Origin: a virus
Taxonomy: Duplodnaviria; Heunggongvirae; Uroviricota; Caudoviricetes
Reading direction: 5' to 3' (one strand)
IMG/VR virus record: IMGVR_UViG_3300025327_000015
Length of the DNA stretch: 64,000 nucleotides
Positions within the stretch are counted from its first letter, which is position 1. Each line of letters starts with the position of its first letter. Of this stretch, positions 1-64,000 are shown one piece after another. The notes below the pieces were generated by a model. The model saw only the letters and a list, made by a program, of their open reading frames with translations, had not been told where the DNA came from and searched no databases. The translations under genes and the position numbers were made by a program.

Positions 1-16
1 TCGAGATTCAAAGCTC

Positions 17-313
17 TTGGCTCAGCTTCATCTTCTTTGGCGAGAATGTGCTCTTTGTCATACAACAGGGCAACTCTCTCTTCATCATCTCTCCAAGCAC
101 CCAAGAGACGATGTGGAGGCCAATCTTGTCATGCTCTGCGGTTCAGGAACTACCGGTTGCCATGGGCTCATCGAGGCTAGAGACTCCGACAAGCTCCGAG
201 AACTCGGAACCTATGTGTTGCAAGCACGAGGAGACATCATCGTCTACCTCTATGAGCAACTAGGAGCAGTTGCTGCCCAAGAATGGATGAAACGACACTT
301 CCTCATCGAATAG
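17..313 (+). CDS. HNH endonuclease (TTG start; may extend upstream of window)
   Basis: Cys/His pattern CALCH...LHHL...N...LCGSGTTGCHG typical of HNH nucleases; no in-frame stop back to window edge. Confidence 0.45.
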   Translation: MAQLHLLWRECALCHTTGQLSLHHLSKHPRDDVEANLVMLCGSGTTGCHGLIEARDSDKLRELGTYVLQARGDIIVYLYEQLGAVAAQEWMKRHFLIE

Positions 314-331
314 ACGGAGCACGAGCGACCT

Positions 332-366
332 CCTAAAATAAGATGGCCCGAGGGGGCGGGCCATCT
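332..366 (-). terminator. Rho-independent terminator for minus-strand genes
   Basis: 10-bp GC-rich inverted repeat agatggcccg/cgggccatct (341-366) followed on minus strand by TATTTT. Confidence 0.4.
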
Positions 367-495
367 TAGGGGAGAGGGGGAAGTGCGTCTCGCCAAACAA
401 GTCTACGCTACAAACTCGTCGATTTCAAGACCTCCAAGAACTTGAATAAGCCCCAGACCCGAGTGTACGCCTCGGGTAGAGAGATTTCTACCTGC

Positions 496-684
496 CTAGC
501 CAGTCTTTCCCCACGGAATCGCTGGCTCGAACCAAGAGGCTATGAACGCGAGCACGGCGTTCACGGCCAACATGATGCCCGCGAGTTGATCGTCGGTCAG
601 GTTAATGACTCCACCCAGCACAAGAGCGCCGAGCACGGCCTGTACCGCCGCTGCGAGAAGAGCGAGTTTGGTCATCTCAATCAC
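496..684 (-). CDS. small hydrophobic membrane protein
   Basis: 62 aa, two hydrophobic stretches (LALLAAAVQAVLGALVLGGV...LAVNAVLAFIASWF). Confidence 0.35.
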   Translation of the reverse strand: MIEMTKLALLAAAVQAVLGALVLGGVINLTDDQLAGIMLAVNAVLAFIASWFEPAIPWGKTG

Positions 685-705
685 CTCCTCTCATTGGATC
701 GGAGA

Positions 706-1083
706 TCAAGTATCATCATGGGCTCCGCTCAAGCCCTTTCCATTCACACGCTTCCGGATCCACACGATTTGAACGAGAATAACGACGAAGGGGATGGCAA
801 GCATCCCATTCACGATCCGTCCTTGCTCCTGATCGAGCAAACTGAGGAAGACAACCATCCGCACGACCGCTGCTAGTAAGAGATAGATAGCGACACAGAC
901 AAGCGCTTCCCGCCCGAAGCTCGTGAGGCGTTGTACGCTCCGGGCTACGTCCAAAAGACCGAGCGCGAGAACCACGATTCCGAAGGTGCCCACGAGCTGA
1001 AACGCCTGACTCGTAGTCATCGTGTCCCAATCCAAATCATCGCCACAATCCCAATGAGAGTGAGGGTGATGGGGACACCCCAA
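706..1083 (-). CDS. membrane protein
   Basis: 125 aa ORF with multiple hydrophobic segments; true start may be internal. Confidence 0.3.
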   Translation of the reverse strand: MGCPHHPHSHWDCGDDLDWDTMTTSQAFQLVGTFGIVVLALGLLDVARSVQRLTSFGREALVCVAIYLLLAAVVRMVVFLSLLDQEQGRIVNGMLAIPFVVILVQIVWIRKRVNGKGLSGAHDDT

Positions 1084-1247
1084 CGCAGAGCGGCGATGGC
1101 AAAGTCCTGAACAGTCTTTCCGCGTTCGAGAGCGGGAATGCGCCCTACATGCGTACCTGGCCCAACTTGAAATTCACGCTCGATCGCACCAACACGACGC
1201 TCAAACTCCTCGCGGCTGACAATCCCCTTCCCACTGACATCGGTCAC
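1017..1247 (-). CDS. small protein with C-terminal TM anchor
   Basis: 76 aa; C-terminal GVPITLTLIGIVAMIWIG hydrophobic helix. Confidence 0.3.
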   Translation of the reverse strand: MTDVSGKGIVSREEFERRVGAIEREFQVGPGTHVGRIPALERGKTVQDFAIAALRWGVPITLTLIGIVAMIWIGTR

Positions 1248-1322
1248 ATGATCCCCTCATAGACGAGTTCGGACATCTTATCGATAGGCAAAAAAATCTT
1301 GGATAGGAGGCTGTGGATAATG

Positions 1323-1970
1323 TCATCCATCTATTGAATCGTAGAGAACGTTCCGGTCTCCTCTTCTAAAAGCGAGACCACTCCAATTCCAATAACCATG
1401 CGGTTGAAGTTCTTTACCTTTGGCGGTAAGAATAGGATCGTATTTATAGCCAATAGACTTCAGCACCTCAATCCAGTATTCATCTGGCTGACAGTGAACA
1501 TGATGATGTCCACCTTGTCCTGGCTGTGCATGGGTCATCAAAATCATCTCTGCGCAAGAGAACGTTGAGAGATAATTAGACATGAATCTCTCTTCAACGT
1601 GTTCTACGAATTCACAGCACCAACAGAGATCAAACTTTCGGTTTGGTATGAATGATCCAACCGTATAATCATGTTCCACAATCCAAGAATCTCTCTGTGG
1701 TATTCCTTCTACACCAAGTACATCACAGCCGAGATCATGAAAGAAACGAAGTGCTTTCCCACTTCCGCAACCTACGTCGATTACCGAATGGATCTTATAC
1801 TTCTCGATTACCCATCTCCAGAAATCAGGAAAATAACTTCCAGGATCTCCATCTGGGAAATAACCACCCAGCCATGGCCGTTCAGAGTCTACAACCATTC
1901 CATATTCATTCAACTCAAACATGAGTCTGAAAGACACCGTAGTAGCAGCGACCATGCGCACCATTTTCAT
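1323..1970 (-). CDS. class I SAM-dependent methyltransferase
   Basis: Motif I VIDVGCGSGKALRFF (GxGxG Rossmann) in 215 aa ORF. Confidence 0.6.
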   Translation of the reverse strand: MKMVRMVAATTVSFRLMFELNEYGMVVDSERPWLGGYFPDGDPGSYFPDFWRWVIEKYKIHSVIDVGCGSGKALRFFHDLGCDVLGVEGIPQRDSWIVEHDYTVGSFIPNRKFDLCWCCEFVEHVEERFMSNYLSTFSCAEMILMTHAQPGQGGHHHVHCQPDEYWIEVLKSIGYKYDPILTAKGKELQPHGYWNWSGLAFRRGDRNVLYDSIDG

Positions 1971-2526
1971 CTACATGAGCCACGAATCCAAAACTGTCAA
2001 GCCATTTATCGAGTTTCACTTTGTCCAGGCGATGAGGATGTCCTGGATAGGGATCTATCTCAATCCATTCAAAGATGCGAATGATTTTGGCGTCCCTTCT
2101 CGCATTAGTGATTATCTTCTCGGGATCGCGAACATGCTGGAGAACGTTGTAAATCCATGCCTCATCGTAATGCCCATGTGGTTCTCCTGGCTCTCCCATA
2201 TCTTCGTAAGAATAAGGCCAATACTGAATGCCACATTCCTTATAGCGAGCCATTACCCAATCTGGATACGGAGCAGGATCAACAACACATGATTTGCTAT
2301 TTAGATTCACACATTTTAGAAGCAGCGAGACAGGGCCGCCACCAACATCGATTACTGAGCGCCCGTTCAGATCGAAAAAAGGCGGATGCCCACCAGACCA
2401 ATCTGCACGTAGACCCATGCGAGCTGCATAGACAAGTTGCTTCTGCTCTTCGCGGAATGTGTTTCGGCAGTCCTGCCAAAACTCTAACTCATATGCGATA
2501 GTGTCAGAAACTGTAATATCCATCAT
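1915..2526 (-). CDS. SAM-dependent methyltransferase-like protein
   Basis: VIDVGGGPVSLL glycine-rich motif I-like; 203 aa. Confidence 0.45.
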   Translation of the reverse strand: MMDITVSDTIAYELEFWQDCRNTFREEQKQLVYAARMGLRADWSGGHPPFFDLNGRSVIDVGGGPVSLLLKCVNLNSKSCVVDPAPYPDWVMARYKECGIQYWPYSYEDMGEPGEPHGHYDEAWIYNVLQHVRDPEKIITNARRDAKIIRIFEWIEIDPYPGHPHRLDKVKLDKWLDSFGFVAHVDENGAHGRCYYGVFQTHV

Positions 2527-3634
2527 CCCAAAGCGAATCCAGACTATCGAACCAGCAGGTAAACATTGGCCCTACTGCTTCTAGTGAATAATGTTTCAGT
2601 GCATATTCACGGATTTGCTTACGATTAAACGAAGATAAATTATGGACTGCTTCAACACCCTGTTTAAGCGTGTGAAAGCGTGCTCCCACTTCTGATGTGA
2701 CGATTTCGGTAAACGAACCCCAGTCACTCGCAATAACGGGGCAACCACTGAGCATTGCTTCAACGGCCACTCCTCCGAAAGGCTCGACGTAGATTGTGGG
2801 CACGATGATCGCTGCTGCATTCGCCATGAGATCTGCACGCTCTGCGAAACCAACCGTACCCATATACTCCACGTCTCCCTCAAGTGTTATTTCTGGCGCC
2901 ACGATCTTGCCCTTTGACCACTCAGTTGCTCCTGGACCTGCAACCTTAAGCGGCATACCCGCCCGTTCAGCGATGAGAGCAGCGATGTGCGGCCCCTTGC
3001 GTTGCACAATGCGTCCTATATAGAGGAGATAATCCGCCCTTGGCCTACGCGCCATCTTGAACTGCCGCACATCGAAGAAATTGGGAATGACTGCATCAAA
3101 GGCACGCCCATTCACGATCTTACGATCGCCGTAGACATGATGCATCCAGGCGTAACTCTCGAAAGCACAGAATGGCGAGAAGATTCCGAAGTATCCGACA
3201 CCCCATTCCACCGTAATCGGATTGTTGTATTTTGATCCGGCGACTGCTTGCGCAATCGGTTCTTGCGCCCAACCTCCGATTAGGCATAAAAAATGATTAC
3301 GCCTGTCTTTCGGCAGGCGCTGTCGAATGGCATCGGTGGCACGAGTATTAGCTTCGAACCAATAAGGCTGCGAAGCATCCCATAGAAATGGGGTAAGTAC
3401 TGTATCGAAGCCACCACCGAAGCCCCAACGCTCACGATCAGCTTCAGTCGTGATAACGACATGTTCATCAGGCTTGCAGCTGATTTCATCTGGACCATAT
3501 AGGATTACTTTGCAGCCCTGGGCTTGCATCATAGGTACGAACTTGCTGCACTTCTGACTATAAGCGCAAGTCGCATCACGTTCAGTAAGCGTTGTATGGG
3601 GTAAGGCAACGACGTGGAGAACTCTTTCAGTCAT
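2504..3634 (-). CDS. glycosyltransferase family 1 (GT4-like)
   Basis: C-terminal EPFGGVAVEAMLSGCPVIASDWGSFTEIV matches the GT1 E-x7-E donor-binding signature. Confidence 0.7.
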   Translation of the reverse strand: MTERVLHVVALPHTTLTERDATCAYSQKCSKFVPMMQAQGCKVILYGPDEISCKPDEHVVITTEADRERWGFGGGFDTVLTPFLWDASQPYWFEANTRATDAIRQRLPKDRRNHFLCLIGGWAQEPIAQAVAGSKYNNPITVEWGVGYFGIFSPFCAFESYAWMHHVYGDRKIVNGRAFDAVIPNFFDVRQFKMARRPRADYLLYIGRIVQRKGPHIAALIAERAGMPLKVAGPGATEWSKGKIVAPEITLEGDVEYMGTVGFAERADLMANAAAIIVPTIYVEPFGGVAVEAMLSGCPVIASDWGSFTEIVTSEVGARFHTLKQGVEAVHNLSSFNRKQIREYALKHYSLEAVGPMFTCWFDSLDSLWDDGYYSF

Positions 3635-4932
3635 TGCTCACCAAGTAGTGCTCTGGACGCTACTCCATGACGCTGCGCATAACGCCAGTTCATACTTACG
3701 ATGGGCGAGATACCGAACAGCGATACCACATCACAGAGATTTCTCATACCATTGGAGGTCCCTGCGCCCGGATATTTGAAAGCACCAAAGGAGCCCCCTA
3801 CATGCAGATCGCGCCGATTTTTGGTAATTGAAAGCGTCTGCGGATAGCCTTCATGGAAGGCAGCTGTATATTCGATGCTGCCATCGCTGTTACAGAAGGA
3901 GACTCCTATCCCAGCTCCGCTGTTATTGGGATCCCAACCTTCTTCGATCTGATCGTTCCCATAGCCAAGCAGACCAACTGGTTGAGCTTCTGTAGCCACT
4001 TCTTTATCGTTAGCCGTCGGATCAAAGAGAAACCGGCCTATGTCTGCTTCTCCGATCGCAAGCCAATGGAAATAACGCGTCTGGCTATCCGCGCTACTCC
4101 AGTTGAGAAGAAAGCCGTCATTTTCCATTGAAAGAAGCGATGCCTGTGCATCAATACCGCGTCCTACACCAAAGCTCGAAGTAGAGCTATGTGCGAAAGT
4201 CACGATTTTGCCAGTGTCATTGCGGGCACTCAGAAACGGCGCACCCTTTCGAGCCCCACTCCAGATTGAATATTGCTCGCTTGCATCTCCTGCACCTACA
4301 CCGATCCACTGATGATCTTGAAGAAGTAGTCCACCAGGGCCATTAGCGATGAGCACAGCCTTGGGTCGGAAACCGACACCTGTTATCGCCTGATTTCCGG
4401 TTACAGTCGGCGCCTGTGTAGTTCCTACCTTGTAGCCGCCGCCATTACGAGCTGCTAAATAGATACAGCGGATCGTCGAGCTAGGCGCTTGATCAATATT
4501 CAGAGTAAAACCGTCAGCATCAAAGGAATTGAGGGAGGCACGAAAGCTCTCCTGCGGGTAATAGCGATAGCTACCGCCTACGTAGGCGATGACACGATCG
4601 TCTCGCCAGTAGGAATGGCGATCCGCATTCCAGGTGAAGTTGTTGTATTCACCAGTACAACTCCCGGCCCATTGATCACTACCTGCCGCGAAGCCGAGAT
4701 GAAAGGCTGCGCCGTACTGATTGGGTATCGAAGAAGGCAGGACGACGCCGATGATTCCGACGAGACTCGGAAGAAAACCGACACCTGTGATTGCTTGTAG
4801 TCCGGTCGTCGTGTTCAGATTGAAGGTCCCGACCGCGACCTCTTGATCGGGATCAGTCAGCGCCAAAAAATGGCGCCGCGAAGTATCTCTTGCGCCGCTG
4901 ATCTTATCGTAGAGAAATCCGAATTGGGCCAT
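3631..4932 (-). CDS. tail fibre-like structural protein (paralog of 16861..18162)
   Basis: 433 aa, Gly/Ser/Thr/Asn-rich beta-like composition, shares WLAIGEA motif and identical length with the 16861..18162 protein. Confidence 0.4.
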   Translation of the reverse strand: MAQFGFLYDKISGARDTSRRHFLALTDPDQEVAVGTFNLNTTTGLQAITGVGFLPSLVGIIGVVLPSSIPNQYGAAFHLGFAAGSDQWAGSCTGEYNNFTWNADRHSYWRDDRVIAYVGGSYRYYPQESFRASLNSFDADGFTLNIDQAPSSTIRCIYLAARNGGGYKVGTTQAPTVTGNQAITGVGFRPKAVLIANGPGGLLLQDHQWIGVGAGDASEQYSIWSGARKGAPFLSARNDTGKIVTFAHSSTSSFGVGRGIDAQASLLSMENDGFLLNWSSADSQTRYFHWLAIGEADIGRFLFDPTANDKEVATEAQPVGLLGYGNDQIEEGWDPNNSGAGIGVSFCNSDGSIEYTAAFHEGYPQTLSITKNRRDLHVGGSFGAFKYPGAGTSNGMRNLCDVVSLFGISPIVSMNWRYAQRHGVASRALLGEQ

Positions 4933-5186
4933 CAGTTACGGAAATGTGCTACCTGTGGAATAAAGACAACAACCTCTAACACGATTGCCTCGACTACAAG
5001 CTGGCTCAATCGTCCTTTGGCACTTGTCGGAGCAACGACAGTCTCGACTGGCTCCTGACTAAGACGGCCCTTGGCACTCGTTGGGGCAACAATGCTCTCA
5101 ACTGGTTCTTGACTGATACGTCCTTTGGCATCGGTGGGAGCAAGGACGCCCTCGACAGGCAGTTGTGAGATGCGATCATTCGCCAT
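4932..5186 (-). CDS. small protein with three 17-aa tandem repeats
   Basis: PTSAKGRLSQEPVEtvVA repeated 3x; coincides with 51-bp DNA tandem repeats. Confidence 0.35.
   Translation of the reverse strand: MANDRISQLPVEGVLAPTDAKGRISQEPVESIVAPTSAKGRLSQEPVETVVAPTSAKGRLSQLVVEAIVLEVVVFIPQVAHFRN
4990..5165. repeat. about 3.5 imperfect 51-bp tandem repeats
   Basis: ctcgact...cctttggcac...ggagcaacgac units repeated head to tail. Confidence 0.6.
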
Positions 5187-5189
5187 AGT

Positions 5190-6215
5190 TTAAGCTGTAA
5201 TCTTTACGCCGAATTCAGCACTATTTACATCACTGATTGCCCAGGCGCCCCCGCCAGGCTTTGTCTCCCGGATATCCGGATAATATGTATATGAGGTCGA
5301 GAGCGTCTTATCGGCGCTGTCCACCTCGGTAGCCGAGACTCGTGCGACGCTGACAATGGAGCGCACGCCCGCATCCGTCTTGCGCGCATAGGGAAGAATC
5401 TGCACTCCGTATACCGTGCCCGTAGTTGGGGTCAGGTTGCCGAAGGCATAGGTATCTTTGTCACCGATGTCCGAAGACTCGACGTAGTCGGTATCTCCGT
5501 TCGGAGCCGATTCGTCCACAAGCAGGTAGTTGTCTACCTGGTTACCGTCTGAGCCATCGAGCTGGCTGGAGTTCCCGTTCCCGCTCGGAAGAATCGCCTC
5601 GACGCGAACGTCGCCGAGGAAGTCGTTAGTCGGCGCGCCGCCCGTGCCGTCGCAGACGTAGAGATCGTCAAAGTCCCACGAGACTCCTAGAGCCGGGCCG
5701 GTTGGGCCGATCCTAACCTGGTCTGCGGTGGCGTTGGCCGTATTCTTGGTATCGATGCTGGACAGGTTGAGGTCGGTAACGCCGTTAACCTTGGTGACGA
5801 TGACGCCGGAGGCGTCGCTGATCGTCGCCTTGATCTCGATGTAGTAGAAGGCGCTGAGCGAGAGCACAATCGTCCCGAGACCGAGGCTCGTGCCGTTCCT
5901 GGTGGCGCGGAGCTTTCCGTCCGAGGTCACTCTCAGATCGACCTGTGTCGTACCGGCGTCAAGAAGATTGATGATGGCGGTGTCGTTACCAGTAGTAGGG
6001 TACGCCGACATCCGAAACGCCACGCCCACGAACCAGGTCGCCTGGCTGTCCAGGAACTTCGTGAGTATCTGGGTCGCCAGGTTGGTCGCCCGGAAGCTGG
6101 CGGTACCGTTTCTCCCGTTCCCGGCGGAGATCGTAGCGGAGGTCTGTGCGTTCCACTTCGAGAGAACGTCGGCGGTGACGTAGTGGTCAAACGAGTCGAT
6201 GAATCTCAGAGCCAT
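5190..6215 (-). CDS. tail/fibre-associated structural protein
   Basis: 341 aa, Thr/Ser/Asn/Gly-rich, sits between collagen-like fibre and fibre paralog. Confidence 0.35.
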   Translation of the reverse strand: MALRFIDSFDHYVTADVLSKWNAQTSATISAGNGRNGTASFRATNLATQILTKFLDSQATWFVGVAFRMSAYPTTGNDTAIINLLDAGTTQVDLRVTSDGKLRATRNGTSLGLGTIVLSLSAFYYIEIKATISDASGVIVTKVNGVTDLNLSSIDTKNTANATADQVRIGPTGPALGVSWDFDDLYVCDGTGGAPTNDFLGDVRVEAILPSGNGNSSQLDGSDGNQVDNYLLVDESAPNGDTDYVESSDIGDKDTYAFGNLTPTTGTVYGVQILPYARKTDAGVRSIVSVARVSATEVDSADKTLSTSYTYYPDIRETKPGGGAWAISDVNSAEFGVKITA

Positions 6216-6225
6216 CTAATCTCCT

Positions 6226-7358
<1,133 letters not shown>

Positions 7359-7359
<1 letters not shown>

Positions 7360-8582
7360 CAGATTGCATCCTGATCAGGAGAAGCCTCAAACTCGCCCAA
7401 TGCCTCTACGGCATCATCGTCGATCTCGATGACATAACTATAGATACGCTGTGCCCCGGAAGAGATAACTCTTGCTTTGTCTCCGACATTAATCGTAATG
7501 AGATCCCCGATATCAAAATCTCCGGGACCAAAATCACCACCACGAACAGGAGTGATATACACCATTTTTCTCGGTGTAGCTCGCAATAAACTCTCAGTAT
7601 TCCAAAGAGATACATAGAGAGGCCGTACTGAAGCCTCACTTCCGAAGTTGTCGTAGATGGAGATACTCATGAAGACACCCAATTCTTCACGAGATGTAAC
7701 AATAAGCTCTCCGAGCGGACCTACTGGGGTAGGAAAGGTGATGCTGGACCCCGTAATGCTCGTTCGCCAGTGCTGTTGATCAAGTCGTGGACCGAGGTAG
7801 TACCAGATCTTATTTCCAATTGTCGTCATGTCTTCAGAACGACGTAGCAAACGAGCATTGAAATCACCTGTTGCATAATCAAAATTGACAGTTGCTGTGC
7901 GATCAGTTCCATAATCACCGTTGAAACAATGAACACGGCCCATATTTATTCCAGAAACGATGGGTTCAATAACGATGTCGAGTTCTCCTGTGTTCGTAAG
8001 AAGAGATGCAATCTCGGCGATTGTCATTGGCCAGTTTGTAGGAGCACCCGAAAGATCTGAACCTCCAGTGGCATAAGTGCTTGAGGCAAGATCAAGAAAA
8101 AGTGGTCCCTCCGCGTCAGGAGGAGGACCCGCACCAGCGCTCTCAGAGGCATTTAGAATTTCCTCCATAATCTGCGGTCCAGAGAGATTACGGGCAAGAA
8201 AAGAAGGATCCGAGAAATTCCCTGCATCACCTGAATAAGAATTAACAAGATCACGGGCTGGACGGTAACGCCATACGACCATAGGGTCGTAGCAAGTAAC
8301 TCTGGTATAGACCATGTCCTCATCCCCCTCTTCTTCCAGCGTCCAAACAAACCCGTGAAAGAAAAGGCCGGTGCTATCGAGTGTCACCGAGAGCATCCGA
8401 TAGCCGGTACAGAGAAGGGGACGGCCGTCGGACTGAATCTCATTGACCAGATAAGAAGGAACAGTAAACGAACACTCAGAAGGACGATTTAGCCGCCGTT
8501 TGAGACGTTTGCTCATGGCGATATCGGCGATATCAGCCAATGCTGTCCCGTCGCGCATTCGTAGAATAAAGGAAGCTGCCAT
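7359..8582 (-). CDS. tail (baseplate/tip) protein
   Basis: 407 aa downstream of TMP-Dit block; position-based call. Confidence 0.35.
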
Positions 8583-9038
8583 TTATTTTCTGGCCCTACG
8601 CTTTTCTTTTTGTCGTGCATCCTGAATACGACGACATGCTCTACATCGTAGAATTCCCTGTGGAGTACGATATCCATATTCATTACGGAGATGCCCATAG
8701 GCGCATTGAATATTGACTGAATAAACTGATAGCCCACCAGTATTTCCAGAACATCTACCAGCGGCCCAGGCTCTCTTTGTATTTTCAGATGGAGAGACTG
8801 CCTCTAAATGCTCAGGATTAACACATGCCTTATTAAAACAAAGATGATCTACTTCAAAACCTTTGGGTATTTCACCCACCCAAAGTTGATATGCGATGCG
8901 GTGAGCGCAAACCATATGACCATCCAAATAAAATGATGCATACCCCGTACTATTTTTGGTTGCTGTCCATTCCCAGCAATCATCGCCTATTAGAAACTTC
9001 TTGAGAAATCGTTTCTGAGCCTTTTTTGTCATCACCAA
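8583..9038 (-). CDS. HNH homing endonuclease
   Basis: CAHRIAYQLW...EVDHLCFNKACVNPEHLEAVSPSEN (HNH_3-like) ; wedged between tail genes with 7-nt overlap. Confidence 0.65.
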   Translation of the reverse strand: MVMTKKAQKRFLKKFLIGDDCWEWTATKNSTGYASFYLDGHMVCAHRIAYQLWVGEIPKGFEVDHLCFNKACVNPEHLEAVSPSENTKRAWAAGRCSGNTGGLSVYSVNIQCAYGHLRNEYGYRTPQGILRCRACRRIQDARQKEKRRARK

Positions 9039-9511
9039 TCCGGATTCGCAGCGATGAGTCCAAAGACGAAGGTTTTTAGCTCAATTCCTCTAAACTCAAC
9101 TGGTATCTCGTTGCGAACTGTCAGGGAGCGAGCATCCGGGCCTCCAGAGAGCTGCACAGTCCAAGCAAGAGTTCCATCAGCCGCTTCGATGGATTCAAGC
9201 GCGACTCGAAGATCCTCCTCCATCTCATTACGAAGTACCCTGATCGAGTTCATGATGCGAGTAGAACGAATCATCAGCGCACCTTCGATGGTGACTCGCC
9301 GAGGACCTTTAAAGAAAGGATGAACGAGACCACCGTCGGTTTGCGGACGGTTATCTACAGGAGCACGAATGGGAGCCCCATCAAGTCCCTGGATATCGGA
9401 AATGTAATACTCATCTGCTCCGTAAGCATTGAAACTATCGATCCCCGAGTTATTGAAGAGAATTGTTCCTCCGGGAGTCGTAAGGGTATATTGGACGCTT
9501 AGATCAGCCAT
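9032..9511 (-). CDS. distal tail protein candidate
   Basis: 159 aa immediately downstream of TMP. Confidence 0.3.
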   Translation of the reverse strand: MADLSVQYTLTTPGGTILFNNSGIDSFNAYGADEYYISDIQGLDGAPIRAPVDNRPQTDGGLVHPFFKGPRRVTIEGALMIRSTRIMNSIRVLRNEMEEDLRVALESIEAADGTLAWTVQLSGGPDARSLTVRNEIPVEFRGIELKTFVFGLIAANPDW

Positions 9512-12500
9512 TTAGACACCGTGAGGTAGATCCATCGCGGCACTATTAACTACTGCCCGCCGTCGCGCTTCTGGATGTTTAGAGCGCCCCTCTATATGAG
9601 CGAGCAGCCGCACCATTTGACTGAGAAGATGGATAATGGTCGAGAACTGAGCGGGTGTTCCTCCACGCTCGCCAGCAGCTATTGCAGCAGCACGATCTGC
9701 AAGCCTTCCTGTTGGAGTCTTACCGAGATCCCCTCGCGTCACACCTGCAGGCAGACGGCCTATAGATGGAGGCGTTACAGCAGTAGCTCCGATCTTGGTA
9801 GGAGCGGTGACGCCACCGACTAGACCGCTGGACGCCAGCCCGCCCGGCAGCAGATTGCCGAGCAGATTGGCCGCAAATCCCTGTTGTGTAGTCAAGAATT
9901 CAAAAGCCATCTCCTGGAAGAGACGTTGTGCTTCTCCCCGGAGTTCCTTGATCGCCTGTCGTTGTTCAGCAATGGCATTACGCAATCGTTTCCACTCAAG
10001 CGTCCCTTTCTTGACCGTTCTCTGTTCGGCTTGCAACTGTCGAATGAGGCGCTCTCGTGCTCGAATCTCTGCCTGTCGGTTCTCTGTTGTCGCCGCAAAT
10101 TCAATATCAAGTTCAATGCTTTCGTGAATAAGATCACGAAGTTCCTGCTGGGTACGGATGATTTCAAGTCGTAGCTGAAGAGCTAGATTTGAACCTGTTC
10201 GAGCATCCCCGAGTGCTGCTCGTAGTTGCTTAACGCGCTCGCTCATAAGACGACGAATAAGAGCCAGGCTTCCAACCTCCCGAGCAATATCGAGACGAAG
10301 CTCAAAACGTGTTTGTAATTGCTCTTGCAATTCTTGCTGTAGATGATCAAGTTCTTGCTGTGCCTGAATTAATTCACGAGTGAGAGAAGTTATTGCTTCT
10401 GCTTTTGTTTGTGCATCCTTAACTGTTTTGCGCACTTCTTCGATAGATTTTTTGAAAAGGTCACGCAATGCTTCCTGAGCTTTAATATCATCACGCAGCC
10501 CAGCTGTCCCTTCAGCTATCAGAATGGCGTTTTCTAGTCTTCGTTGTCTAATTCCGATCGCATCAAGAATTTTCTGATCTGCTTCTTTCCGTTTTCGTTC
10601 GATTTCCCGAGCACGACGTTCTCGTTCAGAAGATGTTTCATCCAGAATGGACTGAATCTCATTCTGAACACCAAGCAGAGTTGATTCCAATGTTCGCTTC
10701 AGTCCGGGCCGTCTTTGTACGATCCCACGTCGAAGCTGTTGTTCCAAGAATTCCTGCTCTTTGCGTAGAGATTCAAGAAGTGCTTCGGTGTCTTCTCTAA
10801 TACGAGCACGTGTTTGTTGTGCTTCTAGGGCTGTAACACGACGTTCAATACCTTCTGGCAAAAGACCTCGGGCTGGTCCTGGAGCAGCTGCTGCATTCTC
10901 TATAGCTACTCGGGCGCGAGTAGCAGCATCTGCAAACTCTCCTAGATCGAAAACAACTCCTTGAATAGGTTGCTGCGCTCTTGTAGCTGCATCTGCAAGA
11001 CTTGTAAGTCCACTCGCTGTAAGACGAAGATCACCAGCTACCGCGCCAAGATCCAATTTCCCAAGAGCTGCAAGCTCTGTACGTAGATCAGCGATGCGTT
11101 GAAGAAGTTCAGGAGGCGGCGGTCTTCCAAAAGCAATTCTAAACCGGCGGGCTTCATCCTCAGCGGCTTTTAGATCATCTTTAAGTGCGCTAACTTTCTT
11201 CGCAGTATCTGTAGATCTTTCTCCTACTATTCCTATGTTACGTGCAAGATCTACTATGTCACTTACTTCAATTTCTGGTGTGTCTACTCCCAGAAGACTA
11301 ATGATAAGTCTATCCGTAGCATCACTAGCTTCTTTAACACCACTAGCGAGATCACTAAAAAAGCCCGCAGTGGCAGTAGCCGTTTCTTTACCTGATTGGA
11401 CTACAAAATTAATTCCTTGAACAAGAAGATTAAGATCATCGATCAAACCTTCAAGCAATGGAAGCACGACACTTCCAAGACTTTCACCAAGAGTTGTAAG
11501 GCTATTTTTCAAACCTTCGACTTTCCCAGAAAAACCTTCAGTGCGAGCACCGGCTAATTCAGCAGCAGTTCCAAATCTGTCTATCTCTTCCCGAGCTTCA
11601 GCAAAACCTTGCGTTCCCTCTCGAACAAAGATGCTGGCAGATCGAAAAGCATCCTGACCGAAGATAATCGCCAATGCAGCATCCCTAGCTGCAGGAGAAA
11701 GATCACGCATAGCTTCCTGCAACTGAATAAATACATCGGTACGAATAGCCCCATTAACATCTCTTAGATTAATTCCCAACTGCTTCAGCTTCTCTTGGGC
11801 TTCATCACTCGGATTAATAAGACGAATCAGAGCGGTTCTTAGAGAAGTACCTGCATCGGAGCCTCGTAGACCATTCTGTGCAAGAAGTGTAATAAATGTA
11901 ACAGTGTCCTCAAGTGTGAATCCAACTTGACGCGCAGCTGCAGCAGACTGCTGCAATGCAGCACCCATATCCGAGATTGAACCCTGGGCAGCAATGCTTG
12001 CATTTGCAAGAAGATCAGCAACATGAGTTGCTTCTTCACCGCGCAAATTGAAAACATTGAGAGCGGTTCCTACAAGCTCAGTTGCTTGCGCATTGTCAAT
12101 CTCAGCTGCAGTAGCAAGCTGCAGCACACCCCGCGCTCCTTCAATTGAATCCTGAACATCAAGTCCTGCCTTAGCGAGTTCACCCATTGCGCTCGCAGCA
12201 TCTCCGGCTGAAACAGCAGGAAGCGTAATATCTGCACCTAGTGATCTAGCCTCAGCACCTACTCGCTTCATTTCATCTGCTGTTGCTCCCGCAGTAACAC
12301 GAAATACATTCAATTCACGCTCTAGATTGGCTGCCGCACCGACTGCTTTGACAAAAATTGCTACTGCAGCAGCACCAGCCAGGAAGGCAGCACTAGCCGC
12401 CAGCGTTGCTCCTCGCACACCAAGAAGTGAGAGTCCCGTCGCACCAGCACCACGCGCTATAGTGCGCTCTTGGGTAACGCGTTTGGCACGTTCAGCCGAT

Positions 12501-13474
12501 AGTTTTCTCTCACTTGCTGCTTGTGCTTGATTGGCCGCTATTTGCAACTCTTGAGTAGCTAGAGTTTTTACAGCCTGACGTGCTGCAGCAGCTTGCAATG
12601 TAAGACTTGCTTCCAATGCCTGTAGTTCAGTTGCTATAGCGGTAGCATTTGCCGTTGTCGCTGTAGCCAGAGCTTCTTTAACAACTACAGCGACACGTTC
12701 AATTCGTATTGCCGCAGCTCTCGCTTCAACAGAAGTCGCAACTCCACGAACTTCCTGTTGAAGCGCCGCAGTTACTGTTTTCTGAACATCAACTAGAGCA
12801 ATTCTTGCACTAATCTGAGTCTTCAAAGCCTGAATATCCTCAGACTTCGCAGTAGCACCTGCCAGCAGCTGCTGATTTTCTCTACTACGCTCAACAGCAA
12901 GAAGAGCAGTAGCTTCTCTTACTGAATTTCTAGCCGCTACGCTTGCTTGATCTAGAAAAAGTTCTTGCTGCTCAACCGAAAGTCCTTCACGTCGAGCTTG
13001 AAGTAGAGATTCTTCTGCAAGTTTAAGTCGGTTATTGATCTGTACTCGTGCTTGCTCTTGAGTAAGCGCTGCTTTATCAGCACCACTCTTTTCTTTTGTG
13101 GATCGACTGGCTGCCTGGGTAGCATCTACGATATTTCCTAGCTCATTGACGACAAGACCGACTTGGCGCTGTGCAATAGCGGCTCCTGCCACATCGACCG
13201 GGACCGCAACTTTGATACCTCTCTTTGCAGTTTCAATTTTGGCAAGAAGGAGTTCTCGAAATCCCTTTGTGTCAGGGATGACAGGAACTTCAATAGGTTG
13301 AATACTTGTCTCTGCTTTAACTATTTGGCGGAAACGATCGAGACCAGCAGGACGAATAGGAATTGGAATCGGATCAATACCAATTGCAGCCTTAACTTGT
13401 TTCTGTAGTTCAGTCTTAAAACCCCGAACTTGTGGTTTAATCTGAACAAAAGCAGTAGCAAGAAATTCAGGCAT
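9512..13474 (-). CDS. tail tape measure protein
   Basis: 1320 aa, Ala/Leu/Gln-rich coiled-coil, follows G/GT chaperone pair. Confidence 0.8.
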   Translation of the reverse strand: MPEFLATAFVQIKPQVRGFKTELQKQVKAAIGIDPIPIPIRPAGLDRFRQIVKAETSIQPIEVPVIPDTKGFRELLLAKIETAKRGIKVAVPVDVAGAAIAQRQVGLVVNELGNIVDATQAASRSTKEKSGADKAALTQEQARVQINNRLKLAEESLLQARREGLSVEQQELFLDQASVAARNSVREATALLAVERSRENQQLLAGATAKSEDIQALKTQISARIALVDVQKTVTAALQQEVRGVATSVEARAAAIRIERVAVVVKEALATATTANATAIATELQALEASLTLQAAAARQAVKTLATQELQIAANQAQAASERKLSAERAKRVTQERTIARGAGATGLSLLGVRGATLAASAAFLAGAAAVAIFVKAVGAAANLERELNVFRVTAGATADEMKRVGAEARSLGADITLPAVSAGDAASAMGELAKAGLDVQDSIEGARGVLQLATAAEIDNAQATELVGTALNVFNLRGEEATHVADLLANASIAAQGSISDMGAALQQSAAAARQVGFTLEDTVTFITLLAQNGLRGSDAGTSLRTALIRLINPSDEAQEKLKQLGINLRDVNGAIRTDVFIQLQEAMRDLSPAARDAALAIIFGQDAFRSASIFVREGTQGFAEAREEIDRFGTAAELAGARTEGFSGKVEGLKNSLTTLGESLGSVVLPLLEGLIDDLNLLVQGINFVVQSGKETATATAGFFSDLASGVKEASDATDRLIISLLGVDTPEIEVSDIVDLARNIGIVGERSTDTAKKVSALKDDLKAAEDEARRFRIAFGRPPPPELLQRIADLRTELAALGKLDLGAVAGDLRLTASGLTSLADAATRAQQPIQGVVFDLGEFADAATRARVAIENAAAAPGPARGLLPEGIERRVTALEAQQTRARIREDTEALLESLRKEQEFLEQQLRRGIVQRRPGLKRTLESTLLGVQNEIQSILDETSSERERRAREIERKRKEADQKILDAIGIRQRRLENAILIAEGTAGLRDDIKAQEALRDLFKKSIEEVRKTVKDAQTKAEAITSLTRELIQAQQELDHLQQELQEQLQTRFELRLDIAREVGSLALIRRLMSERVKQLRAALGDARTGSNLALQLRLEIIRTQQELRDLIHESIELDIEFAATTENRQAEIRARERLIRQLQAEQRTVKKGTLEWKRLRNAIAEQRQAIKELRGEAQRLFQEMAFEFLTTQQGFAANLLGNLLPGGLASSGLVGGVTAPTKIGATAVTPPSIGRLPAGVTRGDLGKTPTGRLADRAAAIAAGERGGTPAQFSTIIHLLSQMVRLLAHIEGRSKHPEARRRAVVNSAAMDLPHGV

Positions 13475-14088
13475 TTAACGGATACCTGCTAATTGCTTTT
13501 CAAGCTGTGCGAGTGCTAGATCATTCTGAGAAATAACTCCTCGCTGCGAGCGTGCCGTGTCTGGTTCCTCACTACCGCCAGCGGTAAAACCCGCTTGCCA
13601 CGACTTCGTCTGTTCGATTGTGTCTTCTAGGCTCATACCCAGACGCTGGAACTCTTGAAAGATCAACACATAAGCAGCATCCAGAAAATGGCCGAGTTTC
13701 ATAGCATCCGGATTCCCTCCGGCCAGAATCACGCGGCCTTCAATGAGACTGCGGTTTTCCCACGCCCACCGCCCGAGGGCGAGGGCGGATTCGTAGGGCG
13801 GGCAGTCTGGATCTCCACCATCCAACGAAGCAATTCATTGAACTTCACAAGTGGGATTGCATTGTCTTCACGTTCACGTAGCTTCGCCCATCGCTCACGT
13901 TCCTCATCGGAAGCAAGAAATGACTTAATGCGCTCATCTTGACGTTTGAGTACCTCCTGCGATTTCTCTTCCAGAGGTTCTTCATCCCAGGCTGCAAGAA
14001 CCTCCGGACGCACCCAGCGCATCTGGAAAGATTCACCTCCAATAGTGAAACCTAGATCTTGATCTAGGTCTGAATCGAAATTCTTCAT
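13475..14088 (-). CDS. tail assembly chaperone GT (via -1 frameshift)
   Basis: ORF 13475..13825 is in -1 frame relative to G, open only after a TGA just upstream of the overlap, ends exactly at TMP start; GGGAAAAC stretch (plus 13753..13761) in overlap. Confidence 0.45.
13729..14088 (-). CDS. tail assembly chaperone G
   Basis: 119 aa, RBS aaggagg upstream, overlaps -1 frame ORF that ends at TMP start. Confidence 0.55.
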   Translation of the reverse strand: MKNFDSDLDQDLGFTIGGESFQMRWVRPEVLAAWDEEPLEEKSQEVLKRQDERIKSFLASDEERERWAKLREREDNAIPLVKFNELLRWMVEIQTARPTNPPSPSGGGRGKTAVSLKAA

Positions 14089-14106
14089 TACTCCTCCTTA
14101 CCGAAT

Positions 14107-14823
14107 ATGAGAATTGTTTCTCCCAGAAGGAGGTTCGTCTGCACTAGCTCTCTGCCGAGTGTTACAGTATTGTGGAAGGTGTATCTTCCAGTCGTCTACG
14201 GAGTCATACTCGGTGGGGAGGAACGCTATGGCGGGCTGGACGAGAACGGAAACTTCTTTGAAATGGAAGATCCACAAAGCGCCCTCGAACGCGAACTTCA
14301 GCCATTAAGAGAGGATCTTGCGCTTGAGATGCCTTGTTCGGCTGAGATTCTCGACATTCATGGAAGCCATATCGCGACTGCCGAGATTAATGTCGTGCAA
14401 AATCATGCCGCCTGCGTTGCTATACGAGCCTGTGAGGGCCTGGAACTGAATGGACAAGTACTTCGCCAGGTTCCTATCTCTCGTCTCGTGAGAGAGGCAG
14501 CCAGAGGCAAGATCGTGCATCTCCGCGATGGTTTTGGAGTGCGCTTTGTATACGGTCTCTCGGAGACCGAAAAAATCGACGTTCCTACCAAATCACGTCG
14601 ATGGATGCTGGATGAGAAATTCCTATCTCAGGTAGCTCAGGTCTACAGAACAGCTATAGCTTCTGATTTACCGCCAGCGGTAGCCGTCCAAGAGCGGTTT
14701 GGACCTACAACACCTGAGAATGCGCGACGTTGGATCATGATCGCACGACGAGAAGGGTTTCTCGGAAAGAGTCTCGGAATTGGGAAGAAGGGGGAGGCTC
14801 AGGAGCCTGGCAATTCCTCATAG
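14107..14823 (+). CDS. hypothetical protein encoded opposite to the tail module
   Basis: 238 aa ATG ORF on plus strand between two minus-strand structural genes; no recognisable motif. Confidence 0.3.
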   Translation: MRIVSPRRRFVCTSSLPSVTVLWKVYLPVVYGVILGGEERYGGLDENGNFFEMEDPQSALERELQPLREDLALEMPCSAEILDIHGSHIATAEINVVQNHAACVAIRACEGLELNGQVLRQVPISRLVREAARGKIVHLRDGFGVRFVYGLSETEKIDVPTKSRRWMLDEKFLSQVAQVYRTAIASDLPPAVAVQERFGPTTPENARRWIMIARREGFLGKSLGIGKKGEAQEPGNSS

Positions 14824-15347
14824 CCCTCAAGTGCCACTCGCAGAGTAAGGGTCCATCCACCGCAGCCACCAGAAGGAACAACAGCTACAAGGCCATCCCA
14901 GAATACTTCATCACAGAGTGCAAAGAGTTCTTGGTTGCGAATCATGTTGAAGATGTGATTCCAGAGCGCCCAGCCATCGGCATGGATCTGTGCGGCTGCC
15001 GTCTCCATATCCACAATCTCAGGGAGATCATCAATAGAAGTAACTCCGGCAACAGGGATACAGCGCTTAATAGTCGCAATAAGCGTTACAAGATTGATTC
15101 GACCAAAAGTTGCACGCCGCCCGATAGCTAATCCTCCTGGAGAGGTATCACTTTCAGTGACGGGGGTGGCATGAACTGTAAGTTGATCGCAACAATCATC
15201 AACTGGAAATCCTGGCGATACGAAGGATCGCTCCGGAGCACCCCCGAGCCCCGGAGCGAAGGTAGGAATCGTGTCGAGTGATTCCACACAAGCTGAGAGG
15301 AACTCGTGCGCCAGATTGTCGAGATCTTCGGGACCGACACCGGCCAT
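14799..15347 (-). CDS. structural protein (head-tail/tail)
   Basis: 182 aa in structural gene string. Confidence 0.3.
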   Translation of the reverse strand: MAGVGPEDLDNLAHEFLSACVESLDTIPTFAPGLGGAPERSFVSPGFPVDDCCDQLTVHATPVTESDTSPGGLAIGRRATFGRINLVTLIATIKRCIPVAGVTSIDDLPEIVDMETAAAQIHADGWALWNHIFNMIRNQELFALCDEVFWDGLVAVVPSGGCGGWTLTLRVALEGYEELPGS

Positions 15348-15745
15348 TACTGAAGACCCTGAAAGACTTCTCGCAGCGCAGAGGTGAGCCAGGGACGCTG
15401 TCCACCGCCACGAGACATTCCAGCTCCTGCGATGTCATGGAAGGCTGGATAGGCGAAACGTTCATTTGTGGCGGTCGTTCCGACTTCGACATACGGCTCA
15501 TCTCCTCGGAAAACAGGTGAAGTACGGAGGTGATCAAGAAGTCTGTGCGTCTTGATTCCGATGATCTGCCCAGAAGCATTTACACGCGCTTGTGTTTCAA
15601 CTCGTTCTCCAAGTCGCAGGACATACTTCATGACAGGCCCACCTGCGCCTCGCAGGAAGCGGTTTACCTCAGCTTCATGGATTACGAGCTGACTGGCCAC
15701 AATCCCACAGGACGCGCATAACGCATACGAGAAAGTGGGGACCAA
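15347..15745 (-). CDS. structural protein
   Basis: 132 aa, start overlaps stop of upstream gene. Confidence 0.3.
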   Translation of the reverse strand: MVPTFSYALCASCGIVASQLVIHEAEVNRFLRGAGGPVMKYVLRLGERVETQARVNASGQIIGIKTHRLLDHLRTSPVFRGDEPYVEVGTTATNERFAYPAFHDIAGAGMSRGGGQRPWLTSALREVFQGLQ

Positions 15746-16827
15746 ACAGCTGGTCTACGACTTACCCCATTTCGAGCGTAAGTTCCCAAAAAGGCATCGA
15801 CAAGCGGCAGTCCTGTGCGCCAGGTGCGATCTCGAAACGCCCATGAGGCGAAGGCATTTCTCTCAATCGTGATTCCCTGGCGAACAATACGAGTAACCCC
15901 GGAAGGCAGAATGCAGTCTGCACCAGTTGTGGCACAGGCTTTATAGATCTCACAGGCAAGCTGCTTAGCTGCTTCCTGGCCAATAAGTGGTGGATTTTGT
16001 CCATAGGTATACGTAACAGAGAACGTTCCTATTTCGTTCTCATCAAGATCAAGTGCTTGACAGTTAGGCCAGAGAAGAACGGTGTCAGAATCAAGTGGAT
16101 CACGGACCCTCGTCAACCATCTTCGTTCATCCAACCGATAAGTACTAGGATCAATGACCAGACCGTCGATCTTAACCTCGGTTATGTCTCGTACTGGATA
16201 TCCAGAAAGAAGAACACGAGAGAGAGGTTGACAGCCGCAGGCACGAATATCTCCGTTATCCCACCATGAACCATTCCAATTAAAACCATCAATGATGTGA
16301 CCACGTGAAAGTGTCTGGAAACCGCACCAACTTATTCCACAAGGACGAACAGTCTTGGAGCAAAGACCAGAAAAGAGACGACCAGAAAGCTCGTAAAGAA
16401 GTTGACTAGCAGTATCTACTGAGGAATCAAGAAGAGAAAATTCTGACCCTACATCTACTGAGCAGCAAAACGCAACATCCTCTGCAGTTGTCCAGGTAGT
16501 ACATGGACCAAGAGCAAGGCCACTTCCAACAGAAATCGGCGGGAATCCTCCCGATACCACAATGAGTTCATCAATCCCGATTCCTCCTGCCGGAGTGAAA
16601 GATCCATCAAGTGACCATTCAATCGAATACTGCCCTAGTGTTGCTGGTGCTGCTGGAGCGTTCCAGATATAGACACCGCTTGCCCCATCCTCGGCGATAT
16701 TCGTACCAGTGGGACCAATGACGGTCGCCCCGTCATTGTCGATGACCTTTACTTGAACAGTTCCGATTTGCCCTGAGACGCCAGAGTCAAAAACAGCCTC
16801 AAACGGTTCGGAAGGACCAACGTACAT
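15682..16827 (-). CDS. structural protein (possible major tail protein)
   Basis: 381 aa Gly/Ser/Thr-rich, position upstream of chaperones. Confidence 0.35.
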   Translation of the reverse strand: MYVGPSEPFEAVFDSGVSGQIGTVQVKVIDNDGATVIGPTGTNIAEDGASGVYIWNAPAAPATLGQYSIEWSLDGSFTPAGGIGIDELIVVSGGFPPISVGSGLALGPCTTWTTAEDVAFCCSVDVGSEFSLLDSSVDTASQLLYELSGRLFSGLCSKTVRPCGISWCGFQTLSRGHIIDGFNWNGSWWDNGDIRACGCQPLSRVLLSGYPVRDITEVKIDGLVIDPSTYRLDERRWLTRVRDPLDSDTVLLWPNCQALDLDENEIGTFSVTYTYGQNPPLIGQEAAKQLACEIYKACATTGADCILPSGVTRIVRQGITIERNAFASWAFRDRTWRTGLPLVDAFLGTYARNGVSRRPAVWSPLSRMRYARPVGLWPVSS

Positions 16828-16860
16828 ACTAAAGATTGTGCCAACAGTGTTGGACGCTTC

Positions 16861-18162
16861 TCATGTGACGTGCTGGAGGATCTGCTGTTGGAAAGCCGCC
16901 GCCGCCGCCTCGCCGATTGCGAGCCAGTTGTACTCTCGCGCGATCGCGTCCGTGTCGTTCCAGGTGAGGCGGAAGTTCGACCCGGAGAAGGAGCCGTCCG
17001 CCTCCGAGGCGAGCGAAGGTGGTCCGCCCGGCGTGTAAAACGCGATCGTCTTCGTCTGCTTGAAGAAACGCCCGGTGACAGCGTTCGTGTTGCCGTCGTC
17101 CTGCGAGCGCCCGGCCATCCCCTCGTTCGTGCCGTCCGTACCGCCGATCATGAAGGCACCCAGGTCTGCGTGGTCGATATTTACGAGCGTCGTGGTCGTA
17201 AGGTTGTTGCCCCATACGAGCGCGCCCTTCGGCGTCCCGCCCGTGGCGTTGTCCTGTGTCTGCGGGGGCGAGGCGGTCGGTGCCGTGTTCGAGCCAATGT
17301 CGAGCGTCGCGCCGGAGCCGAGCCGGATGACGAGGTATTTCACCAGGATCGCCGACGGCGCCTGGTCGGAGTAGGAGAGGCGGAAGTTGTCGGTGGGAGC
17401 GCCGCTCGTGACGTCCGCCTCGGCATTGACTGACGTCACTGCCACCGCGACTAGGCCGTGGGCTATTTGGTAGCTAGAGCAGGACATCAAGGGCGCGTTG
17501 TCTGCGTCCACGAACACGGTCGAGCGCGGCGAGGAGCCGTCGCCCTTGCACGCGCCCAGGGAGATGTTCGCGTCGTTGCGGAGATAGGCGCTGGAGAAGC
17601 CGTGATTCAGGAACAGGATCAGGTCGTTCGCGTCCGGCGTGCCGAATCCGGAGGGGAGCGGCACGTCCTGGGTCGCGACCGCTATCCCCATCGCGAAGCT
17701 CCCCACCACGGCGTCATCCACGTCCGAGCCGCCGATGATCCAGTAGTGAACGAGGATCTGCGAGGCGGGGGCGTCCGTCCAGTCGAGGACGAAGGTGGAG
17801 GGCGTGCCGGAGTTCAGGGAGACGAGATCGACGGAGTAGTCGCGCGCCGTCGCCTCCGTGCCCTCGACCGTCAGCCCCTCCAGGACGGCGTCGGTGTCGA
17901 GCGAGACGTCGGTGGAGGCCGCCGTGCCCCCGTCCACGGAGACGCAAGCGTGAAACGCCTGCTGCACGACCGAGCCCCGATAAGTGCCGAAGCCGAGCGA
18001 GAAGATCGCGTTCCCGTCCGTGTCGGCGTCGGCCGTCTCGTAGGTCGCCCACAGGAGGAGCGCCCGGGGAAGGATGCCGTTGAAGGCGGAGCCGAGGTTA
18101 TAGGTCTGCTGGCCGGTCGCGGCGGGAGCGGTGATCGTCCCCTTCTCGACGACGATGCCCAC
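16861..18162 (-). CDS. fibre-like structural protein (paralog of 3631..4932)
   Basis: 433 aa; shares NWLAIGEA C-terminal motif with 3631..4932. Confidence 0.4.
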   Translation of the reverse strand: MGIVVEKGTITAPAATGQQTYNLGSAFNGILPRALLLWATYETADADTDGNAIFSLGFGTYRGSVVQQAFHACVSVDGGTAASTDVSLDTDAVLEGLTVEGTEATARDYSVDLVSLNSGTPSTFVLDWTDAPASQILVHYWIIGGSDVDDAVVGSFAMGIAVATQDVPLPSGFGTPDANDLILFLNHGFSSAYLRNDANISLGACKGDGSSPRSTVFVDADNAPLMSCSSYQIAHGLVAVAVTSVNAEADVTSGAPTDNFRLSYSDQAPSAILVKYLVIRLGSGATLDIGSNTAPTASPPQTQDNATGGTPKGALVWGNNLTTTTLVNIDHADLGAFMIGGTDGTNEGMAGRSQDDGNTNAVTGRFFKQTKTIAFYTPGGPPSLASEADGSFSGSNFRLTWNDTDAIAREYNWLAIGEAAAAAFQQQILQHVT

Positions 18163-18167
18163 GGGCG

Positions 18168-19280
18168 TTACCTCGGCGCTACGTCACGCCAGGATTGGGT
18201 GGCCGAGTTCCAGCGCTGCCCGATCACATTTACGAAGGTCGCTGGGCCGATGATGGGATCGCTTCCGTTGTAGCCTGCACAGCGAGGGTCGGAACCATCT
18301 ACTCGGCCAGTACGGAAGCCCGTGTCCTCGACGCGGTTGGAGATCATCGAGTTGCCGAAGAAGCCGTGATTGCAGGTCACGTAACGGCCGCCATACACGT
18401 CCACATCGTAATTGTTCGAGTAGAAGATCGCGCCACCCGCGCCAATGCAGGTCGCAGTACCAGCATCCCAGTTGCCCGAAGTGCCGTTGACGATGTCCAG
18501 GCGGGCGATGAGCCAGGTAGGATGGAACTGCCACACATCCTGATGCGCGCCCGAGGCTCCGAGCGGCCCACAGTCGAAATTGCCGGTGATCTGGATGTCA
18601 GTCGGACCCGCAGTACGGAACTTGCCCGCGCCACCTGCCGCTCCGATCGTAAGTCCATCGGCGTTCGAGGCCACGATTACATCGATCGTATCTGAGTCTC
18701 CGTCGCCTTTGCAGCCAGAGAGGAAGTCGAGATGTCCCTGATCTCCGAAGTCTGGATTGCCAGTGAAGGTCCATATGAGCTTGAGCGGAAGCGGGCCGTA
18801 GTTGGAGAGCGGCTGCGAGCAGCGGAACTGCTGATTCTCGAACGTGAGCAGCGTCCTATAGCCACAATCCGTTCCGGCGAGTGACCATTCAGAACGGTTA
18901 GAGACTCGACAGTCGAAACCGCCTGGCGGAGGCGGTGGCGGGTCAGTCTCGTCGTCGTCAAGCGCATCCGTACAACCAAGATCAGCAGGCCAGTCGATGA
19001 GAGTGTCACCGTCGTTATCGATCAGATCGGAACACTGGGGAAGCGGGGGTGGAGGTGGCGGTGGGGGCTGCGTCTCCGTGACGGTAATCGTCTCGGTGAC
19101 GGTGATGGTCTCGTGTGGTAGCTGATCCGTGTCTGTGATCGTGGCCGCGCCCGTGACGTCGCCCACGGTGAAGGGAATGACGTGCTCCTCGGTAGTGATG
19201 GTGTGCGTGGCGAGCGCGGCTCCACCGAGACCAAGAACGAAGATTGCAGCAAATACTGCTACGAAGGCGAGTTTTTTCAT
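18168..19280 (-). CDS. secreted protein with signal peptide, Pro-rich linkers and DxDxDG calcium-binding-like motif
   Basis: MKKLAFVAVFAAIFVLGLGGAALA signal peptide; TETITVTETITVTET repeats; PPPPPPPP; LIDNDGDTLID. Confidence 0.45.
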   Translation of the reverse strand: MKKLAFVAVFAAIFVLGLGGAALATHTITTEEHVIPFTVGDVTGAATITDTDQLPHETITVTETITVTETQPPPPPPPPLPQCSDLIDNDGDTLIDWPADLGCTDALDDDETDPPPPPPGGFDCRVSNRSEWSLAGTDCGYRTLLTFENQQFRCSQPLSNYGPLPLKLIWTFTGNPDFGDQGHLDFLSGCKGDGDSDTIDVIVASNADGLTIGAAGGAGKFRTAGPTDIQITGNFDCGPLGASGAHQDVWQFHPTWLIARLDIVNGTSGNWDAGTATCIGAGGAIFYSNNYDVDVYGGRYVTCNHGFFGNSMISNRVEDTGFRTGRVDGSDPRCAGYNGSDPIIGPATFVNVIGQRWNSATQSWRDVAPR

Positions 19281-19291
19281 CTGACGACTCC

Positions 19292-21118
<1,827 letters not shown>

Positions 21119-21176
21119 TCACGAGGGGAGTGCCCGAGCTAGCTAAAGCACCCCCAGAGAAGGCGCTTACTATTCA

Positions 21177-21500
21177 TTAGACAAGTTGCTCTTCTGCGTC
21201 GATTGTCAGGACGAGGATGTTGTTCGTACCTGCAAGAGCCTGAACAATTTCCGCTGCCGCCAGCGTATATGGTCCCCAAAAATCCACATAGCTGTTGGCG
21301 GCAATCGAATAGGCATCGAAGATCCTCGTTGCCGCCGCATCCGCACCGATGGACATGGTGAATGTCACCGGAGACCCAGAAGGATTCTGGAGATGAATAT
21401 GACGAAGGATTCCTCGAATTCCAGTCCCGACGGTGTATTTGGTTGCCGCCGCATTCGAGACCTGGGCTGGCCCGTGAACTCGTCTTAGTGTTCCTGCCAT
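21177..21500 (-). CDS. hypothetical structural protein
   Basis: 107 aa ORF in structural string. Confidence 0.3.
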   Translation of the reverse strand: MAGTLRRVHGPAQVSNAAATKYTVGTGIRGILRHIHLQNPSGSPVTFTMSIGADAAATRIFDAYSIAANSYVDFWGPYTLAAAEIVQALAGTNNILVLTIDAEEQLV

Positions 21501-21518
21501 TTATCAATTCACCTCCTC

Positions 21519-22178
21519 TTAGCTCGACGGGGTCACGTCGGCGTAATCACAAGCAGCCGTAGGCGGTTCCACATCCGTCTTCCACCAGCCACCTTCGGAA
21601 ATATCCTGATCATCAGGCGGACCATCTCCATAAGGTCCCGATCCCCACATAGCATTGGTACGAGAAAATCCAGTCAGAGACGGCTGAGCGATGTCCTCTT
21701 CAAACGTATTGTCTGCAAGCTGCCAGACCGTCTTCGGAAACACCCAATGAATCCAGGGGAGTGGCCCATCCTGACCTGAACCAACGATATGCTTCGTCCA
21801 AAATTCAAGCGCGACAGAAGGCTCATCTTCATCACAAGCCAAAGCACTCAGAAACGCTTGACCGACAATATCCACTCCATCTTCAATCGTCGGTGCTCCG
21901 AGCATCAGAGCCCACATTGCTGGTTCGAGAGCACCAGAGTTGAATGTAAACTCAAACCAGTTGAAAATATCGTTCGCCTTGAAACGAGCAATTGAACAGC
22001 CACAGCCGTTTCGAAGCGAAAATGTATTCCCAGTCTCAATGTTTGGAGTAAGCGTGATCGAAATCGGCTTATCCGAGACATATGAGTTGTCTGGGGGATC
22101 AACCACAACTCCCGTAGCATCGACCTTGGTAACGCGCACGACACAAAGGCCGAAGCTGACTCCGCAGTTAACCGCCAT
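21519..22178 (-). CDS. hypothetical structural protein
   Basis: 219 aa. Confidence 0.3.
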   Translation of the reverse strand: MAVNCGVSFGLCVVRVTKVDATGVVVDPPDNSYVSDKPISITLTPNIETGNTFSLRNGCGCSIARFKANDIFNWFEFTFNSGALEPAMWALMLGAPTIEDGVDIVGQAFLSALACDEDEPSVALEFWTKHIVGSGQDGPLPWIHWVFPKTVWQLADNTFEEDIAQPSLTGFSRTNAMWGSGPYGDGPPDDQDISEGGWWKTDVEPPTAACDYADVTPSS

Positions 22179-22213
22179 CTAGAGCACCTCCTTAAGTGTC
22201 ATGGCGTCACTCA

Positions 22214-23050
22214 TTACGGCGTCCAATCGATCAGAACACCTACTTGCAAGGCGGTATCCCAAATTGCAAGTGCGTATTTCTCAGCCCGTACAACAACATC
22301 GTTAATGGACTGATCGAGATTTGACATAAGGTCGTCCCCGCCGAAATCAATCTCTGAAAGACGAACTTCGACAGGGCCGGTCGCAAAGACCCAAGACTGT
22401 CCAGCCGCTGGGCTAGCTTCAGAGACAGGATCAGCCCCGATGTAACCTCCCCCAGAAACAACGGGAGTTCCATTTGGAGTGCGAAGAACCTCTCCTGTTT
22501 CAAGTGCCTCAAACTCCCAGGCAGCTACGACAGAGGGCGTCGCATGAATCATCCCCATCCGCCCAGTCGCCCCAATAGCATCTTCGAGATAGCGAAGACC
22601 GATTTCCGGCGTTACTGCCGCACCACCAGCAAGAGCTACGAGATTCCCATCTCCAAAGAAGGGATTAGTAGAACCAATGACACCCTGGGAAAGAGCTTCT
22701 TCGATACCAAACGATTGCGTTGCATCAAGAACAACAGCCGCCCGATTACGAAATTCTTCCCATTCTCCGATTCCCATCGCCGTGCAGTTGATCGCTACGT
22801 AGACGGCGATTGGATCAAAACGAGGAGTCGGGAATCCCTCACCCTCACCTTTGACTCGAAACGTTCCAGTCGAGCAAGGCTCCCAGGTTGAAGGAACGTC
22901 TTCGGGATAGCCGTAAACATTCACTCCGTTCATCCACCGGTTCCCATCCTCAACAAGCACATCAGGAACGGAAAGCAGCGAATAAGGCGGAGCGACCGGG
23001 AGGGGACCGTTGATGTCAAGGGCAGGTCCTACTGCCGTTATTTCTGACAT
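22214..23050 (-). CDS. capsid-associated protein
   Basis: 278 aa directly downstream of capsid gene. Confidence 0.3.
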   Translation of the reverse strand: MSEITAVGPALDINGPLPVAPPYSLLSVPDVLVEDGNRWMNGVNVYGYPEDVPSTWEPCSTGTFRVKGEGEGFPTPRFDPIAVYVAINCTAMGIGEWEEFRNRAAVVLDATQSFGIEEALSQGVIGSTNPFFGDGNLVALAGGAAVTPEIGLRYLEDAIGATGRMGMIHATPSVVAAWEFEALETGEVLRTPNGTPVVSGGGYIGADPVSEASPAAGQSWVFATGPVEVRLSEIDFGGDDLMSNLDQSINDVVVRAEKYALAIWDTALQVGVLIDWTP

Positions 23051-23087
23051 CTCTGGTCTCCTCCTCGGTCTCTACTCCAGTCCGTTA

Positions 23088-24905
23088 TCAGCAGCTAAGG
23101 GCCGTTCCGAGGGCCGGGAATTCACCACTCGGGCAGATACCCTGAACCACCCAGAGAGCACCCTGTGCAGGGCCGAGACGAGCCACGTTCTCGAACGTCT
23201 CCCCGAAGAGCTGGTAGTCGTTCGTCGAGTTAAGCGTGGAGTCACGGACAATCCCGAGTTCGAGCGATCCACCATCAACATGGATAAACTCGCCCTCCGG
23301 GAACATCGCCCACTGAATGTCATCCGGGAAGTCGTCTAGAGCAGTGCCCCCTACTTCGTTGGCAAAGCCCTGAGACGTATCACTCCCGATGTCATCGAGA
23401 TACCACGTAACCGAGATGCCATAACGATCCAGAAGCGCCGCTGCCTGTGCCTGCGCCTGAACGCGATCGAACTGCGTCATCGCAAAGTCTGCAGCCAGCA
23501 GATCCGGAAGGTACTGAGGCAAAAGCACCCGGAAACGAGCATCCTGAGTCATGCGCAGACGGAAACGAATTGCCGCCTGTGCTTTCGTCAGTGCATGCAC
23601 AAGATCAGCGAATGCACCGAGAATTTCTGCCTGTGTAACACTGATCGAAAGTGCTTTGATCCGATCAAGCAAGTAACCCTCTGCGGAACGGGCATGTGCA
23701 GCCATCGTCAGATCGTTCTCATGCGCGATCTTCTCTGGCCACGCCCGCGCGTTGAGGTTTCCATATTCGCGGCAGTGAGAGATAATCGTGACTGCCGTTT
23801 CCGTATACGCCGGGCAAGTAAGGTCCTGACAGGACTTGGTAGCAAAGGTGCCACCAAGAGCATCATCGGACTCCTCGATCACCGTAATTGCCGAAGTAAT
23901 GTCACCGATGATCGTCGCCGTCGGGACGTTCACCCCACCACGATCCGCCTGAAAAGACGGGAGCGAATCACGCACAGGACGCGCCTGAGAAGCGAAATTC
24001 GGCATCGTGTAGAGCGGAGTCAGCGGAGCGCAGAGACCACCGGATGCGACCAGTGCATCACTGCCATAGACCCCAGGAATGTTATTCGGAACAACCTGGG
24101 CAATTCTCTCGGCATTAGCACCCCAATCGCTGGCGTCAAGCACACGCTCCTCCGGGAACGTGAAGTTCGCCATTGCGATCCGGATCTTTTCCTCGACACC
24201 ACCCTGTTGCTTGACAGGCGGACCGCGCCGCACTGCCGTTGTCTTCATTACCCGCGCCAAGGAAAGACGATCGAGAGGCTTTCCGGCACGGACGTCTTGC
24301 AGTCCTCCAGCAGCAACAAGAACACCGCTGGTGTTATCCGGAAGCTGTCGTTCTTTAGAAGGACGGGGCGGCTGCCGACGAAGAGCAGTCTTCTTAACCT
24401 TATTAGGCTTCTTCGTTTCGGGTTCCTTTTCAGCAGAAGCAGTCACTGAGACAGGAACTTCAACTTCAGCCTCCTCCTCCTCTTCAACCTCTTCCTCTGC
24501 TGTCTCTTCAGCAGTTAGTTCGGCAGACTCTTCACCGTCGCCTTCTTCACTGCCGTCACCCTCGTCACCATCATCACCGTCGCCGTCACCTTCATCGCCG
24601 TCGCCTTCAGACTCTTCAGCAACAGCAAGCTGAACTTTGCGACGTTCAGACAAGACCGACTTTCTTTCCTGATATGCGGTATGAGCATCAACCCGAGCCT
24701 TCTGCTCGGCAAGAATGCGTTCGATTTGCTCAACACCTTTTTCATATTGCGCAAGGACTTCTTCGGCCTCCATATCCTTGATGAAGTCCTCATCTTCTTG
24801 ATCAATCAACTCTGCAGCAATCTCATGTTCCTGAAGAAGATTCGCTAGTTCTTCATCAGAAAGCGAACTGAGATCTTCTGGAAGTTCTGGGAAAAGCGGG
24901 TCCAC
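23088..24905 (-). CDS. major capsid protein with fused acidic scaffold-like N-terminal domain
   Basis: N-terminal about 230 aa coiled-coil plus extreme acidic tract (EGDGDEGDGDGDDGDEGDGSEEGDGEE, EEEVEEEEEAEVE), C-terminal about 350 aa globular domain of major-capsid size. Confidence 0.4.
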   Translation of the reverse strand: MDPLFPELPEDLSSLSDEELANLLQEHEIAAELIDQEDEDFIKDMEAEEVLAQYEKGVEQIERILAEQKARVDAHTAYQERKSVLSERRKVQLAVAEESEGDGDEGDGDGDDGDEGDGSEEGDGEESAELTAEETAEEEVEEEEEAEVEVPVSVTASAEKEPETKKPNKVKKTALRRQPPRPSKERQLPDNTSGVLVAAGGLQDVRAGKPLDRLSLARVMKTTAVRRGPPVKQQGGVEEKIRIAMANFTFPEERVLDASDWGANAERIAQVVPNNIPGVYGSDALVASGGLCAPLTPLYTMPNFASQARPVRDSLPSFQADRGGVNVPTATIIGDITSAITVIEESDDALGGTFATKSCQDLTCPAYTETAVTIISHCREYGNLNARAWPEKIAHENDLTMAAHARSAEGYLLDRIKALSISVTQAEILGAFADLVHALTKAQAAIRFRLRMTQDARFRVLLPQYLPDLLAADFAMTQFDRVQAQAQAAALLDRYGISVTWYLDDIGSDTSQGFANEVGGTALDDFPDDIQWAMFPEGEFIHVDGGSLELGIVRDSTLNSTNDYQLFGETFENVARLGPAQGALWVVQGICPSGEFPALGTALSC

Positions 24906-25023
24906 TTCGTACTCCTTTCGACACGGTAAAAACTTCGCGTCGAAGTCCTGTGGACTCCGCGTAACGGATTAGCGCTATGCGCGTTCCTCGTCGAAGAAAT
25001 TAGAACAGACGCTGCGGTCGTTA

Positions 25024-25052
25024 CTTGCACTCAATCTAAAGCTGTGGTATAA
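25024..25052 (+). promoter_or_regulatory. sigma70-like promoter
   Basis: TTGCAC-17 nt-TATAAG. Confidence 0.3.
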
Positions 25053-25227
25053 GTGCCGAACTGCAAAGGCGACGGCCTGCGCAGGGGGTGGCACGAAGAG
25101 CCCTTCTCCGATGGGGCAAAGGCACTCCGGGGGAGACATCCCTACCCGATGGGGTAAACGGAGGTCCGGCGTTATCGATTACATAGCTAATCGGAGCGAC
25201 CGGTGGAGGGAGCTAGTCCCTCTCCCC

Positions 25228-25256
25228 ACTGAAAAGACCCGCTACGGCGGGTCTTT
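25228..25256 (+). terminator. Rho-independent terminator
   Basis: agacccgc-tacg-gcgggtct hairpin followed by TTTTCTTT. Confidence 0.55.
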
Positions 25257-25321
25257 TCTTTGATATCATTACTATCGGCTGGGCCGAAGAGCGTGGTTCA
25301 TCTCCTTATAAGAGAGAGGTC

Positions 25322-25372
25322 ATTGGTTCGAATCCAATCATTGCCTTGGGTGATGTAGCTCAGTGGTAGAGC
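25322..25372 (+). ncRNA. permuted tRNA-like module: T-arm + acceptor-3' strand, 2-3 nt loop, acceptor-5' strand + D-arm (candidate Y RNA tRNA-mimic domain)
   Basis: attgg-ttcgaat-ccaat then cattgcc / tt(g) / ggtgatg ta gctc agtggta gagc; the two acceptor strands pair 7/7 with two G-U. Confidence 0.45.
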
Positions 25373-25605
25373 GCTAAAGCTCCACACTCATTTCATGCCC
25401 GCCCTATACACTTTGATTCGCCTCCGGCAAGAGGCGATGAGAGATGGGCCGAAGAGGAATTGTTCTCACTGGTCAAAGCGGCAAGGCCCCGAAGTACGCC
25501 GCACGGAGCACTAGTGGCTCCGTAAGATCGATTCTTCACACCACGCCCTCTCTCTGTTAGATTTACTCCTGCGAATGGGTCGAAGTGAATGGTTCATCCG
25601 GTACT

Positions 25606-25690
25606 ACCGGGGTAGCTCAAGGGTAGAGCACTGGCTTAGAGCCAGAGGTTAGTGGTTCGAATCCACTCCTAGAACAACCATTGACATAAC
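25606..25690 (+). ncRNA. tRNA-like element (D-arm, anticodon-like hairpin with loop cttagag, T-arm) lacking a pairable acceptor stem
   Basis: gctc-aagggta-gagc; ctgg-cttagag-ccag; agtgg-ttcgaat-ccact; flanking 7-mers accgggg and cctagaa are not complementary. Confidence 0.3.
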
Positions 25691-25705
25691 ACATCCTTCG
25701 CTTTT

Positions 25706-26209
25706 ATGGGTTATCATCGGCCCATGCGGTCAGTTGAAGAGCGTTTCTGGGAGAAAGTAGATCGCTCAGGAGACTGCTGGCTTTGGATCGGCACAAAAGA
25801 CAAGCACTACGACTATGGTCGCTTTCGCATTGGAACAAAATCAACTGACAAGAAAGAGCGTGCTCACCGTGTAGCATGGATGTTGATTTTTGGCCCAATC
25901 CCAGATGGCATGTGGGTACTTCATCACTGTGATAGACCTGCCTGTGTTCGTCCAGAGCATCTCTTCCTCGGCACAAACTCAATGAATCAAAAAGATGCAT
26001 ATCGTAAAGGTAAACATGACTATCTTCACAAACAAGGTCGCAATAGCGGAGAAAAAAATGGAAGCTCGCGACTTACTAAAGAACAAGTTCTGGAAATACG
26101 TACAAGTCATAAGTCACAGTATGCGCTCGCAAAACGATTTGGAATCTCACAGCCAGCTATCTCATACATCCGATCAGGGAAGACCTGGCGACACTTGCTA
26201 GAGTGCTAA
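25706..26209 (+). CDS. HNH endonuclease with C-terminal HTH
   Basis: HRVAWMLIFGPIPDGMWVLHHCDRPACVRPEHLFLGTNSMN HNH_3 motif; similar to 8583..9038 product. Confidence 0.65.
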   Translation: MGYHRPMRSVEERFWEKVDRSGDCWLWIGTKDKHYDYGRFRIGTKSTDKKERAHRVAWMLIFGPIPDGMWVLHHCDRPACVRPEHLFLGTNSMNQKDAYRKGKHDYLHKQGRNSGEKNGSSRLTKEQVLEIRTSHKSQYALAKRFGISQPAISYIRSGKTWRHLLEC

Positions 26210-26334
26210 TTGCGAGTGGGCCGGAGGATCTACGGGTTATCTTCTGTCAAAAGACAACCCCGTATCCGTAATCACGCCCCTCGTCTGCTAATCTCCTGAG
26301 CGCGAGTGGGTCGAACGAGATTCGGTTCTCCCGT

Positions 26335-26390
26335 CATTGGTTCGATTCCAATCGCGCCCATATCACGGGCGCGTAGCTCAGTTGGTAGAC
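26335..26390 (+). ncRNA. permuted tRNA-like module upstream of rsr (candidate Y RNA tRNA-mimic domain)
   Basis: attgg-ttcgatt-ccaat cgcgccc a / tatcac / gggcgcg ta gctc agttggta ...; acceptor strands perfectly complementary; followed by tcctc-GGAA-gagga tetraloop hairpin. Confidence 0.45.
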
Positions 26391-26601
26391 GCAGAGTCCT
26401 CGGAAGAGGAACCCCCGAACTCACAACATATCCCTCGCGATTTGCATCGCTTTCTGTAGATGTGGTACAGTTACAACTGCTACTGAGCCGAAGGGTCAGT
26501 CGGTTATCTTGGCAATAAGAGCAGCCCGTGACGCTCGGGACACCCGACTCCCACACCATGCTCGTAGCTTCAAATCAACTCTTGCCGGGAGGTACAACAC
26601 G

Positions 26602-28182
26602 ATGTCTGATTATCTGACTCGCTACGGAACACGCGTCACGCCGCAGTCTGAGCGGATGCGTGAAGATCAGGTTCTCAACGAAGCTGGCGGCTTTGTTTGG
26701 GAGATCGACGCCTGGGCGCGGATGCGTCGTTTCCTAATTCTCGGAAGCGAAGGGGGATCGTATTACGCTTCCGAATTCCAGGCAACGAAGGATTCGGCTG
26801 CTGCTGTACGCCAGTGCATCAAGGAAGATGGTCTGCGTGCAGTAAAGGAGATCGTAGAAATCTCGCAGAAGGGCCGGGCTCCAAAGAATGATCCGGCACT
26901 CTTTGCGCTTGCCTGCGCGATTTCACTGGGTGATAAGGAAACGCGCTCGGCAGCTGCTGAGGCGCTACCTCTTGTCGCCCGTATTGGAACACATCTCTAT
27001 CATTTCGCCGCCTACGCGGAGACGATGCGCGGTTGGGGCCGGACGATGCGCTGGGCTGTTCAGAACTGGTATGACCGCAATCCCGAGCAGCTTGCACTTC
27101 AAGCGATCAAGTATCGTCAGCGAGATGGCTGGTCGCACCGTGATCTCTTGCGCCTAGCACATCCTTCTCGAAATGAAGAGACAGCTTCGCTCTTTAACTG
27201 GATCACGAAGGGTGTTCCAGAGGAAGGCAAATCTCTATCTGAAATCGTGGGAGGTTTTGAGCAGGCACAAAGCGCTACCACGCCACAGATAACGGCAAAT
27301 CTTGTCCGCGAGTATGGTCTACCACGCGAAGCACTCCAGACTGAGCATCTGAACTCGAAGGAAGTCTGGGCTGCGCTTCTAGAGATGCAGATGCCGATGA
27401 CGGCCATGCTACGTAATCTGGCCACCATGACACGAGTCGGAATTCTCGACTCGAATGATCATCGCAAGCTGGTTCTGAATGCCTTCGATAACCAGGAGGC
27501 GATCACAAACTCGCGTCTGCATCCGCTCGCCATTCTGATCGGAATGGAGACGTATGCACAGGGACACGGTATGCGTGGTCAGCATACTTGGAGCCCAATC
27601 GCTTCCATCGTGGACGCTCTCGACGGTGCTTTCTATAAGGCGTTCGGGAACGTGCAGCCTACTGGCAAGCGCCTACTCGTAGGTGTGGATGCTTCTGGAT
27701 CGATGCGAAGCGGAGTGATCGCAGGTGCTCCAGGAATGATGCCGGTTAAGGCAGCAATGGCAATGGCGCTCGTTTTCACTGCCACCGAGCAGGATGTCGA
27801 AACGGTGCTCTTCGATACCTCACTCTCGACATTCCCACTCTCTGCTCGACAGCGACTGGACGACGTTGTTCGTCGCCATCCAGGCCATGGACGAGGAACA
27901 GATGTCGCGCTTCCGATGCAATACGCAACAGCGAAGAACCGGCAGGTTGATGGCTTCGTTCTTCTAACGGATATGCAGACTTGGGCTGGTTATCAGCATC
28001 CAGCACAGGCGCTTCAGCAGTATCGCGAGCGTAGCGGTATTCCAGCACGCCTTGCCAGCGTCGCACTGATTGCTAATCGCTGGCAGGTGGCAGATCCACA
28101 AGATCCGCTAGCCTTCGAAGCAATCGGATTCGACACCGCTACACCAGAACTCGTTTCCGGCTTCGTTGCTGGTGAGTTCTAA
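26602..28182 (+). CDS. rsr: Ro60/Rsr ortholog (TROVE domain + vWA domain)
   Basis: Collinear similarity to human Ro60 throughout ([26 protein letters not shown] vs [75 protein letters not shown] MIDAS); GGGAGG RBS 7 nt upstream of ATG. Confidence 0.9.
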   Translation: [526 protein letters not shown]

Positions 28183-28355
28183 AGAAATCGGAGGATGCAT
28201 CTCCTGCCGAGACACAAGATGCATCCTCCGAGATATACGCGGGTAGCTCAGCCATGAAGACAATGCATCCTGCATATTTAGCAGGAATCATTGATGGTGA
28301 GGGCTCAATCTTTAATGGCCTCTTTGGGATGGGGCCATCATCCCTGTGATCAGCC

Positions 28356-28916
28356 ATGAAAAAAATCCCAACCATTTTTGAGCGCGACTGGGAGGGAGAT
28401 CGCTCGCGGGTTCTCAATCGAATTGTTCCCGGTTGCGAATGGGTATTCACTGGTGAGGGCATCGCTACGCGCAAATACGACGGCAGCGCTTGCATGGTCG
28501 AAGACGGTGTGCTCTGGAAGCGGCATGAGGTTCGTAAAGGAAAGCAAACTCCCGAGGACTTTCGTCTTGTTGAGGATGACTTGGAAACCGGCAAGACAGT
28601 CGGATGGATTCCCGTGAGCGACGGTCCGGAGGATAAATGGCATCGGGACGCTTTCGCCCGCGATATGACTCTGGCAGACGGAACCTATGAACTAGTTGGA
28701 CCAAAAGTTCAGGGCAATCCTGAGGGCTTCGAGCAGCACACTCTCATTCGTCATTCAGATGCTGAAACGTTTATCGTCTTGCGGCGTACTTTTGAAAGAA
28801 TCCGCGATTTGATCTCTGAACTCGATGTGGAAGGCTTCGTCTTCCAGCATCCTGACGGACGCATGGCGAAAATCAAAGGACGAGATTTCGGAATCAAACG
28901 TTCGAGTAAAGAATGA
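28356..28916 (+). CDS. small ATP-dependent nucleotidyltransferase, ligase family (KxDG ligase, RNA-ligase-like)
   Basis: Motif I KYDGSAC, motif IV EGFVFQ, motif V MAKIKGRD; 186 aa; stop overlaps next start (ATGA). Confidence 0.55.
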   Translation: MKKIPTIFERDWEGDRSRVLNRIVPGCEWVFTGEGIATRKYDGSACMVEDGVLWKRHEVRKGKQTPEDFRLVEDDLETGKTVGWIPVSDGPEDKWHRDAFARDMTLADGTYELVGPKVQGNPEGFEQHTLIRHSDAETFIVLRRTFERIRDLISELDVEGFVFQHPDGRMAKIKGRDFGIKRSSKE

Positions 28917-29284
28917 AACATTATACTCCTATAGGATGGATTTCTGAGCCAGAAGATGCGATTAAAGGCTGGGGTAACGAAGACGACTACAAAGATGTTC
29001 TTGAACAACTTAATACGACACCAGAAGATTTCCTATCAGCTGTCGTATATTCACTTACTTGGAATCTTAAAGACGCTGCTGCCTCGATTACAGGTATCTA
29101 CTGTGATCAATGGTGTGGAGTAGCTGGCAGCGGCGCCCCTCTTGAGACGCACGGTCTTCTCGCGATGACGGGAGAAGAGGGGAAGATAAATACTTGGTTT
29201 CAATGTGATAAACCTGAATGGGGAGTCGCAGCGACTTGGAAAGCCTTTGTAGAAAAGTTTGGGCTGCGAACGCAGGATGATTAA
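28913..29284 (+). CDS. hypothetical protein translationally coupled to ligase
   Basis: 123 aa; ATGA overlap with upstream gene. Confidence 0.35.
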   Translation: MKHYTPIGWISEPEDAIKGWGNEDDYKDVLEQLNTTPEDFLSAVVYSLTWNLKDAAASITGIYCDQWCGVAGSGAPLETHGLLAMTGEEGKINTWFQCDKPEWGVAATWKAFVEKFGLRTQDD

Positions 29285-29724
29285 CTCATGATTCTTGCGC
29301 GTTACATCCTACTTCTATACGGACCTGAGAAATCTAATAAAGAAACTGAAATACGTCTACCGCGTGTACTAGCAGACATGCCCGCATACCTAGAGGAGGC
29401 TGAGGAAAATCTGAATGATCTGCTTCCAGCAGACTTCAGAGTAGAGATTATTGAGAAATCTTAATGGTTAAATGGCGAAGCAAAAACACGATCCAGGAGT
29501 TATAAAAAGTAAGAAGAATCAGAAGAAACTGCCAAAAGACCTTCTCTGGAAAGAACGGAGGAAGCGGGCGTTGCCTCGGCTCTATCCCGGATGGGATGAG
29601 GATAAGTATCCACTTAGCGTTGTAAAAGCAGAACTCAAGCGCCGAATGATGTCCGAAGCCGAACGTCATACTTCTTCTTAGCCCGTGATGGGTTGCCCGT
29701 GAAGGGCCGAGCAAGGAGGGCAAG

Positions 29725-30003
29725 ATGCCCAAAGAAAGTGTGTACGGTTCTGTTCTTCCGCTCGATGAGTCTATTCCGGCTCATGAGTATGAGATGCAAC
29801 AGCCGATCATTGAAGTGCGCTGGGGCCGGTATCCAGAAAGCGATGTCCAGATCGTGACTCGGCGGAAAGGCTATGAGGTCGCGGTGCAAGAACCGATCAC
29901 ATGCGATTATGGCCTTTATGTCGATCTTGATCGTCCAGCGATCAATGATCTAATCCGTAAACTACGACGGGCTCGCGATCAGGCATTCGGTCGAGACGAA
30001 TAG
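29725..30003 (+). CDS. hypothetical protein
   Basis: 92 aa ORF, AAGGAGGG RBS upstream. Confidence 0.3.
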   Translation: MPKESVYGSVLPLDESIPAHEYEMQQPIIEVRWGRYPESDVQIVTRRKGYEVAVQEPITCDYGLYVDLDRPAINDLIRKLRRARDQAFGRDE

Positions 30004-30013
30004 AATCTGATTT

Positions 30014-30098
30014 GGAGGCTCGCAAGGCTGGCGTGCTCATCCGCCTTGAAAGCGGTGATGGTCGAAAGGCCGTACAGGTTCGATCCCTGTAGCCTCCG
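30014..30098 (+). tRNA. tRNA-Ser-like (anticodon UGA), class II with long variable arm
   Basis: Acceptor ggaggct/agcctcc, anticodon loop cttgaaa, variable hairpin ggtc-gaaa-ggcc, T-arm acagg-ttcgatc-cctgt. Confidence 0.5.
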
Positions 30099-30101
30099 CT
30101 T

Positions 30102-30184
30102 GGAGGGTCAAGTCTCAAGGAGAGACGGCGGGCTGCTAACCCGTTCGCGGTGCAAGCCGTGGGGTTCAAATCCTCGGCCCTCCG
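30102..30184 (+). tRNA. tRNA-Ser-like (anticodon GCU), class II
   Basis: Acceptor ggagggt/gccctcc (one G-U), anticodon stem cggg/cccg with loop ctgctaa, long variable arm, T-loop ttcaaat. Confidence 0.45.
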
Positions 30185-30310
30185 TGATAGAATTTCATTT
30201 CCGTGATAGGGGTGCATAGGGCTTTGGCGATCGTGCCCGCAGTCCGCGATTCGGGATGGTGACCTGAGCAGTTCGCGGTAAACGAGCGTCCTCTGGTGGA
30301 CCGGACAACC

Positions 30311-30336
30311 GGCCAACAAGAGCGGCTCTTGGAGCC
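30311..30336. terminator. bidirectional terminator hairpin between convergent genes
   Basis: aagagcggctc-ttgg-gagccgctctt perfect 11-bp stem, T-rich flank on minus strand. Confidence 0.45.
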
Positions 30337-30343
30337 GCTCTTG

Positions 30344-30730
30344 TTATTCAGGATATGTCTGATTCAGCCATTTGATACCACGTACTTGAATAATGAAAGC
30401 AATCTCTGACTGAGAAAGTCGTTTGCGCAGCATCTTTCGCTCACGATATCTGACATCACTTTCTCGTGAATCAATCAGATCATGGCAAGCTCTACAAAGA
30501 GGCACAATATTTGCATGTGCATTACGTACCATACGCAGATGCACAGGCTGCTTAAGAAACCATGATTCAGCGACAAGATGATGCCTGGTAAGTGGGCGCA
30601 CAAATGCGGGCCGAAGACACATTCGACAATGACCTTCAGCCCGCATTTTGTGTTCCGTCGTCTTCGGCGATTGCAGCGATACCGAAGGACGAGGAGCCCA
30701 GCGGTGCTCGATAACGAGCTTTCTGCTCAT
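30344..30730 (-). CDS. HNH endonuclease
   Basis: CRMC...TRHHLVAESWFLK...NIVPLCRACH. Confidence 0.55.
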   Translation of the reverse strand: MSRKLVIEHRWAPRPSVSLQSPKTTEHKMRAEGHCRMCLRPAFVRPLTRHHLVAESWFLKQPVHLRMVRNAHANIVPLCRACHDLIDSRESDVRYRERKMLRKRLSQSEIAFIIQVRGIKWLNQTYPE

Positions 30731-31179
30731 CCAAGAACCTTTCGCACCGCCGCCTCCGGCAACCAGTAAATCTTGTCAGACGGATTTTCGACGGCAGCCG
30801 TCAGCGCGACGGCAGCCAGAATATCACCGTCGAGCTTCGCCTTCTCAATCAGATACCAGCCGTAGCGCCGACGAATCTTGATTGGGATATCGGTGAGACG
30901 GACTCCTGCAACCGCCCCACCATTCCGGTCGGGCGTCACAGTGTCCTCCTTTGCGTTTAGCCCGAAAAGTCCTTGATGGGATTTTCGCTTTGGCGCTCGC
31001 AGTTATCCTGGAGCGTTTTTGCGATTGATCCTGCAAACTCGATACCGACCAACTCGTCTAGTAACGAGAAATCGAGTGTTATTCCCTCATGCGGGAATGT
31101 CGAGTAGGCCCAAGCTCTGGATGGCTTGAGCCTCAGATACAGGACTTCTCCGGTGTCATAACGCATGACGCTCATTGAC

Positions 31180-31249
31180 ACGGCTGGTAGGAATCGAACC
31201 CACTTCGTACCGGGTTGGAGCCGGACGAGACACCATGTCTCAGCCGTAT
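31180..31249 (-). tRNA. tRNA-Trp-like (anticodon CCA) with compact D-arm
   Basis: Acceptor acggctg/cagccgt perfect; anticodon stem ccgg/ccgg loop ctccaac; T-arm gtggg-ttcgatt-cctac. Confidence 0.45.
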
Positions 31250-31326
31250 AGTGGGCGGATTTTTCGAAGACCAGCACCGTCCAGCTGGCTTACGAACAGA
31301 TGCCTCGTGAGACATCTACCTTCTAG

Positions 31327-31402
31327 TAGCGCGCCTGGGAGTCGAACCCAGAGACTTCGGCTTATGAGGCCGACGCAGGAAGTCCGGTCCTGCTCGCGCG
31401 CA
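31327..31402 (-). tRNA. tRNA-Met (anticodon CAU)
   Basis: D-stem gcag/ctgc, anticodon stem tcggc/gccga loop ctcataa, T-arm ctggg-ttcgact-cccag, acceptor 6/7 bp with terminal mismatch. Confidence 0.55.
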
Positions 31403-31550
31403 TAACAACCGTACCAAAAACGGAGCCCTGACTCAACCGTGGAAGCACATCGCTGTCTAGTCCAGAGTTCGAGCCAGGGCTCCTTGACCAGTTTAGCGAC
31501 GGTAGATATACTTCACTCCCGTCTAGTCCATTTAACCGTGGAGGTATCTA

Positions 31551-32468
31551 ATGTGGTATGTGCTAACAGTTCTCGCTGGACTAATCATCGTAATAAGTTT
31601 GACGCTTGGATTGGTACTGGGCGGCTCTCGTGCATTTGAAGATAGAGCCGGTCGTCAACAGACGACACCCGATTGGCGCAAGATGGGATTCGCTATCGCA
31701 AGCGGAACCGCAGTTACATACGTTCTGTTGTCGATGCTATTCATCTGGCATTCTGTGGAAGCAGGACATGTCGGGCTAGTACGTGCGTTTGGTGCATATA
31801 CCGGCGTCAAAGAAGCAGGACTAGTTACAACTTGGCCATGGGAATCTATCGAAGAGGCCCGCATCCGCAATGCGTCTCATGAGTTGCTCATGGATGGCGG
31901 AGTCAATGGATCAGCCGCGAGTCAAGAATCACAAGAAGTATTTGTGGTTGCCACGATCAACTATTCACTAGAGAAATCGTGCGTGCAGGAGTTGTATACC
32001 AACTATGGAGCGGCGTATTACGAGACGATCATTGAACCAAGAGCGAAACAGCTATTCAAGGCGGAATCGGTGAAGTTCTCGGCAGTTGATATTCTGCCCA
32101 ATCGTGAGAAGATCCGGCGTGAAACACAGAGTGAATTAGCAAAGCAGTTGGATCAGTTCTGCGTTCGAGGACTGGATTTTCTTTTGACGAATGTCGGTTT
32201 TAGTCCAGAGTTCACTGCAGCTATCGAAGAGAAGCAGGTGGCGACACAGCAGGCCGCTGCTGAAAAGAACCGCGTAGAGATTGCCAGGCAGCAGGCTAAG
32301 CAAGTTGTCATCGCAGCGGAAGCGGACCGTAAAGCGTTCTTCAAGCGTCAGCGCAATCTGACTCCACTGCTCGTAGAATGGGAACGCATCCAGAAGTGGC
32401 AGCCTCAGATCATCTATCTCCCCAGTGACACGATCATCGGACTTCCTGGTCTAGAGAGTAATAGATGA
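31551..32468 (+). CDS. SPFH/band-7 (prohibitin/HflK-like) membrane protein
   Basis: N-terminal TM helix then VGLVRAFGAYTGV...VFVVATINYSL... SPFH core and C-terminal coiled-coil. Confidence 0.65.
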   Translation: MWYVLTVLAGLIIVISLTLGLVLGGSRAFEDRAGRQQTTPDWRKMGFAIASGTAVTYVLLSMLFIWHSVEAGHVGLVRAFGAYTGVKEAGLVTTWPWESIEEARIRNASHELLMDGGVNGSAASQESQEVFVVATINYSLEKSCVQELYTNYGAAYYETIIEPRAKQLFKAESVKFSAVDILPNREKIRRETQSELAKQLDQFCVRGLDFLLTNVGFSPEFTAAIEEKQVATQQAAAEKNRVEIARQQAKQVVIAAEADRKAFFKRQRNLTPLLVEWERIQKWQPQIIYLPSDTIIGLPGLESNR

Positions 32469-32822
32469 AGAATATTACAACTAAAGTAAGTCTCTCATGT
32501 GAGTTAGTTCTTCCATCTAAGGTTGTTACTCTCTATTTCGCACCTCCAATATATAGTCAAGATGGTACAACGTGTTGGACTCTAAGTATGACTGCGATTT
32601 CAGATACTGAACGTGATGCTCTACAAGCATTGAAACAAGCCATGGAAATAATCGCATCTGAATTAATCGGTTGAGAATCAGTGATTAGAATCGTTGAAAT
32701 TCTCGTAGCTGTCAATGCGATTGCTGGGATTGCAACGTTTCTGGGAGCACGCTATGTTATGAGAAAACTCTTTTGGCGCAAGGTAGGCCGAGAAGATCTT
32801 ATCGAGCCAGAGAGTCTACAAC

Positions 32823-33476
32823 TTAAATCCTTGCCCAATCCAAATCAAGAGGATCATTCTCGCAAAACATAAGAGCAGTTCTACCCCTATCCCTTCCAGC
32901 CTTAGCTCGTCTCGGATTGACAATACTCGTCTCATCTGGATGCTGAACAAGCGAAGGAACTGTTGCAAAGATTCTCTGCTTAGTCATTCGCATCCAGAAA
33001 CCTACAATCGCATCATCTGAACTGGGGGGGCGACCTGGAAGTCTGGCAGCTTTTGACCATTCAAGAAATTCTTGAGCTTTCATTCTCGGCCAGAGAACTC
33101 CGACAACTGGAACGAAATCACGGAAATAGATTGGTACATAATGTTCTCCCCGTTGTATGGCTTTCAGAGCATCTGAAGCAGTTTTTTTAGGAAGACCGCC
33201 AAGATAGAGACAGATAGGAGTTTCAGGATTTGCGAGAGCGACTTGCTCTACCGCCAGCGGGAAATTAATGCAAACTCGCACATCATCTTGAAGCACAACT
33301 CCAAAGTCTGCACCACCCTGAAGAAACTGACGAAGACATGCCTGATAACCCCGCCAAGGACTCAGAGGATGTTTGTCGTCAACAACAACTTCCACTGAAA
33401 GTGGGGTAAGTGATTTCTTTAACGCAGGAAGAAGCGAAGCTCGCGACGGATGATGTTGAACCAAAACACAAATCAC
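32823..33476 (-). CDS. hypothetical protein (possible nucleotide-sugar transferase-like)
   Basis: 217 aa; VVLQDDV acidic motif; weak. Confidence 0.25.
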   Translation of the reverse strand: MICVLVQHHPSRASLLPALKKSLTPLSVEVVVDDKHPLSPWRGYQACLRQFLQGGADFGVVLQDDVRVCINFPLAVEQVALANPETPICLYLGGLPKKTASDALKAIQRGEHYVPIYFRDFVPVVGVLWPRMKAQEFLEWSKAARLPGRPPSSDDAIVGFWMRMTKQRIFATVPSLVQHPDETSIVNPRRAKAGRDRGRTALMFCENDPLDLDWARI

Positions 33477-33952
33477 GTCGCAACAAGAAAACCATCGGCG
33501 AAGGAGAAAATAATGTCATTCCCATTGGGGACAACAGGAACACCATCTTTTATGATGTCCATATGAACCATCGGCACAATATCGGTATCGGTACCAGAGG
33601 TTGTATCTGAGTCGTAGCAGATAAGGAGTTTGCTCCAATTATCCCCGGCCGCTGGAGTTGTGTAGGTTTGATTCGCCAATGGTAGAACGATGCGATGGTT
33701 TGTAGTATCAACTGTGTAGGCAGCGAGATCTGCATCAGTCAATGTCTTACGAACAGAGTTCGTAGCCTCATTATTAGAGGCTGCCAATAGAGCAGAAAGA
33801 TTCGCATATGTACGGAGAACAGAATCTGCCTCCAATCCGGTATGAGTCAGAACAACCAGAATAAGCGCAGAGTTGGCGGGATCATTCGAATCGACACGAC
33901 CATAAAGCTCGACTTCACGTCGTAGCACTGCATCGAAACTGCCATTGGCCAC
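33473..33952 (-). CDS. hypothetical structural protein
   Basis: 159 aa Thr/Asn/Asp-rich. Confidence 0.3.
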   Translation of the reverse strand: MANGSFDAVLRREVELYGRVDSNDPANSALILVVLTHTGLEADSVLRTYANLSALLAASNNEATNSVRKTLTDADLAAYTVDTTNHRIVLPLANQTYTTPAAGDNWSKLLICYDSDTTSGTDTDIVPMVHMDIIKDGVPVVPNGNDIIFSFADGFLVAT

Positions 33953-34382
33953 TTAGCGCGCCGGTTCCATCGTAATCGTCTGATTTTCTCCCTTACGCAC
34001 TGCTCCAAGCGTCGGCACTAATCCTTTATTCGTAGGAACAGGTGTCATCTCCACACGGATTTTCGTGTCCTCTGCCTGAGTGACAGTAAGTTTGGAGACC
34101 GGACTCATTTACTTATATTTCTCAAATATTGGCCCGCTACATCCCAGCGCCCGCACTCGCTTGCGGATATGACGAACCACTCGTGCTTGACTCTGCGGAG
34201 TCTGCCCCCGACCTTGGGCTCGAATCGCTCGTTCGGCATAGTCGCAATTAGGGATCGGATAACTTCCATCAGGAAGTGCTACGCCCGATTTTGCCCAACG
34301 ACGACGTTGTTCAGCCGTAATCTCCTGGAAGCTATCAAGCCATCCACCTTCTTCTAGAATACGAAGAGTCTGCTGACGAATT

Positions 34383-36128
34383 TCAGCTCGTGTTGCCATA
34401 TCTCTCTCCTAGTGCCTGTCGGAGACGCTGAGTCAACATGACTTTGCGCCGCTTACGCTTCCGATAGTTCGCAAGCTCATCGACATTGGCTGTCGCGACG
34501 AGCGCTTCGACTTCTTCTTTCCCACCAGAAGCGACAAGACGCATCTCCGTGCGAGGAACAGGATATCCCGGAATTGGCACCGCGAGAACGCCCTGCAACT
34601 CCAGTGCCCCGTTCTCCCTTCTCCAATCCCCCGACGGCGGATTGGCTCGAAGGTCACGGATCTTTTCTGCCGGGACATCGCTTCGGATCGCGCCCGAGAG
34701 CCAGATTCCTCGGCGACCATCGTGAGCACGAACGAAAGCAGCAACACAGCCAGTGTTGTCGTAGTGCTCTTGGGTCTTTACTGATCCATAGGTCAGTGGA
34801 GCATGAGGCGTTCCCACGGTGATCTTTCCAACTGCAAGACATTCATCTTCAGCAGTTTCAATCTCTCCTAGATGAAAGAACTTGTAGTCCGAATACGAGC
34901 GAGGAGGCTGCTGACAGATTCCTTCAAAGCCGGTATGACATTGACCCCAAACGGCAAGATGCCCAAAAACACGTCCATCCTCAGTAATTGTCAATGGACA
35001 AGGAAGATTTGGCTCTGGCATCTCAAACCAGGCTTTAGGGGGTTTAAGCGGGGCTTTGCCTGCGGCTGAAGCGGTAAGAACTTCTTGTTCAACGTGAATA
35101 AATCCAATCCAATGCATGACTCCGCTGGCGGTAATAATCGAAGCCTCTGGGAAGGCTGCAAATGGAACAACTGTCGCTCCCATAATTGAGCCTTCAATAC
35201 CAGTTAGATAGCCTCCTCCGCCAAGAAGAAGCGTCATCAAATCCAATTCTTCAGGATCAACAGGTTCAAGCGTATCCGGATCCAAGAGAGAGACATTCGT
35301 CACCGAGAGATCGAGTGAGACTCCTCCACCATTTTCAAGCAATCGCACACCATTTTCTCCGGTTTCAGAACCATCAAAACTCCCCTTTGCCCAGATCACA
35401 ACAGCATCATCAGGCAAATCTCCGAGATCAAAACCATCTTCGTTAAATTCAGAAGAAGGAATACGATTAATTTTCTCAATTCTTCCTCCAACTTCTGATC
35501 CCTTATGTCCTTCTTCGCTAACTATCTGAACCATTAGAGGAAGCGGAAGTTCTCGATCATCAATCTTTCCCGGCATGAGATAACGCTTATCAGCAGTAGG
35601 ATGACCCTCGACAGCGAGCACACCTTTCCACGGTGTACGAGTTTCTACATCTTCATCAGATGATGTATCTTCAGATGTAACAGTAACAGTGACACTTGGA
35701 TTAAATGTCTCCAAATTACTGGATGTCATAAAAATCTGTGGCGCAGTAGATACAGATGAAGAAATAGGACCAATGTAATACCAAAACTGATCAGTCATAT
35801 TCTCATCCATCATCTTGCGCATATGGCGCTCAGCCTCTTCATGTGTGTCATAGCAAGCGCCTTCTACCGGAGTAGAAGTACCTGATTCATGGACGCAGTG
35901 CTTTCCATCTTTCATTCTGATCTCATAGGAATGCTCGGCCATCGTCTCCATGCTCTCTTTTGCTGTCTCCATCACCGTATCTCCGACTACGGACGTATTT
36001 AGTCTCTCTGCTCGATAGAGAGCACGTTGTTGCCGTCTTGCTTTCTCACGAGAGTCATGGCAGCCATGATTTCCGCTCGGGCCATATACACAATACTTCT
36101 CACCTTGCTTGCGAATCGTGTACGGCAT
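34383..36128 (-). CDS. head morphogenesis protein (candidate prohead protease/minor head protein)
   Basis: Start revised to ATG at 36128 (MPYTIRKQGEKY...) so that it abuts portal end; 581 aa; position downstream of portal. Confidence 0.3.
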   Translation of the reverse strand: MPYTIRKQGEKYCVYGPSGNHGCHDSREKARRQQRALYRAERLNTSVVGDTVMETAKESMETMAEHSYEIRMKDGKHCVHESGTSTPVEGACYDTHEEAERHMRKMMDENMTDQFWYYIGPISSSVSTAPQIFMTSSNLETFNPSVTVTVTSEDTSSDEDVETRTPWKGVLAVEGHPTADKRYLMPGKIDDRELPLPLMVQIVSEEGHKGSEVGGRIEKINRIPSSEFNEDGFDLGDLPDDAVVIWAKGSFDGSETGENGVRLLENGGGVSLDLSVTNVSLLDPDTLEPVDPEELDLMTLLLGGGGYLTGIEGSIMGATVVPFAAFPEASIITASGVMHWIGFIHVEQEVLTASAAGKAPLKPPKAWFEMPEPNLPCPLTITEDGRVFGHLAVWGQCHTGFEGICQQPPRSYSDYKFFHLGEIETAEDECLAVGKITVGTPHAPLTYGSVKTQEHYDNTGCVAAFVRAHDGRRGIWLSGAIRSDVPAEKIRDLRANPPSGDWRRENGALELQGVLAVPIPGYPVPRTEMRLVASGGKEEVEALVATANVDELANYRKRKRRKVMLTQRLRQALGERYGNTS

Positions 36129-37896
36129 CCGACACCTCCTGAACACGCTCAACATGGGCCGCAAACCCAGAGGGCAACGGGCCTGGATTCTTTTCGTAAA
36201 GAGTTCTGGCCGCATACACCTCAACCATCTCAGAAAGTGCAACCGCCTGTGTTTCCGCAAATCCCCAATTGATGAGCAAGTTACGGAATCCATCACTTCC
36301 ACTAGCTACTAGCTTGAGAGGTGATGGAGCATTCAGTTCTTTCAATACATCAGGGCCAATGAGAGAAGCGACAAGCGCATTAGGCTTACCATTCGCAGGC
36401 TCCAAGCACTCCGGACACGATTTTTGATAGGAACGAATTCGTGCCCCAGCAACCTCTCGACAACGAACGAGTGCTAGCTCCGCAGCGCCAAGAACTCTGG
36501 CAGAAGCTGTTCTCGATTCTGGCCGTGACCCTTCGCGCCCAGCTACAGGCTCCGGGGGACCTTCCTCTGGAGTACGAGCATCTTCAGGACTAGGCTGAGG
36601 ACCTCGTTCAGGAGTCATCTGAGGAGCATCGGGGAGAAGAAGCGGATTACGCATCTTCCAGGCGAGCCATTCATCATGCTCATCTTTAGAAGGCTCCATC
36701 GCTTCAGGAATACCTTTCATCTCACGATAACCTTTGTAACTAATTGCTCCGCGATCAAATGCTCGATCAGCATCTTCAGAACGATCAGGTGCAATAACAA
36801 CATCAGCATCGTCATAGGCAACTACTACCTGCGCCCATTCTGAATATTCAGCATCTTTCAATGCTGGACGCAAATATGCTTCCGAAATATCATCACAAAA
36901 CATCTCAGCAACTGGTGCCCCATGTGAACGCCACATATCATGAACAACTTGACGAGCCGTCCAGTGGTTGGCATCTGTCATTCCAAGCAGCACTTCAGGC
37001 GGAAAATCTAGACCCATCGCAAGCCTCTTAATAGCCTCAGTGCGCAGATCTCTTTCCAAATAATCAGTCTGAGGATCATGCATCTGCATCCAGCGCAGAC
37101 GATCGAGATATTCGTAGGAACCTTCAATGATCGGCGGTACACGCGCTTCTGCTGATCCCGGATTCTCGATCTGACCAATGAAGTGCTCAATTAGATCGAC
37201 CATGAAGGGATCGTTCTCTGGATCTTCATCTCCGATAGGTTCAGCAGGGCCTGGAGAAATTTCCTGCGGCACAAGCAGAAGTCCTTTAGTAAGACGCGTA
37301 AGGGCTGTTGATTGCACAGCTTTCGTCAAAAGAATTAGCTCTTCACAAACCTCTTGTACTGAACAAAGCGGAGCATCCGCAAGATCAGAATGTCGAGGAG
37401 AAGGGCGCCAAAGACGATATGCCACTCCTTCTTCTATGGGCTGTTTGTCCTTATCGATTCGGTAAGTTCGACCGTTCTCTTCCTTTACCTCATCTATCCA
37501 TAGAAAGCTCCATCGTTCTTCATCTGTATCGATTCGAGCACCAAAGAGAACACCTTCTCCAGTAATGAACATCAAACGCCCATAATTCAATTGAAGTTGG
37601 GAACGGCCACCACCTGGATCTTGAATGCGATTAAGCAAATCAACGGGTGGCCCTTCTTCAATAGGTTCGACTTCACCTTGTTCATCAAGAAGCGCAGGAA
37701 AAATTCGAACACGAGAAATCATGCGCGCATAAAACTGCGAAGCGTAACGAATTTCTCCTATTTGTTCGTAATAATCTAGGGCTCTTTGCTGCCAGCCTTC
37801 ACTCTGACGTTTAGAATAGGAAGTTTTCGGACCAGAATACTTCTCAGCAGAAGCAGTTAGAACACGAGGACCTCTGCGTCTCGCAGGAAGTGCCAT
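36100..37896 (-). CDS. portal protein
   Basis: 598 aa, size and N-terminal pattern (QQRALDYYEQIGEIRYA) typical of portal proteins; upstream of head morphogenesis gene. Confidence 0.55.
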   Translation of the reverse strand: MALPARRRGPRVLTASAEKYSGPKTSYSKRQSEGWQQRALDYYEQIGEIRYASQFYARMISRVRIFPALLDEQGEVEPIEEGPPVDLLNRIQDPGGGRSQLQLNYGRLMFITGEGVLFGARIDTDEERWSFLWIDEVKEENGRTYRIDKDKQPIEEGVAYRLWRPSPRHSDLADAPLCSVQEVCEELILLTKAVQSTALTRLTKGLLLVPQEISPGPAEPIGDEDPENDPFMVDLIEHFIGQIENPGSAEARVPPIIEGSYEYLDRLRWMQMHDPQTDYLERDLRTEAIKRLAMGLDFPPEVLLGMTDANHWTARQVVHDMWRSHGAPVAEMFCDDISEAYLRPALKDAEYSEWAQVVVAYDDADVVIAPDRSEDADRAFDRGAISYKGYREMKGIPEAMEPSKDEHDEWLAWKMRNPLLLPDAPQMTPERGPQPSPEDARTPEEGPPEPVAGREGSRPESRTASARVLGAAELALVRCREVAGARIRSYQKSCPECLEPANGKPNALVASLIGPDVLKELNAPSPLKLVASGSDGFRNLLINWGFAETQAVALSEMVEVYAARTLYEKNPGPLPSGFAAHVERVQEVSDAVHDSQAR

Positions 37897-38048
37897 CTAC
37901 TTCGCAGCAGAATCTTGAGGAGACGGAGAAGAAGATGGTTTCTTAACTGGCACTTTCTTGCCACCCTTACATCCGCACGGGATAGCAATCACCTCCAGAG
38001 ATAGCTAGACAGGCCATCGGCCTGATGGTGCCACATGTCTCCGGACGT

Positions 38049-38381
38049 TTACTCCGAGGAAAGCAGCTTATGACCAGCTATGACGGCTGCTGAAAGCATA
38101 AAAGGCGTTGCCACTATTAGCGCCGCCTGTGGCCATATTTGCCAAAAAAGCCACCAGCTAAGAGCTATCCATGCGCCTACACAATATGAACATGTAAGAA
38201 ACATCGCCCATTTCTCACGATAATCTCTCGGTATATCATCGCCTTCTCTATTCCATTCTTTACCGAGTTTCGTAAGATAACGACGAGGCTGATCGAAAAT
38301 ATCATCATATGCGATTAGCTGAAAAACACGCCAAGAGGCAATCGCTAGAATAATTGCCTCCCACCAATCAGGAACGTCCAC
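38049..38381 (-). CDS. membrane protein, holin candidate
   Basis: 110 aa, 3 hydrophobic helices, immediately downstream of amidase. Confidence 0.4.
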   Translation of the reverse strand: MDVPDWWEAIILAIASWRVFQLIAYDDIFDQPRRYLTKLGKEWNREGDDIPRDYREKWAMFLTCSYCVGAWIALSWWLFWQIWPQAALIVATPFMLSAAVIAGHKLLSSE

Positions 38382-38549
38382 GAGGCCATCCCTCTATCTT
38401 TCTTCTTCTTCTTCCCCAGGTTGGACCAAGATGTTTACGTGTCAACTCAACAACCATACGTTGGCTTACCGCTGGCGGTACATTGCGCTGAATCCCAGCA
38501 ATACTTTCTAGCTCCGTATCTTGGCGCCAGGGAAGTTTCATCTAAATAC

Positions 38550-39203
38550 TCACGTCTGTTCACGCTCTAGACGGATCTGCTCATACCAGTAGCGCACTTT
38601 GCGGATGAAGTAATCACGAGGAAAGTTTGGCCCAGGATCCCAATGCGTTCCGCCCTTGAAAGCCGCATTCACATCAACATGCGTTGTCAGACCACGCTTA
38701 TCTGCAAGAAGATCGGCAACAGTGAGCCAGCGACGAGGAATCTTGTATTGCCAGCACCATTTAGCGGCTTTGGCTGCAGCAAGATTGAGCATAGGTTTCA
38801 CAACTTCTTCCGCCCATCGTTCTTTCGTCCAGCCCGCACGACCGCAGATTTCCATATGCAGTCCGTCCGAGTTAGCACCTTTCGCTCCCCAAGGGATTAT
38901 AAGATCAGGCAACATCCGAACACATGAATCTCTGTCTACTGCAAGTTGAGTGGAAGCCTTCACATCTTGGCGAGCAAAATAGTTGGCAACACCCTCAGCA
39001 GTGTTATCGGATCCCGAAAGATCAGCCGCCTCTGCTGTATGGATAACCACGAGATCAATCGAAGATACCTGTCGCGGTCCTGAATCATGAGCCGCTCTCG
39101 GCCCTACTTTGCATGGCACGGCCCACAGACGAAGGGGATCATAAGATTTAGGTGGCATTGGCTTGATACAGGATACAGATGCTTTGAATCGTGGGGAGTT
39201 CAA
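38550..39203 (-). CDS. N-acetylmuramoyl-L-alanine amidase (PGRP/amidase_2) endolysin
   Basis: LVVIHTAEA...GANSDGLHMEICG amidase_2-like zinc site residues. Confidence 0.65.
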   Translation of the reverse strand: MNSPRFKASVSCIKPMPPKSYDPLRLWAVPCKVGPRAAHDSGPRQVSSIDLVVIHTAEAADLSGSDNTAEGVANYFARQDVKASTQLAVDRDSCVRMLPDLIIPWGAKGANSDGLHMEICGRAGWTKERWAEEVVKPMLNLAAAKAAKWCWQYKIPRRWLTVADLLADKRGLTTHVDVNAAFKGGTHWDPGPNFPRDYFIRKVRYWYEQIRLEREQT

Positions 39204-39262
39204 GATTTCCCCCCGCAGTTTTTACACAGACTCCTGGACGAAATAGATTAATCAATGGCAAA

Positions 39263-39586
39263 TTAGTACCTGATTTCAAGGCCAGGATATACACGCTGAG
39301 CAGCCTGAACCGCGTGCCGTACTTTAGGATAGCCAAATTCTCCACCTGTGTAATACCAGAGATCATCATCACCTTGATAGACAGATATTGATCCAGCTTC
39401 CTCAGCTTCCTCAGCTTCTTCAATTTCTTCAATAACTTCCTCTACTTCTACAGGAAGTGCATCTTTAACTCCTTCTTCGACCTTCGCTTCCTCAATCGCA
39501 TCCTGTAGTTCAGCCTTGTTCATCTGATAGCGATCCTCGATATTGAGTTCAATTGCTCGCTCCAACAATTCCGCCTTAGTAGGCAT
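39263..39586 (-). CDS. Rho_N-like domain protein with acidic linker
   Basis: MPTKAELLERAIELNIEDRYQMNKAELQDAIEE resembles Rho termination factor N-terminal motif. Confidence 0.3.
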   Translation of the reverse strand: MPTKAELLERAIELNIEDRYQMNKAELQDAIEEAKVEEGVKDALPVEVEEVIEEIEEAEEAEEAGSISVYQGDDDLWYYTGGEFGYPKVRHAVQAAQRVYPGLEIRY

Positions 39587-39708
39587 ATCTCCTCCTTATC
39601 TGACTTCCCAGGTCTTATCACGTCTCCAAATTTGTTTACCACAGTGCTGGCAAACCCACCAATAACCATTCTGCTTCATTGTCGTTTTTTGCCCATGACA
39701 ATAGATTG

Positions 39709-40287
39709 TCATACCATCTGCTTTCGCAGGTTATTTAATCTCCAATTTGCCGCGTCTAAGCGTTCAGGAGTATCCACACGTCCGATCTGCGACCAATGAT
39801 GGACAAATGCGTAGGAATATAGGATGCGCGTTTGAATACCCAACATGCGTGCTTTCTCCGATAACCAGATATCCGCGTAGTAATCAATCTCGGGCCAGAA
39901 ACCGATTCGTTCGTACTGATCGCGGCGGAGGATGGGAACACGAGTGAAATGAACAAAAGCTCCATCCTCACCATCTTCCCAGTTATCGAATGTGCCATCG
40001 GCAGAGAAGTTCAGAATCTTGGCGGCAGGAAGTTCATCATAGAGTCCAAGCCAGTGCAAAGGCTTTTCCCACCAGCCGGGCAAAGGCTCCAGATCATCTG
40101 CACCGAAATGCACGGTCTCTCCACTCGATTGCTTATAGCCCTTGTTGCAAGCTCCGGGCCAGGTTGGTTCGTCCTTCACCACGATCAGCTCGTGCTCCAC
40201 TTCCGTCGTCGCGCAGTAGGCGGCCACGATCTTCTCTAGAGATTCCTCTCGGCCAGAAATGGTAGGCATTATGATCGAGAGTTTCAT
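39709..40287 (-). CDS. GT-A fold glycosyltransferase (GT2-like)
   Basis: MKLSIIMPTISGREESLEKIVAAY start and HFGADDLEP DXD-like motif. Confidence 0.5.
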   Translation of the reverse strand: MKLSIIMPTISGREESLEKIVAAYCATTEVEHELIVVKDEPTWPGACNKGYKQSSGETVHFGADDLEPLPGWWEKPLHWLGLYDELPAAKILNFSADGTFDNWEDGEDGAFVHFTRVPILRRDQYERIGFWPEIDYYADIWLSEKARMLGIQTRILYSYAFVHHWSQIGRVDTPERLDAANWRLNNLRKQMV

Positions 40288-40615
40288 CCACCAAGATCCT
40301 TGATATTAATTCTTCGCACTTGCTCACTAAGAACAGCACTGGAAAGTTCCCAGGATGACAACTTCTCAGCGTCCTGGATTCCTAACCTCTTTGCATCCTC
40401 AAGATCACGAATACGTCGATGACGTGCAACTGAACGATTTAGAAGTTCTATCCACGATAGAGTATTCCAGTTAGAAGTTCCTAACTTCTTTTCTTCCATT
40501 CGCAACTTAGGTTCTTCTTTCTGACGATACTGTTTAGCTTGAAGCCGCGAAAGCTCTTGATTAGAGAGTTTCTCTAACTCTTCGCGGAGCTGTCTTTTTC
40601 CCCGCCTGAGCAGAT

Positions 40616-41221
40616 TCATCGCAGCACGTAGCAGGCCGCGAAGCAATCGGGCCGCCAAGGACTAGAGCAGGGATAGGAGCCGACGTGCTCGGCCTTGAAG
40701 CCCGCCTCTCCCGCCAGCGTGATGAACTCTCGTTTCGTCCACCATTCGGTAATGGGAACCTCGGACTGAGAGTGTGTCGAGAGGTTGCCGTCGTAGACCA
40801 TTACCCGCGCGTTTCCCTCTTTGAGCACTCGCCGCAGCCGAAGAAGAATACCAATGGGATCGTGGACGTGCTGGAGAACACCCGCGCAGTGAACATGATC
40901 TACCTGCGGCAGCTCGTCGTCGGCAAAGAGAGCGGTAGCCCTCCCGCGCAAGCCGTACATCTCTAGGCGTTCGCTCGTCGTTTGCAGAGCAAGCCAAGAA
41001 ATATCCGCGAAGTAGACGTGCGCCGCGCCATAGCGAAGAAAAAGCAAAGTGTCATGGCCGGGGCCGCAGCCGTAGTCGAGAATCGTCTGGCCGGGGTACT
41101 CGACAGGCATCAGCCCGAGCAAGTCCGGATAGCGAGAATTTCTCTCCTGGAGCGCCGCCTCAGATTCTTCGGCGTCCAAATAGGGGCCGCCGACTTGATG
41201 AGTGGCCCAGAAAGTTGTCAT
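40616..41221 (-). CDS. class I SAM-dependent methyltransferase
   Basis: ILDYGCGPGHDTLLF motif I. Confidence 0.6.
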   Translation of the reverse strand: MTTFWATHQVGGPYLDAEESEAALQERNSRYPDLLGLMPVEYPGQTILDYGCGPGHDTLLFLRYGAAHVYFADISWLALQTTSERLEMYGLRGRATALFADDELPQVDHVHCAGVLQHVHDPIGILLRLRRVLKEGNARVMVYDGNLSTHSQSEVPITEWWTKREFITLAGEAGFKAEHVGSYPCSSPWRPDCFAACYVLR

Positions 41222-41949
41222 ACGTAGCTTCTTTTAGAAATCGGAATATGTCTACGTTTCAATTCTGAACTGATTTGCTGGCTAACACGATTTCTATCTG
41301 TTGCACACCATTCATGATAGTTAACAAGATCAGTGTCAATGTAGGTTATTCCATGCTTTATCCATCCGTCTGTTTCATCCTTATTACGTTTACTGAGTTT
41401 CCAAGTTCGATGTTCAATGATGACATCGGGAAGATAACGGGTGAGATGAAGCATTCCAGCCAAGTTGTTCCAAGCCTCATCAATCCCGCCTTGACGTACT
41501 CCCGGCAATGCCCACCATCCAACCGTTCGAATCAACTCGCCTCCCCAACAAAGACCAGCCGTAAAGCAAGGACCTCCAGTCGAATGCAACCATCCCAGTT
41601 CTGACATCCAATAATCACGAGCGCATGAGATGTACCAATCGCCCGCTGCTTGCTCAAGCTCCACGTCCCACCCTGGCGTCTGTGGGATGTTGTCATCAGC
41701 CAGCCAGCCGTATTGGCTCGCATCCGGATATTGCTCTAGGCAGTAGCGCATGGAGGCCGCGATGGAACCCCATTCGGGCTCAAGATGCATCGTCCAGTTA
41801 GGCGGCAAGCGCAAGTCGGCATACTCCTCAACCGTTTCATCGACGTAGACAAGGCCGGGCGAAGTCATCTCCGTCGCCTCGCAGGCATCCAGAACTTCCT
41901 GACAGGCTTTCGGCCGTCCGCGCGTAGAGAGCAGCCAGATCGCGCTCAT
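41218..41949 (-). CDS. hypothetical protein in glycan cluster
   Basis: 243 aa Trp-rich; no clear motif. Confidence 0.3.
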   Translation of the reverse strand: MSAIWLLSTRGRPKACQEVLDACEATEMTSPGLVYVDETVEEYADLRLPPNWTMHLEPEWGSIAASMRYCLEQYPDASQYGWLADDNIPQTPGWDVELEQAAGDWYISCARDYWMSELGWLHSTGGPCFTAGLCWGGELIRTVGWWALPGVRQGGIDEAWNNLAGMLHLTRYLPDVIIEHRTWKLSKRNKDETDGWIKHGITYIDTDLVNYHEWCATDRNRVSQQISSELKRRHIPISKRSYV

Positions 41950-42863
41950 ACGAGCGCCTTTTGCCCCTGACAGAGATCAAGCCACCATTTGCGATCCCAG
42001 GGCTTCACGGGATCGGGAACATAGCCGATGCGCTCGAAGATGAAAGAACGTACGGGCTCACGCTGCGCCCACTCGACGTAGGGCACAGTGAATCCCATCT
42101 TGTCCTGGCGGGCGAGAATCTCCTCGGGGATGACACCGCGCATGGCCTCCTTTAGCAGCGGCTTCCCAACCCGCCGCTCGGGCGGTTGTTTCAGAACCCA
42201 CTCCACCACTTCCGGTTCCAACATGGGAGCGACGGCTGTGATTCCATAGAAGCTCGTCACCTGCTCATCCACCCGCAGCAGATCGGGCAAATGCTCCCAG
42301 TCATAGGCGAGCGCCGCTTCCAGCTCGCGAGGATAGTCGGCGGGAAGCTCGTATTCCTCATAGCCTGTGGGAGGCTCGATTCCGGCGACGATGTGCTGGC
42401 GAGCGTAACCTCCGAAAAGCTCGTCCCCTCCCTCACCCGAAAGCACCCGCTGGATTCCCTGCTTAGAGACATAGCGAGCGACCATAAACTGTCCGAAGGT
42501 GCCAGGCCCGGCGAAAGGCGGCTCCACGGCCTCCAGCATCTCGTCGAAGAACTCTACGAAATCCTCGGGTGTGATCTCGATCTCGTGATGCTCCCGTTGG
42601 CCCGCCGCTAGGCGTGCATAGGGCCGTTCATCGTAAGCCTCTCCCTCATACCAGCCCGTGAAGGCCGGTAGTCTCGGCGCAAAAGCCGCGATGGTAGAAG
42701 AATCGATTCCGCCTGAGAGCAAGACGCCTGTGACCGGGATTCGCGTTGCGTACTTGACAACCGCCGCACGAATAAGCGCCCGCAGATATGTCGCCTGAGC
42801 CATGTTCATCCTTTGAGAGAGAGATGTGTATACGCTTGTTCGACACCATTCTTGGAATACCAA
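41946..42863 (-). CDS. PP-loop ATP pyrophosphatase, asparagine synthase B C-domain-like (amidotransferase)
   Basis: VLLSGGIDSSTIAAFA SGGxDS PP-loop. Confidence 0.6.
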   Translation of the reverse strand: MVFQEWCRTSVYTSLSQRMNMAQATYLRALIRAAVVKYATRIPVTGVLLSGGIDSSTIAAFAPRLPAFTGWYEGEAYDERPYARLAAGQREHHEIEITPEDFVEFFDEMLEAVEPPFAGPGTFGQFMVARYVSKQGIQRVLSGEGGDELFGGYARQHIVAGIEPPTGYEEYELPADYPRELEAALAYDWEHLPDLLRVDEQVTSFYGITAVAPMLEPEVVEWVLKQPPERRVGKPLLKEAMRGVIPEEILARQDKMGFTVPYVEWAQREPVRSFIFERIGYVPDPVKPWDRKWWLDLCQGQKALV

Positions 42864-43642
42864 GAAATCGCGCGTCTAAGCCCTTCTTCAAGGGGAACTT
42901 TCGGTTGCCAATCTGGCGGATTCGGATAGACCGGATGCAAAGAACCCACATCCTCCGGAGCACGGATAAGCGACTCAAAATCTCCCTTGGTTCCCATCAA
43001 TTCGCTTATCCACCCAAACAATTCCAAGATCGAAGTGTCCTTAGCCGAGCTGATCCCGAAGGAACCTTCTCGTTCCAAGTTGTCTATTACTTCGGCCACC
43101 AGATCGTCCACGAAGACGAAGTTGCGGACGGTGTCGCTGACGGTGCATGGCTCTCCCGCCGCCAGCCGCTTGTAAAAGGCCGGAATCGCGCCCGAGAGGT
43201 TACGGGGGCCGTAAATATTGGCTAGTTGATATACCGCCAGCGGGATGCCCGAAAGTCTCAAATAGTGCTCGCCCGCGATTTTAGAGATGGCATAACTAGA
43301 GATCGGCGGCAAAGACGTCTGAAAATAAATGACTCCTGCACCGTGATGCTTAGCGACAGCGGCTACATTGATCGCTCCAGCCACATTGATATCGGTATCA
43401 CGATGCCACTTCTGCGCATCGTCATAGGAAGCCGCACAATGGATGACTAATTCAGGCTTGACCTTGTTGGCGAACTCATAGAAAGCAGAACGATTCGTGA
43501 TGTCAATGTCTTCGGCATCAGGCCAGTTGGACTCTCGACCAGTAAGAAGATTGTCACATCCACAGAAATAGTGATCTTCGGCTAGGGTATCTCCTAAATG
43601 TGAACCGATGAAACCCGCCACACCCGTACAGAGAATCTTCAT
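42806..43642 (-). CDS. NAD-dependent sugar epimerase/dehydratase
   Basis: MKILCTGVAGFIGSHL Rossmann GxxGxxG and YAISK YxxxK catalytic motif. Confidence 0.75.
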   Translation of the reverse strand: MKILCTGVAGFIGSHLGDTLAEDHYFCGCDNLLTGRESNWPDAEDIDITNRSAFYEFANKVKPELVIHCAASYDDAQKWHRDTDINVAGAINVAAVAKHHGAGVIYFQTSLPPISSYAISKIAGEHYLRLSGIPLAVYQLANIYGPRNLSGAIPAFYKRLAAGEPCTVSDTVRNFVFVDDLVAEVIDNLEREGSFGISSAKDTSILELFGWISELMGTKGDFESLIRAPEDVGSLHPVYPNPPDWQPKVPLEEGLRRAISWYSKNGVEQAYTHLSLKG

Positions 43643-43693
43643 TCATGAGAGGATAATTCCCCTAGCGGTCGGATCATCGAGTCTGTGGACTTT

Positions 43694-44173
43694 TCAATCA
43701 TCAGCAGATGCGGACAACATCTGCTTCATCAGCGTAGTCAGATTCTCAAGCGGATCCGTCCGAAGCACGGGCAAAACCGTCTCTTTCCACCAGGCCAGAA
43801 CCATTTCATCTGCGAGAGTGTGGCTGATTCCTTCGTGACGAAGCGCCTGCCGCAGTTCATCGGCCATCTCCGCCAATGTGCTACAGGAATGCTTGAATTG
43901 CTGTGCGTCATCCAAATCAAGGCTCATTCGATTCACCTCCTTCAGACTATTAGTTTCTCTTGCGTCCAGCGCCGCTCTAGCGCGAGCAGTTCGTCCAACC
44001 GCGCCATCGTCTCTTCGCGCGTTAGATCCTCGCCAAGGTATTTCCAGCCATAAAACGCCGCCGCATAAGGCTTGAAATAGTCTTTGTGCTCGAAGTTCCA
44101 GGGGCGATCCATTACCACTCGGCGTTGCAAAGACAGATGACATCGTTGGCAAGCGGCAAGTAAATTCCACCAT
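43694..44173 (-). CDS. hypothetical protein
   Basis: 159 aa. Confidence 0.25.
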   Translation of the reverse strand: MVEFTCRLPTMSSVFATPSGNGSPLELRAQRLFQALCGGVLWLEIPWRGSNARRDDGAVGRTARARAALDARETNSLKEVNRMSLDLDDAQQFKHSCSTLAEMADELRQALRHEGISHTLADEMVLAWWKETVLPVLRTDPLENLTTLMKQMLSASADD

Positions 44174-44583
44174 CGGCAGTTGGCCTTGTCCTCGTCAAGG
44201 TGATGACAGGTGAGGATGCGCCACTGAGCCTCCATGCGGAACGTTTCCCGCCCTTGGTAGCCCATCCATGCTCTCGGGTCGAGATCCGGCACCAGTTCCC
44301 AATCGCCTTCATCATCCGGGCCGTGCGTCTCCGCACGACCGAACGACCACACTCGCACCGGCCCTCCATGCGTGCAACGCTCATCGCAAGGGGACCACTC
44401 ACCGTTCCCGTGCTCCCCCACGCGGTAGGGATGCCCGCAGCGCTGGCAGCGGTGGCCCGCCTGCTCGCGGATCAGATCCTTGATCGCTGGTTCCCACTCT
44501 GTCTCCTGATGCCAAAAATACGGATAGCCATCCGGTCCGCATTCATAAGGCTCATATTGACGTAGAAATTTATTCACGGGCAA
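43942..44583 (-). CDS. HNH endonuclease-like protein
   Basis: HRCQRCGHPY ... LTCHHLDEDKANCRWWNLLAACQRCH. Confidence 0.5.
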   Translation of the reverse strand: MPVNKFLRQYEPYECGPDGYPYFWHQETEWEPAIKDLIREQAGHRCQRCGHPYRVGEHGNGEWSPCDERCTHGGPVRVWSFGRAETHGPDDEGDWELVPDLDPRAWMGYQGRETFRMEAQWRILTCHHLDEDKANCRWWNLLAACQRCHLSLQRRVVMDRPWNFEHKDYFKPYAAAFYGWKYLGEDLTREETMARLDELLALERRWTQEKLIV

Positions 44584-44585
44584 GA

Positions 44586-45233
44586 TTACCGAGGCACCGT
44601 AGGATCATTGGGATGCGGCTTAATGCGCCGAGCGCCATAGGACTCTTGATAGTAAGGATCTCTCCAATCTCCAGAGGCCAGACTTTCGATACATGGCCGT
44701 TCTACTCGGTCCCACTCATAGCCCATATTGAGAACAGCAGGCGAGAAAAAACTGTCTTCAGACCAACCTGGAGGGTATTTAGGCCAGGGAGTCTCGTCCC
44801 AACGTAATCCCTGATCCCATAATTCACGGCGGATAACGCAGTTACCTCCGGTGTTTTGCGCGACAAACAGTTCTTCTTCATCTGTTCGTAGTCCGAGTTG
44901 CCCTAGTTTAGAATTTGCCTCGAACATACGCTGAGTCTCCTCGCACCAGCCGGGGAGGAAACGGAAATCATTATCGGAACGATGAAGAAAGATAGCATCT
45001 TTCGGTGCTCGTTCCCAGCCTCGATTACAAGCAAAACCTGGATAATGATTCTCATTCAAAAGATAGATTCCATAATCAAACTGATTGAGCAACCACTGAC
45101 GCAGATCTTCATCTGATCTGTTATCAACCACCACCAAAGTAAAAGGAACAGTTACAGTCTCTAAATAGCTTCCAATCGTCTGTTTAGTTAGTTCTAGACG
45201 ATTGTAAGTGACAACAACTGTATGAAGTTTCAT
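44586..45233 (-). CDS. glycosyltransferase family 2
   Basis: MKLHTVVVTYNRLELTKQTIGS...LVVVDNRSDED. Confidence 0.65.
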   Translation of the reverse strand: MKLHTVVVTYNRLELTKQTIGSYLETVTVPFTLVVVDNRSDEDLRQWLLNQFDYGIYLLNENHYPGFACNRGWERAPKDAIFLHRSDNDFRFLPGWCEETQRMFEANSKLGQLGLRTDEEELFVAQNTGGNCVIRRELWDQGLRWDETPWPKYPPGWSEDSFFSPAVLNMGYEWDRVERPCIESLASGDWRDPYYQESYGARRIKPHPNDPTVPR

Positions 45234-45960
45234 CTTCTTCTCTTTACCAATCTATGCCGGAAACGTTTTCCAGAATTAACTTCCATCCAATTAGAAGGAT
45301 AATGATCGGGGAAAAGTTGACTCCCAATCTCATAGTGCCAACCAAGTCTTGTTAAATGATCCGCACCTCGATGTCGAGAACGCTGATCCCAATACGCGAC
45401 ATAGACAGCTTCTGGAACCTTTATTACTTGCGCACCTGCTTTATAGCAACGCGCCCAAAGTGACCAATCTTCATAAGCATTTGAACCTGGAGGATCTCCA
45501 TAATCGATGAATCCACCAACCCGAAAGAAAAGATCGCGTGGAATTAGCGTACCGATGACAAGCCAATTACCAGACTCAAAAGGAACAGCAGGCCAGATTT
45601 TGGGCGGTCGTGCTCGTCCACCCTGCACATAAGAGACAGCAGGCGTGAGCAGGAGAGGAGTGCCGTCATCTCTACTCTCCCGCTCAAAAGCCCGCTGCAT
45701 AGCCTCGACATAGCCAAGGCTAAGAGTGTCGTCACCGTCACAGAAAATCAGCGCATCACCTTTTGCCCTCTCAGCTAGTCCATTTCTCACTGAAGAAACA
45801 GTGCCCCCTGGAGCATGGTCTATTAAGACTTCAGCGTCTTGAGCACGAGCAGAAGGTAGCGCCCGTTCCTCTGCTAAACGGCGCCATTCATCTGACCCAT
45901 AGGTCCCAATACAAATAGAAACTCTTATAAGACGATCTGCTCTTCCATAACAGCAAGCTG
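45230..45960 (-). CDS. glycosyltransferase family 2 (5' end extended beyond ORF-track call; exact start unresolved)
   Basis: Track ORF begins at GTG 45790 with DXD motif (ALIFCDGDD) at residue 17; same frame stays open upstream and encodes the expected GT2 N-terminus (RVSICIGTYGSDEWRRLAEERALPSARAQDAEVLIDHAPGG), overlapping the 3' end of ORF 45925..46311. Confidence 0.5.
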
Positions 45961-46229
45961 ATCTTCAAGATCTCGAATCAATTGATCAAGATCTTCTCTA
46001 ATGTCAACTTCGGGAGTTTCTACCGCCAAGCGGTAAGCAACAGCCTGATCTCGCAAAGCACGAGTGCCTCCAAGAACGATTTGATTCATCGTCCTGACTA
46101 CCTCAATCTGCTCTGCTTGAAGATCTTCGATCATCTTCTGCTGGATACGTATGAACTCACTCTGACGTCTAGCAAGCTCAATTGCCTTCTCCAGCTCGAT
46201 CAAACCCATGAGACGGCGTAGTAAATTTC

Positions 46230-46961
46230 TCATCTTCGGGGGTGAGTATATCGCCTTCTGCGTCTCCTGATGATCGAGAGTTCTTGAGGCAGGAGACCGA
46301 CATAGCCCCACTGCTCCGCTCGATCCCAGAAGAGTTCCTGATCAACGCCGAAGTTAAGACGACCCTTCTCATATGTCGCATCTTGTGGCGCTGTTCCCCA
46401 GGCAGGATGGCGATGCACAATCTCTGCATTCTGAGCAAATGCCCATTGTTTACGAGCCTGTGCCAAATGACACAACTCACGATCAACAAAGTTATGATCA
46501 TAACTCTCTGAAACAAGAATCCCAGGACCATCCAACGATCCTCCTTGCTCTTCCACATACGAACGTCGCACAAGAGGATGAGTCGAAAATTGTCCTTTCA
46601 CCACGAGTCTATTGGCCTTATCATTTGTACCAATTACCCCAGCTCCAGTAGCTTCTGCCATTTGAAGGGTAAGTTCATCCCAGCCCTGCTTGAAATCAAG
46701 ATCATCAGAAGCAAGAAGAAGAAAGGGCTGTTCGGTGCGCTCAAAGCCTTTGTTCATCTTCTTCGGATACTGATGTTGTTCTCCAAAGTCAGCTACAAGT
46801 ACATCTTCTCCTGTTGCAAGACAAGCCTCAATCTGGGCTTCATCTCCCTCAGAACAAAGGAAAAGTGTCCGACAAGACACCGAAGATGACTGCATAAGAG
46901 ACACGATAAGTGGCTCAGCATTTTGAGGACGAGCTAGTACAGGAATCAGAACATCAATCAC
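46230..46961 (-). CDS. GT-A fold glycosyltransferase
   Basis: LLLASDDLDF DXD motif, MIDVLIPVLARP N-terminus. Confidence 0.5.
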   Translation of the reverse strand: MIDVLIPVLARPQNAEPLIVSLMQSSSVSCRTLFLCSEGDEAQIEACLATGEDVLVADFGEQHQYPKKMNKGFERTEQPFLLLASDDLDFKQGWDELTLQMAEATGAGVIGTNDKANRLVVKGQFSTHPLVRRSYVEEQGGSLDGPGILVSESYDHNFVDRELCHLAQARKQWAFAQNAEIVHRHPAWGTAPQDATYEKGRLNFGVDQELFWDRAEQWGYVGLLPQELSIIRRRRRRYTHPRR

Positions 46962-47195
46962 GAGATGAACGCATTCGGATAAAATAATTAGGGTTAATAA
47001 CTTCAGATAATCCCCAGATAGCTTTCGCCATCTGCTGAATCTCTTCCCGCGAGAATCGCTCTAACCAGAACGAGTAATAAGCAGAAATCGGTTCTTGCGA
47101 ACGGCCATGACTACACGGCTTACAAACGGTATGTCTACGTGCATGACGAGCCGATAGAACGTGTGGATTCCCGCAAGAAGGACAGTAGACGAGTA

Positions 47196-48734
47196 CTACG
47201 CCCTCGCTGCGTCTTGCCTTCTGCGACTGAAAGGACTCGAAATCCGCATTTTCTGTATCGGCCTCGATCTCAACCAATTCATACATTGCGACCACGCATC
47301 CACATCGTCGTCATGTGTGGCATTGGGAAAGAGCGCACATGAATTGATGAAGTCAACAATATCTGCCGGACAGTTCTTCTCATCTGGCATCGAAAGCTCA
47401 TCTGCGCCCAGCCTCCGTCCGGGAAGATAGCAGTTACCAGATTCAAGATCAGATGAGGCAGCTTCGGCACGAAGGATTTTGTCTCCCTCACCTTGATGGG
47501 AGAGCTTTTGCACACCTGTTAGCTCGCGTTTCAATTCGATAATGAGTTCTACTCCGTAACCGGCATTTTCAATCAGACAGTAGTGCGCCGCATGCGGGAA
47601 CATCTTCCGGACATAGCGCGCTTGCTCCAGAACGGCACGTTTGGCCTGGGTAAAATTCATATGTCCTTTTTTCAGGTCCAATAGATAGCGATCCGCTCCG
47701 ATGACTCCCCATGCCTGAATTGCGACCAGATCATTCGCTTCTTTGTCTTTCTGAGGCGTATCAATTGTTTGCACAACAGCACGAAAACGCGGCAAACGAG
47801 CCGGGTCTTGTAGAAGTTTCGGATCGTAGAAACGCCACCAGCTACGAAGAAGAATCTCTCCTTCTCGCGCAGCTGGCCGCTGTTGTAACTGCGCAGCAGC
47901 GCGGTGAGAAGTCATCCCCGCTGCCAAAGCATTAGAGGTCGTTTCATTCCGAAACTCAGGCCAAAGAAGATCCCCTTCGTTGCGAGGATCACGAGGCCAC
48001 AGTTGAGGATGATTGTGCTCAAAGCGTTCAGGAAGACAGAGAACTTCCCAACGCTCCTTTTCGAGTACGTGGCCAGCTAGATCATTTTGATGCAATCTCT
48101 GCATCACAATGATGCGCGCATGATCATTGCCGATCCCACGGGACTCGACGGTGCCGTCATACCAGTTATTCGTACTCCCGAGTACCGAACCTGACGTCGC
48201 ATCTGCTTCTCGGGCATTGACAGGATCATCGATAAGAATACGATGACCGTGCTCTCCCTGCCCCGTTGATTCAGGTGAAGTGGCTAGGCGCGTGCCACCG
48301 CGCGAATTGGTGAAGTAATACTCAGCATCTCTGATGAATTGAAGATCCCAACGCTCCTGATACCAATCAGACATCATGAGATCACGAGACATCGCAGCAA
48401 TACGACCAGAAAAACGAGTCTCATAGGAAGCACCCCAATACCGAATACTGGGACTGTGAGTCCATTCCCAAGCAGGCCAAAGAATAGAGACGATGAGTGT
48501 TTTCATAGAAACAGGTGGGACCCAAACCTGTAGACGTTTAATCTCCCCCCTGCTTACTGCCTCAAGGTATTCACACATGGCATCGATATGCCAGTTGTGA
48601 AGATAGATCTCATCGGGCTTTAGATTCGGCCAGGCGGCCAATACAAACTTACGAAACGACCTAGAAAGAATCTCGGCTTCTTCTTCTAGTTCTTTTCGTA
48701 CAAGCTCTTGCTCAAGAAAATCAAGAACTCCCAC
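47196..48734 (-). CDS. terminase large subunit
   Basis: ATPase core (KTLIVSIL Walker A-like, ILIDDPVN Walker B) and C-terminal nuclease (NATHDDDVDAW). Confidence 0.8.
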   Translation of the reverse strand: MGVLDFLEQELVRKELEEEAEILSRSFRKFVLAAWPNLKPDEIYLHNWHIDAMCEYLEAVSRGEIKRLQVWVPPVSMKTLIVSILWPAWEWTHSPSIRYWGASYETRFSGRIAAMSRDLMMSDWYQERWDLQFIRDAEYYFTNSRGGTRLATSPESTGQGEHGHRILIDDPVNAREADATSGSVLGSTNNWYDGTVESRGIGNDHARIIVMQRLHQNDLAGHVLEKERWEVLCLPERFEHNHPQLWPRDPRNEGDLLWPEFRNETTSNALAAGMTSHRAAAQLQQRPAAREGEILLRSWWRFYDPKLLQDPARLPRFRAVVQTIDTPQKDKEANDLVAIQAWGVIGADRYLLDLKKGHMNFTQAKRAVLEQARYVRKMFPHAAHYCLIENAGYGVELIIELKRELTGVQKLSHQGEGDKILRAEAASSDLESGNCYLPGRRLGADELSMPDEKNCPADIVDFINSCALFPNATHDDDVDAWSQCMNWLRSRPIQKMRISSPFSRRRQDAARA

Positions 48735-49282
48735 TACGCTGCCGCTTCCTGCGCATCACTCTGTTCACCAGCTTCAAGCTCAGGATATGAGACTTCATCA
48801 ATGATGTTCTCTTCATTATCAATTTCATTTAAAAGTTCATTTGCTCGTTCATTCTCTTTCGCTAGAGAGATAATTTGTCGAAGCTGTTCTGCACCCAGAT
48901 GCCCGAAGTGTTGATGGACAAGAGCTTCCAGATTCGTGTTGACATCGATACGCTGTGAGCGAAGAAACGCCCAATTCGGATCATGAATCATCATTTCTTT
49001 CTCAAGGAGTCGATCTGAGATCGTAAGCGCACGACCAAGCGCCGATTCACGAAGACGATCGAGAAGATTGTCTTCATGCTCACTCCCAACCTCAACAGCC
49101 TGGTCATAACAACGAGCAAAGCGCTCGTCATAATGGACACTATTCGGATTACAGAGTTTGCGAAAATCAGAGCCGGTCAAGTCCTCTCTAGTCATCCGCG
49201 CTGCCTCTGGGCGAATGTAACCCTGCCGGATATATTCGAGAAAGTCGAGTTTCTGCTCTTGGGTAATCGCTGATCCACGCAC
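48734..49282 (-). CDS. terminase small subunit candidate
   Basis: 182 aa gene abutting terL start; acidic C-terminus. Confidence 0.4.
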   Translation of the reverse strand: MRGSAITQEQKLDFLEYIRQGYIRPEAARMTREDLTGSDFRKLCNPNSVHYDERFARCYDQAVEVGSEHEDNLLDRLRESALGRALTISDRLLEKEMMIHDPNWAFLRSQRIDVNTNLEALVHQHFGHLGAEQLRQIISLAKENERANELLNEIDNEENIIDEVSYPELEAGEQSDAQEAAA

Positions 49283-49574
49283 GCTGCGAGTGTAGCGCGG
49301 GTTCAGGACTTCACTCTTGCGCTTTATTACAATTTCTGGTAGAAATACTTAAATGGATACCGCGATTCTCGAACGTCACTTCAAGGAGATGGGGGCACGA
49401 GTCAAGACTCGCATGTCTGAAATGGCTCTGGCGTCATCGCCACTCGCCCGACGGTGAGCATGCCCACTGCCCGCATTGCGACAAGAAGCGAAACTTCCGT
49501 CGCTACCAGACGAAGCGGCCTCGACAGTTGAGGGATGCGGCTCCTTCCGAGTCGCCCTCTAGGCTGTCACCACC

Positions 49575-50471
49575 ATGAGCTTCATGCTTGATGGTAATCC
49601 CAAGATGCCCGCGGGAGGTTCGGTCCTTGAGGGCGACGCCGCCGCGCTCCTGCAAACTCTTCCGGCATCGGCGATCCAGACCATTATTACAAGCCCTCCG
49701 TACTATGGTCAGCGCGATTACGGTGCGCCCGGCCAGCTTGGAGCCGAACCCACTCCTGAGGAGTATGTGGCGCGTCTCACTCTGATACTCGATGAGTGTA
49801 AGCGAGTTTTGAGTGACTCTGGAACGCTCTGGCTAAATCTAGGTGATAAGTATCGCGGCGGCGAGCTACTTGGCATGCCGTGGCAAGTAGCGCTCGCTTT
49901 GAAGAAAGCTGGTTGGAGACTTCGTTCTGACATAATTTGGCACAAGCCGAACGCTATGCCGCACTCGGTTCGCAATCGACCTACAGTTGACCACGAGTAT
50001 ATCTTCCTGTTTTCAAAGTCTGAGAGCTATTACTTCGACCAAGACGCTATTCGCGAACCGCATCGAACGTTCACTGACGCCAGCCGCATGCGAGGTGGCA
50101 GAAACCACTTCGGTGTGCGGGGAGGAACACCCGAGAGCGGGAAGAACGGTGGCTCATCGAACTTGCACGACGGACGGTGGGATCAGGCATTTCATCCTAA
50201 GGGGCGAAACCGAAGGACAGTCTGGGAGATACCCCTGTCCAAGTTCCGCGACACGCACTTTGCGGTGTTTCCAGAAGAGCTGGTGCGACGGTGCATACTG
50301 GCTGGCTCGGCGCCTAATGATTATGTGCTTGACCCGTTTGCCGGTAGCGGGACGACTCTTGTCGTCGCTGACCGCCTCGGTCGACGGGGTCTAGGTATCG
50401 ACATAAGCGCGAAGTACTGCGAGATGGCTCGTGGCCGAATTGCCGGACAGCAACTGGAGCTGTCGTCCTAA
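49575..50471 (+). CDS. DNA methyltransferase (N6-adenine/N4-cytosine, beta class)
   Basis: IITSPPYYGQRDYG (motif IV SPPY) precedes LDPFAGSGTT (motif I). Confidence 0.8.
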   Translation: MSFMLDGNPKMPAGGSVLEGDAAALLQTLPASAIQTIITSPPYYGQRDYGAPGQLGAEPTPEEYVARLTLILDECKRVLSDSGTLWLNLGDKYRGGELLGMPWQVALALKKAGWRLRSDIIWHKPNAMPHSVRNRPTVDHEYIFLFSKSESYYFDQDAIREPHRTFTDASRMRGGRNHFGVRGGTPESGKNGGSSNLHDGRWDQAFHPKGRNRRTVWEIPLSKFRDTHFAVFPEELVRRCILAGSAPNDYVLDPFAGSGTTLVVADRLGRRGLGIDISAKYCEMARGRIAGQQLELSS

Positions 50472-50775
50472 CGGCGCTAGGTTAGCTGTGCGAAATGAGG
50501 GAGCGCGTAAAGGTTTACGTTCAGCCCATTTGCGGAGACGCACCCTGTCCAGATGATGACGATCCGTCATCCGGTGCGCTCATCGTGCGTCGGATCACAG
50601 TAGACGGCGGCGAGATTCCATTCACGAAAGCACGCATCGAAACGAACGCCCAAGAATTCGTCTCCGTTGTTTTGGAACTCATTCCTGGCGGGATCGAGAT
50701 TCTCAGCAAAAGTAATCCCTGGGAAGAAGTAACATGAGCTTCATGTACCCAACCCGCACAACCTAGCCCTCGCGC

Positions 50776-51075
50776 TTGCGAGGGCGTTATCGGGAGGTAC
50801 ATATGAAGCGCTGGCACGAAGAACGTGTCCTTATGCTCCGTCGTTGGAAGATGGAGATGGAAAAGCACGACTATGACTGGCGCAATCCACCGGATCCGAA
50901 GTGCGATAAGCGAGCTTGCCATTGTGCGGCAGGAATCGGTTCAATGAGGAAACGGCGTCCTTATGACTGTGGGAATCCTCGCTGTGGCCTCTGTCACTTC
51001 GAGAAGTTCTGGATTCGCAAGAATCGCTATAACAAATTACGCAAGATCATCGAATTCGAGTTGGAGGTGTCCTAA
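50776..51075 (+). CDS. Cys-rich small protein
   Basis: CDKRACHCAAG...CGNPRCGLCHFEKF; TAATG overlap with next gene. Confidence 0.3.
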   Translation: MRGRYREVHMKRWHEERVLMLRRWKMEMEKHDYDWRNPPDPKCDKRACHCAAGIGSMRKRRPYDCGNPRCGLCHFEKFWIRKNRYNKLRKIIEFELEVS

Positions 51076-51756
51076 TGGAAGGCGTCATTATTGAAATCCG
51101 CGCAGCTGAAGGCGGTGACGATGCAAAAGATCTTGTCAAAGAACAGTTTTCTGTTTACATCACCTACTGCAAAAGAAGGCGTCTTTGACTATTCAATACT
51201 TGATGAGCGATCTGGAATGATCGTTGCTGAGATCCTTGGCGACGAGGCAGAAGTAGCATTTAGCAATGAATCCGGTGGTCATCGTTGGCAACGCATTCCA
51301 CCGAATGAGAAACGAGGTCGGCGTCATACCTCAACTGTCACCGTCGCTGTCTTCCCGATTATTCCTCCCCAAGATTGGGAATTTTCTGAAGGTGAGATCG
51401 AATGGGAGGCCATCTTAGGCACGGGTCCAGGAGGTCAGGCCCGCAATAAAACAGCAAATGTCATTCGAGCCACACATCTTCCAACGGGCATCTCAGTACG
51501 GATCTCAGATTCACGCTCACAGTGGCAAAATCGTCAGACTGCGTTTCGTTCTCTCGCAGCTCGTATCTCCGCTTACCATAAAGATGAACATTTGAAACGA
51601 GAAGCAAAAGAACGCCGAGAGCAGATCGGAAGTGGAATGCGAGGAGACAAGATTCGTACTGTCCGTCTACAAGATGGACGAGTTGTAGATCATCGAAGCA
51701 AGAAGAAGATGTCAATCGAACGCTATCTAGCCGGGCATCTCGAAGATCTGCACTAG
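51075..51756 (+). CDS. class I release factor homolog (PrfH/RF2-like, GGQ motif) requiring +1 frameshift at 51183..51189
   Basis: Frame 0 (ATG 51075) encodes MEGVIIEIRAAEGGDDAKDLVKEQFSVYITYCKRRRL then TGA; +1 frame continues DYSILDE...GTGPGGQARNKTANVIRATHLPTGISVRISDSRSQ; slip site CGU CUU UGA C with AGAAGG 3 nt upstream. Confidence 0.7.
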
Positions 51757-51792
51757 CCAACTTGACAAGCATAGCTTTCTTGCTATCATAGC

Positions 51793-52077
51793 TTGAGAGA
51801 TATGACAAGAGGGATGCCCCAACACGCGAAGCGACTCACGGAGTTGCTCGATGACCATGAGGAGTGGAGAGAGAACGTCAGCGCCCTCTTCTTCACCGTC
51901 AGGGCACATAGCAACATGAGTCAGACCAGCTTCGCCCAAGATGTACTCGGCATCACCCAGCCCTATCTCTCTCAAATCGAGCACGGCCAGCGTACTCCTT
52001 CCTCGGGAACGCTCTCCAAGCTGCGCTCTTATGTGGAAGGAGAACCACATGCCAACCAAGACCAAGACCAAGACTAA
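51793..52077 (+). CDS. XRE-family HTH transcriptional regulator
   Basis: MSQTSFAQDVLGITQPYLSQIEHGQRTPSSGTLSKL. Confidence 0.55.
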   Translation: MRDMTRGMPQHAKRLTELLDDHEEWRENVSALFFTVRAHSNMSQTSFAQDVLGITQPYLSQIEHGQRTPSSGTLSKLRSYVEGEPHANQDQDQD

Positions 52078-52876
52078 GAAGCTCGCTCCACCGGGCGTGC
52101 TGAATATCGCCTTCGTATGGGATATGTCCGGATCAATGGCAAACGTTCATGAAGCGACACGAGCAGGAACGCATAGTTATCTCTCAGATCTCCAGAAAGA
52201 AGAGAAAAAACTTGCCAGCAAGCACGGAGAAGGCATCTTCACCCGTTTCTCGCTGACGGCATTCGATACCGTCTTCGAGAAATGGCTTGTCGATGAGCCG
52301 ATCGCGAACGTCAACGTCGATCAGGTCGTGGGCCGCTACTACCCACGAGGCTGGACTGCTCTTTACGATGCTGTCGCGAATACCATCACCGAACTTGAAT
52401 CAAAGCTACACGGTGAGCGCGAAGGTGAAAAGTGTCTCGTCGTCGTCATGACAGATGGACAGGAAAACTCCTCTGTTGAATATGGAGGCCCTGACGGTAA
52501 AAGGCGAATCTTTGATCTCATCAAGGCATATGAAGCCAAAGGCAACTGGACCTTTGTTTATCTCGGAGCGAACGTCGATGCCTACGCTGAGGCTGCTTCA
52601 CTTGGAATCCCGAAAGGAAACGTGGCTTCTTATTCTTCTACTCCAGATTCTGTTGGAGCGGCTTCAATGAGCTACGCAGCAGTTACTTCTTCGCTACGTA
52701 GTTCTCCGAAAGCTCAGACAAATGCTGCTTTCACAGATTCTGGAATGAGCCAGGACTATCGTGATCCGAGTGATATCCAGGATCCAAGCAGAACCTCACA
52801 GCCTCTTTGGACTTCCCAGCAAAAGAGCTATGCCGATTCAGAAGATGCAACCGAGAATACGAGGAAAGCACGATGA
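52049..52876 (+). CDS. von Willebrand factor A domain protein
   Basis: Start ATG 52049 with AAGGAG RBS; MIDAS DMSGSM ... VVVMTDGQEN. Confidence 0.6.
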   Translation: MPTKTKTKTKKLAPPGVLNIAFVWDMSGSMANVHEATRAGTHSYLSDLQKEEKKLASKHGEGIFTRFSLTAFDTVFEKWLVDEPIANVNVDQVVGRYYPRGWTALYDAVANTITELESKLHGEREGEKCLVVVMTDGQENSSVEYGGPDGKRRIFDLIKAYEAKGNWTFVYLGANVDAYAEAASLGIPKGNVASYSSTPDSVGAASMSYAAVTSSLRSSPKAQTNAAFTDSGMSQDYRDPSDIQDPSRTSQPLWTSQQKSYADSEDATENTRKAR

Positions 52877-53076
52877 TGTATCAATGGTGCTCATGTTGCG
52901 GCTGTTGTCCTTGCCGCTGCTATCGAACTTGCCCTACTTGTAGGGGAAGTGGAGTCGTGACAGTTCCTTATTGGCCACGACCTATCCCGAGACCTTGGCC
53001 ATATCCTTGGCCTTGGCTATCAACTCCTAGTTATTCAGGAACAGCAGCGAACGATTTTGCCCGAGCGAGGATATGA
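52873..53076 (+). CDS. Cys-rich / Pro-Trp-rich small peptide
   Basis: MMYQWCSCCGCCPCRCYRTCPTCRGSG then PYWPRPIPRPWPYPWPW; ATGATG overlap with vWA stop. Confidence 0.35.
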   Translation: MMYQWCSCCGCCPCRCYRTCPTCRGSGVVTVPYWPRPIPRPWPYPWPWLSTPSYSGTAANDFARARI

Positions 53077-53257
53077 AATCCATTGAAGATAGAATTGCAG
53101 AAGCTCGTATACGGAGAGATCGACTCAATTCAGCATACGAACATATAGAGAATGGATTTGAAATAGAACTAACTGAAATCGAAGATATACGACTTGTATT
53201 GGAAGATATTCTTAAGCGTCTTTACAAACTAGAATATCCAGAGTTTTCAGAGTAGTA

Positions 53258-53833
53258 TCAAGTTTTTTTCTTTTCCAACAGAGTCTCAATAAGAAACACA
53301 GAAGCCTTGATCTGAGCAAGGGCTTTACGAATCTGATCATCGGGATCAGAATGACGTCCAGTGAGATACTCAAGAATCTTCTGACGGCCTGTTTCAAGGC
53401 CAAGTCCCTTCTCTCTCAAAATAATTGCAGCCACACCCTCATCTTCTCGGAGCAGGCCAAGAAGAATATGCTCGGTCCCAATGTAGTTATGACCTATCGA
53501 AAGAGCTTCCCGCAACGCCATTTCAAGAACTTTCTTGGCGCGAGGAGTAAAAGGAATCTGGCCCGTAACATATTCAGCTCCTTCGCCAATAATATTTCGA
53601 ACCTGCTCTCTCGTTTCATCTAAAGAAATACCAAACTCGACAAGCGTTCGCGCCCCAAGTCCTTCTTCCTCTCGGATAAGCCCAAGCAGAATATGTTCAA
53701 CTCCGATATAGTTATGTTTGGACTTTCTTGCTTCATCTTGAGCGCAGACAATCACCTGACGTGCTCGCTCGGTAAATCTCTCAAAAATAACTCTCACCTC
53801 CATTTCTGTCTCGGCTTGTTCTCTCAATAACAA
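53258..53833 (-). CDS. stand-alone double Clp N-terminal (Clp_N) repeat protein
   Basis: FTERARQVIVCAQDEARKSKHNYIGVEHILLGLIRE and FTPRAKKVLEMALREALSIGHNYIGTEHILLGLLRE repeats. Confidence 0.6.
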   Translation of the reverse strand: MLLREQAETEMEVRVIFERFTERARQVIVCAQDEARKSKHNYIGVEHILLGLIREEEGLGARTLVEFGISLDETREQVRNIIGEGAEYVTGQIPFTPRAKKVLEMALREALSIGHNYIGTEHILLGLLREDEGVAAIILREKGLGLETGRQKILEYLTGRHSDPDDQIRKALAQIKASVFLIETLLEKKKT

Positions 53834-55747
53834 TTAGAGGACAGACTCTTCTTTTCTTCGCAATCATAAACGAGCGGACCAGACCTGGCTGCTTTTTCTG
53901 CTTCGACTTTTTCCTTTTCTGTTCTTCATCCCAGGGCATCGGCTTGTGCCTTACAAAAGCAATCAACGTTGGAATAGCATAGACAACAGCTATTACTATA
54001 ATAAACAGAATAGCTACCAAACCTACTATTCCTACCATAAATGTCTTGCCAACAAGTATCCAGAAATAAGAACACAGATTAGTTGGCTCTTGAGAATGAC
54101 CCCCAAACTCATGTTGAAGCCACCACCAATAACGATAATGCCAAGAATCATCTCTAACGACGAATTTATCCATTCAGTGCTCCTCGATCAACACGCCATC
54201 CCTTTTCATCCAAGATCATCGGCGCTTGTCTAAAGACGATCGGCATCTCAAAAACAGATTTCGATTCTGGAAAAACATGTAGCTCCCAAAACCCCCAATG
54301 TCCCACATTACAGACTTCATTACATTCAAAGATACACTCATAAACTTCTCCCTCTTCAAACGCAGCGAAGAGATTAGGCGTACCATCACTGAAACGAGGC
54401 GCCATACGCTCTTCGCGTATAAGGTTAATCTGCCGTCGAAGGACCAACGCCTCACAGTCCTCTTTACGACAGACACCAAGATCCTGTTTTTTTAGAAACT
54501 GCATCAAGAAATTTCGGGCGCGTCTTCCGAGGGGATAGTTGACGCGCCCGAACCTGAAATCTCAAGAATGAACTCTTCTGGTAAAAGACGGAACATCACC
54601 CTCTGAAGCACATCTAGTTCTACATCGAGAGCAGCGAGAGCATTCTGTTCTTTCTTCTCCCAGACGGTATAAGAACCCTCATCCGCAGGATATTCATCTG
54701 GCCCTACAAGCGTAATCTCAACTTTTCTGAGAATCATTTCTTACTCTCTACAGTCTTCACTGCTTCTGTAAAACCTTTTTCGATATCTGCCCAGCGACGA
54801 CTAGGGGAATCGTTCCAACTCGTAATTCTTCCTTCAATTGTTCCATAACGATAGTTAGAGGATAAAGAACCAGCAAGCGCCTTAAGAACAGCCCGGCGCA
54901 ACCTTCGTTTTCCAACTGTCAATTCTCGGACAGCTCCAACTGAACAAAAAGACACTTCTTTCTCCCATTCGCCTTCTTTGTTTTTGTGGCGGATGGTTTG
55001 GCGATAGTGACCCCTAACCCAATGTTGGCCTTTTTCGTTCATGAGAGCCAATGCCTGCAAAAGAACGTTCCGGACTTCCTGTGAAGTAGGTTCCGAGTTC
55101 ATGCTTTCTCTTTTCCTTTCTTTAGAAGGCGTCCAAACACTGCTCGATCAAACGATCCTGTCACCTCTTGGTCAATCCCAAACTCCCGCAAATGCGCCGT
55201 TCCCTCTGGCTTACCATCCCATTCCCAGGCGGCGTTGGCCATTGCTCGCTTCACTCTCGATTCTCGAACGGCTCCTGTTTCCCGCCTACGCTCAGCTTCG
55301 TTTTCACCCAGAGCACTCCCATAAGCAATCGCTTGCTCACGAGTCAAATACTTGAACAAGCCAGTTCGGAGTGCTTCCCGCCGGGCGGGAGTTCCTCCCG
55401 CTTCGATTGCTCCTTCTACCAACTCAACTTTCTCATGAAATTCCTTAGAGTGAACGTATTCCTCCGAGGACACGGAGCGGGGACGATGCGGTTCTGTTTT
55501 AGACCCCTCAGCGTCCTGAGAGATATGCCCCACGCCTTCCGGCTGGCTGGTAGTTATACCCGTACCGTCTTTATCCCGCTCCGTCTCCTCGGCATGACGA
55601 AGAAGCTCATCGAATTCGCTCATTTTTTCTCCTTGCGCTTCTCCAATGCATAACGCACTAGATCTCGTACCCAGATTGCTACGTCCTTTCCTTCTTCTTC
55701 CAGACTACGCGCATCTTCAGCCTTCACATATACGATTACTTTTGGCA

Positions 55748-56488
55748 TCACAGTTTTTCCCAACGAGTAGTTATAAATTGCCCTGCCCCCTGAGAACGAC
55801 GAGCCCCAAGTCCATTCTTTTCAGCAACAGACATGATTCTAGTCCACTGTTCCTCTGTAAGACAATCGTCTAGAACAGAAAGCTGAACTGTAATAGTCGG
55901 ATTGATGACATACTCAAAATAGCCAAGTGTAGAACGTGTTCCAGTCCAATCTCGAATATGACCCACAGTAAGATCAAAACCATCACTGTCATCAGCGATG
56001 ATGATAGGTCTCTCTGGCACCCAGACAACTTCTGCAACGAAAGCTCGCGGACTTTTCCCTCCGACTTTCTGCCCCTGTCTTTTAATTGAGCGCGAAGAAT
56101 ACTGCCCGAATTTATGTTGTCCATCTGGAAAAGCAATACTTGTTGCTTCTTTGAACATCGCTTTTACATGTCGTCCTTCGAGATACGGTTTTCCATCTGA
56201 TGTTCTTTTGAAAACATTAGCCTTTTTCTCAATTGCATTCTCTTTAATTGCTTTTTCAATATCTTCGTCTGTAGCATCTTTTGGATCAAGCCCATAGGTT
56301 TCAGCAAGATGCTTAAGAGTCCATTTCTTGAGCATTTCTTCATCGGTAATACCAAGATTTTTTTTAAGCCAACCCTCAACCAATTCTGGATCGGAAGGAG
56401 AACCTCCAACCAGACGTCCGGTGAAATAAAAATCTGCTTCATACAAGATCCAGGCACTACTGTCAAAGACACTAACTGGTTCAATCAT
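55748..56488 (-). CDS. hypothetical protein
   Basis: 246 aa. Confidence 0.3.
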   Translation of the reverse strand: MIEPVSVFDSSAWILYEADFYFTGRLVGGSPSDPELVEGWLKKNLGITDEEMLKKWTLKHLAETYGLDPKDATDEDIEKAIKENAIEKKANVFKRTSDGKPYLEGRHVKAMFKEATSIAFPDGQHKFGQYSSRSIKRQGQKVGGKSPRAFVAEVVWVPERPIIIADDSDGFDLTVGHIRDWTGTRSTLGYFEYVINPTITVQLSVLDDCLTEEQWTRIMSVAEKNGLGARRSQGAGQFITTRWEKL

Positions 56489-56547
56489 AAATTAGCTCCT
56501 AAAAGATGAAGATTGTCGATGCGTATCGATGAGGGGAGAAGAAGCGC

Positions 56548-56900
56548 GTCAATTGGAGAAGATGGAGGTGAGCAAGGGGAGAAGTAGTGCGTACCGGGCC
56601 GGTCTAGTCTATTAGGAAGGGCAGGGGCGATGTGAAAGCGCTGAGAGCTGGGCAAGAACGACGAGGCGAGTCAAATGGTGAGGGGAAGGCGGAACTGATC
56701 GCGCGCAAAGCAGACGAGAGCGGGCTGGTCAATTAGGAAGGACAGAGGCGTAGAGAGCCCAGCGCGTGCGAGTAAGGAGCGAGCAGGACTGTCAATTGGA
56801 AAGAGCAGCAGCGTGAACGATGTGACGTGACCTGGGGAGTCAAATTAGAAGTGAGCGGAAGAGAAATGACGAAAGCGGGTGCGGGTTGTTAATTAGGATC
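56548..56900 (+). repeat. iteron-like array: 7 direct copies of GTCAATTRGRARG about every 48-63 bp
   Basis: Copies start at 56548, 56607, 56670, 56728, 56791, 56839, 56887, each preceded by GCG-rich context. Confidence 0.55.
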
Positions 56901-57392
56901 TTCCTCAGTATGGAAGTATTTATTCCATACAGAGTTAATCTGTTCATCAGAAAGACATTCAATTGTCATACAGGTATCATCTGGATGAAGAGATGCAATA
57001 GTACGATGAAATCCGGCCCAACGAAGTTCAGTTGCAGCCCTAACTTCCCGTTCTGCGGCAACAAAAAGATGCTCTGGTCGAGTCATCGTCAATAATGATT
57101 TATGAAAGGTCCCTCCAACATGGGCAAAAACATGCGCTAGCCGTTCTTTTACAGGCCCAGTTTGATAGGGAGCTTGGGCACGTATTTTCGCTCGTACTGA
57201 ATTTGCAACATCCGGAACGATAAACTCCATTGAAAAGTTGTAAAGAGCTTCGATGAATTCTTCATCATCGCGGAAATGTCTTTTAGTACGTTTCAGAAGT
57301 TGCCTAGTATCTACCTCCTCTTCTTCCGCATATACATTCTCAACGAAATCAGCAATGACTTCGCGTACATTGAGCATCGTAGTGCTGGCCAT
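56889..57392 (-). CDS. hypothetical protein
   Basis: 167 aa. Confidence 0.3.
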   Translation of the reverse strand: MASTTMLNVREVIADFVENVYAEEEEVDTRQLLKRTKRHFRDDEEFIEALYNFSMEFIVPDVANSVRAKIRAQAPYQTGPVKERLAHVFAHVGGTFHKSLLTMTRPEHLFVAAEREVRAATELRWAGFHRTIASLHPDDTCMTIECLSDEQINSVWNKYFHTEEDPN

Positions 57393-57440
57393 GTGACCTA
57401 GTGTACTAGATGACTAGGTACCGTACAAGAGGGCTCTCTC

Positions 57441-57572
57441 AACTTTTTTTCGCTTCTTGCGCCAAAATTCGTCGAACCCACTCTGAGAGAGTCAACTGCT
57501 CCTTATGGGCAGCTTCCTTCCAGAGCACGAGCAGAGCTTCCTCCACTTGTACGGTAAGTTTCTTCTTCATCG
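57441..57572 (-). CDS. ribbon-helix-helix (CopG/Arc-like) small DNA-binding protein
   Basis: MKKKLTVQVEEALLVLWKEAAHKEQLTLSEWVRRILAQEAKKS; not in ORF track (43 aa). Confidence 0.4.
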
Positions 57573-57977
57573 CAGGAAGGGAGAGGCTTCCTTCCACCAG
57601 ACGGGGAAGCGATTCTCGATCAGTGCGGGCGGGTACTTTCGGCGAAGGGCCTTCTGAAAGGAGTAAGCGATAGCTTGAAGGGCGCGTGTATAGAGACGCT
57701 CGTAGCCTTTGAGCCCATACTCATCGAGAGCATTGAGCGCAAACTCCCATGCCTCTACCTCCTCTACGAAGCGAGGATTCTGGCGAGAGCCATGTAAGAC
57801 GACATGACCCACTTCATGCGCCAGGATCCCGAAGCTAATAGATCCTATTGGCTCAGGAGCTTCGATCGTTCTGTCTTCATGAGCACAGCCAGCGTAGGAT
57901 GGCCGATAACGGCGAACACTGACGCCATACTTAGCTAGAAGATCTTCTGCCGCCTGGCGGTAAAGGTTATTCGTCAT
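57567..57977 (-). CDS. ImmA/IrrE-family zinc metallopeptidase
   Basis: ILAHEVGHVVLH HEXXH motif. Confidence 0.55.
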   Translation of the reverse strand: MTNNLYRQAAEDLLAKYGVSVRRYRPSYAGCAHEDRTIEAPEPIGSISFGILAHEVGHVVLHGSRQNPRFVEEVEAWEFALNALDEYGLKGYERLYTRALQAIAYSFQKALRRKYPPALIENRFPVWWKEASPFLR

Positions 57978-58011
57978 AGCGTAACTCTACCACCTTACGG
58001 TACTTACGGCA

Positions 58012-58085
58012 AGCCTCCAGCCGGATTCGAACCGAGCGCTTCGGGTTTGAAGGACCCGTGAGCTAGACCGCTACTCAATGGAGGC
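58012..58085 (-). tRNA. tRNA-Glu-like (anticodon UUC)
   Basis: Acceptor gcctcca/tggaggc, D-stem gagt/gctc, anticodon stem cgggt/acccg loop ccttcaa, T-loop ttcgaat. Confidence 0.45.
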
Positions 58086-58121
58086 GAGTCCGGAGGGTGG
58101 GTATCGCTCGTTCGATGTGTA

Positions 58122-58194
58122 CGCCCTCAATCGGATTCGAACCGATGTGTTCACCTCGACAGGGTGACAGACTAGGCCGCTGTCTGATGAGGGC
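58122..58194 (-). tRNA. tRNA-Asp (anticodon GUC)
   Basis: Acceptor gccctca/tgagggc, D-stem agac/gtct, anticodon stem tcacc/ggtga loop ctgtcga, T-arm atcgg-ttcgaat-ccgat. Confidence 0.6.
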
Positions 58195-58199
58195 AGGTA

Positions 58200-59340
58200 A
58201 GGCGTTTCAAGCATGGAAAACGTTCGAAGAATGGCTTGTGAATAGGCGTTTCATGTCTGGGAAGCGTTCGGCGCGGGCCTGCGAGCGTGCATGTCATGGA
58301 AAGCGTCAAGCTCAATGGCTCAAAGGCTTGTTTTAAGCGCGTTGCAGCTCTGGTTATCACAGCTTCAATGGCGCAGCACGTGGTGTGGTGGTGAAATGTC
58401 TTTGATATGGCGCGTTTCAGTCTTGGGAAACGTCGCCGTTGTGGCGCGTGCTTGACGTGGCTAAACGTGTCCAAGATGGCGCGTTCATAATGGGTATACG
58501 TGGCCGAAGTGGCATAAATAGGTGTTTTCGAGCGTGAACACCTTGATTATCGTCGTTAAGCTGGCTTTAGGACGTTTTCCTAGTGGGAATCGTGGTAATC
58601 CTAGCGCGTGTTCCGTGTGGGGAACGCATGCGGGTTGGCGCGTATTCAAGTTGATGAATGTGTGAGTTCTGGTGCGCTGAGGCTGTGGAAAACGTTCGTA
58701 TAGCGCGTGTGGTCGTATAGATATCAAAATATTTGAACTCGGCGTCCGTGGTATGGAGATCTCGTGGTACGCATGGCCGTATAGGAAATGAAGAATGCTC
58801 GTTTAATTGGTGCTTCGGCTGAGGGATATCGTGGATGCTATGGCGCTTGAGTTCTGGTTGTCGCTCCGGACTTGGCCGTATAAAATGGCGTTTGGAATAT
58901 GGAAATCGCTGGGACTGTGGCTGATGTAAAGATCCGCGCATCGTCTTTGATGAAAGGAGTTTCGCTCATGGCGGGTAACAGACATGCTTCGTATGGGTTC
59001 CGCAAGCTCCGTGATCTGTCGTATAGATACTATCAGAAACTAGAGAAAATGTTGTGTATATAGCGCTGAGCCTTGGAAACCCGTATAGGCGCCTGGGCGT
59101 AGCGGTAGCAGCTGGGTTTCCCGTCCGCCGTCGTCGTCGGCGCCTACCGCCGGACGGTACGGGGTGGATTCTGAAACGTTCGAGAATCGGCGCCGCTTTG
59201 AGAAGGCTTTGAGAACCGACTTGACAGATTGCAGGGACCGGCCCCATACTGGGGGTGCCCCGCAGGACGGCGGCGAGACCGCGTACCGGGGGCGAAAGGC
59301 GAGACGTTTGACAACCTAAGCCGGTAGTCGCCCAGATAGG
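58200..59340. repeat. about 1.1-kb noncoding region with dispersed ATGGCGCGT-like and AACGTTCG motifs
   Basis: At least 8 copies of (A)TGGCGCG(T) (58407, 58442, 58476, 58625, 58701, 58839, 58885...) plus aaacgttcg repeats; only short overlapping ORFs. Confidence 0.45.
59166..59188. promoter_or_regulatory. operator-like inverted repeat GGATTCT-N10-AGAATC (first of 5 copies)
   Basis: Copies at 59166..59188, 60596..60621, 61549..61572, 61852..61873, 62799..62820, each 20-60 nt upstream of an RBS and start codon. Confidence 0.5.
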
Positions 59341-59352
59341 GAGGCACTATCC

Positions 59353-60183
59353 ATGTCTAAGACGACTACCAAGCCGCGAAAGCGGCTATCCGCCGCGGAC
59401 CGTGAAACCCTCACGGCGGCCGAATCGCAGCTCGGATACTTCTCCGAGGAGATTCGGGCCATCGCAGTGTCCATCGGCCGGGAATGGGTCAGAGTTGGCA
59501 TCCTGCTAGCGCAGGGAGCCGCACTACTCGAATCCGTCCCCGCGTTGATGGCCCAGTTCGGATCGCCCGAAGGCTGGGCCCGGACCGTTCTCCCGGAATA
59601 CTCTGGGGGAGAGGGAACCGGCGGTATCTGGGGCTCATCCCCCGCGTACCGTGCGTTGCAAGCCGGTCGCGTTGCGCTGGTTCTAGGTGACGACGTCGGC
59701 GATGCGAGTGTCGCAGCCCTCGTTCCGCTTCACCGGGTTATCTCCGGCGTCAAGCCGGAGGACCAGGAGAAAGCGGAGACGAAGGTCCGCACCCTCTGGA
59801 CCCGTGCAGGAAAGCGGGGGACCCCTACCCTGGCGTCCATTACGAAAGTTCTGGACGGAATGGCAGGGACCCGCGGGAAGCCGAAGGGGTCCGAGAAGAC
59901 TCCGGGGTCCGGGCGGAAAGGAAAGGGGAAAGCATCGGCTAAGCCTGCCACCACGCAGGCCGAGCCGGAGTTGACTCAGAAGGACCTTTCCGCTATCGGA
60001 CAGAAGGTGGCGGGCATCCTGAAGAACTATCCCGACGAATCTCGTCGTGCGGTTCTTCTCGCCATGCACGCTACCGCCGCATTGTGCATAGACTTTGGTG
60101 CGGCGAACGTTTCCGGAGTCATTCTTGCCCGCCTGAAGGAAAGCGGGAACGGGAAGACCCGGAAGGCTAAGGATTCCAAGTGA
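59353..60183 (+). CDS. Lys/Arg-rich hypothetical protein
   Basis: 276 aa; GGGAGG RBS; basic K/G-rich central segment. Confidence 0.4.
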   Translation: MSKTTTKPRKRLSAADRETLTAAESQLGYFSEEIRAIAVSIGREWVRVGILLAQGAALLESVPALMAQFGSPEGWARTVLPEYSGGEGTGGIWGSSPAYRALQAGRVALVLGDDVGDASVAALVPLHRVISGVKPEDQEKAETKVRTLWTRAGKRGTPTLASITKVLDGMAGTRGKPKGSEKTPGSGRKGKGKASAKPATTQAEPELTQKDLSAIGQKVAGILKNYPDESRRAVLLAMHATAALCIDFGAANVSGVILARLKESGNGKTRKAKDSK

Positions 60184-60643
60184 ATCCGCCTAGCCTGCGA
60201 GTCTGGTCAACGATCCTCGCGAATCGCATCGGTACGCTCGATGCAATAGCGGGGCACAAGATCCGCTAGACAATCCACTACTTGACTACCGGCTTAGGTT
60301 GACTGGGGGACCCGAAAGGGTCCCCCTCTTTTTGGTCCCGGACGGGTCCTCCCCCTAATCCCGGACGGACCCGCGGGATAGGAAGGTCCTTCATTCCCGC
60401 GCGGCGGGAATAATCCCTGCCTCCCCGGATCCTTCCCGTGCGGGGGAGGGAACCCCCTGCCTCATCGGTTCGCCACCTTGTGTCCTGCCTTGACAACGTA
60501 CGAGGGAGGCGTGAGACAATGTAAGTGCGGGCTCGGCGCGTTTCGGGCGCTGATAGACCTGACTCCCCACGCTACCGCGTCGGCCCGCATCCTTCGGGAT
60601 TCTGAAACGTTTGAGAATCCCCCGTCCGGGAAGGAGACCCGCG

Positions 60644-60871
60644 ATGGCGAATCGCGAGTTCCACCTGGCAACGGAGCAGGGTCGGCCGCTTGCGGTCGTT
60701 CTGGCCCCTTCCGAACTTGCGGCGAAGGATGCCGCAGAAGGACTCTCCGAAATCATCGGTGGTAAGCCGGTGGTTGTGCGCGAGTACCTTGGGTTCCTAT
60801 GGGGTAAGGATCGGCTTTCCGAGCCGCTCTATTCCACCGCCCAGGGCTGGGTGGCGGCTGCGTTCCTGTAG
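60644..60871 (+). CDS. small early protein
   Basis: ATG 60644 preceded by GGAAGGAG and operator palindrome. Confidence 0.35.
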   Translation: MANREFHLATEQGRPLAVVLAPSELAAKDAAEGLSEIIGGKPVVVREYLGFLWGKDRLSEPLYSTAQGWVAAAFL

Positions 60872-61610
60872 TCGCTGCGGTTCCTGCCGACTTGTGCGGC
60901 AGGTTCCGGAGCTACTGAAAGGAGAACCTCATGCTCCAGGTCCGAATGGACCCGGCGGCTATGGCGCGCCTAGAGCGCGAGCTGCTGAGCCTCGTTGAGG
61001 TCGAGGTCGAGGTTCCTCCTCTAGTATCCCTCGACTCCATGCTCGTTCACATCGCTCGTTACCTGAGCGCTGCGGGGTATGGAGACGAAGTTCATAAGCG
61101 GGACGATATGCGGCGTGCTCATTCAGGAGTTCTGCCGCATACACAGCGGCTTCGGCTTCTTGCCGATTATCGTCTGCTCATGCTTCAAAGAGGATTCCCG
61201 CTAGAGGAGGTTGCTCACTTCGATCGCTGATTGCGGTTTCCGCCGACATAGTGCGGCGGATTCCGGAGCCACACGGCTCTAGATAGGGGGTATTTCTGTG
61301 CCTCGGAATCCTGGACATCGTGAGGGTATCCGGCGTTATCGGCGGTCTGGGCAAACTGCCCTGCTGACGGTGGCGACTCTCGTTACGCAGCCGAGCGTTA
61401 CGCATCGTTGCGTAGTCTGCTTAGACGTGGGCTGTGAGTTCTGCCCTGCTGTCGATATCGGTACTTGCCAGTCCTGCGGCGCGTACTGGGATCGCACACA
61501 GAGGCAGGTCTGTCCGTGCGGCGGGTACATCGGTTAGCTCTGCGGGTCGGATTCTCAAACCTTCGAGAATCCGCGCCCGGAGCGCTAGACACTCCAGAAA
61601 GGAGGAAATC

Positions 61611-61799
61611 ATGCCCGACGAACTTTCTTTGGTTTTGGTCGAGTGCATGGATTACAACGCCCGCTGTACGGAGTGGGCGCTTTCGGCTGCGCTTGAAAGC
61701 GAGCGAATAACAGTCGCGCGGCTCGAAGCTGAGAACGCGGAGCTGCGTAAGCGACTCTTTCGGATTCAAGAACGAGTCGCGTGGCTGCTCAGAGCTTAG
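61611..61799 (+). CDS. small early protein
   Basis: ATG 61611 with AAAGGAGG RBS after operator palindrome. Confidence 0.35.
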   Translation: MPDELSLVLVECMDYNARCTEWALSAALESERITVARLEAENAELRKRLFRIQERVAWLLRA

Positions 61800-61841
61800 C
61801 GCTGCGGGTTCCTACCGCCAATGGTAGGTTCCCGGAGCGCT
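61798..61841 (+). other. conserved post-stop hairpin element CTGCGGG(T)-[variable stem-loop]-(T)CCCGGAGCGCT (one of 8 copies)
   Basis: Copies: 60872..60915, 61231..61270, 61533..61585 (operator as inner hairpin), 61798..61841, 62236..62283, 62609..62652, 63057..63097, 63367..63410; inner stems differ in sequence but all pair. Confidence 0.55.
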
Positions 61842-61898
61842 AGGCGTTCCCGGTTCTCAAACCTTTGAGAACCGTCCTGCGAATAGGAGAATCCTAAA

Positions 61899-62234
61899 GT
61901 GGCTACCAGAACTCCTGGGCCACTTATCGGAGCGCGTATTGCAGCGGACGTGCTCTCGAATGGATACCTCGTCTCTACCATCCTTCGCTCGCCCGAGATG
62001 CGAGATGTGGATGGATTGGTCGGTGCATTGGTCGGTGCATTTTCGTCTCTCTTAGGAGAAGAAGATGAAGAGCGTGCTGATCTTCTGACTCCGGGTGACT
62101 ACGAAACGATGGTCTTTCGATGCTCGGAGGAAGGTGAAGTCGAAAGCTGGACCGAACTCGATTTCCGGCGTTATGTCACAAAGGACGAGGCTCTCGCCGG
62201 ACACGAGGAAATCGTCGGTAAGTGGCTCGACTAA
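61899..62234 (+). CDS. small early protein (GTG start)
   Basis: RBS TAGGAGAA; follows operator palindrome. Confidence 0.3.
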   Translation: MATRTPGPLIGARIAADVLSNGYLVSTILRSPEMRDVDGLVGALVGAFSSLLGEEDEERADLLTPGDYETMVFRCSEEGEVESWTELDFRRYVTKDEALAGHEEIVGKWLD

Positions 62235-62332
62235 GAACGCTGCGACTCCTTCCGCAATAGGCGGTCGGGGTCGGAGCGTTTCAGCTCCTCGGAACTCACT
62301 GTGAGTTCTGTCCTGCGAGTAGGAGGTCTTTC

Positions 62333-62608
62333 ATGGCTTCCCTATCTCGGCGTGTGTTCTCGGATGAAGATTGGCAAGAGATGGCGGAAACGTGTGTTGT
62401 CATCGGAGACGTAGCCACTCTCGCACTCGGAGAATCCACACTCGCCGATGAAGCGCAGCGCTACCTCGCGGCAATCGAGACTTTCCGCGCAGAATGTAGC
62501 GATCTTCGCTGGCTCCCAGAGTGGGAGCTGCCGAAAGTGCCGCATTGTGAGAACTGCGGAGAACCGACCGAATGGCCGCAGCGGTATTGCGACCGTTGCC
62601 AGACATAG
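62333..62608 (+). CDS. small protein with C-terminal Cys4 zinc ribbon
   Basis: HCENCGEPTEWPQRYCDRCQT. Confidence 0.35.
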   Translation: MASLSRRVFSDEDWQEMAETCVVIGDVATLALGESTLADEAQRYLAAIETFRAECSDLRWLPEWELPKVPHCENCGEPTEWPQRYCDRCQT

Positions 62609-62843
62609 CCCTGCGGGTTCCGTCGCTACCGCGCGGCGGTTCCCGGAGCGCTTGACAGAATCCGTAGCGAGTCTGTCATGCTGGTCCAAGAGTCGAGATT
62701 GCGTGAGCTGCGCTTTTTAACCGAAAGCATTAGTAGTGCCTCGGGTGGACAAGCCCGGCGAAGTAGGAGAAGCGCAGCTCACGGAGTCTCTGACTCCCGA
62801 TTCTCAATCATTTGAGAATCGCCTTTCTAGAAAGGAGTCCGTT

Positions 62844-63056
62844 ATGGCCGCTCGCAAGAGCGCATCCAAGAACGGCGCCGTATCCGTCTCGATGGAGATG
62901 GATCGGGACACGAAGAACACGATCCGCTTCGCCGAGGTCGTGAACGGACCGCTCGACGTTCCGCAGATCGGTGTTCTCTACGTCCCGAAGGCAACGCTTG
63001 CGGCGATGGGGTTCGAGGACGGTCACAGCCTCCTCGTCTCGATCGCACTCGCCTAG
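62844..63056 (+). CDS. small early protein
   Basis: ATG 62844, AAAGGAG RBS after operator palindrome. Confidence 0.35.
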   Translation: MAARKSASKNGAVSVSMEMDRDTKNTIRFAEVVNGPLDVPQIGVLYVPKATLAAMGFEDGHSLLVSIALA

Positions 63057-63123
63057 CGGTGCGGGTAGGGCCGGTTCTCCGGCCCCTCCCGGAGCGCTAA
63101 AGCGTTCCAGAAAGGAGGTCAAA

Positions 63124-63366
63124 ATGGCTGAGGCCATTACGATCCTCGATCTTGTTGTGCATCGGCTTGGTCGTCCTGCCATTACAGGACAGGACTTCGA
63201 AGATGCGGGACTTGCGATTCTCGGAGGGTGTGAAGGCTGTGGAGCGTCACTCGCTGCCTATAACGCTTATCCATCTAAGTCGGGGTTCTGGCGCTGTGGT
63301 GACTGTCTCTGCGATTCGGGCTGGGAGTCTGTCGAAGAAGCCGATCACGCAATCTTCGGCATGTAG
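63124..63366 (+). CDS. small Cys-rich protein
   Basis: AAAGGAGG RBS; GGCEGCGASL...WRCGDCLC. Confidence 0.35.
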   Translation: MAEAITILDLVVHRLGRPAITGQDFEDAGLAILGGCEGCGASLAAYNAYPSKSGFWRCGDCLCDSGWESVEEADHAIFGM

Positions 63367-63436
63367 CTCTGCGGGTCATCTACCGCCAGCGGTAGTTGGC
63401 CCGGAGCGCTACCCAGTCGCTCCAGAAGGGAGAATC

Positions 63437-63691
63437 ATGTACCTGCTGATTGCTCTCGGCATCCTTGCGTGCGGGCTCGTTACGCTCGTGCTCATGGGCA
63501 TCGTGCTCTGGCAGGAATCCCATCACAAGGATTCCGAGGAGACGGTTCTTTACTCCGAAGATTACGGAGTCGTCAGAGGCGTCGATCCGTCTTGGATCAA
63601 TCCCAAACATCTAAATGATTTCTTCGAGACGCGAACGGTTCCTCGTAAGCATCCAGCTCGCCGAACTCGGCGTTCTCGGGCACTTCATTAG
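63437..63691 (+). CDS. small membrane protein
   Basis: MYLLIALGILACGLVTLVLMGIVLW TM helix. Confidence 0.35.
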   Translation: MYLLIALGILACGLVTLVLMGIVLWQESHHKDSEETVLYSEDYGVVRGVDPSWINPKHLNDFFETRTVPRKHPARRTRRSRALH

Positions 63692-64000
63692 CTTTGAGGG
63701 TTTCACCGTGAAAATACGGTGATTCCCTGAGAGCTACCCGGCTCTCTGGAAAGGAGGTCCATCCAAATGGACGAACCAGCCTTTTCTGAGATTTCCGTCC
63801 AACGCGGAAATCTGGAAGCGATCTGGGAATACATCGGCGAGGGCTGGTCAGGGGAGTTTGATCCTGACGATCCTGACGATGTGCCGCTTCTTCGGTTCAC
63901 TGTCTATCAGGACGGTGAACAGATGGAGGACATGAGCTACTGCACCCAGATGCCAGTCAGTACGGACGAGGGCATCCTTCGGCGTGCGCTCGAACTCATC

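Follow-up and report, generated by a model that had tools for sequence, protein, structure and literature searches.

Three overlapping genes on the plus strand precede and include the open reading frame described here, which lies in a 64,000-nucleotide stretch of phage DNA (the whole of which is called the window below). The first gene, at 51793–52077, encodes an HTH protein of the XRE family (Pfam HTH_3, E = 3.8e-8), and its end overlaps the start of the second by 32 nt. The second, at 52046–52876, encodes a TerY/YegL-like vWA protein of 276 aa that belongs to phrog_7371. The third, at 52873–53076, is an open reading frame for a Cys-, Pro- and Trp-rich protein of 67 aa, which begins with the ATG at 52873 (an alternative start lies at 52876) and ends with the TGA at 53074–53076. 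As an earlier, sequence-only reading of this DNA had reported, the start of this frame overlaps the vWA stop: the TGA at 52874–52876 sits inside the hexamer ATGATG at 52873–52878. The same reading took the upstream ribosome-binding site to be weak. This is not what we find, in that a Shine-Dalgarno-like GAGGA is located at 52861–52865 on the plus strand, 7 nt before the ATG, and translational coupling is available besides. Similar GAGGA or AAGG elements are found in the related loci L005, L006 and L176, and are absent in L179 and L180.

The stop codon of the 67-aa frame overlaps, in turn, the ATG (53073) of a frame for a helical 60-aa product at 53073–53255 on the plus strand, forming an ATGA. 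This downstream frame is present solely in an identical contig (L004) and is without a homologue in the other related loci; judging by these comparisons, it falls outside the conserved gene group.

The translation of 52873–53076, MMYQWCSCCGCCPCRCYRTCPTCRGSG...PYWPRPIPRPWPYPWPW...SGTAANDFARARI, matches the sequence given by the sequence-only reading, with 9 Cys followed by a Pro/Trp-rich part. Three segments can be distinguished. Residues 6–27 (52888–52953, plus strand) form a Cys cluster that closes in RTCPTCRGSG, a predicted single zinc knuckle of the DnaJ type, CxxCxGxG; all 9 Cys fall within residues 6–23, in CxC and CC patterns. Residues 32–48 (52966–53016, plus strand) are rich in Pro, Trp, Tyr and Arg (PYWPRPIPRPWPYPWPW; 8 Pro and 4 Trp). 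Residues 55–67 (53035–53073, plus strand) constitute a conserved C-terminal motif, SGTAANDFARARI, with an invariant Asp61 seven residues from the C-terminus. Among the 887 segments of 40 aa or longer that run from stop to stop in the six frames of the window, this frame comes first both in Cys density (9 per 20 residues) and in the density of Pro and Trp (12 per 17 residues); the averages in the long-ORF proteome of the window are 1.3% Cys, 1.9% Trp and 5.3% Pro. Pro accounts for 11 of the 67 residues (16%) overall and for 32% of the middle segment, which goes together with two PRP motifs. The protein has 7 Lys and Arg vs 1 acidic residue. No hydrophobic stretch that could act as a signal peptide or membrane anchor is present in it, the maximum Kyte-Doolittle mean over 15 residues being 0.43.

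The window is part of a tailed phage that is distant from any cultured phage. The minus strand carries genes for the tape-measure protein (9512–13474), the major head protein (23088–24905), the portal (36100–37896) and the large terminase (47196–48734). The closest terminase match in a search of 50,697 phage records has 36% identity, and a near-identity DNA search of positions 49500–55000 against 50,697 phage records matched nothing. Genes for translation and RNA repair are also present, namely an RF2-like gene and a Ro60 orthologue, and an RtcB gene is present in the relative L005. Stop-codon recoding, a possibility raised by the phage release-factor gene, was ruled out: what looks like a break in that gene is a classical CTT TGA C site of +1 frameshifting, and the absence of a suppressor tRNA also contradicts recoding.

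Conservation and coding potential

Homologous frames of 60–88 aa follow the vWA gene in 11 of the 11 lineages of uncultured phages examined, one of them disrupted. In every one of these lineages, the ATG of the small frame overlaps the TGA of the vWA gene, as ATGA or TGATG. The two genes thus show the conserved start/stop overlap of a translationally coupled unit, and the coupling to the vWA gene that had been proposed from the window alone holds across the group. The homologous frame lies right behind the vWA gene in L005, L006, L020/L170, L176, L177/L178, L179 and L180. Three further loci, L187, L188 and L189, were found from the peptide side and looked up, and in these the peptide is again encoded directly after a vWA gene. 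Where the vWA protein is at least 55% identical to that of the window, the peptide is found in all seven other lineages; among the more distant vWA relatives, which were fetched in bulk, the IMG/VR contig L020 alone carries it, with a vWA protein of 37% identity.

Gene callers overlooked the frame in 8 of the 8 loci reached via the vWA gene, and for this reason the peptide is almost absent from protein databases. In the identical ENA contig (L004), a gap of 196 nt was left uncalled at this place, and in the relatives with at least 55% vWA identity the space behind the vWA gene is either uncalled or occupied by another gene call. The copy in L005 is disrupted by two 1-nt gaps; the gene may therefore be dispensable in some phages.

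The pattern of substitution is that of a protein-coding gene. Among seven intact DNA homologues, identity at codon positions 1, 2 and 3 is 61, 67 and 33%, respectively. Values of pN range from 0.22 to 0.46 and those of pS from 0.63 to 1.0, the synonymous sites being saturated. A CAI-like index of codon usage gives 0.755 for the 67-aa frame, which is near the long ORFs (0.786 ± 0.033; random small ORFs, 0.697 ± 0.06), so that the codon-usage analysis suggested as a possible refutation supports translation instead. Conserved adjacency and overlap, the codon-position pattern and codon usage together indicate that the frame codes for protein under purifying selection. We therefore consider, with high confidence from these sequence comparisons, that the frame is a real, conserved gene for a predicted zinc-knuckle mini-protein, and that it is co-expressed with the vWA gene by translational coupling.

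A rare family of small proteins

The family set consists of about 22 sequences, which comprise the frames from vWA-linked loci and the called proteins from a profile search. Run against 1.84 billion representative proteins, the family profile retrieves about 14 members that had been called as genes, with a best E-value of 7e-23 (P0121–P0129, P0132, P0141–P0143 and P0145). Other routes yielded little. Pfam, PHROG, NCBIfam and PADLOC searches with the peptide matched no family, and neither a word-index search with the single peptide sequence nor an exact-sequence look-up of the contig gave a match. When IMG/VR was scanned with the peptide alignment, all 123 of 123 candidates were rejected at tblastn confirmation, and three DNA-pattern scans of IMG/VR produced one true member only (L170, the same as L020). 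A DNA scan of 185,579 reference genomes for CPTCGGxGTVP returned DnaJ, UvrA and unrelated frames only, and no host or prophage copy. The vWA relatives of cultured phages (Microbacterium phage Merry, Streptomyces phage Elmer and Xanthomonas phage XacN1), with vWA identities of 30–35%, have no homologous peptide downstream. The family is thus rare, being found on one IMG/VR contig and, with the pattern used, in none of the reference genomes. Literature searches found no description of the pair formed by the vWA protein and the zinc-knuckle peptide. The proteins constitute, in our opinion, an undescribed family: the CxxCxGxG building block is already known, and the architecture and the obligate linkage to a vWA gene are new.

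All members share the same anatomy. The N-terminus is a Cys cluster of variable length, with 5–11 Cys in total, that closes in the near-invariant [RV]-T-C-P-T-C-G-G-x-G-[VT]-[VI]-P; in the alignment, C14, C20, P21, C23, G25 and G27 are invariant across the family. The middle region comprises 25–45 residues, with 17–38% Pro and 6–38% aromatic residues, and is rich in Trp, Tyr, Phe and Arg. It varies in both length and sequence, and no other part of the family is so little conserved. PRP motifs recur across the family, though several members are without one. The C-terminus conforms to G-[NR]-[AG]-A-x-x-D-x-x-x-A-x-x. In 22 of 22 members, the Asp of this motif lies 6–8 residues from the C-terminus, and half of them (11 of 22) have no other acidic residue. 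Each member has 4–15 aromatic residues, and all 22 are net cationic, with 4–10 Lys and Arg vs 1–4 acidic residues. The strongest conservation is found in the knuckle region and at the very C-terminal end.

The predicted zinc knuckle

Every family member has at least five Cys and shows the sequence of a generic CxxCxGxG knuckle, with four conserved Cys and a CxxC followed by GxG. Against PDB, the top match of the family profile is the DnaJ cysteine-rich domain 1EXK, at a marginal E-value of 4e-4; a search of 8 family members with the corresponding Pfam model, PF00684 (DnaJ_CXXCXGXG), gave nothing at E ≤ 10. Because the scan for CPTCGGxGTVP returned the zinc fingers of DnaJ and UvrA, this motif can be regarded as a zinc-finger signature, and the profile match to 1EXK together with these DnaJ and UvrA returns suggests that the head is a single CxxCxGxG zinc knuckle.

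The likeness to DnaJ/Hsp40 (PF00684; 1EXK) resides in the CxxCxGxG itself, which in the family reads RTCPTC(R/G)GSG and continues with V/T-V/I-P. A DnaJ cysteine-rich domain has four such repeats and two zinc centres. In the family, by contrast, each protein has a single motif, P0143 with its two being the only exception, and the other two zinc ligands would come from the irregular CC/CxC cluster. Furthermore, the family is without a J domain and without the C-terminal substrate-binding domains of DnaJ. With one repeat only and no Pfam match, the head is best described as a predicted single knuckle of the Zn(Cys)4 type and not as a DnaJ domain. Small proteins of marine phages annotated as DnaJ central Cys-rich domain differ as well, having neither the Pro/aromatic tail nor a vWA partner.

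A further comparison is with anti-TRAP (RtpA) of Bacillus subtilis (3LCZ), a protein of about 53 aa with one DnaJ-like zinc site that acts purely by protein binding. Being small, confined to a single zinc site and active through binding only, anti-TRAP is a functional analogue for a zinc-knuckle mini-protein that works as a binding partner. The profile match between the two is insignificant (E = 1.5); neither a Pro/Trp-rich region nor the conserved C-terminal Asp motif exists in anti-TRAP, which is also not paired with a vWA protein.

The vWA protein and the conserved cassette

The vWA protein scores 26.8 bits against Pfam VWA (cut-off, 23.8) and matches phrog_7371 with E = 3e-35. A search found 517 homologues. 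[quoted passage not shown] The AF2 model has pLDDT above 90 at about residues 11–240, followed by a disordered C-terminal tail, and in Foldseek integrin I domains and ANTXR2, the anthrax-toxin receptor, come out with a probability of 1.0, the archaeal ArnB standing at ranks 4–5. The partner protein thus has both the vWA fold and the DxSxS...T...D arrangement of an intact MIDAS. A natural fusion of the vWA protein with the peptide was looked for among the longest homologues of the former (P0041, P0046 and others), and none of these is a fusion.

The assignment to TerY/YegL (COG4245) comes from the source annotation of the homologues (YegL), and the intact MIDAS agrees with this likeness. In the TerY-P defence triad, a vWA protein is accompanied by an adjacent PP2C phosphatase and a Ser/Thr kinase. 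The phage locus has no adjacent gene for either enzyme and no PADLOC match; unlike TerY-P, it pairs a phage-encoded vWA protein with an HTH gene and a zinc-knuckle peptide.

The only conserved neighbours of the peptide gene are the vWA gene and, in most loci, the XRE-type HTH_3 gene. The overlap between the HTH_3 gene and the vWA start recurs in similar form in L005, L006, L176, L177, L178, L179 and L189, and in L187 the HTH_3 gene is found just upstream. By these comparisons, a clade of uncultured tailed phages shares a conserved three-gene cassette composed of the XRE-HTH, vWA and peptide genes.

Pairs of a zinc finger and a vWA domain have precedents in the structure of the ArnA zinc finger with ArnB and in Sec23/24, whose zinc finger accompanies a vWA core (PMC12852372). 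In ArnA-ArnB of Sulfolobus (PDB 8S05), a small Cys4 zinc finger encoded beside a MIDAS-bearing vWA protein docks on it. There are differences: the ArnA finger is a zinc ribbon of the RanBP2 type, is fused to an FHA domain and is unrelated in sequence to the phage peptide; it binds the beta-sandwich and C-terminal domains of ArnB, which the phage vWA protein does not have; and the phage cassette is without the kinase or phosphatase context. Both ArnA-ArnB and Sec23/24 are thus, by analogy, precedents for zinc finger-vWA pairs and not homologues.

Discussion

The explanation that we favour, at a probability of about 0.6 for the whole, is that the gene is translated, is maintained by selection and encodes a small cytoplasmic zinc-binding protein that is a partner of the vWA protein and presents an Asp to its MIDAS. 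The start/stop overlap would fit expression by termination and reinitiation, in step with the vWA protein. Judging by its motifs, the N-terminal Cys cluster with TCPTCGGxG would fold round one Zn(Cys)4 site, like the DnaJ/anti-TRAP unit (the window member carries Cys beyond the family minimum), and the middle part, rich in Pro, aromatic residues and Arg, may be an extended, non-globular spacer or binding strip. The protein would then bind the vWA protein as a partner subunit, a step that we count among the least certain. In integrin I domains, an acidic residue of the ligand completes the MIDAS; analogously, the C-terminal Asp, held at a fixed position, might be the acidic residue through which the metal at the vWA MIDAS becomes fully coordinated. 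The pair may thus act as a protein-interaction device in the interplay of phage and host, with the HTH regulator in control.

[quoted passage not shown] Synteny and coupling indicate co-expression, not physical contact. That the zinc-knuckle protein is a physical partner of the vWA protein is suggested by the sequence evidence with moderate confidence, and that its C-terminal Asp plugs the MIDAS is a low-confidence proposal drawn from the integrin analogy. AF2 modelling of the vWA protein and the peptide as a concatenation, which with its vWA-only alignment is a weak test, gave pLDDT 41–55 for the peptide and no confident docking; with the single sequence of the concatenated pair, pLDDT was 39.

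A less probable explanation, and the main alternative, is that the protein acts alone on a host target and that its linkage to the vWA gene is mere co-regulation. It could bind single-stranded nucleic acid as a basic, aromatic zinc knuckle, or it could inhibit DnaK or the ribosome by mimicking DnaJ or in the manner of a proline-rich peptide. A net cationic, aromatic-rich protein with one zinc knuckle would suit such a role, as would the PRP motifs that recur in the family, given that the PRP motif has been implicated in binding to DnaK and the ribosome (PMC7736402). In the window member, moreover, PRPIPRPWPYP resembles PRPIPRPLPFP of Bac7. The RF2-like gene and the Ro60 orthologue of the phage, as well as the failure of AF2 to dock the peptide on the vWA domain from the vWA-only alignment, can also be counted in favour of action independent of the vWA protein. 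On the other hand, a lone factor has no need of strict adjacency and start/stop overlap with a vWA gene in 11 of 11 lineages. Furthermore, conservation is highest in the knuckle and in the motif around the C-terminal Asp, whereas the Pro-rich strip is highly variable and the PRP motif is missing from several members. No significant sequence match to solved complexes of proline-rich peptides was obtained, and the tail, compared with PDB sequences, gave chance antibody matches only.

The likeness of the middle segment to Bac7, oncocin, Tur1B and indolicidin calls for some comment. The segment is cationic and has 32% Pro, and its PRPIPRPWPYP differs from PRPIPRPLPFP of Bac7 at two positions only. 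Proline-rich antimicrobial peptides are defined by at least 25% Pro and a net cationic charge (PMC7736402); the whole phage protein, which is net cationic, lies below this limit at 16%, and the middle segment lies above it. These peptides are, however, secreted eukaryotic products cut from precursors, whereas the phage strip lies inside an intracellular protein, with the knuckle on one side of it and the conserved C-terminal motif on the other. The indolicidin- or proline-arginine-type likeness of the tail is compositional, and as such a lead only. It is improbable, in our estimation, that the phage makes its own intracellular peptide, rich in Pro, Arg and Trp, that jams the ribosome exit tunnel, the release factors or the DnaK of the host. 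Under such a scheme, the knuckle would carry the strip, which the vWA protein might release or present, while the RF2-like factor and the RNA-repair genes of the phage (Ro60; RtcB in L005) would sustain phage translation.

There is even less reason to regard the protein as a metal sponge of the metallothionein kind, which would sequester metal either to supply the vWA MIDAS or the host or to deprive them of it. The sequence-only reading had offered metallothionein as a resemblance, and the 9 Cys per 18 residues of the window member, in CxC and CC patterns, do invite it. In metallothioneins, Cys at conserved positions makes up about 30% of the residues, aromatic residues are few or absent, and the metal is bound in multi-metal clusters. 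The family has 5–11 Cys, variable in number, per 61–88 aa and 4–15 aromatic residues, which is atypical. Many members are down to 5 Cys and keep the CxxCxGxG with two upstream Cys, as would be expected of one Zn(Cys)4 site and not of a metallothionein; the conserved core is that single knuckle. Nor would metal storage explain the conserved C-terminal motif, which contains no Cys.

The same reading likened the head to a defensin or a RiPP and the tail to indolicidin. That the gene encodes a secreted toxin made on the ribosome, the precursor of a RiPP, or an antimicrobial peptide akin to defensins or indolicidin is, in our view, very improbable. Composition alone speaks for it, that is, the Cys-rich head joined to a Pro/Trp-rich tail, with the penaeidins, which join Pro-rich and Cys-rich domains (PMC7736402), as a case in point. 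The window member has no hydrophobic segment resembling a signal or leader (the hydropathy maximum of 0.43 noted above includes its N-terminus) and no leader-like region, and thus neither the signal peptide nor the pro-region of a secreted antimicrobial peptide. A check for modification enzymes nearby, which had been proposed, found none, whether in the window or in any of the 10 related loci covered: the neighbourhoods contain no genes for radical-SAM enzymes, YcaO, lanthionine synthetases, proteases or ABC exporters, and the HTH and vWA genes alone are conserved there. Likewise, conservation at a structural zinc-finger motif and the extreme C-terminus is not the leader/core organisation of a RiPP precursor.

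The least probable reading, already largely refuted, is that of a spurious frame, a −1 frameshift extension of the vWA protein, or a regulatory leader or arrest peptide with a functionless product: gene callers left the frame uncalled in 8 loci, relative to the vWA gene it is in the −1 frame, which stays open over the 33 codons before its ATG, and Pro-rich stretches can stall ribosomes, but its amino acids are conserved despite saturated third codon positions, its N- and C-terminal motifs point to a functional product, the ATG is kept exactly at the overlap in all 11 lineages, which excludes a programmed −1 frameshift fusion, no conserved slippery heptamer is seen, and the downstream gene is not conserved, so that a leader peptide would have no constant target to regulate.

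The peptide gene shows clearly how standard gene calling can drop a small gene that is conserved. It defines a new three-gene cassette, composed of an XRE-HTH gene, a vWA gene with an intact MIDAS and the gene of a predicted zinc-knuckle peptide; to our knowledge, no function has so far been assigned to the vWA proteins that phages encode within phrog_7371. With a C-terminal Asp at a fixed position in one protein and an intact MIDAS in the other, the pair offers a simple and falsifiable model of protein contact. If, instead, the Pro/Arg/Trp strip were to act on ribosomes or DnaK, the family would be a phage counterpart of the proline-rich antimicrobial peptides of animals.

Peptide homologues and similar sequences

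The gene for the Cys/Pro/Trp-rich zinc-knuckle peptide (52873-53076, plus strand) is usually missed by annotation: pipelines called it in none of the eight public loci, namely the contig identical to the window (L004) and the relatives reached through the vWA gene (L005, L006, L176, L177, L178, L179 and L180). In L176, it is covered by an over-long release-factor call.

The homologue in L005 is disrupted at 4920-4985, where two single-base gaps, both of which fall within Pro codons (GTG C-A TAT and GGT CC- GAC), spread it over three frames. The vWA gene of the same contig is unbroken. Either the gene is a pseudogene in this phage or the contig is misassembled here.

Two further small Cys-rich ORFs should be mentioned. 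The first, a basic protein of 91 aa with 8 Cys, is encoded in the window at 50800-51075 (plus strand); its TAA stop and the start ATG of the adjoining release-factor gene overlap as TAATG, and no family match was found for this ORF. The second occurs in L029, a distant vWA relative, in which the vWA gene is followed by a different ORF of 72 aa with 9 Cys, containing CSGCGVSYCCKCGREWGGYVSVYPTW, that begins 10 nt before the vWA stop and overlaps it. This ORF is possibly a highly divergent analogue of the peptide family. A local motif very similar to that of the family, YTCPKCGGTGVMPVPFRL, is also present near the C-terminus of ~250-aa phage proteins that form a separate, unrelated family (IMG/VR loci L191-L199); no vWA gene lies near the motif-bearing genes of these loci.

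Genes accompanying the XRE-HTH/vWA/peptide cassette

Upstream of the cassette lies a phage release-factor homologue encoded in two frames (51075-51756, plus strand), which are joined at CTT TGA C. Its ORF0 starts with the ATG at 51075 and reaches this sequence at 51183-51189, 3 nt downstream of an SD-like GAAGG; the +1 frame then runs on to 51756 and contains the GGQ motif. The CTT TGA C is the classical site of autoregulatory +1 frameshifting in RF2 genes. The homologue lacks RF domain 1, scores higher with RF1 models than with RF2 models, and carries PPN in place of SPF/PxT. An intact, 321-aa version of the protein is encoded after the peptide gene in L176.

Convergent with and near the cassette is the gene for a stand-alone Clp_N-domain protein (53258-53833, minus strand), which consists of two Clp N-terminal repeats without the ATPase. 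A convergent Clp_N gene is likewise found near the cassette in several relatives (L176, L177 and L178).

A Ro60 orthologue (TROVE and vWA_Ro60 domains) is encoded near a tRNA cluster in the window (26509-28182, plus strand), and Ro60 (4856-6529) is also found just downstream of the cassette in L189, one of the related loci reached from the peptide side. RtcB is encoded in L005 (1-552). A search at the Rfam gathering thresholds yielded no Y RNA. Together, these features look like an RNA-repair or ribosome-rescue toolkit.

Follow-up and report, generated by a model that had tools for sequence, protein, structure and literature searches.

The question raised by this locus is what a short palindrome, repeated upstream of the early genes of a phage, is for: whether it is a site on double-stranded DNA or a structure in the mRNA, and which molecule would recognise it. 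The window (the whole stretch of DNA analysed, 64,000 nt) comes from an uncultured phage of about 109 kb; the contig runs on rightward beyond the window, and 73 kb of it are readable. All five palindromes reported in a first-pass annotation are there, none displaced by more than 1 nt; the spacer described there as 2–4 nt is a fixed 4 nt. The core, TTCTSAA-N4-TYGAGAA, is an 18-bp inverted repeat of constant 7-4-7 geometry, which places two half-sites one helical turn (11 bp) apart. Copies 2–5 end 26–42 nt ahead of a start codon, within the 20–60 nt first proposed for all five, whereas copy 1 ends 167 nt before the ATG of a gene for a 276-amino-acid (276-aa) protein, upstream of the predicted promoter of that gene. 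The half-site strings noticed after 59188 are real, and TTTGAGAA occurs within them at both 59197 and 59208. The other such string, given as 49361, begins at 49363 and is a lone half-site that lacks a partner arm; its 13-mer, CGATTCTCGAACG, matches the bottom strand of copy 1 and is found again at 55258, inside an open reading frame.

Table 1. Coordinates of the palindromes and of neighbouring features in the window.
Feature	Position	Strand	Context
Palindrome copy 1, GGATTCTGAAACGTTCGAGAATCG	59166-59189 (core 59169-59186)	.	divergent intergenic region
Tandem direct half-sites, GCTTTGAGAAG + GCTTTGAGAAC	59196..59217	+	between copy 1 and the -35 hexamer
Promoter-like TTGACA-18-CATACT of the 276-aa gene	59221..59250	+	10/12 matches, the best of the region
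276-aa protein, basic, uncharacterised family, candidate binder	59353..60183	+	own transcription unit
Intrinsic terminator, GGGGGACCCGAAAGGGTCCCCC then TCTTTTT	60305..60336	+	9 pairs (L011 7182-7203 = window 60305-60326)
Promoter-like TTGACA, start of early operon	60490..60520	+	copy 2 begins 110 nt downstream
Palindrome copy 2, GGATTCTGAAACGTTTGAGAATCC	60597-60620	.	leader of first early gene; end 27 nt before ATG 60644
Hairpin A, nine RNA hairpins of ~50 nt, each starting at a stop codon	60869..63736	+	starts at 60869, 61228, 61535, 61797, 62232, 62606, 63054, 63364, 63689
Palindrome copy 3, GGATTCTCAAACCTTCGAGAATCC	61549-61572	.	apex of conserved stop-codon hairpin 61535-61588
Palindrome copy 4, CGGTTCTCAAACCTTTGAGAACCG	61851-61874	.	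between stop-codon hairpin 61797-61843 and RBS of gene 61899
Internal promoter-like TTGACA-N19-CATGCT	62652..62687	+	copy 5 begins 149 nt downstream
Palindrome copy 5, CGATTCTCAATCATTTGAGAATCG	62798-62821	.	end 26 nt before ATG 62844

The distribution of the palindrome is far from random. When the whole 64 kb were searched with the 18-bp core TTCTSAAWCNTTYGAGAA, allowing up to 2 mismatches, five matches were obtained, all in the early region, whereas shuffled sequences led to an expectation of 0.14. A further seven palindromes lie at positions equivalent to 64445-71877 of the window, bringing the total to at least 12; in the extended contig there are 12 between 59 and 72 kb and none between 1 and 59 kb. 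All 12 are non-coding, in a region of which only 23.6% is non-coding (P ~3e-8): about 76% of the early region is coding, yet coding sequence holds no copy. A similar density in coding or shuffled sequence had been named beforehand as the result that would speak against a regulatory role, and neither was found. These counts support a multi-copy network restricted to the early region, in which the sites would be bound by a protein.

The surroundings of the palindromes are clearly RNA-structured. Hairpin A has the form TAGCyCTGCGGGT, a variable stem-loop, then CCCGGAGyGCTA, and the palindromes are confined to its apex or to the stretch directly after it; at this apex, 49 other hairpins carry a total of 48 different complementary sequences. 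The palindromes are embedded in this much larger grammar of RNA hairpins, which the first-pass annotation overlooked. Rfam, searched with E up to 1 over window-equivalent 58.6-73.4 kb, returned only two tRNAs.

The palindrome might itself be such an RNA element, i.e., a stem-loop of the early mRNA. As the target of a binding protein or of a nuclease (a translational operator, as had been suggested, or a nut-like or RNase site), it would govern how the following cistron is translated or processed and how stable it is. With one exception, the palindromes belong to intergenic sequence that is transcribed, and a Shine-Dalgarno sequence usually follows 0-17 nt downstream (directly adjacent in a minority, 9-17 nt away in most, ~40 nt away at the apex). 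The right arm abuts or fuses with the Shine-Dalgarno sequence in three to four cases (GAGAAAGGAAG at 68405; 16543 and 17784 in relative L014; 12932 in relative L016). The palindromes can fold into hairpins of -3 to -14 kcal/mol, and their association with given downstream genes is maintained between genomes (a palindrome stands upstream of both members in 3 of 5 orthologous gene pairs and of neither in 1 of 5).

Several observations argue for DNA instead. Among 67 sites (469 pairs), the mismatches between palindrome arms comprise 4 G·U, 9 A·C and 15 others, whereas those in the stems of hairpin A comprise 26 G·U, 1 A·C and 8 others (Fisher p = 2.3e-5). The arms have no wobble bias, and their mismatch pattern is DNA-like, not RNA-like. 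The arms are near-invariant inside any one genome and vary to a similar extent on the left and on the right; the 4 nt at the centre vary, or are palindromic and would then form no loop. Conserved arms around a free centre fit two half-sites rather than an RNA loop that is read out, and the constraint on the arms concerns their sequence, beyond pairing alone. One palindrome directly follows a tRNA-Tyr gene and another lies 15 nt before a tRNA-His gene, about 40 nt separate the copies in the apex from the start codon, and the tandem half-sites next to copy 1, being direct repeats, cannot pair with each other. There is also a copy upstream of the promoter of the 276-aa gene at a phased distance in five genomes, although an unrecognised promoter further upstream could transcribe that copy too. 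Taken together, an RNA element is unlikely, and the translational operator in particular is disfavoured. The palindrome is best read as a site on double-stranded DNA for a symmetric dimer, and the fuller proposal, that it is an operator for a dimer of a phage-encoded protein, has in our judgement about an even chance of being right.

Eight diverged relatives were retrieved via the 276-aa protein, giving nine genomes with this phage; that a homologue is encoded in 9/9 is partly because the protein was the search handle. All nine genomes contain a 7-4-7 palindrome family in the same layout. The arm differs by genome (TTCTCAA, TTCTCAG, TTCTCCG, ATCTCAG, or ATCTCAA plus AACTCAA), and both arms shift jointly across all copies of a genome while the spacing stays constant. 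The sites are intergenic and co-vary by genome in nine phages. That orthologous genes tend to keep a palindrome upstream, in the proportions given above, also speaks for a conserved system. In relative L019, the centre is GATC in 8/8 copies.

Such uniformity within a genome could arise with no trans-acting partner, if short repeats were spread and homogenised by recombination among very similar intergenic cassettes, a scenario reportedly put forward to explain PeSL cassettes in T4-type phages. The intergenic regions are indeed highly repetitive and modular, and the order and position of homologous early genes differ from phage to phage. Set against this, the 7-4-7 geometry and the TCTC/GAGA core have been kept although the 276-aa homologues are only 22-46% identical, coding sequence is free of palindromes, and the sites keep to a rule with respect to promoters in general and to a constant position at one promoter in particular, as described below. 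We give recombination hardly any weight as the whole explanation.

The placement of the palindromes relative to promoters suggests what a bound protein would do. After each promoter-like hexamer there is a palindrome: of the intergenic TTGACA hexamers in the early operons of five genomes, 14/14 have one 17-175 nt downstream, before the next gene, compared with a base rate of 51/96 intergenic gaps. Most palindromes lie 10-150 nt downstream of promoters, typically with no overlap, where a simple repressor would be poorly placed. The promoter of the 276-aa gene is arranged differently. Here the palindrome starts upstream of the -35 hexamer, by 52 nt in this phage, 50 nt in L016 and in L019, 49 nt in L021 and 72 nt in L014, the last being about two helical turns more than in the other four.

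A mechanism can be proposed from this arrangement. Every promoter of the rightward early operon has a palindrome after it, and roughly one in two of the remaining intergenic gaps holds another. A protein bound to them would shut off the whole early block, blocking or silencing transcription as a roadblock or stoperator does; its effect would presumably be repression, not activation. The gene of the proposed regulator stands apart as a transcription unit, having its own promoter and a terminator (60305..60336) that insulates it from the early operon. As its operator lies upstream, not downstream, of its own promoter, the regulator would escape the block and be autoregulated instead.

Three proteins had been put forward as binders. 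The XRE protein (51793) is common to one relative only, and for the RHH-like ORF (57441) none of the loci contains a detectable relative. The third, the 276-aa protein encoded next to copy 1, is the one favoured here and is most likely the protein that would bind the palindromes. It matches no repressor family in Pfam or PHROG. The top structural neighbours of its model are the DNA-binding domains of SopB (3mky), KorB (8qa8) and P1 ParB.

These neighbours raise the alternative that the sites serve a ParB/SopB-like protein that acts mainly in something other than transcription control, e.g., in partitioning or compacting an extrachromosomal prophage or in marking the DNA that is injected first, any effect on expression being a by-product. 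In phage N15, dispersed SopB sites are said to influence expression in just this incidental way. Multiple dispersed palindromes, the iteron-like repeats on both sides of the 276-aa gene, and the fact that no integrase was seen in the readable 73 kb would all suit such a role. The strict 14/14 rule of promoter followed by site points to transcription, however, and the sites lie within one operon rather than in a centromere-like cluster. Neither a ParA-type ATPase nor the N-terminal CTPase domain of ParB was detected, and there was no Pfam ParBc/ParA match to the 276-aa protein, to the 19 homologues aligned with it or to the genes nearby. A primary function other than transcription is thus improbable.

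Alternatively, the palindromes could be bound by a transcription factor of the host, which would time or condition early expression, the half-site differences reflecting different hosts. The phage-encoded binder is a candidate only, and the half-site variants follow the phylogeny of the 276-aa protein only loosely: P0004 (TTCTCCG) is closest to P0010 (TTCTCAG). A host factor would have to accommodate the two arm classes within the single genome of L014, ATCTCAA beside the regulator gene but AACTCAA within the operon, as well as the conserved, phased linkage of sites to a phage regulator gene. No known host motif was recognised in the palindromes; the actinobacterial LexA box does not match their spacing. 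We regard a host factor as very unlikely.

Returning to the phage-encoded regulator, a wider and more tentative reading, which on balance we doubt, can be built from the same data. A phage protein family of ~270 amino acids, in which a ParB/SopB-like DNA-binding core comes without a CTPase domain, would silence the whole early operon by means of palindromic roadblocks, which would be threaded into the only sequence-free positions of an RNA-level code. In this reading, the code would consist of the hairpins embedded in stop codons and an alternative downstream hairpin beside each ribosome-binding site, and roadblocks on DNA and a relay on RNA would together make up a two-layer timing device. 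If true, the protein family would be previously undescribed, and the device would be peculiar to one clade of large, uncultured siphophages. The dense, covarying RNA grammar exposed between the early genes of this clade makes early-gene timing and mRNA processing testable with synthetic DNA, so that no cultured host is needed.

The closest parallels in logic are the stoperators of Cluster A mycobacteriophages, the sites of the L5 gp71-type immunity repressor. These occur in many copies of a short site at promoters and in short intergenic gaps and, by a proposed block to initiation as well as elongation, allow one protein to silence long operons; they are asymmetric 13-mers, bound by a monomer and active in a single orientation relative to transcription (PMC9283540). 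The palindromes described here are likewise numerous, and they share the location, within transcribed operons, at promoters and in narrow intergenic gaps (12/12 non-coding; 14/14 hexamers). However, they are 18-bp palindromes of 7-4-7 symmetry and, being symmetric and unoriented, lack a defining feature of Cluster A stoperators. The 276-aa candidate has no detectable similarity to the gp71-type repressor family of temperate phages, and it is encoded by a phage for which no integrase was seen in the readable 73 kb and no prophage relative was found among 185,579 species genomes. Thus, the stoperator-like network of the first-pass annotation stands as a multi-copy, early-region network of similar logic, but is not a member of the stoperator family.

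On plasmid RK2, the palindromic OB operators are repeated around the replicon, near or far from promoters, and are bound by KorB, a global repressor of the ParB family with a ParB-type helix-turn-helix that silences at a distance (PMC11790492). The present palindromes resemble the sites of KorB, ParB and SopB, which are palindromes of 13-16(18) bp present in several scattered copies, and KorB and SopB are among the top structural neighbours of the 276-aa model; the difference is that neither an N-terminal ParB/Srx CTPase domain nor a partner protein (ParA/SopA or KorA) was detected here, ParBc and ParA having no Pfam match. Cluster O mycobacteriophages contain more than 30 copies per genome of a 17-bp dyad, TGTTCGGNNNCCGAACA, of 7-N-7 form with an AT-rich variable centre and GC-rich flanks; the repeats are denser in the non-structural arm, about a third are inside genes, and their function, like lysogeny in these phages, is unestablished (PMC4351075). 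By comparison with that 7-3-7 repeat, the 7-4-7 palindrome is unrelated in sequence, absent from genes, present at every promoter and linked to a candidate binder. Relative L016 encodes Ku, as does the phage Corndog.

The known repressor of phiC31, a proven temperate phage of Streptomyces, binds conserved inverted repeats (CIRs), 17-bp palindromes at the promoter of its own gene and in many early intergenic gaps. The layout of CIRs is like the one described here, with no known similarity of sequence or protein. Among phages, the silencing of operons from multiple sites is, to our knowledge, well documented only in Cluster A mycobacteriophages, with RK2 KorB as a different form. Beside these systems, the present locus would offer a symmetric, dimer-type version, with the advantages of a one-site-per-promoter rule, a linked candidate regulator whose protein family is uncharacterised, and nine natural specificity variants (TTCTCAA, TTCTCAG, TTCTCCG, ATCTCAG, AACTCAA) that are directly usable for mapping recognition.

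The palindrome is an inverted repeat with a constant 7-4-7 layout, TTCTCAA-N4-TTGAGAA, often lengthened to 22–26 bp by GA/TC or other complementary flanks. The first-pass annotation had reported five copies in the window, all of which are present, and a search for the 18-bp core TTCTSAAWCNTTYGAGAA with up to two mismatches returns exactly five sites in 64 kb, against 0.14 in dinucleotide-preserving shuffles. The window is part of a 108,733-bp metagenomic contig (JGI 3300025325 Ga0209341_10000041), and with the additional sequence joined for counting there are 12 copies, with none in positions 1–59000. All 12 are non-coding, in a stretch of which just 23.6% is non-coding (P = 3e-8); a similar motif density in coding DNA, which would speak against the initial observation, is not seen (0 of 12 copies coding), and that observation is confirmed and extended. 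The copies had also been described as lying shortly before a start codon, which holds for four of the five (they end 26–42 nt before the start) and fails for copy 1, which is situated upstream of the region's best sigma-70-like promoter. The half-site-like strings noticed after copy 1 are real, being two direct half-sites. The string noticed at 49363 is a lone half-site only, and the same 13-mer, which also makes up the bottom strand of copy 1, recurs at 55258 within an ORF. A weight-matrix scan gave 26 lone half-sites above 11 bits, against about 9 matches in total expected from composition shuffles; the lone half-sites lie mostly in coding sequence, could not be told apart from codon bias and were kept out of the argument.

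To the right of 59353, more than 30 very small genes, none with a known family, make up a rightward operon; to the left of this early operon are leftward genes and the virion genes (terminase, tape measure, collagen-repeat protein). Nearly all early genes have TAG as their stop codon, because this TAG belongs to a hairpin of about 50 nt, hairpin A, and forms its first base pair. The hairpin has the form TAGCyCTGCGG(G)T, a variable stem-loop, and CC(C)GGAGyGCTA. The fold is always ((((.((.(((..((((...))))..))).)).)))), with two conserved mismatches in the basal stem and an upper stem that covaries freely. Hairpin A is also present in four relatives, and its base is near-identical among phages whose proteins are 22–46% identical; possible roles are RNase III-type processing, 3′-end protection or translational coupling. 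Its 3′ arm can pair instead with a short segment just 5′ of the Shine-Dalgarno sequence, giving hairpin B. Full 7/7 partners number 22, where 1.9 are expected, and come as GGAGCGC/GCGTTCC and as the compensatory variants GGAGTGC/GCACTCC and GGAGTAG/TTACTCC. Hairpins A and B are mutually exclusive structures, which suggests a relay that couples the termination of one gene to the initiation of the next. Within this arrangement, palindromes occupy two types of place only, the apex of hairpin A or the stretch from A/B to the ribosome-binding site. tRNA-Tyr directly precedes one copy, and tRNA-His follows another at a distance of 15 nt. Rfam has no family for the palindromes, hairpin A or hairpin B. 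A separate 21-nt inverted repeat (90% complementary, 54-nt loop) sits in the leader between a promoter-like site and palindrome copy 5.

Every palindrome copy, except that 5′ of the promoter of the regulator gene (encoding the 276-aa protein beside copy 1), lies in transcribed sequence, and in a few copies the right arm reaches the Shine-Dalgarno sequence. The palindrome might then be read in the mRNA as a translational operator, as had been proposed alongside DNA binding. At the apices of the 49 other A hairpins, however, there are 48 distinct complementary sequences, whereas the palindrome arms are near-invariant inside a genome and shift jointly between genomes; therefore, pairing alone does not explain the constancy of the arms. 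The conserved part of the palindrome is the Watson-Crick stem, the central 4 nt are freely variable in two relatives (L016 and L021) and are GATC, itself palindromic, in 8/8 copies of a third (L019), and the half-site centres are 11 bp apart. Such a pattern is what a symmetric dimer on B-DNA would leave, rather than a protein that reads an RNA loop. The palindrome arms (67 sites, 469 pairs) have 441 Watson-Crick, 4 G·U, 9 A·C and 15 other pairs, whereas the upper stems of the 49 A hairpins have 357, 26, 1 and 8, respectively (G·U vs A·C, Fisher's exact test, p = 2.3e-5). The mismatches in hairpin A are those of an RNA structure formed by the plus-strand transcript; those in the palindrome are not, which disfavours the translational operator. 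Upstream of the regulator gene, the palindrome starts 52, 50, 50 and 49 nt before the −35 element in four genomes and 72 nt before it in L014, i.e., about two helical turns more; in this phage the gap is filled by the direct-repeat half-sites, for which mutual pairing is impossible. An unrecognised promoter could transcribe this copy. Taken together, the palindrome is probably a protein-binding operator in double-stranded DNA.

Relatives of the phage are remote. Its DNA has no similarity to 50,697 phage records, its TerL is at most 36% identical to that of any cultured phage, and no DNA or close protein relative was found among cultured phages. With the 276-aa protein as query, tblastn gave no match and a word-indexed protein search returned the query alone, plus one extra member with a profile; a complete HMMER scan, over 1.84 billion representatives, gave 29 remote homologues with 22–46% identity. 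An exact motif scan of viral contigs gave zero matches. The hairpin A pattern matched four times singly in genome contigs, unfolded and without palindromes, i.e., by chance, and a 4-kb viral contig has a single copy that looks genuine. No relatives were found among 185,579 species genomes, searched with the subset of closer homologues and the hairpin A pattern.

Contigs were taken for eight of the 29 homologues, and the layout is readable in five long loci: the phage itself, L014, L016, L019 and L021. The order is the same in all five: divergent intergenic region, palindrome, promoter, homologue and intrinsic terminator, then GC-rich spacer, promoter, palindrome and a long run of tiny genes split by hairpin A. 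The 7-4-7 palindrome family is present in 9/9 genomes. Its arms are TTCTCAA-N4-TTGAGAA in this phage (12 copies seen), TTCTCAG-N4-CTGAGAA in L016, L020 and L022 (14, 3 and 1), TTCTCCG-N4-CGGAGAA in L017 and L019 (2 and 8) and ATCTCAG-N4-CTGAGAT in L018 and L021 (1 and 12). L014 has two arm classes in one genome, ATCTCAA beside the regulator gene (3 copies seen) and AACTCAA in the operon (9). The phylogeny of the 276-aa protein is only loosely congruent with the half-site variant, and with nine genomes this is unusable as a test of co-evolution. Orthologous early genes tend to retain an upstream palindrome, though its position within the gap moves: among five orthologous pairs, both members have a palindrome in three, neither in one, and one is discordant. 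In one L014 copy the GAGAA right arm is fused to the Shine-Dalgarno sequence exactly as in one copy of this phage, and the genes that follow are orthologous (56% identity). The hairpin A loops of L014 have a common AAATT motif, which matches the palindrome centre.

The family of the 276-aa protein is the only one common to all loci, the loci themselves having been found through this protein. The XRE protein, another proposed binder, is shared only with L014. Pfam and PHROGs searches, run with the 276-aa protein, with neighbouring proteins and with 20 members of the family, gave nothing but an XRE helix-turn-helix; a PDB sequence profile with the 276-aa protein gave no match, and Foldseek with its model found nothing significant in PDB or BFVD. 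The AF2 model (pLDDT 42 from the single sequence, 85 with a 20-sequence alignment) has an all-helical N-terminal domain, which in the family carries the conserved block PTxYRxxNAGxVAxVLG..VGxAS..ALVPLYR, a disordered basic linker and a small helical C-terminal domain. The ORF is flanked by a perfect 18-nt inverted repeat, which joins the 5′UTR with the 3′UTR just ahead of the terminator. An arrangement of this kind, in other sequences, occurs in L021 (17 nt), L016 (16 nt), L014 (15 nt) and L019 (40 nt at 73%), and such conserved long-range pairing would loop the regulator mRNA shut. In the divergent intergenic region, one block is conserved at the DNA level in 5/5 long loci; it has no TANNNT −10 pattern on either strand, and its candidate roles are promoter, site for packaging or replication, or small RNA. 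GC-rich spacers on both sides of the gene hold short tandem or dispersed repeats that are genome-specific and iteron-like, and may mark an origin or form another set of binding sites.

Promoters were surveyed in the five long loci as every exact plus-strand TTGACA that lies in an intergenic gap. All 14 in the early operons have a palindrome 17–175 nt downstream, ahead of the next gene, the base rate being palindromes in 51 of 96 intergenic gaps. The remaining five belong to the gap ahead of the regulator gene, in which the palindrome comes before the hexamer; two of them are part of the 5′UTR/3′UTR stem and are not promoters. Several putative −10 elements match TANNNT or nAnnnT (CATACT, TATGGT, TATCCT, TAGGCT, TAGGGT, TATCAT). 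On the simplest reading, bound protein would block or silence transcription from each early promoter, and extra palindrome copies would catch read-through. The regulator unit has its own terminator and no operator downstream, and so would stay on, autoregulated. That the 276-aa protein binds the palindromes and silences the early operon has, as a full model, about an even chance of being right. The repressor network first proposed is partly supported: the DNA site stands, and of the binders put forward the 276-aa protein is the leading candidate.

No integrase was found in the 73 kb of contig read. The TTGACA/TANNNT-type promoter-like sites, the GAAAGGAGG ribosome-binding sites, the 59–66% GC of relatives and Ku in two of them lead to a guess of high-GC Gram-positive hosts. 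GC rises from about 47–50% at 52–58 kb to 57–60% in the early operon (58000–64000 vs the rest of the window), and the two genome arms differ in composition. The phage also encodes a Ro60/TROVE protein with a vWA domain (Pfam E 2e-45 and 2.5e-44), a release-factor-like gene (PCRF and RF-1 domains) called as two adjoining pieces, and at least 11 tRNA genes, seven of them in the window, with Tyr and His inside the early operon.

Features of the phage and its relatives (window or window-equivalent positions unless a locus is named)
Feature	Location	Sequence or form
Palindrome, 12 copies	59169–71877	
Palindromes at hairpin A apex	61552, 64445, 65665	
Promoter-like site downstream of copy 1	59221	TTGACA-18-CATACT
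Direct half-sites after copy 1	59196–59217	
Isolated half-sites	49363–49375, 55258–55270, 18832–18843	GATTCTCGAAC
Hairpin A	60869–63736, on to ~72385	
Hairpin B	61577–61600, 63089–63118, 63401–63430 and equivalents	
276-aa protein	59353–60183 (+)	
XRE protein	51793	
Conserved intergenic block	~59048–59125	AAAATGTTGTGTATATAGCGCTGAG...GCGGTAGCAG; in L021 TTTGGTGTGTGTACAGCGAGG...CGGTAGCAG
Inverted repeat flanking regulator ORF	59312–59329 and 60284–60301	
Regulator terminator	60305–60336	
GC-rich spacer, this phage	60337–60489	CCCGGACGG
GC-rich spacer, L021	L021 2230–2300	GGCTAGGTC ~7×
GC-rich spacer, L014	L014 9560–9680	GAAGGATTC and GGAAGGAATGC
GC-rich spacer, L019	L019 5770–5960	AGTCAGGGCAGG
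Promoter-like site before copy 5	62652	
21-nt inverted repeat	62695–62790	
L014 arm class beside regulator gene	L014 9681, 10940, 11200	ATCTCAA
L014 arm class in operon	L014 11847–19927	AACTCAA
Right arm fused to Shine-Dalgarno sequence	L014 17784; 68405	GAGAA
Ro60/TROVE protein	26509–28182	
Release-factor-like gene	51091–51756 (L001 1723–2404 on the source contig)	
tRNA-Glu, tRNA-Asp	58012–58195	

Several known elements were compared with the palindrome and rejected. The Gram-positive/actinobacterial LexA box is GAAC-N4-GTTC, and its spacing does not fit. CIRCE has the arms TTAGCACTC-N9-GAGTGCTAA, which resemble the base of hairpin A and not the palindrome, and its spacing is wrong. Hairpin promoters of the N4 type do not apply, as a giant virion RNA polymerase is not in evidence and the stems, of 7–9 bp, have conserved sequence; nor are the palindromes terminators, as they have no T-run. 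Among known systems with some likeness to the palindrome set, the conserved inverted repeats of phiC31 may be one parallel. The stoperators of Cluster A phages share the logic of the palindrome set, but a stoperator is a 13-mer that lacks symmetry, has a set orientation and is bound by a monomer (PMC9283540), and this defining asymmetry and orientation is absent from the palindromes. KorB on RK2 (PMC11790492) is like the palindrome system in symmetry and dispersal, and possibly in fold, although its clamp domain and partner are missing in the 276-aa system. The closest purely genomic parallel is provided by the Cluster O repeats, 17-bp dyads of unknown function of which one third lie inside genes (PMC4351075).

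Follow-up and report, generated by a model that had tools for sequence, protein, structure and literature searches.

Long arrays of small early genes house the host-takeover and anti-defence functions of phages, and the ordering of expression within them is poorly understood. In translational attenuation of the ermC type, two helices are mutually exclusive, and a segment freed by the ribosome exposes the Shine–Dalgarno (SD) sequence. RNase III sites lie between the early genes of phage T7 (reviewed in PMC3867540). Coupling by RNA unfolding has precedent across spacers of ~50 nt, such as that of rpmI-rplT (PMC12548453), and published work distinguishes genes followed by a structure past the stop codon from closely spaced genes that use re-initiation (PMC7518266). 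For the ESAS/SAS motifs found in Cluster K mycobacteriophages, the function is still unverified (PMC12699233).

Here, we examine an array of small genes at the end of a 64,000-nt stretch of tailed-phage DNA (the window), where we find that the elements between the genes are cis-acting modules of a polycistronic early mRNA with two alternative folds. The nested-hairpin family has nine copies within the window (Table 1). The eight elements of a preliminary description are all in the places given there, while the count and the extent (60872-63410) are not, as a ninth copy lies at 63689-63736 and the family continues past the window end. In the source contig (L045), the array extends ~8.5 kb past the window, and we obtain 21 covariance-model matches and ~3 degenerate copies spanning ~12 kb, all on the sense strand and separating small orphan genes, with intergenic spacers of 54-105 nt in simple cassettes. 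The strict motif CTGCGG-N10-40-CCGGAGC occurs 5 times versus 0.08 expected (0/100 shuffles), and no module copies were found outside the array. The small array genes match nothing in Pfam or PHROG, and the product of the first gene, of 276 aa, matches nothing there or among PDB sequences. Two copies, E6 and E18 (the latter beyond the window), share an identical 38-nt core; a Logan contig that starts and ends in these two copies was considered as a circle and rejected, being an assembly break at the repeat.

Table 1. Modules and neighbouring features of the array in the window. B, 3′ arm; C, downstream partner of B.
Feature	Position	Strand	Score (bits)	Folding z	Stop codon	B	C	Remarks
Array of small orphan genes, window part	60644..64000	+						rightward; punctuated by modules
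Array genes, first half	60644-60871, 60931-61230, 61298-61537, 61611-61799, 61899-62234	+						
Array genes, second half	62333-62608, 62844-63056, 63124-63366, 63437-63691, 63767 onward	+						
RBS motif TCCAGAAAGGAGG, example copy	61593..61605	+						array-specific; others at 62826, 63106, 63421, 63745
E1, nested hairpin	60869..60917	+	49.9	-5.0	UAG of gene 60644-60871, first 3 nt of hairpin		no clear partner	arms shortened (CGG/CCG)
E2, degenerate copy	61228..61273	+	33.9	-3.7	TGA, preceding	GGAGCC 61265-61270	GGCTCT 61275-61280, pairs with B	lower stem lost
E3	61535..61587	+	31.4		UAG at base		CTCC only, 61592-61595, within TCCAGAAAGGAGG 61593-61605	inner hairpin is an 18-bp palindrome, 61552-61569
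E4, consensus copy	61797..61842	+	56.5	-6.6		GGAGCGC 61834-61840	GCGTTCC 61844-61850; 7 bp, loop 3	arms UAGCGCU.G.CGGG..CCCG.G.AGCGCUA; separate palindrome 61854-61871 ahead of RBS
E5	62235..62281	+	46.5	-6.5	TAA 62232-62234, 3 nt upstream of hairpin	GGAGC 62273-62277	GCTCC 62284-62288	outer stem compensated (CGAC/GTCG), G.G retained
E6	62606..62653	+	50.8		UAG at base		no partner	3′ arm merges into TTGACA promoter-like hexamer (62652-62657)
E7	63054..63099	+	55.2		UAG at base	GGAGCGC 63091-63097	GCGTTCC 63102-63108, adjoins AGAAAGGAGG (SD 63114-63117)	
E8	63364..63411	+	40		UAG at base	GGAGCG 63403-63408	CGCTCC 63418-63423, adjoins SD (63429-63432)	
E9, ninth copy	63689..63736	+	53	-8.7		GAGAGC 63729-63734	GCTCTC 63741-63746, co-varied, pairs with B	outer stem compensated (GCUUU/AGAGC, AGGG/CCCU), G.G retained; SD 63753-63756; downstream gene start 63767

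A search for the element in other phages, which the preliminary description had proposed, succeeded among metagenomic phages, three of which carry modules, and failed among isolates: the region matched none of 50,697 isolated phages by blastn. A 23-base signature has 0 matches in 185,579 species genomes, and a looser pattern returns single-match loci only, with model scores of at most 23 bits. The 44 loci from a strict-motif scan of viral contigs were rejected, nearly all being chance matches inside coding sequence. Two loci are ambiguous, namely L044 (28 bits), a single intergenic copy in which CAG..CTG replaces TAG..CTA, and L035 (16 bits). Searches through proteins found no relatives with the 276-aa protein, only unrelated high-GC phages without a repeat family with the phosphoesterase, and homologues of a 178-aa array protein in the same phage only; the terminase has at most 36% identity to any isolate. 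The sample consists of four distinct phages, in which many copies share ancestry, and contigs L046-L050 and L056, which are 100% identical to the source, contribute no variation.

The module consensus is UAGCNCU·G·CGGG, a variable hairpin, and CCCG·G·AGNGCUA. The resulting helix is irregular, with 7 + 4 + 6-12 bp (17-23 bp in total) interrupted by 1x1 and 2x2 loops, in which outer arms of ~12 nt enclose a hairpin of 18-40 nt; folding z-scores range from -3.7 to -8.7 across the window copies. As first described, the outer arms are complementary except at one position, which we find to be a G.G mismatch, the inner stems pair in every copy despite their different sequences, and in the copy reported at 61533..61585 the inner hairpin is replaced by a palindrome. 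The covariation implied by these observations is significant in both MAFFT and model-fitted alignments (22 copies in the latter). In the unfitted MAFFT alignment, 91.5% of cells are paired versus 73.7% in shuffles (0/500), and 13/17 pairs are changed on both sides versus 6.0 in shuffles (0/500). To the earlier account we add that the outer stem covaries as well as the inner one; no single master underlies the inner sequences. The purine.purine G.G mismatch is near-invariant (21/22 copies), as are the U-A and C-G pairs that flank it. Wobble pairs are strongly asymmetric, with 19 G.U versus 3 A.C, and it is therefore the sense-strand RNA that folds. A DNA cruciform or an antisense RNA was rejected on this asymmetry and on the much lower minus-strand model scores, and a dimeric dsDNA operator because the arms covary and lie at distances that differ by more than 20 nt.

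The hairpin is tied to the end of the upstream gene. In 14/21 of the L045 copies, the UAG stop is the first three nucleotides of the hairpin, and TAG makes up 21/31 of the stops in the array versus 6/55 elsewhere in the window. The stop was originally reported to be TAG in every case, which holds for 6/8 of those copies; of the other two, that at 61228 is preceded by TGA and that at 62235 by TAA. By direct reading, a readthrough fusion was rejected since in-frame stops occur inside or just past the elements, as was programmed translational bypass, for which take-off and landing codons mismatch. A suppressor tRNA was likewise rejected, there being none among the tRNAs found.

What is new relative to the preliminary description is a competing helix: just downstream of the 3′ arm B lies segment C, with which B covaries and can pair in place of arm A. 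The B:C helix has 5-7 bp and a loop of 3-9 nt in 18/21 cassettes as scored, a count in which cassette 58b, with a true B:C of 7 bp, is mis-scored. Cognate B:C duplexes have a mean energy of -9.3 kcal/mol versus -6.8 for non-cognate ones (0/5000 permutations), and RNAalifold predicts the helix from the unfitted alignment. Pairing is 78.6% versus 72.0% in controls (2/500), with a covariation of 0.290 versus 0.193 (3/500) that falls to at most 0.13 in slid controls. At the variable position of B:C, we observe CG, UA, AU and GC pairs, and this position of B is mismatched with arm A in 10/22 copies. Ahead of the orthologous gene 10, the B:C pair is a different one in each of three phages, and complementary in all. 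Segment C carries a CUCC able to pair with the SD of the next gene; the CUCC of TCCAGAAAGGAGG, which has 12 copies in L045 versus 0.63 expected, is complementary to the SD GGAG. In the ground state the SD is predicted to be largely paired (P(unpaired) of 0.20), and masking of the first 7 nt alone causes 13/16 cassettes to refold into the inner hairpin plus B:C, at a cost of ~+6 kcal/mol.

On the basis of these folds, we tentatively propose, with confidence somewhat short of even, that the module is a switch triggered by the terminating ribosome, which would couple or insulate the translation of neighbouring genes. In the ground state, arm A (UAGCNCUGCGGG), beginning with the stop codon of the upstream gene, pairs with arm B (CCCGGAGNGCUA) around the variable inner hairpin to give one long nested hairpin, and C, ending in CUCC, can form a weak hairpin with the SD, D (CUCC-AGAAA-GGAG); in the alternative state, C replaces A as the partner of B. 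A ribosome arriving at the stop codon would have to unwind arm A, whereupon the released B would capture C and the downstream SD would be left open. Translation of each gene would in this way promote initiation on the next across a gap of 60-100 nt, which would place the coupling in the RNA-unfolding type; when no terminating ribosome is present, the closed post-stop hairpin would block scanning and re-initiation. Of the candidate roles named in the preliminary description, which favoured none of them, that of a translation-coupling structure is strengthened by the stop-codon base and the covarying CUCC-bearing partner, whereas that of a mobile REP-like element is not sustained. The module is missing from relatives that have homologous genes whose ORFs overlap or abut, in agreement with the published split between post-stop structures and short-spacing re-initiation (PMC7518266).

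Several observations count against the switch. Masking arm A lifts the predicted SD accessibility only from 0.20 to 0.33, and in some copies, including E7, the SD re-pairs elsewhere after such masking. The SD itself (AAAGGAGG) is strong, whereas the C:D hairpin that would mask it has just 4-5 bp. In E14 and L057a, 9-13 nt separate the stop from the hairpin downstream, and E28 has no obvious upstream ORF. The small number of phages, four, and the shared ancestry of many copies weigh on the same side. In E4, E5, E13, E30 and 58b, an extra hairpin lies between C and the SD, and therefore B:C cannot directly free the SD there. The near-invariant G.G (21/22) is only partly explained by the switch. 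A more far-reaching proposal is that the modules act serially as a "ribosome relay," a new class of phage cis-regulatory RNA in which ~24 three-helix switches built on stop codons would make each initiation dependent on the preceding termination along a 12-kb early operon, with the G.G pair perhaps recognised by a nuclease or other factor that the phage dedicates to it; this we consider possible but rather doubtful.

The alternative that survives best is endonucleolytic processing, in which the outer stem would be cut, to give single-gene mRNAs, by RNase III or by some nuclease of the phage or host that recognises the purine.purine mismatch. The upstream mRNA would keep the hairpin as a 3′ protector, and the downstream mRNA would begin within B, with B:C as a 5′-terminal protective hairpin. 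An irregular 17-23 bp helix with conserved internal loops fits an RNase III site of the T7 type, for which the T7 early region provides the precedent, and the near-invariant G.G with its flanking U-A and C-G pairs suggests sequence-specific recognition. The retention of B:C even away from the SD is also better accounted for by a 5′ stabiliser than by coupling. However, processing gives no reason for the stop codon to form the first three nucleotides of the stem, nor for the enrichment of TAG, and beside the array there is no RNase III or other nuclease domain among the matches listed (59 ORFs) except for two HNH endonucleases. We regard processing as a possible role, though on the unlikely side.

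The modules could also act at the DNA level as recombination linkers, the ~75-bp repeats of stop, hairpin and RBS serving as homology or as a recombinase site for the gain, loss and shuffling of cassettes, as has precedent in PeSLs (PMC2839356). L045, L058 and L067 differ in gene order near the orthologous gene 10 and have a module at each junction, the upstream module of L058 looks like E3 in its 5′ part and like E11 in its 3′ part, as a hybrid would, and the core shared by E6 and E18 would fit as well. Yet the G.U versus A.C asymmetry and the fact that both competing helices covary indicate selection at the RNA level, no recombinase is found among the matches listed (25 of 30 families found), the arms are unlike the attC R-box consensus, and module-free relatives are equally mosaic. 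With relatives' contigs of only 0.5-1.4 kb, and recombination perhaps a by-product of the repeats, we find this role improbable. A similarly small chance is given to passive punctuation without a switch, by which stable hairpins would block 3′ exonucleases and/or post-termination scanning ribosomes or act as factor-dependent attenuators. Very stable structures at the stop with spacers of at least 25 nt correspond to the definition of ribosome termination structures (PMC7518266), and the module is missing in relatives with short or overlapping spacings. This reading nevertheless leaves the conserved outer-arm sequence, the invariant mismatch and the covarying B:C unexplained, and the modules, being without a U-tract, are no intrinsic terminators. 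Finally, we give little credence to binding sites for a dedicated RNA-binding regulator (a translational repressor or antiterminator) that would recognise the basal helix with its G.G. In its favour, purine.purine pairs are classic protein-recognition features, and four phages conserve the sequence of the outer stem around an inner hairpin that varies freely or is exchanged. Against it, no protein emerged as a candidate, the first gene (276 aa) being without Pfam, PHROG or PDB sequence match, and neither B:C nor the stop-codon placement is accounted for.

Whichever role applies, the family is an unusually clean natural dataset, with dozens of paralogous copies and two covarying, competing helices tied to a stop codon. 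If the ribosome-triggered switch is true, it would give synthetic operons a compact, portable part with which to couple or insulate cistrons, and would be a concrete, testable case of structure-mediated coupling over long spacers. Related phages solve the same problem in two ways, by overlapping ORFs and by structured spacers. The relay, if true, could point to the role of the Cluster K ESAS/SAS motifs.

When compared to known element classes, cmscan of 56000-64000 against Rfam 15 (E ≤ 1) gives no family match to any element, returning two tRNAs and a chance snoRNA match at 62372-62417 (20.5 bits versus a gathering score of 39) that overlaps no element. The modules have the G+C-rich hairpin of an intrinsic terminator, and the earlier statement that no U-tract follows any copy is borne out; the only strong site nearby is a canonical U-tract terminator at 60305-60333, upstream of the array. 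The modules resemble attC sites and REP/BIME elements, which are likewise imperfect palindromes that follow small ORFs and keep their outer arms while the centre varies. They differ in that the attC core sites RYYYAAC ... GTTRRRY are not matched by the module arms (TAGCNCTGCGGG / CCCGGAGNGCTA) and in that neither a Y1 transposase (RAYT) nor IntI or another recombinase is present among the 25 listed of 30 families found (59 ORFs of the window and L045). There are also no chromosomal copies (0 matches to the 23-base signature in the 185,579 species genomes), and the wobble asymmetry indicates RNA.

The composite PeSL motifs of T4-type phages (PMC2839356, PMC4122927) are similar in being repeated units of stop, stem-loop, SD and start that flank orphan genes in a plastic early region, and the modules, judged on contigs of 0.5-1.4 kb, may like them lie at differences between relatives. 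PeSLs, however, are defined by a strong sigma-70 promoter and a terminator stem-loop, whereas most modules have neither promoter-like hexamers nor a U-tract: promoter-like sites number 7 versus 7.5 expected, and by eye TTGACA occurs only in E6 and E24. The Cluster K ESAS and SAS (PMC3203893) likewise combine imperfect inverted repeats, between which the spacer varies, with a conserved motif farther downstream that overlaps the RBS, and they too lie upstream of many non-structural genes in a single orientation. Their arms are 17 bp with a spacer of 4-13 bp, as opposed to ~12-nt arms, an 18-40 nt hairpin spacer and an embedded stop codon in the modules, and the 13-bp SAS of translation starts, GGGATAGGAGCCC, has 3 matches (at most 2 mismatches) versus 1.3 expected, none in the array.

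Ribosome termination structures (Chemla et al. 2020, PMC7518266) are likewise stable mRNA structures at or after the stop of genes at least 25 nt apart, missing where neighbouring ORFs abut or overlap, and the modules indeed place a stable structure directly downstream of the stop in spacers of this length. Those structures are statistical and sequence-independent, whereas the modules form a single family defined by sequence, in which the arms are conserved, the mismatch is invariant and a second helix competes with the first. The RNase III sites of T7 are also conserved, irregular hairpins of ~20 bp with internal loops that lie between early genes without terminator U-tracts; they have no sequence similarity to the modules, are not known to embed the stop codon and have no documented covarying alternative partner. 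The two mutually exclusive helices, each covarying, are consistent with a ribosome-actuated switch, and have a parallel in coupling by RNA unfolding (rpmI-rplT, f1 VII-IX, MS2; PMC12548453), where a ribosome frees a segment that exposes the downstream SD. Unlike such unfolding and attenuator switches, the modules, as candidate switches, have a weak SD-masking helix, start exactly at the stop codon and are repeated ~24 times serially in one operon.

The phage-like genome containing the window is large (G+C ~50%), with window genes for a terminase, a collagen-like fibre, a Ro60/TROVE protein with vWA (which has a counterpart in a relative, L059), and seven tRNAs. A rightward module of 57-60% G+C starts at ~59.0 kb, and none of the small array genes that follow its 276-aa first gene has a Pfam or PHROG match. 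Upstream, the stretch from tRNA-Asp to the first rightward promoter (~0.9 kb) is apparently non-coding and may be an origin or regulatory region; its iteron-like repeats comprise five copies of AGGCGTTTCA..GGAAAACGTTCG and four of AACGT..TGGCGCGT, the latter at 34-35 nt spacing. The source contig of the same phage, L045 (JGI 3300025313, 92 kb), was found through an exact-protein look-up and is numbered as window coordinate minus 53436; there, the array extends ~8.5 kb beyond the window end. Two tRNA genes lie inside its spacers, each close to a palindrome. Of the array stops, 21/31 are TAG, versus 6/55 in the rest of the window. The phage also encodes a 221-aa protein similar to class-I release factors, with a Pfam RF-1 domain including GGQ (1e-24) and the C-terminal part of PCRF (1e-10), a likeness that is notable in a phage with UAG at the end of 68% of its early genes.

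Coordinates of features in the window and in related contigs
Feature	Window	Other contig	Remark
Ninth element	63689-63736
Degenerate copy, TGA stop	61228
Degenerate copy, TAA stop	62232
Shared core, E6	62612-62649	L045 9176-9213
Shared core, E18		L045 13637-13674
Long spacer after E6	62654-62843
18-bp palindromes	59169-59186, 60600-60617, 61552-61569, 61854-61871, 62801-62818		TTCTCAAAnnTTTGAGAA
Canonical U-tract terminator	60305-60333		end of first gene (276 aa) of rightward module
Iteron-like region	58200-59100
Release factor-like gene	51091-51756 (+)
Ro60/TROVE + vWA gene	26509-28182 (+)	L059 14211-15755
tRNA-Tyr		L045 14385-14458	past window end
tRNA-His		L045 16160-16234	past window end
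GIY-YIG-like gene		L067 430-546
Single hairpin matching the model		L044 3798-3859

All stop-to-start spacers in the array fold as one nested hairpin. Its lower stem (UAGCNCU/AGNGCUA) has the upstream stop codon as its first three nucleotides; above it, a 1x1 G.G mismatch leads to a middle stem (CGGG/CCCG), which a small internal loop separates from a variable inner hairpin. All eight elements listed in the preliminary description are found in the window, together with a ninth absent from that list, while its claim that the stop is always TAG fails for two copies, both degenerate. The strict motif occurs 5 times versus 0.08 expected, and the folding z-scores of the elements range from -3.7 to -8.7. 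A covariance model made from 15 copies detects 21 in L045, all 21 on the + strand and within the array, and some three extra degenerate copies were spotted by eye; in window positions 1-60800, a scan with filters off gives a top score of no more than 12.7 bits. Copies E6 and E18, 4.4 kb apart, have an identical 38-nt core, at which short-read contigs end exactly; this sequence identity suggests a recent duplication or gene conversion. In the long spacer after E6, a TTGACA hexamer is joined to the element's 3' arm, and a long inverted repeat (GCGTGAGCTGCGC..GCGCAGCTCACG) is accompanied by a short T-run; this spacer could hold an internal promoter, a small RNA or an attenuator.

The hairpin shows covariation. 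In an unfitted MAFFT alignment of 15 copies, 91.5% of cells are paired versus 73.7% when shuffled, 13/17 pairs show changes on both sides versus 6.0, and the covariation score is 0.464 versus 0.165 (best slid control, 0.133); for a model-fitted alignment of 22 non-redundant copies, the corresponding values are 91.7% versus 73.4%, 13/17 versus 7.5, and 0.473 versus 0.164 (best slid control, 0.146). On every measure and in both alignments, the observed values are reached by 0/500 shuffles, counts that are not probabilities because the copies are paralogs with common ancestry. The proposed covariation of the inner stem is thus borne out, and the outer stem covaries like the inner, as 8/11 of its pairs have changed on both sides. 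Among paired cells, G.U occurs 19 times versus 3 for A.C; it is therefore the sense strand that folds, and neither a DNA cruciform nor an antisense RNA is likely. At the mismatch, 21/22 copies have G.G and the other has A.G, and lower-stem pair 5/73 is a pyrimidine.pyrimidine mismatch in 10/22. A separate family of 18-bp palindromes (13 copies in L045 versus 0.08 expected) lies mostly 5-15 nt upstream of a Shine-Dalgarno sequence (SD) and forms the element's inner hairpin in three cases. Mismatches in its imperfect copies are not of the wobble type, so the palindrome is probably a DNA operator for a putative regulator.

A second, competing helix is new here. A segment C, located 3-9 nt downstream of the 3'-arm core (B, GGAGNGC), is complementary to it; forms of C include GCGUUCC, CGCUCC, CACUCC, GCUCUC, CCUCC, and GGUUCC. 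The best B:C helix has 5-7 bp in 18/21 cassettes as scored; cassette 58b was scored wrongly, a GGAG within its inner hairpin having been taken as the start of B, and its true helix has 7 bp. Cognate duplexes average -9.3 kcal/mol versus -6.8 for non-cognate ones (0/5000 permutations). Given the 3' parts in an unfitted alignment, RNAalifold predicts B:C with a variable position occupied by CG, UA, AU, and GC. Of the cells, 78.6% are paired versus 72.0% in controls (2/500), covariation is 0.290 versus 0.193 (3/500; slid controls at most 0.13), and the 10 G.U cells invariably place G on the B side and U on the C side. Covariation with C falls on the same B position that is often mismatched with the 5' arm A. 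C mostly ends in the CUCC of an array-specific motif, TCCAGAAAGGAGG (12 copies in L045 versus 0.63 expected), and this CUCC is able to pair with the SD. The predicted ground state has A:B closed and the SD largely paired (P(unpaired) 0.20). With the first 7 nt blocked, 13/16 cassettes are predicted to refold to the inner hairpin plus a B:C hairpin, which costs +6 kcal/mol on average (range 1.4-11), and a 15-nt mask lifts the modelled SD P(unpaired) only to 0.33.

The module, whose confinement to one genome with no transcript ends nearby the preliminary description would have counted against it, also occurs in three further distinct phages (L057, L058, and L067), recovered by a metagenome scan and protein look-ups. 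Six relatives with homologous small genes abutting or overlapping (L059, L062, L063, L064, L066, and L068) all lack it. No match to the region was found among 50,697 isolated phages, no Rfam family matches the element, and IMG/VR yielded no convincing relative; a 23-base signature has 0 matches in 185,579 species genomes, and a looser pattern gives single matches only, each at most 23 bits. One intergenic hairpin in a phage-like contig of 70% G+C (L044, IMG/VR 3300046012_000211) scores 28 bits against the model, with CAG..CTG replacing TAG..CTA and the G.G mismatch kept, and either is distantly related or matches by chance.

The element is thus a sense-strand RNA module with two mutually exclusive helices, both covarying, and a 5' arm built on the stop codon. 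We infer that removal of arm A would set off the switch to B:C. Since a terminating ribosome, on reaching the stop codon within arm A, would necessarily unwind that arm, we tentatively favour translational coupling of the RNA-unfolding type, with the closed hairpin doubling as a ribosome-termination-structure insulator (PMC12548453, PMC7518266); this is possible rather than probable. Its weaknesses are the shortness of the SD mask, five cassettes in which C does not adjoin the SD, and a few copies whose hairpin begins downstream of the stop codon. The main rival reading, by analogy with T7 RNase III sites, is that an endonuclease processes the RNA at the conserved mismatch, after which B:C would become a 5' protective hairpin. 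We regard it as rather unlikely. It accounts for the invariant G.G and for B:C retention everywhere, but leaves the placement of the stop codon unexplained. A passive stabiliser or insulator and a protein-binding site both seem improbable. So does a DNA-level recombination linker, as module-free relatives are equally mosaic and no recombinase was found among the 25 families listed, of 30 matched, for 59 ORFs of the window and L045. Gene order near orthologous gene 10 varies among L045, L058, and L067, with a module at every junction, which makes it plausible that modules recombine with one another as a side effect. By eye, the gene following the module in L067 resembles a GIY-YIG homing endonuclease (..VYVARG..YVGST..R..EH); this place holds a different gene in each of three phages.

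When compared with known systems, the elements lack a defining feature of classical intrinsic terminators, as previously stated, and also one of REP elements, to which a likeness had been proposed; integron attC sites, PeSLs, and SAS/ESAS motifs were rejected on the same basis. The module does have the structural characteristics of a ribosome termination structure and of an RNase III-type substrate, as well as the two-helix architecture of attenuator-type switches. We place it among the repeated intercistronic regulatory hairpins of phage early operons, from whose other members it is distinguished by its embedded stop codon, invariant purine.purine pair, and covarying alternative helix.
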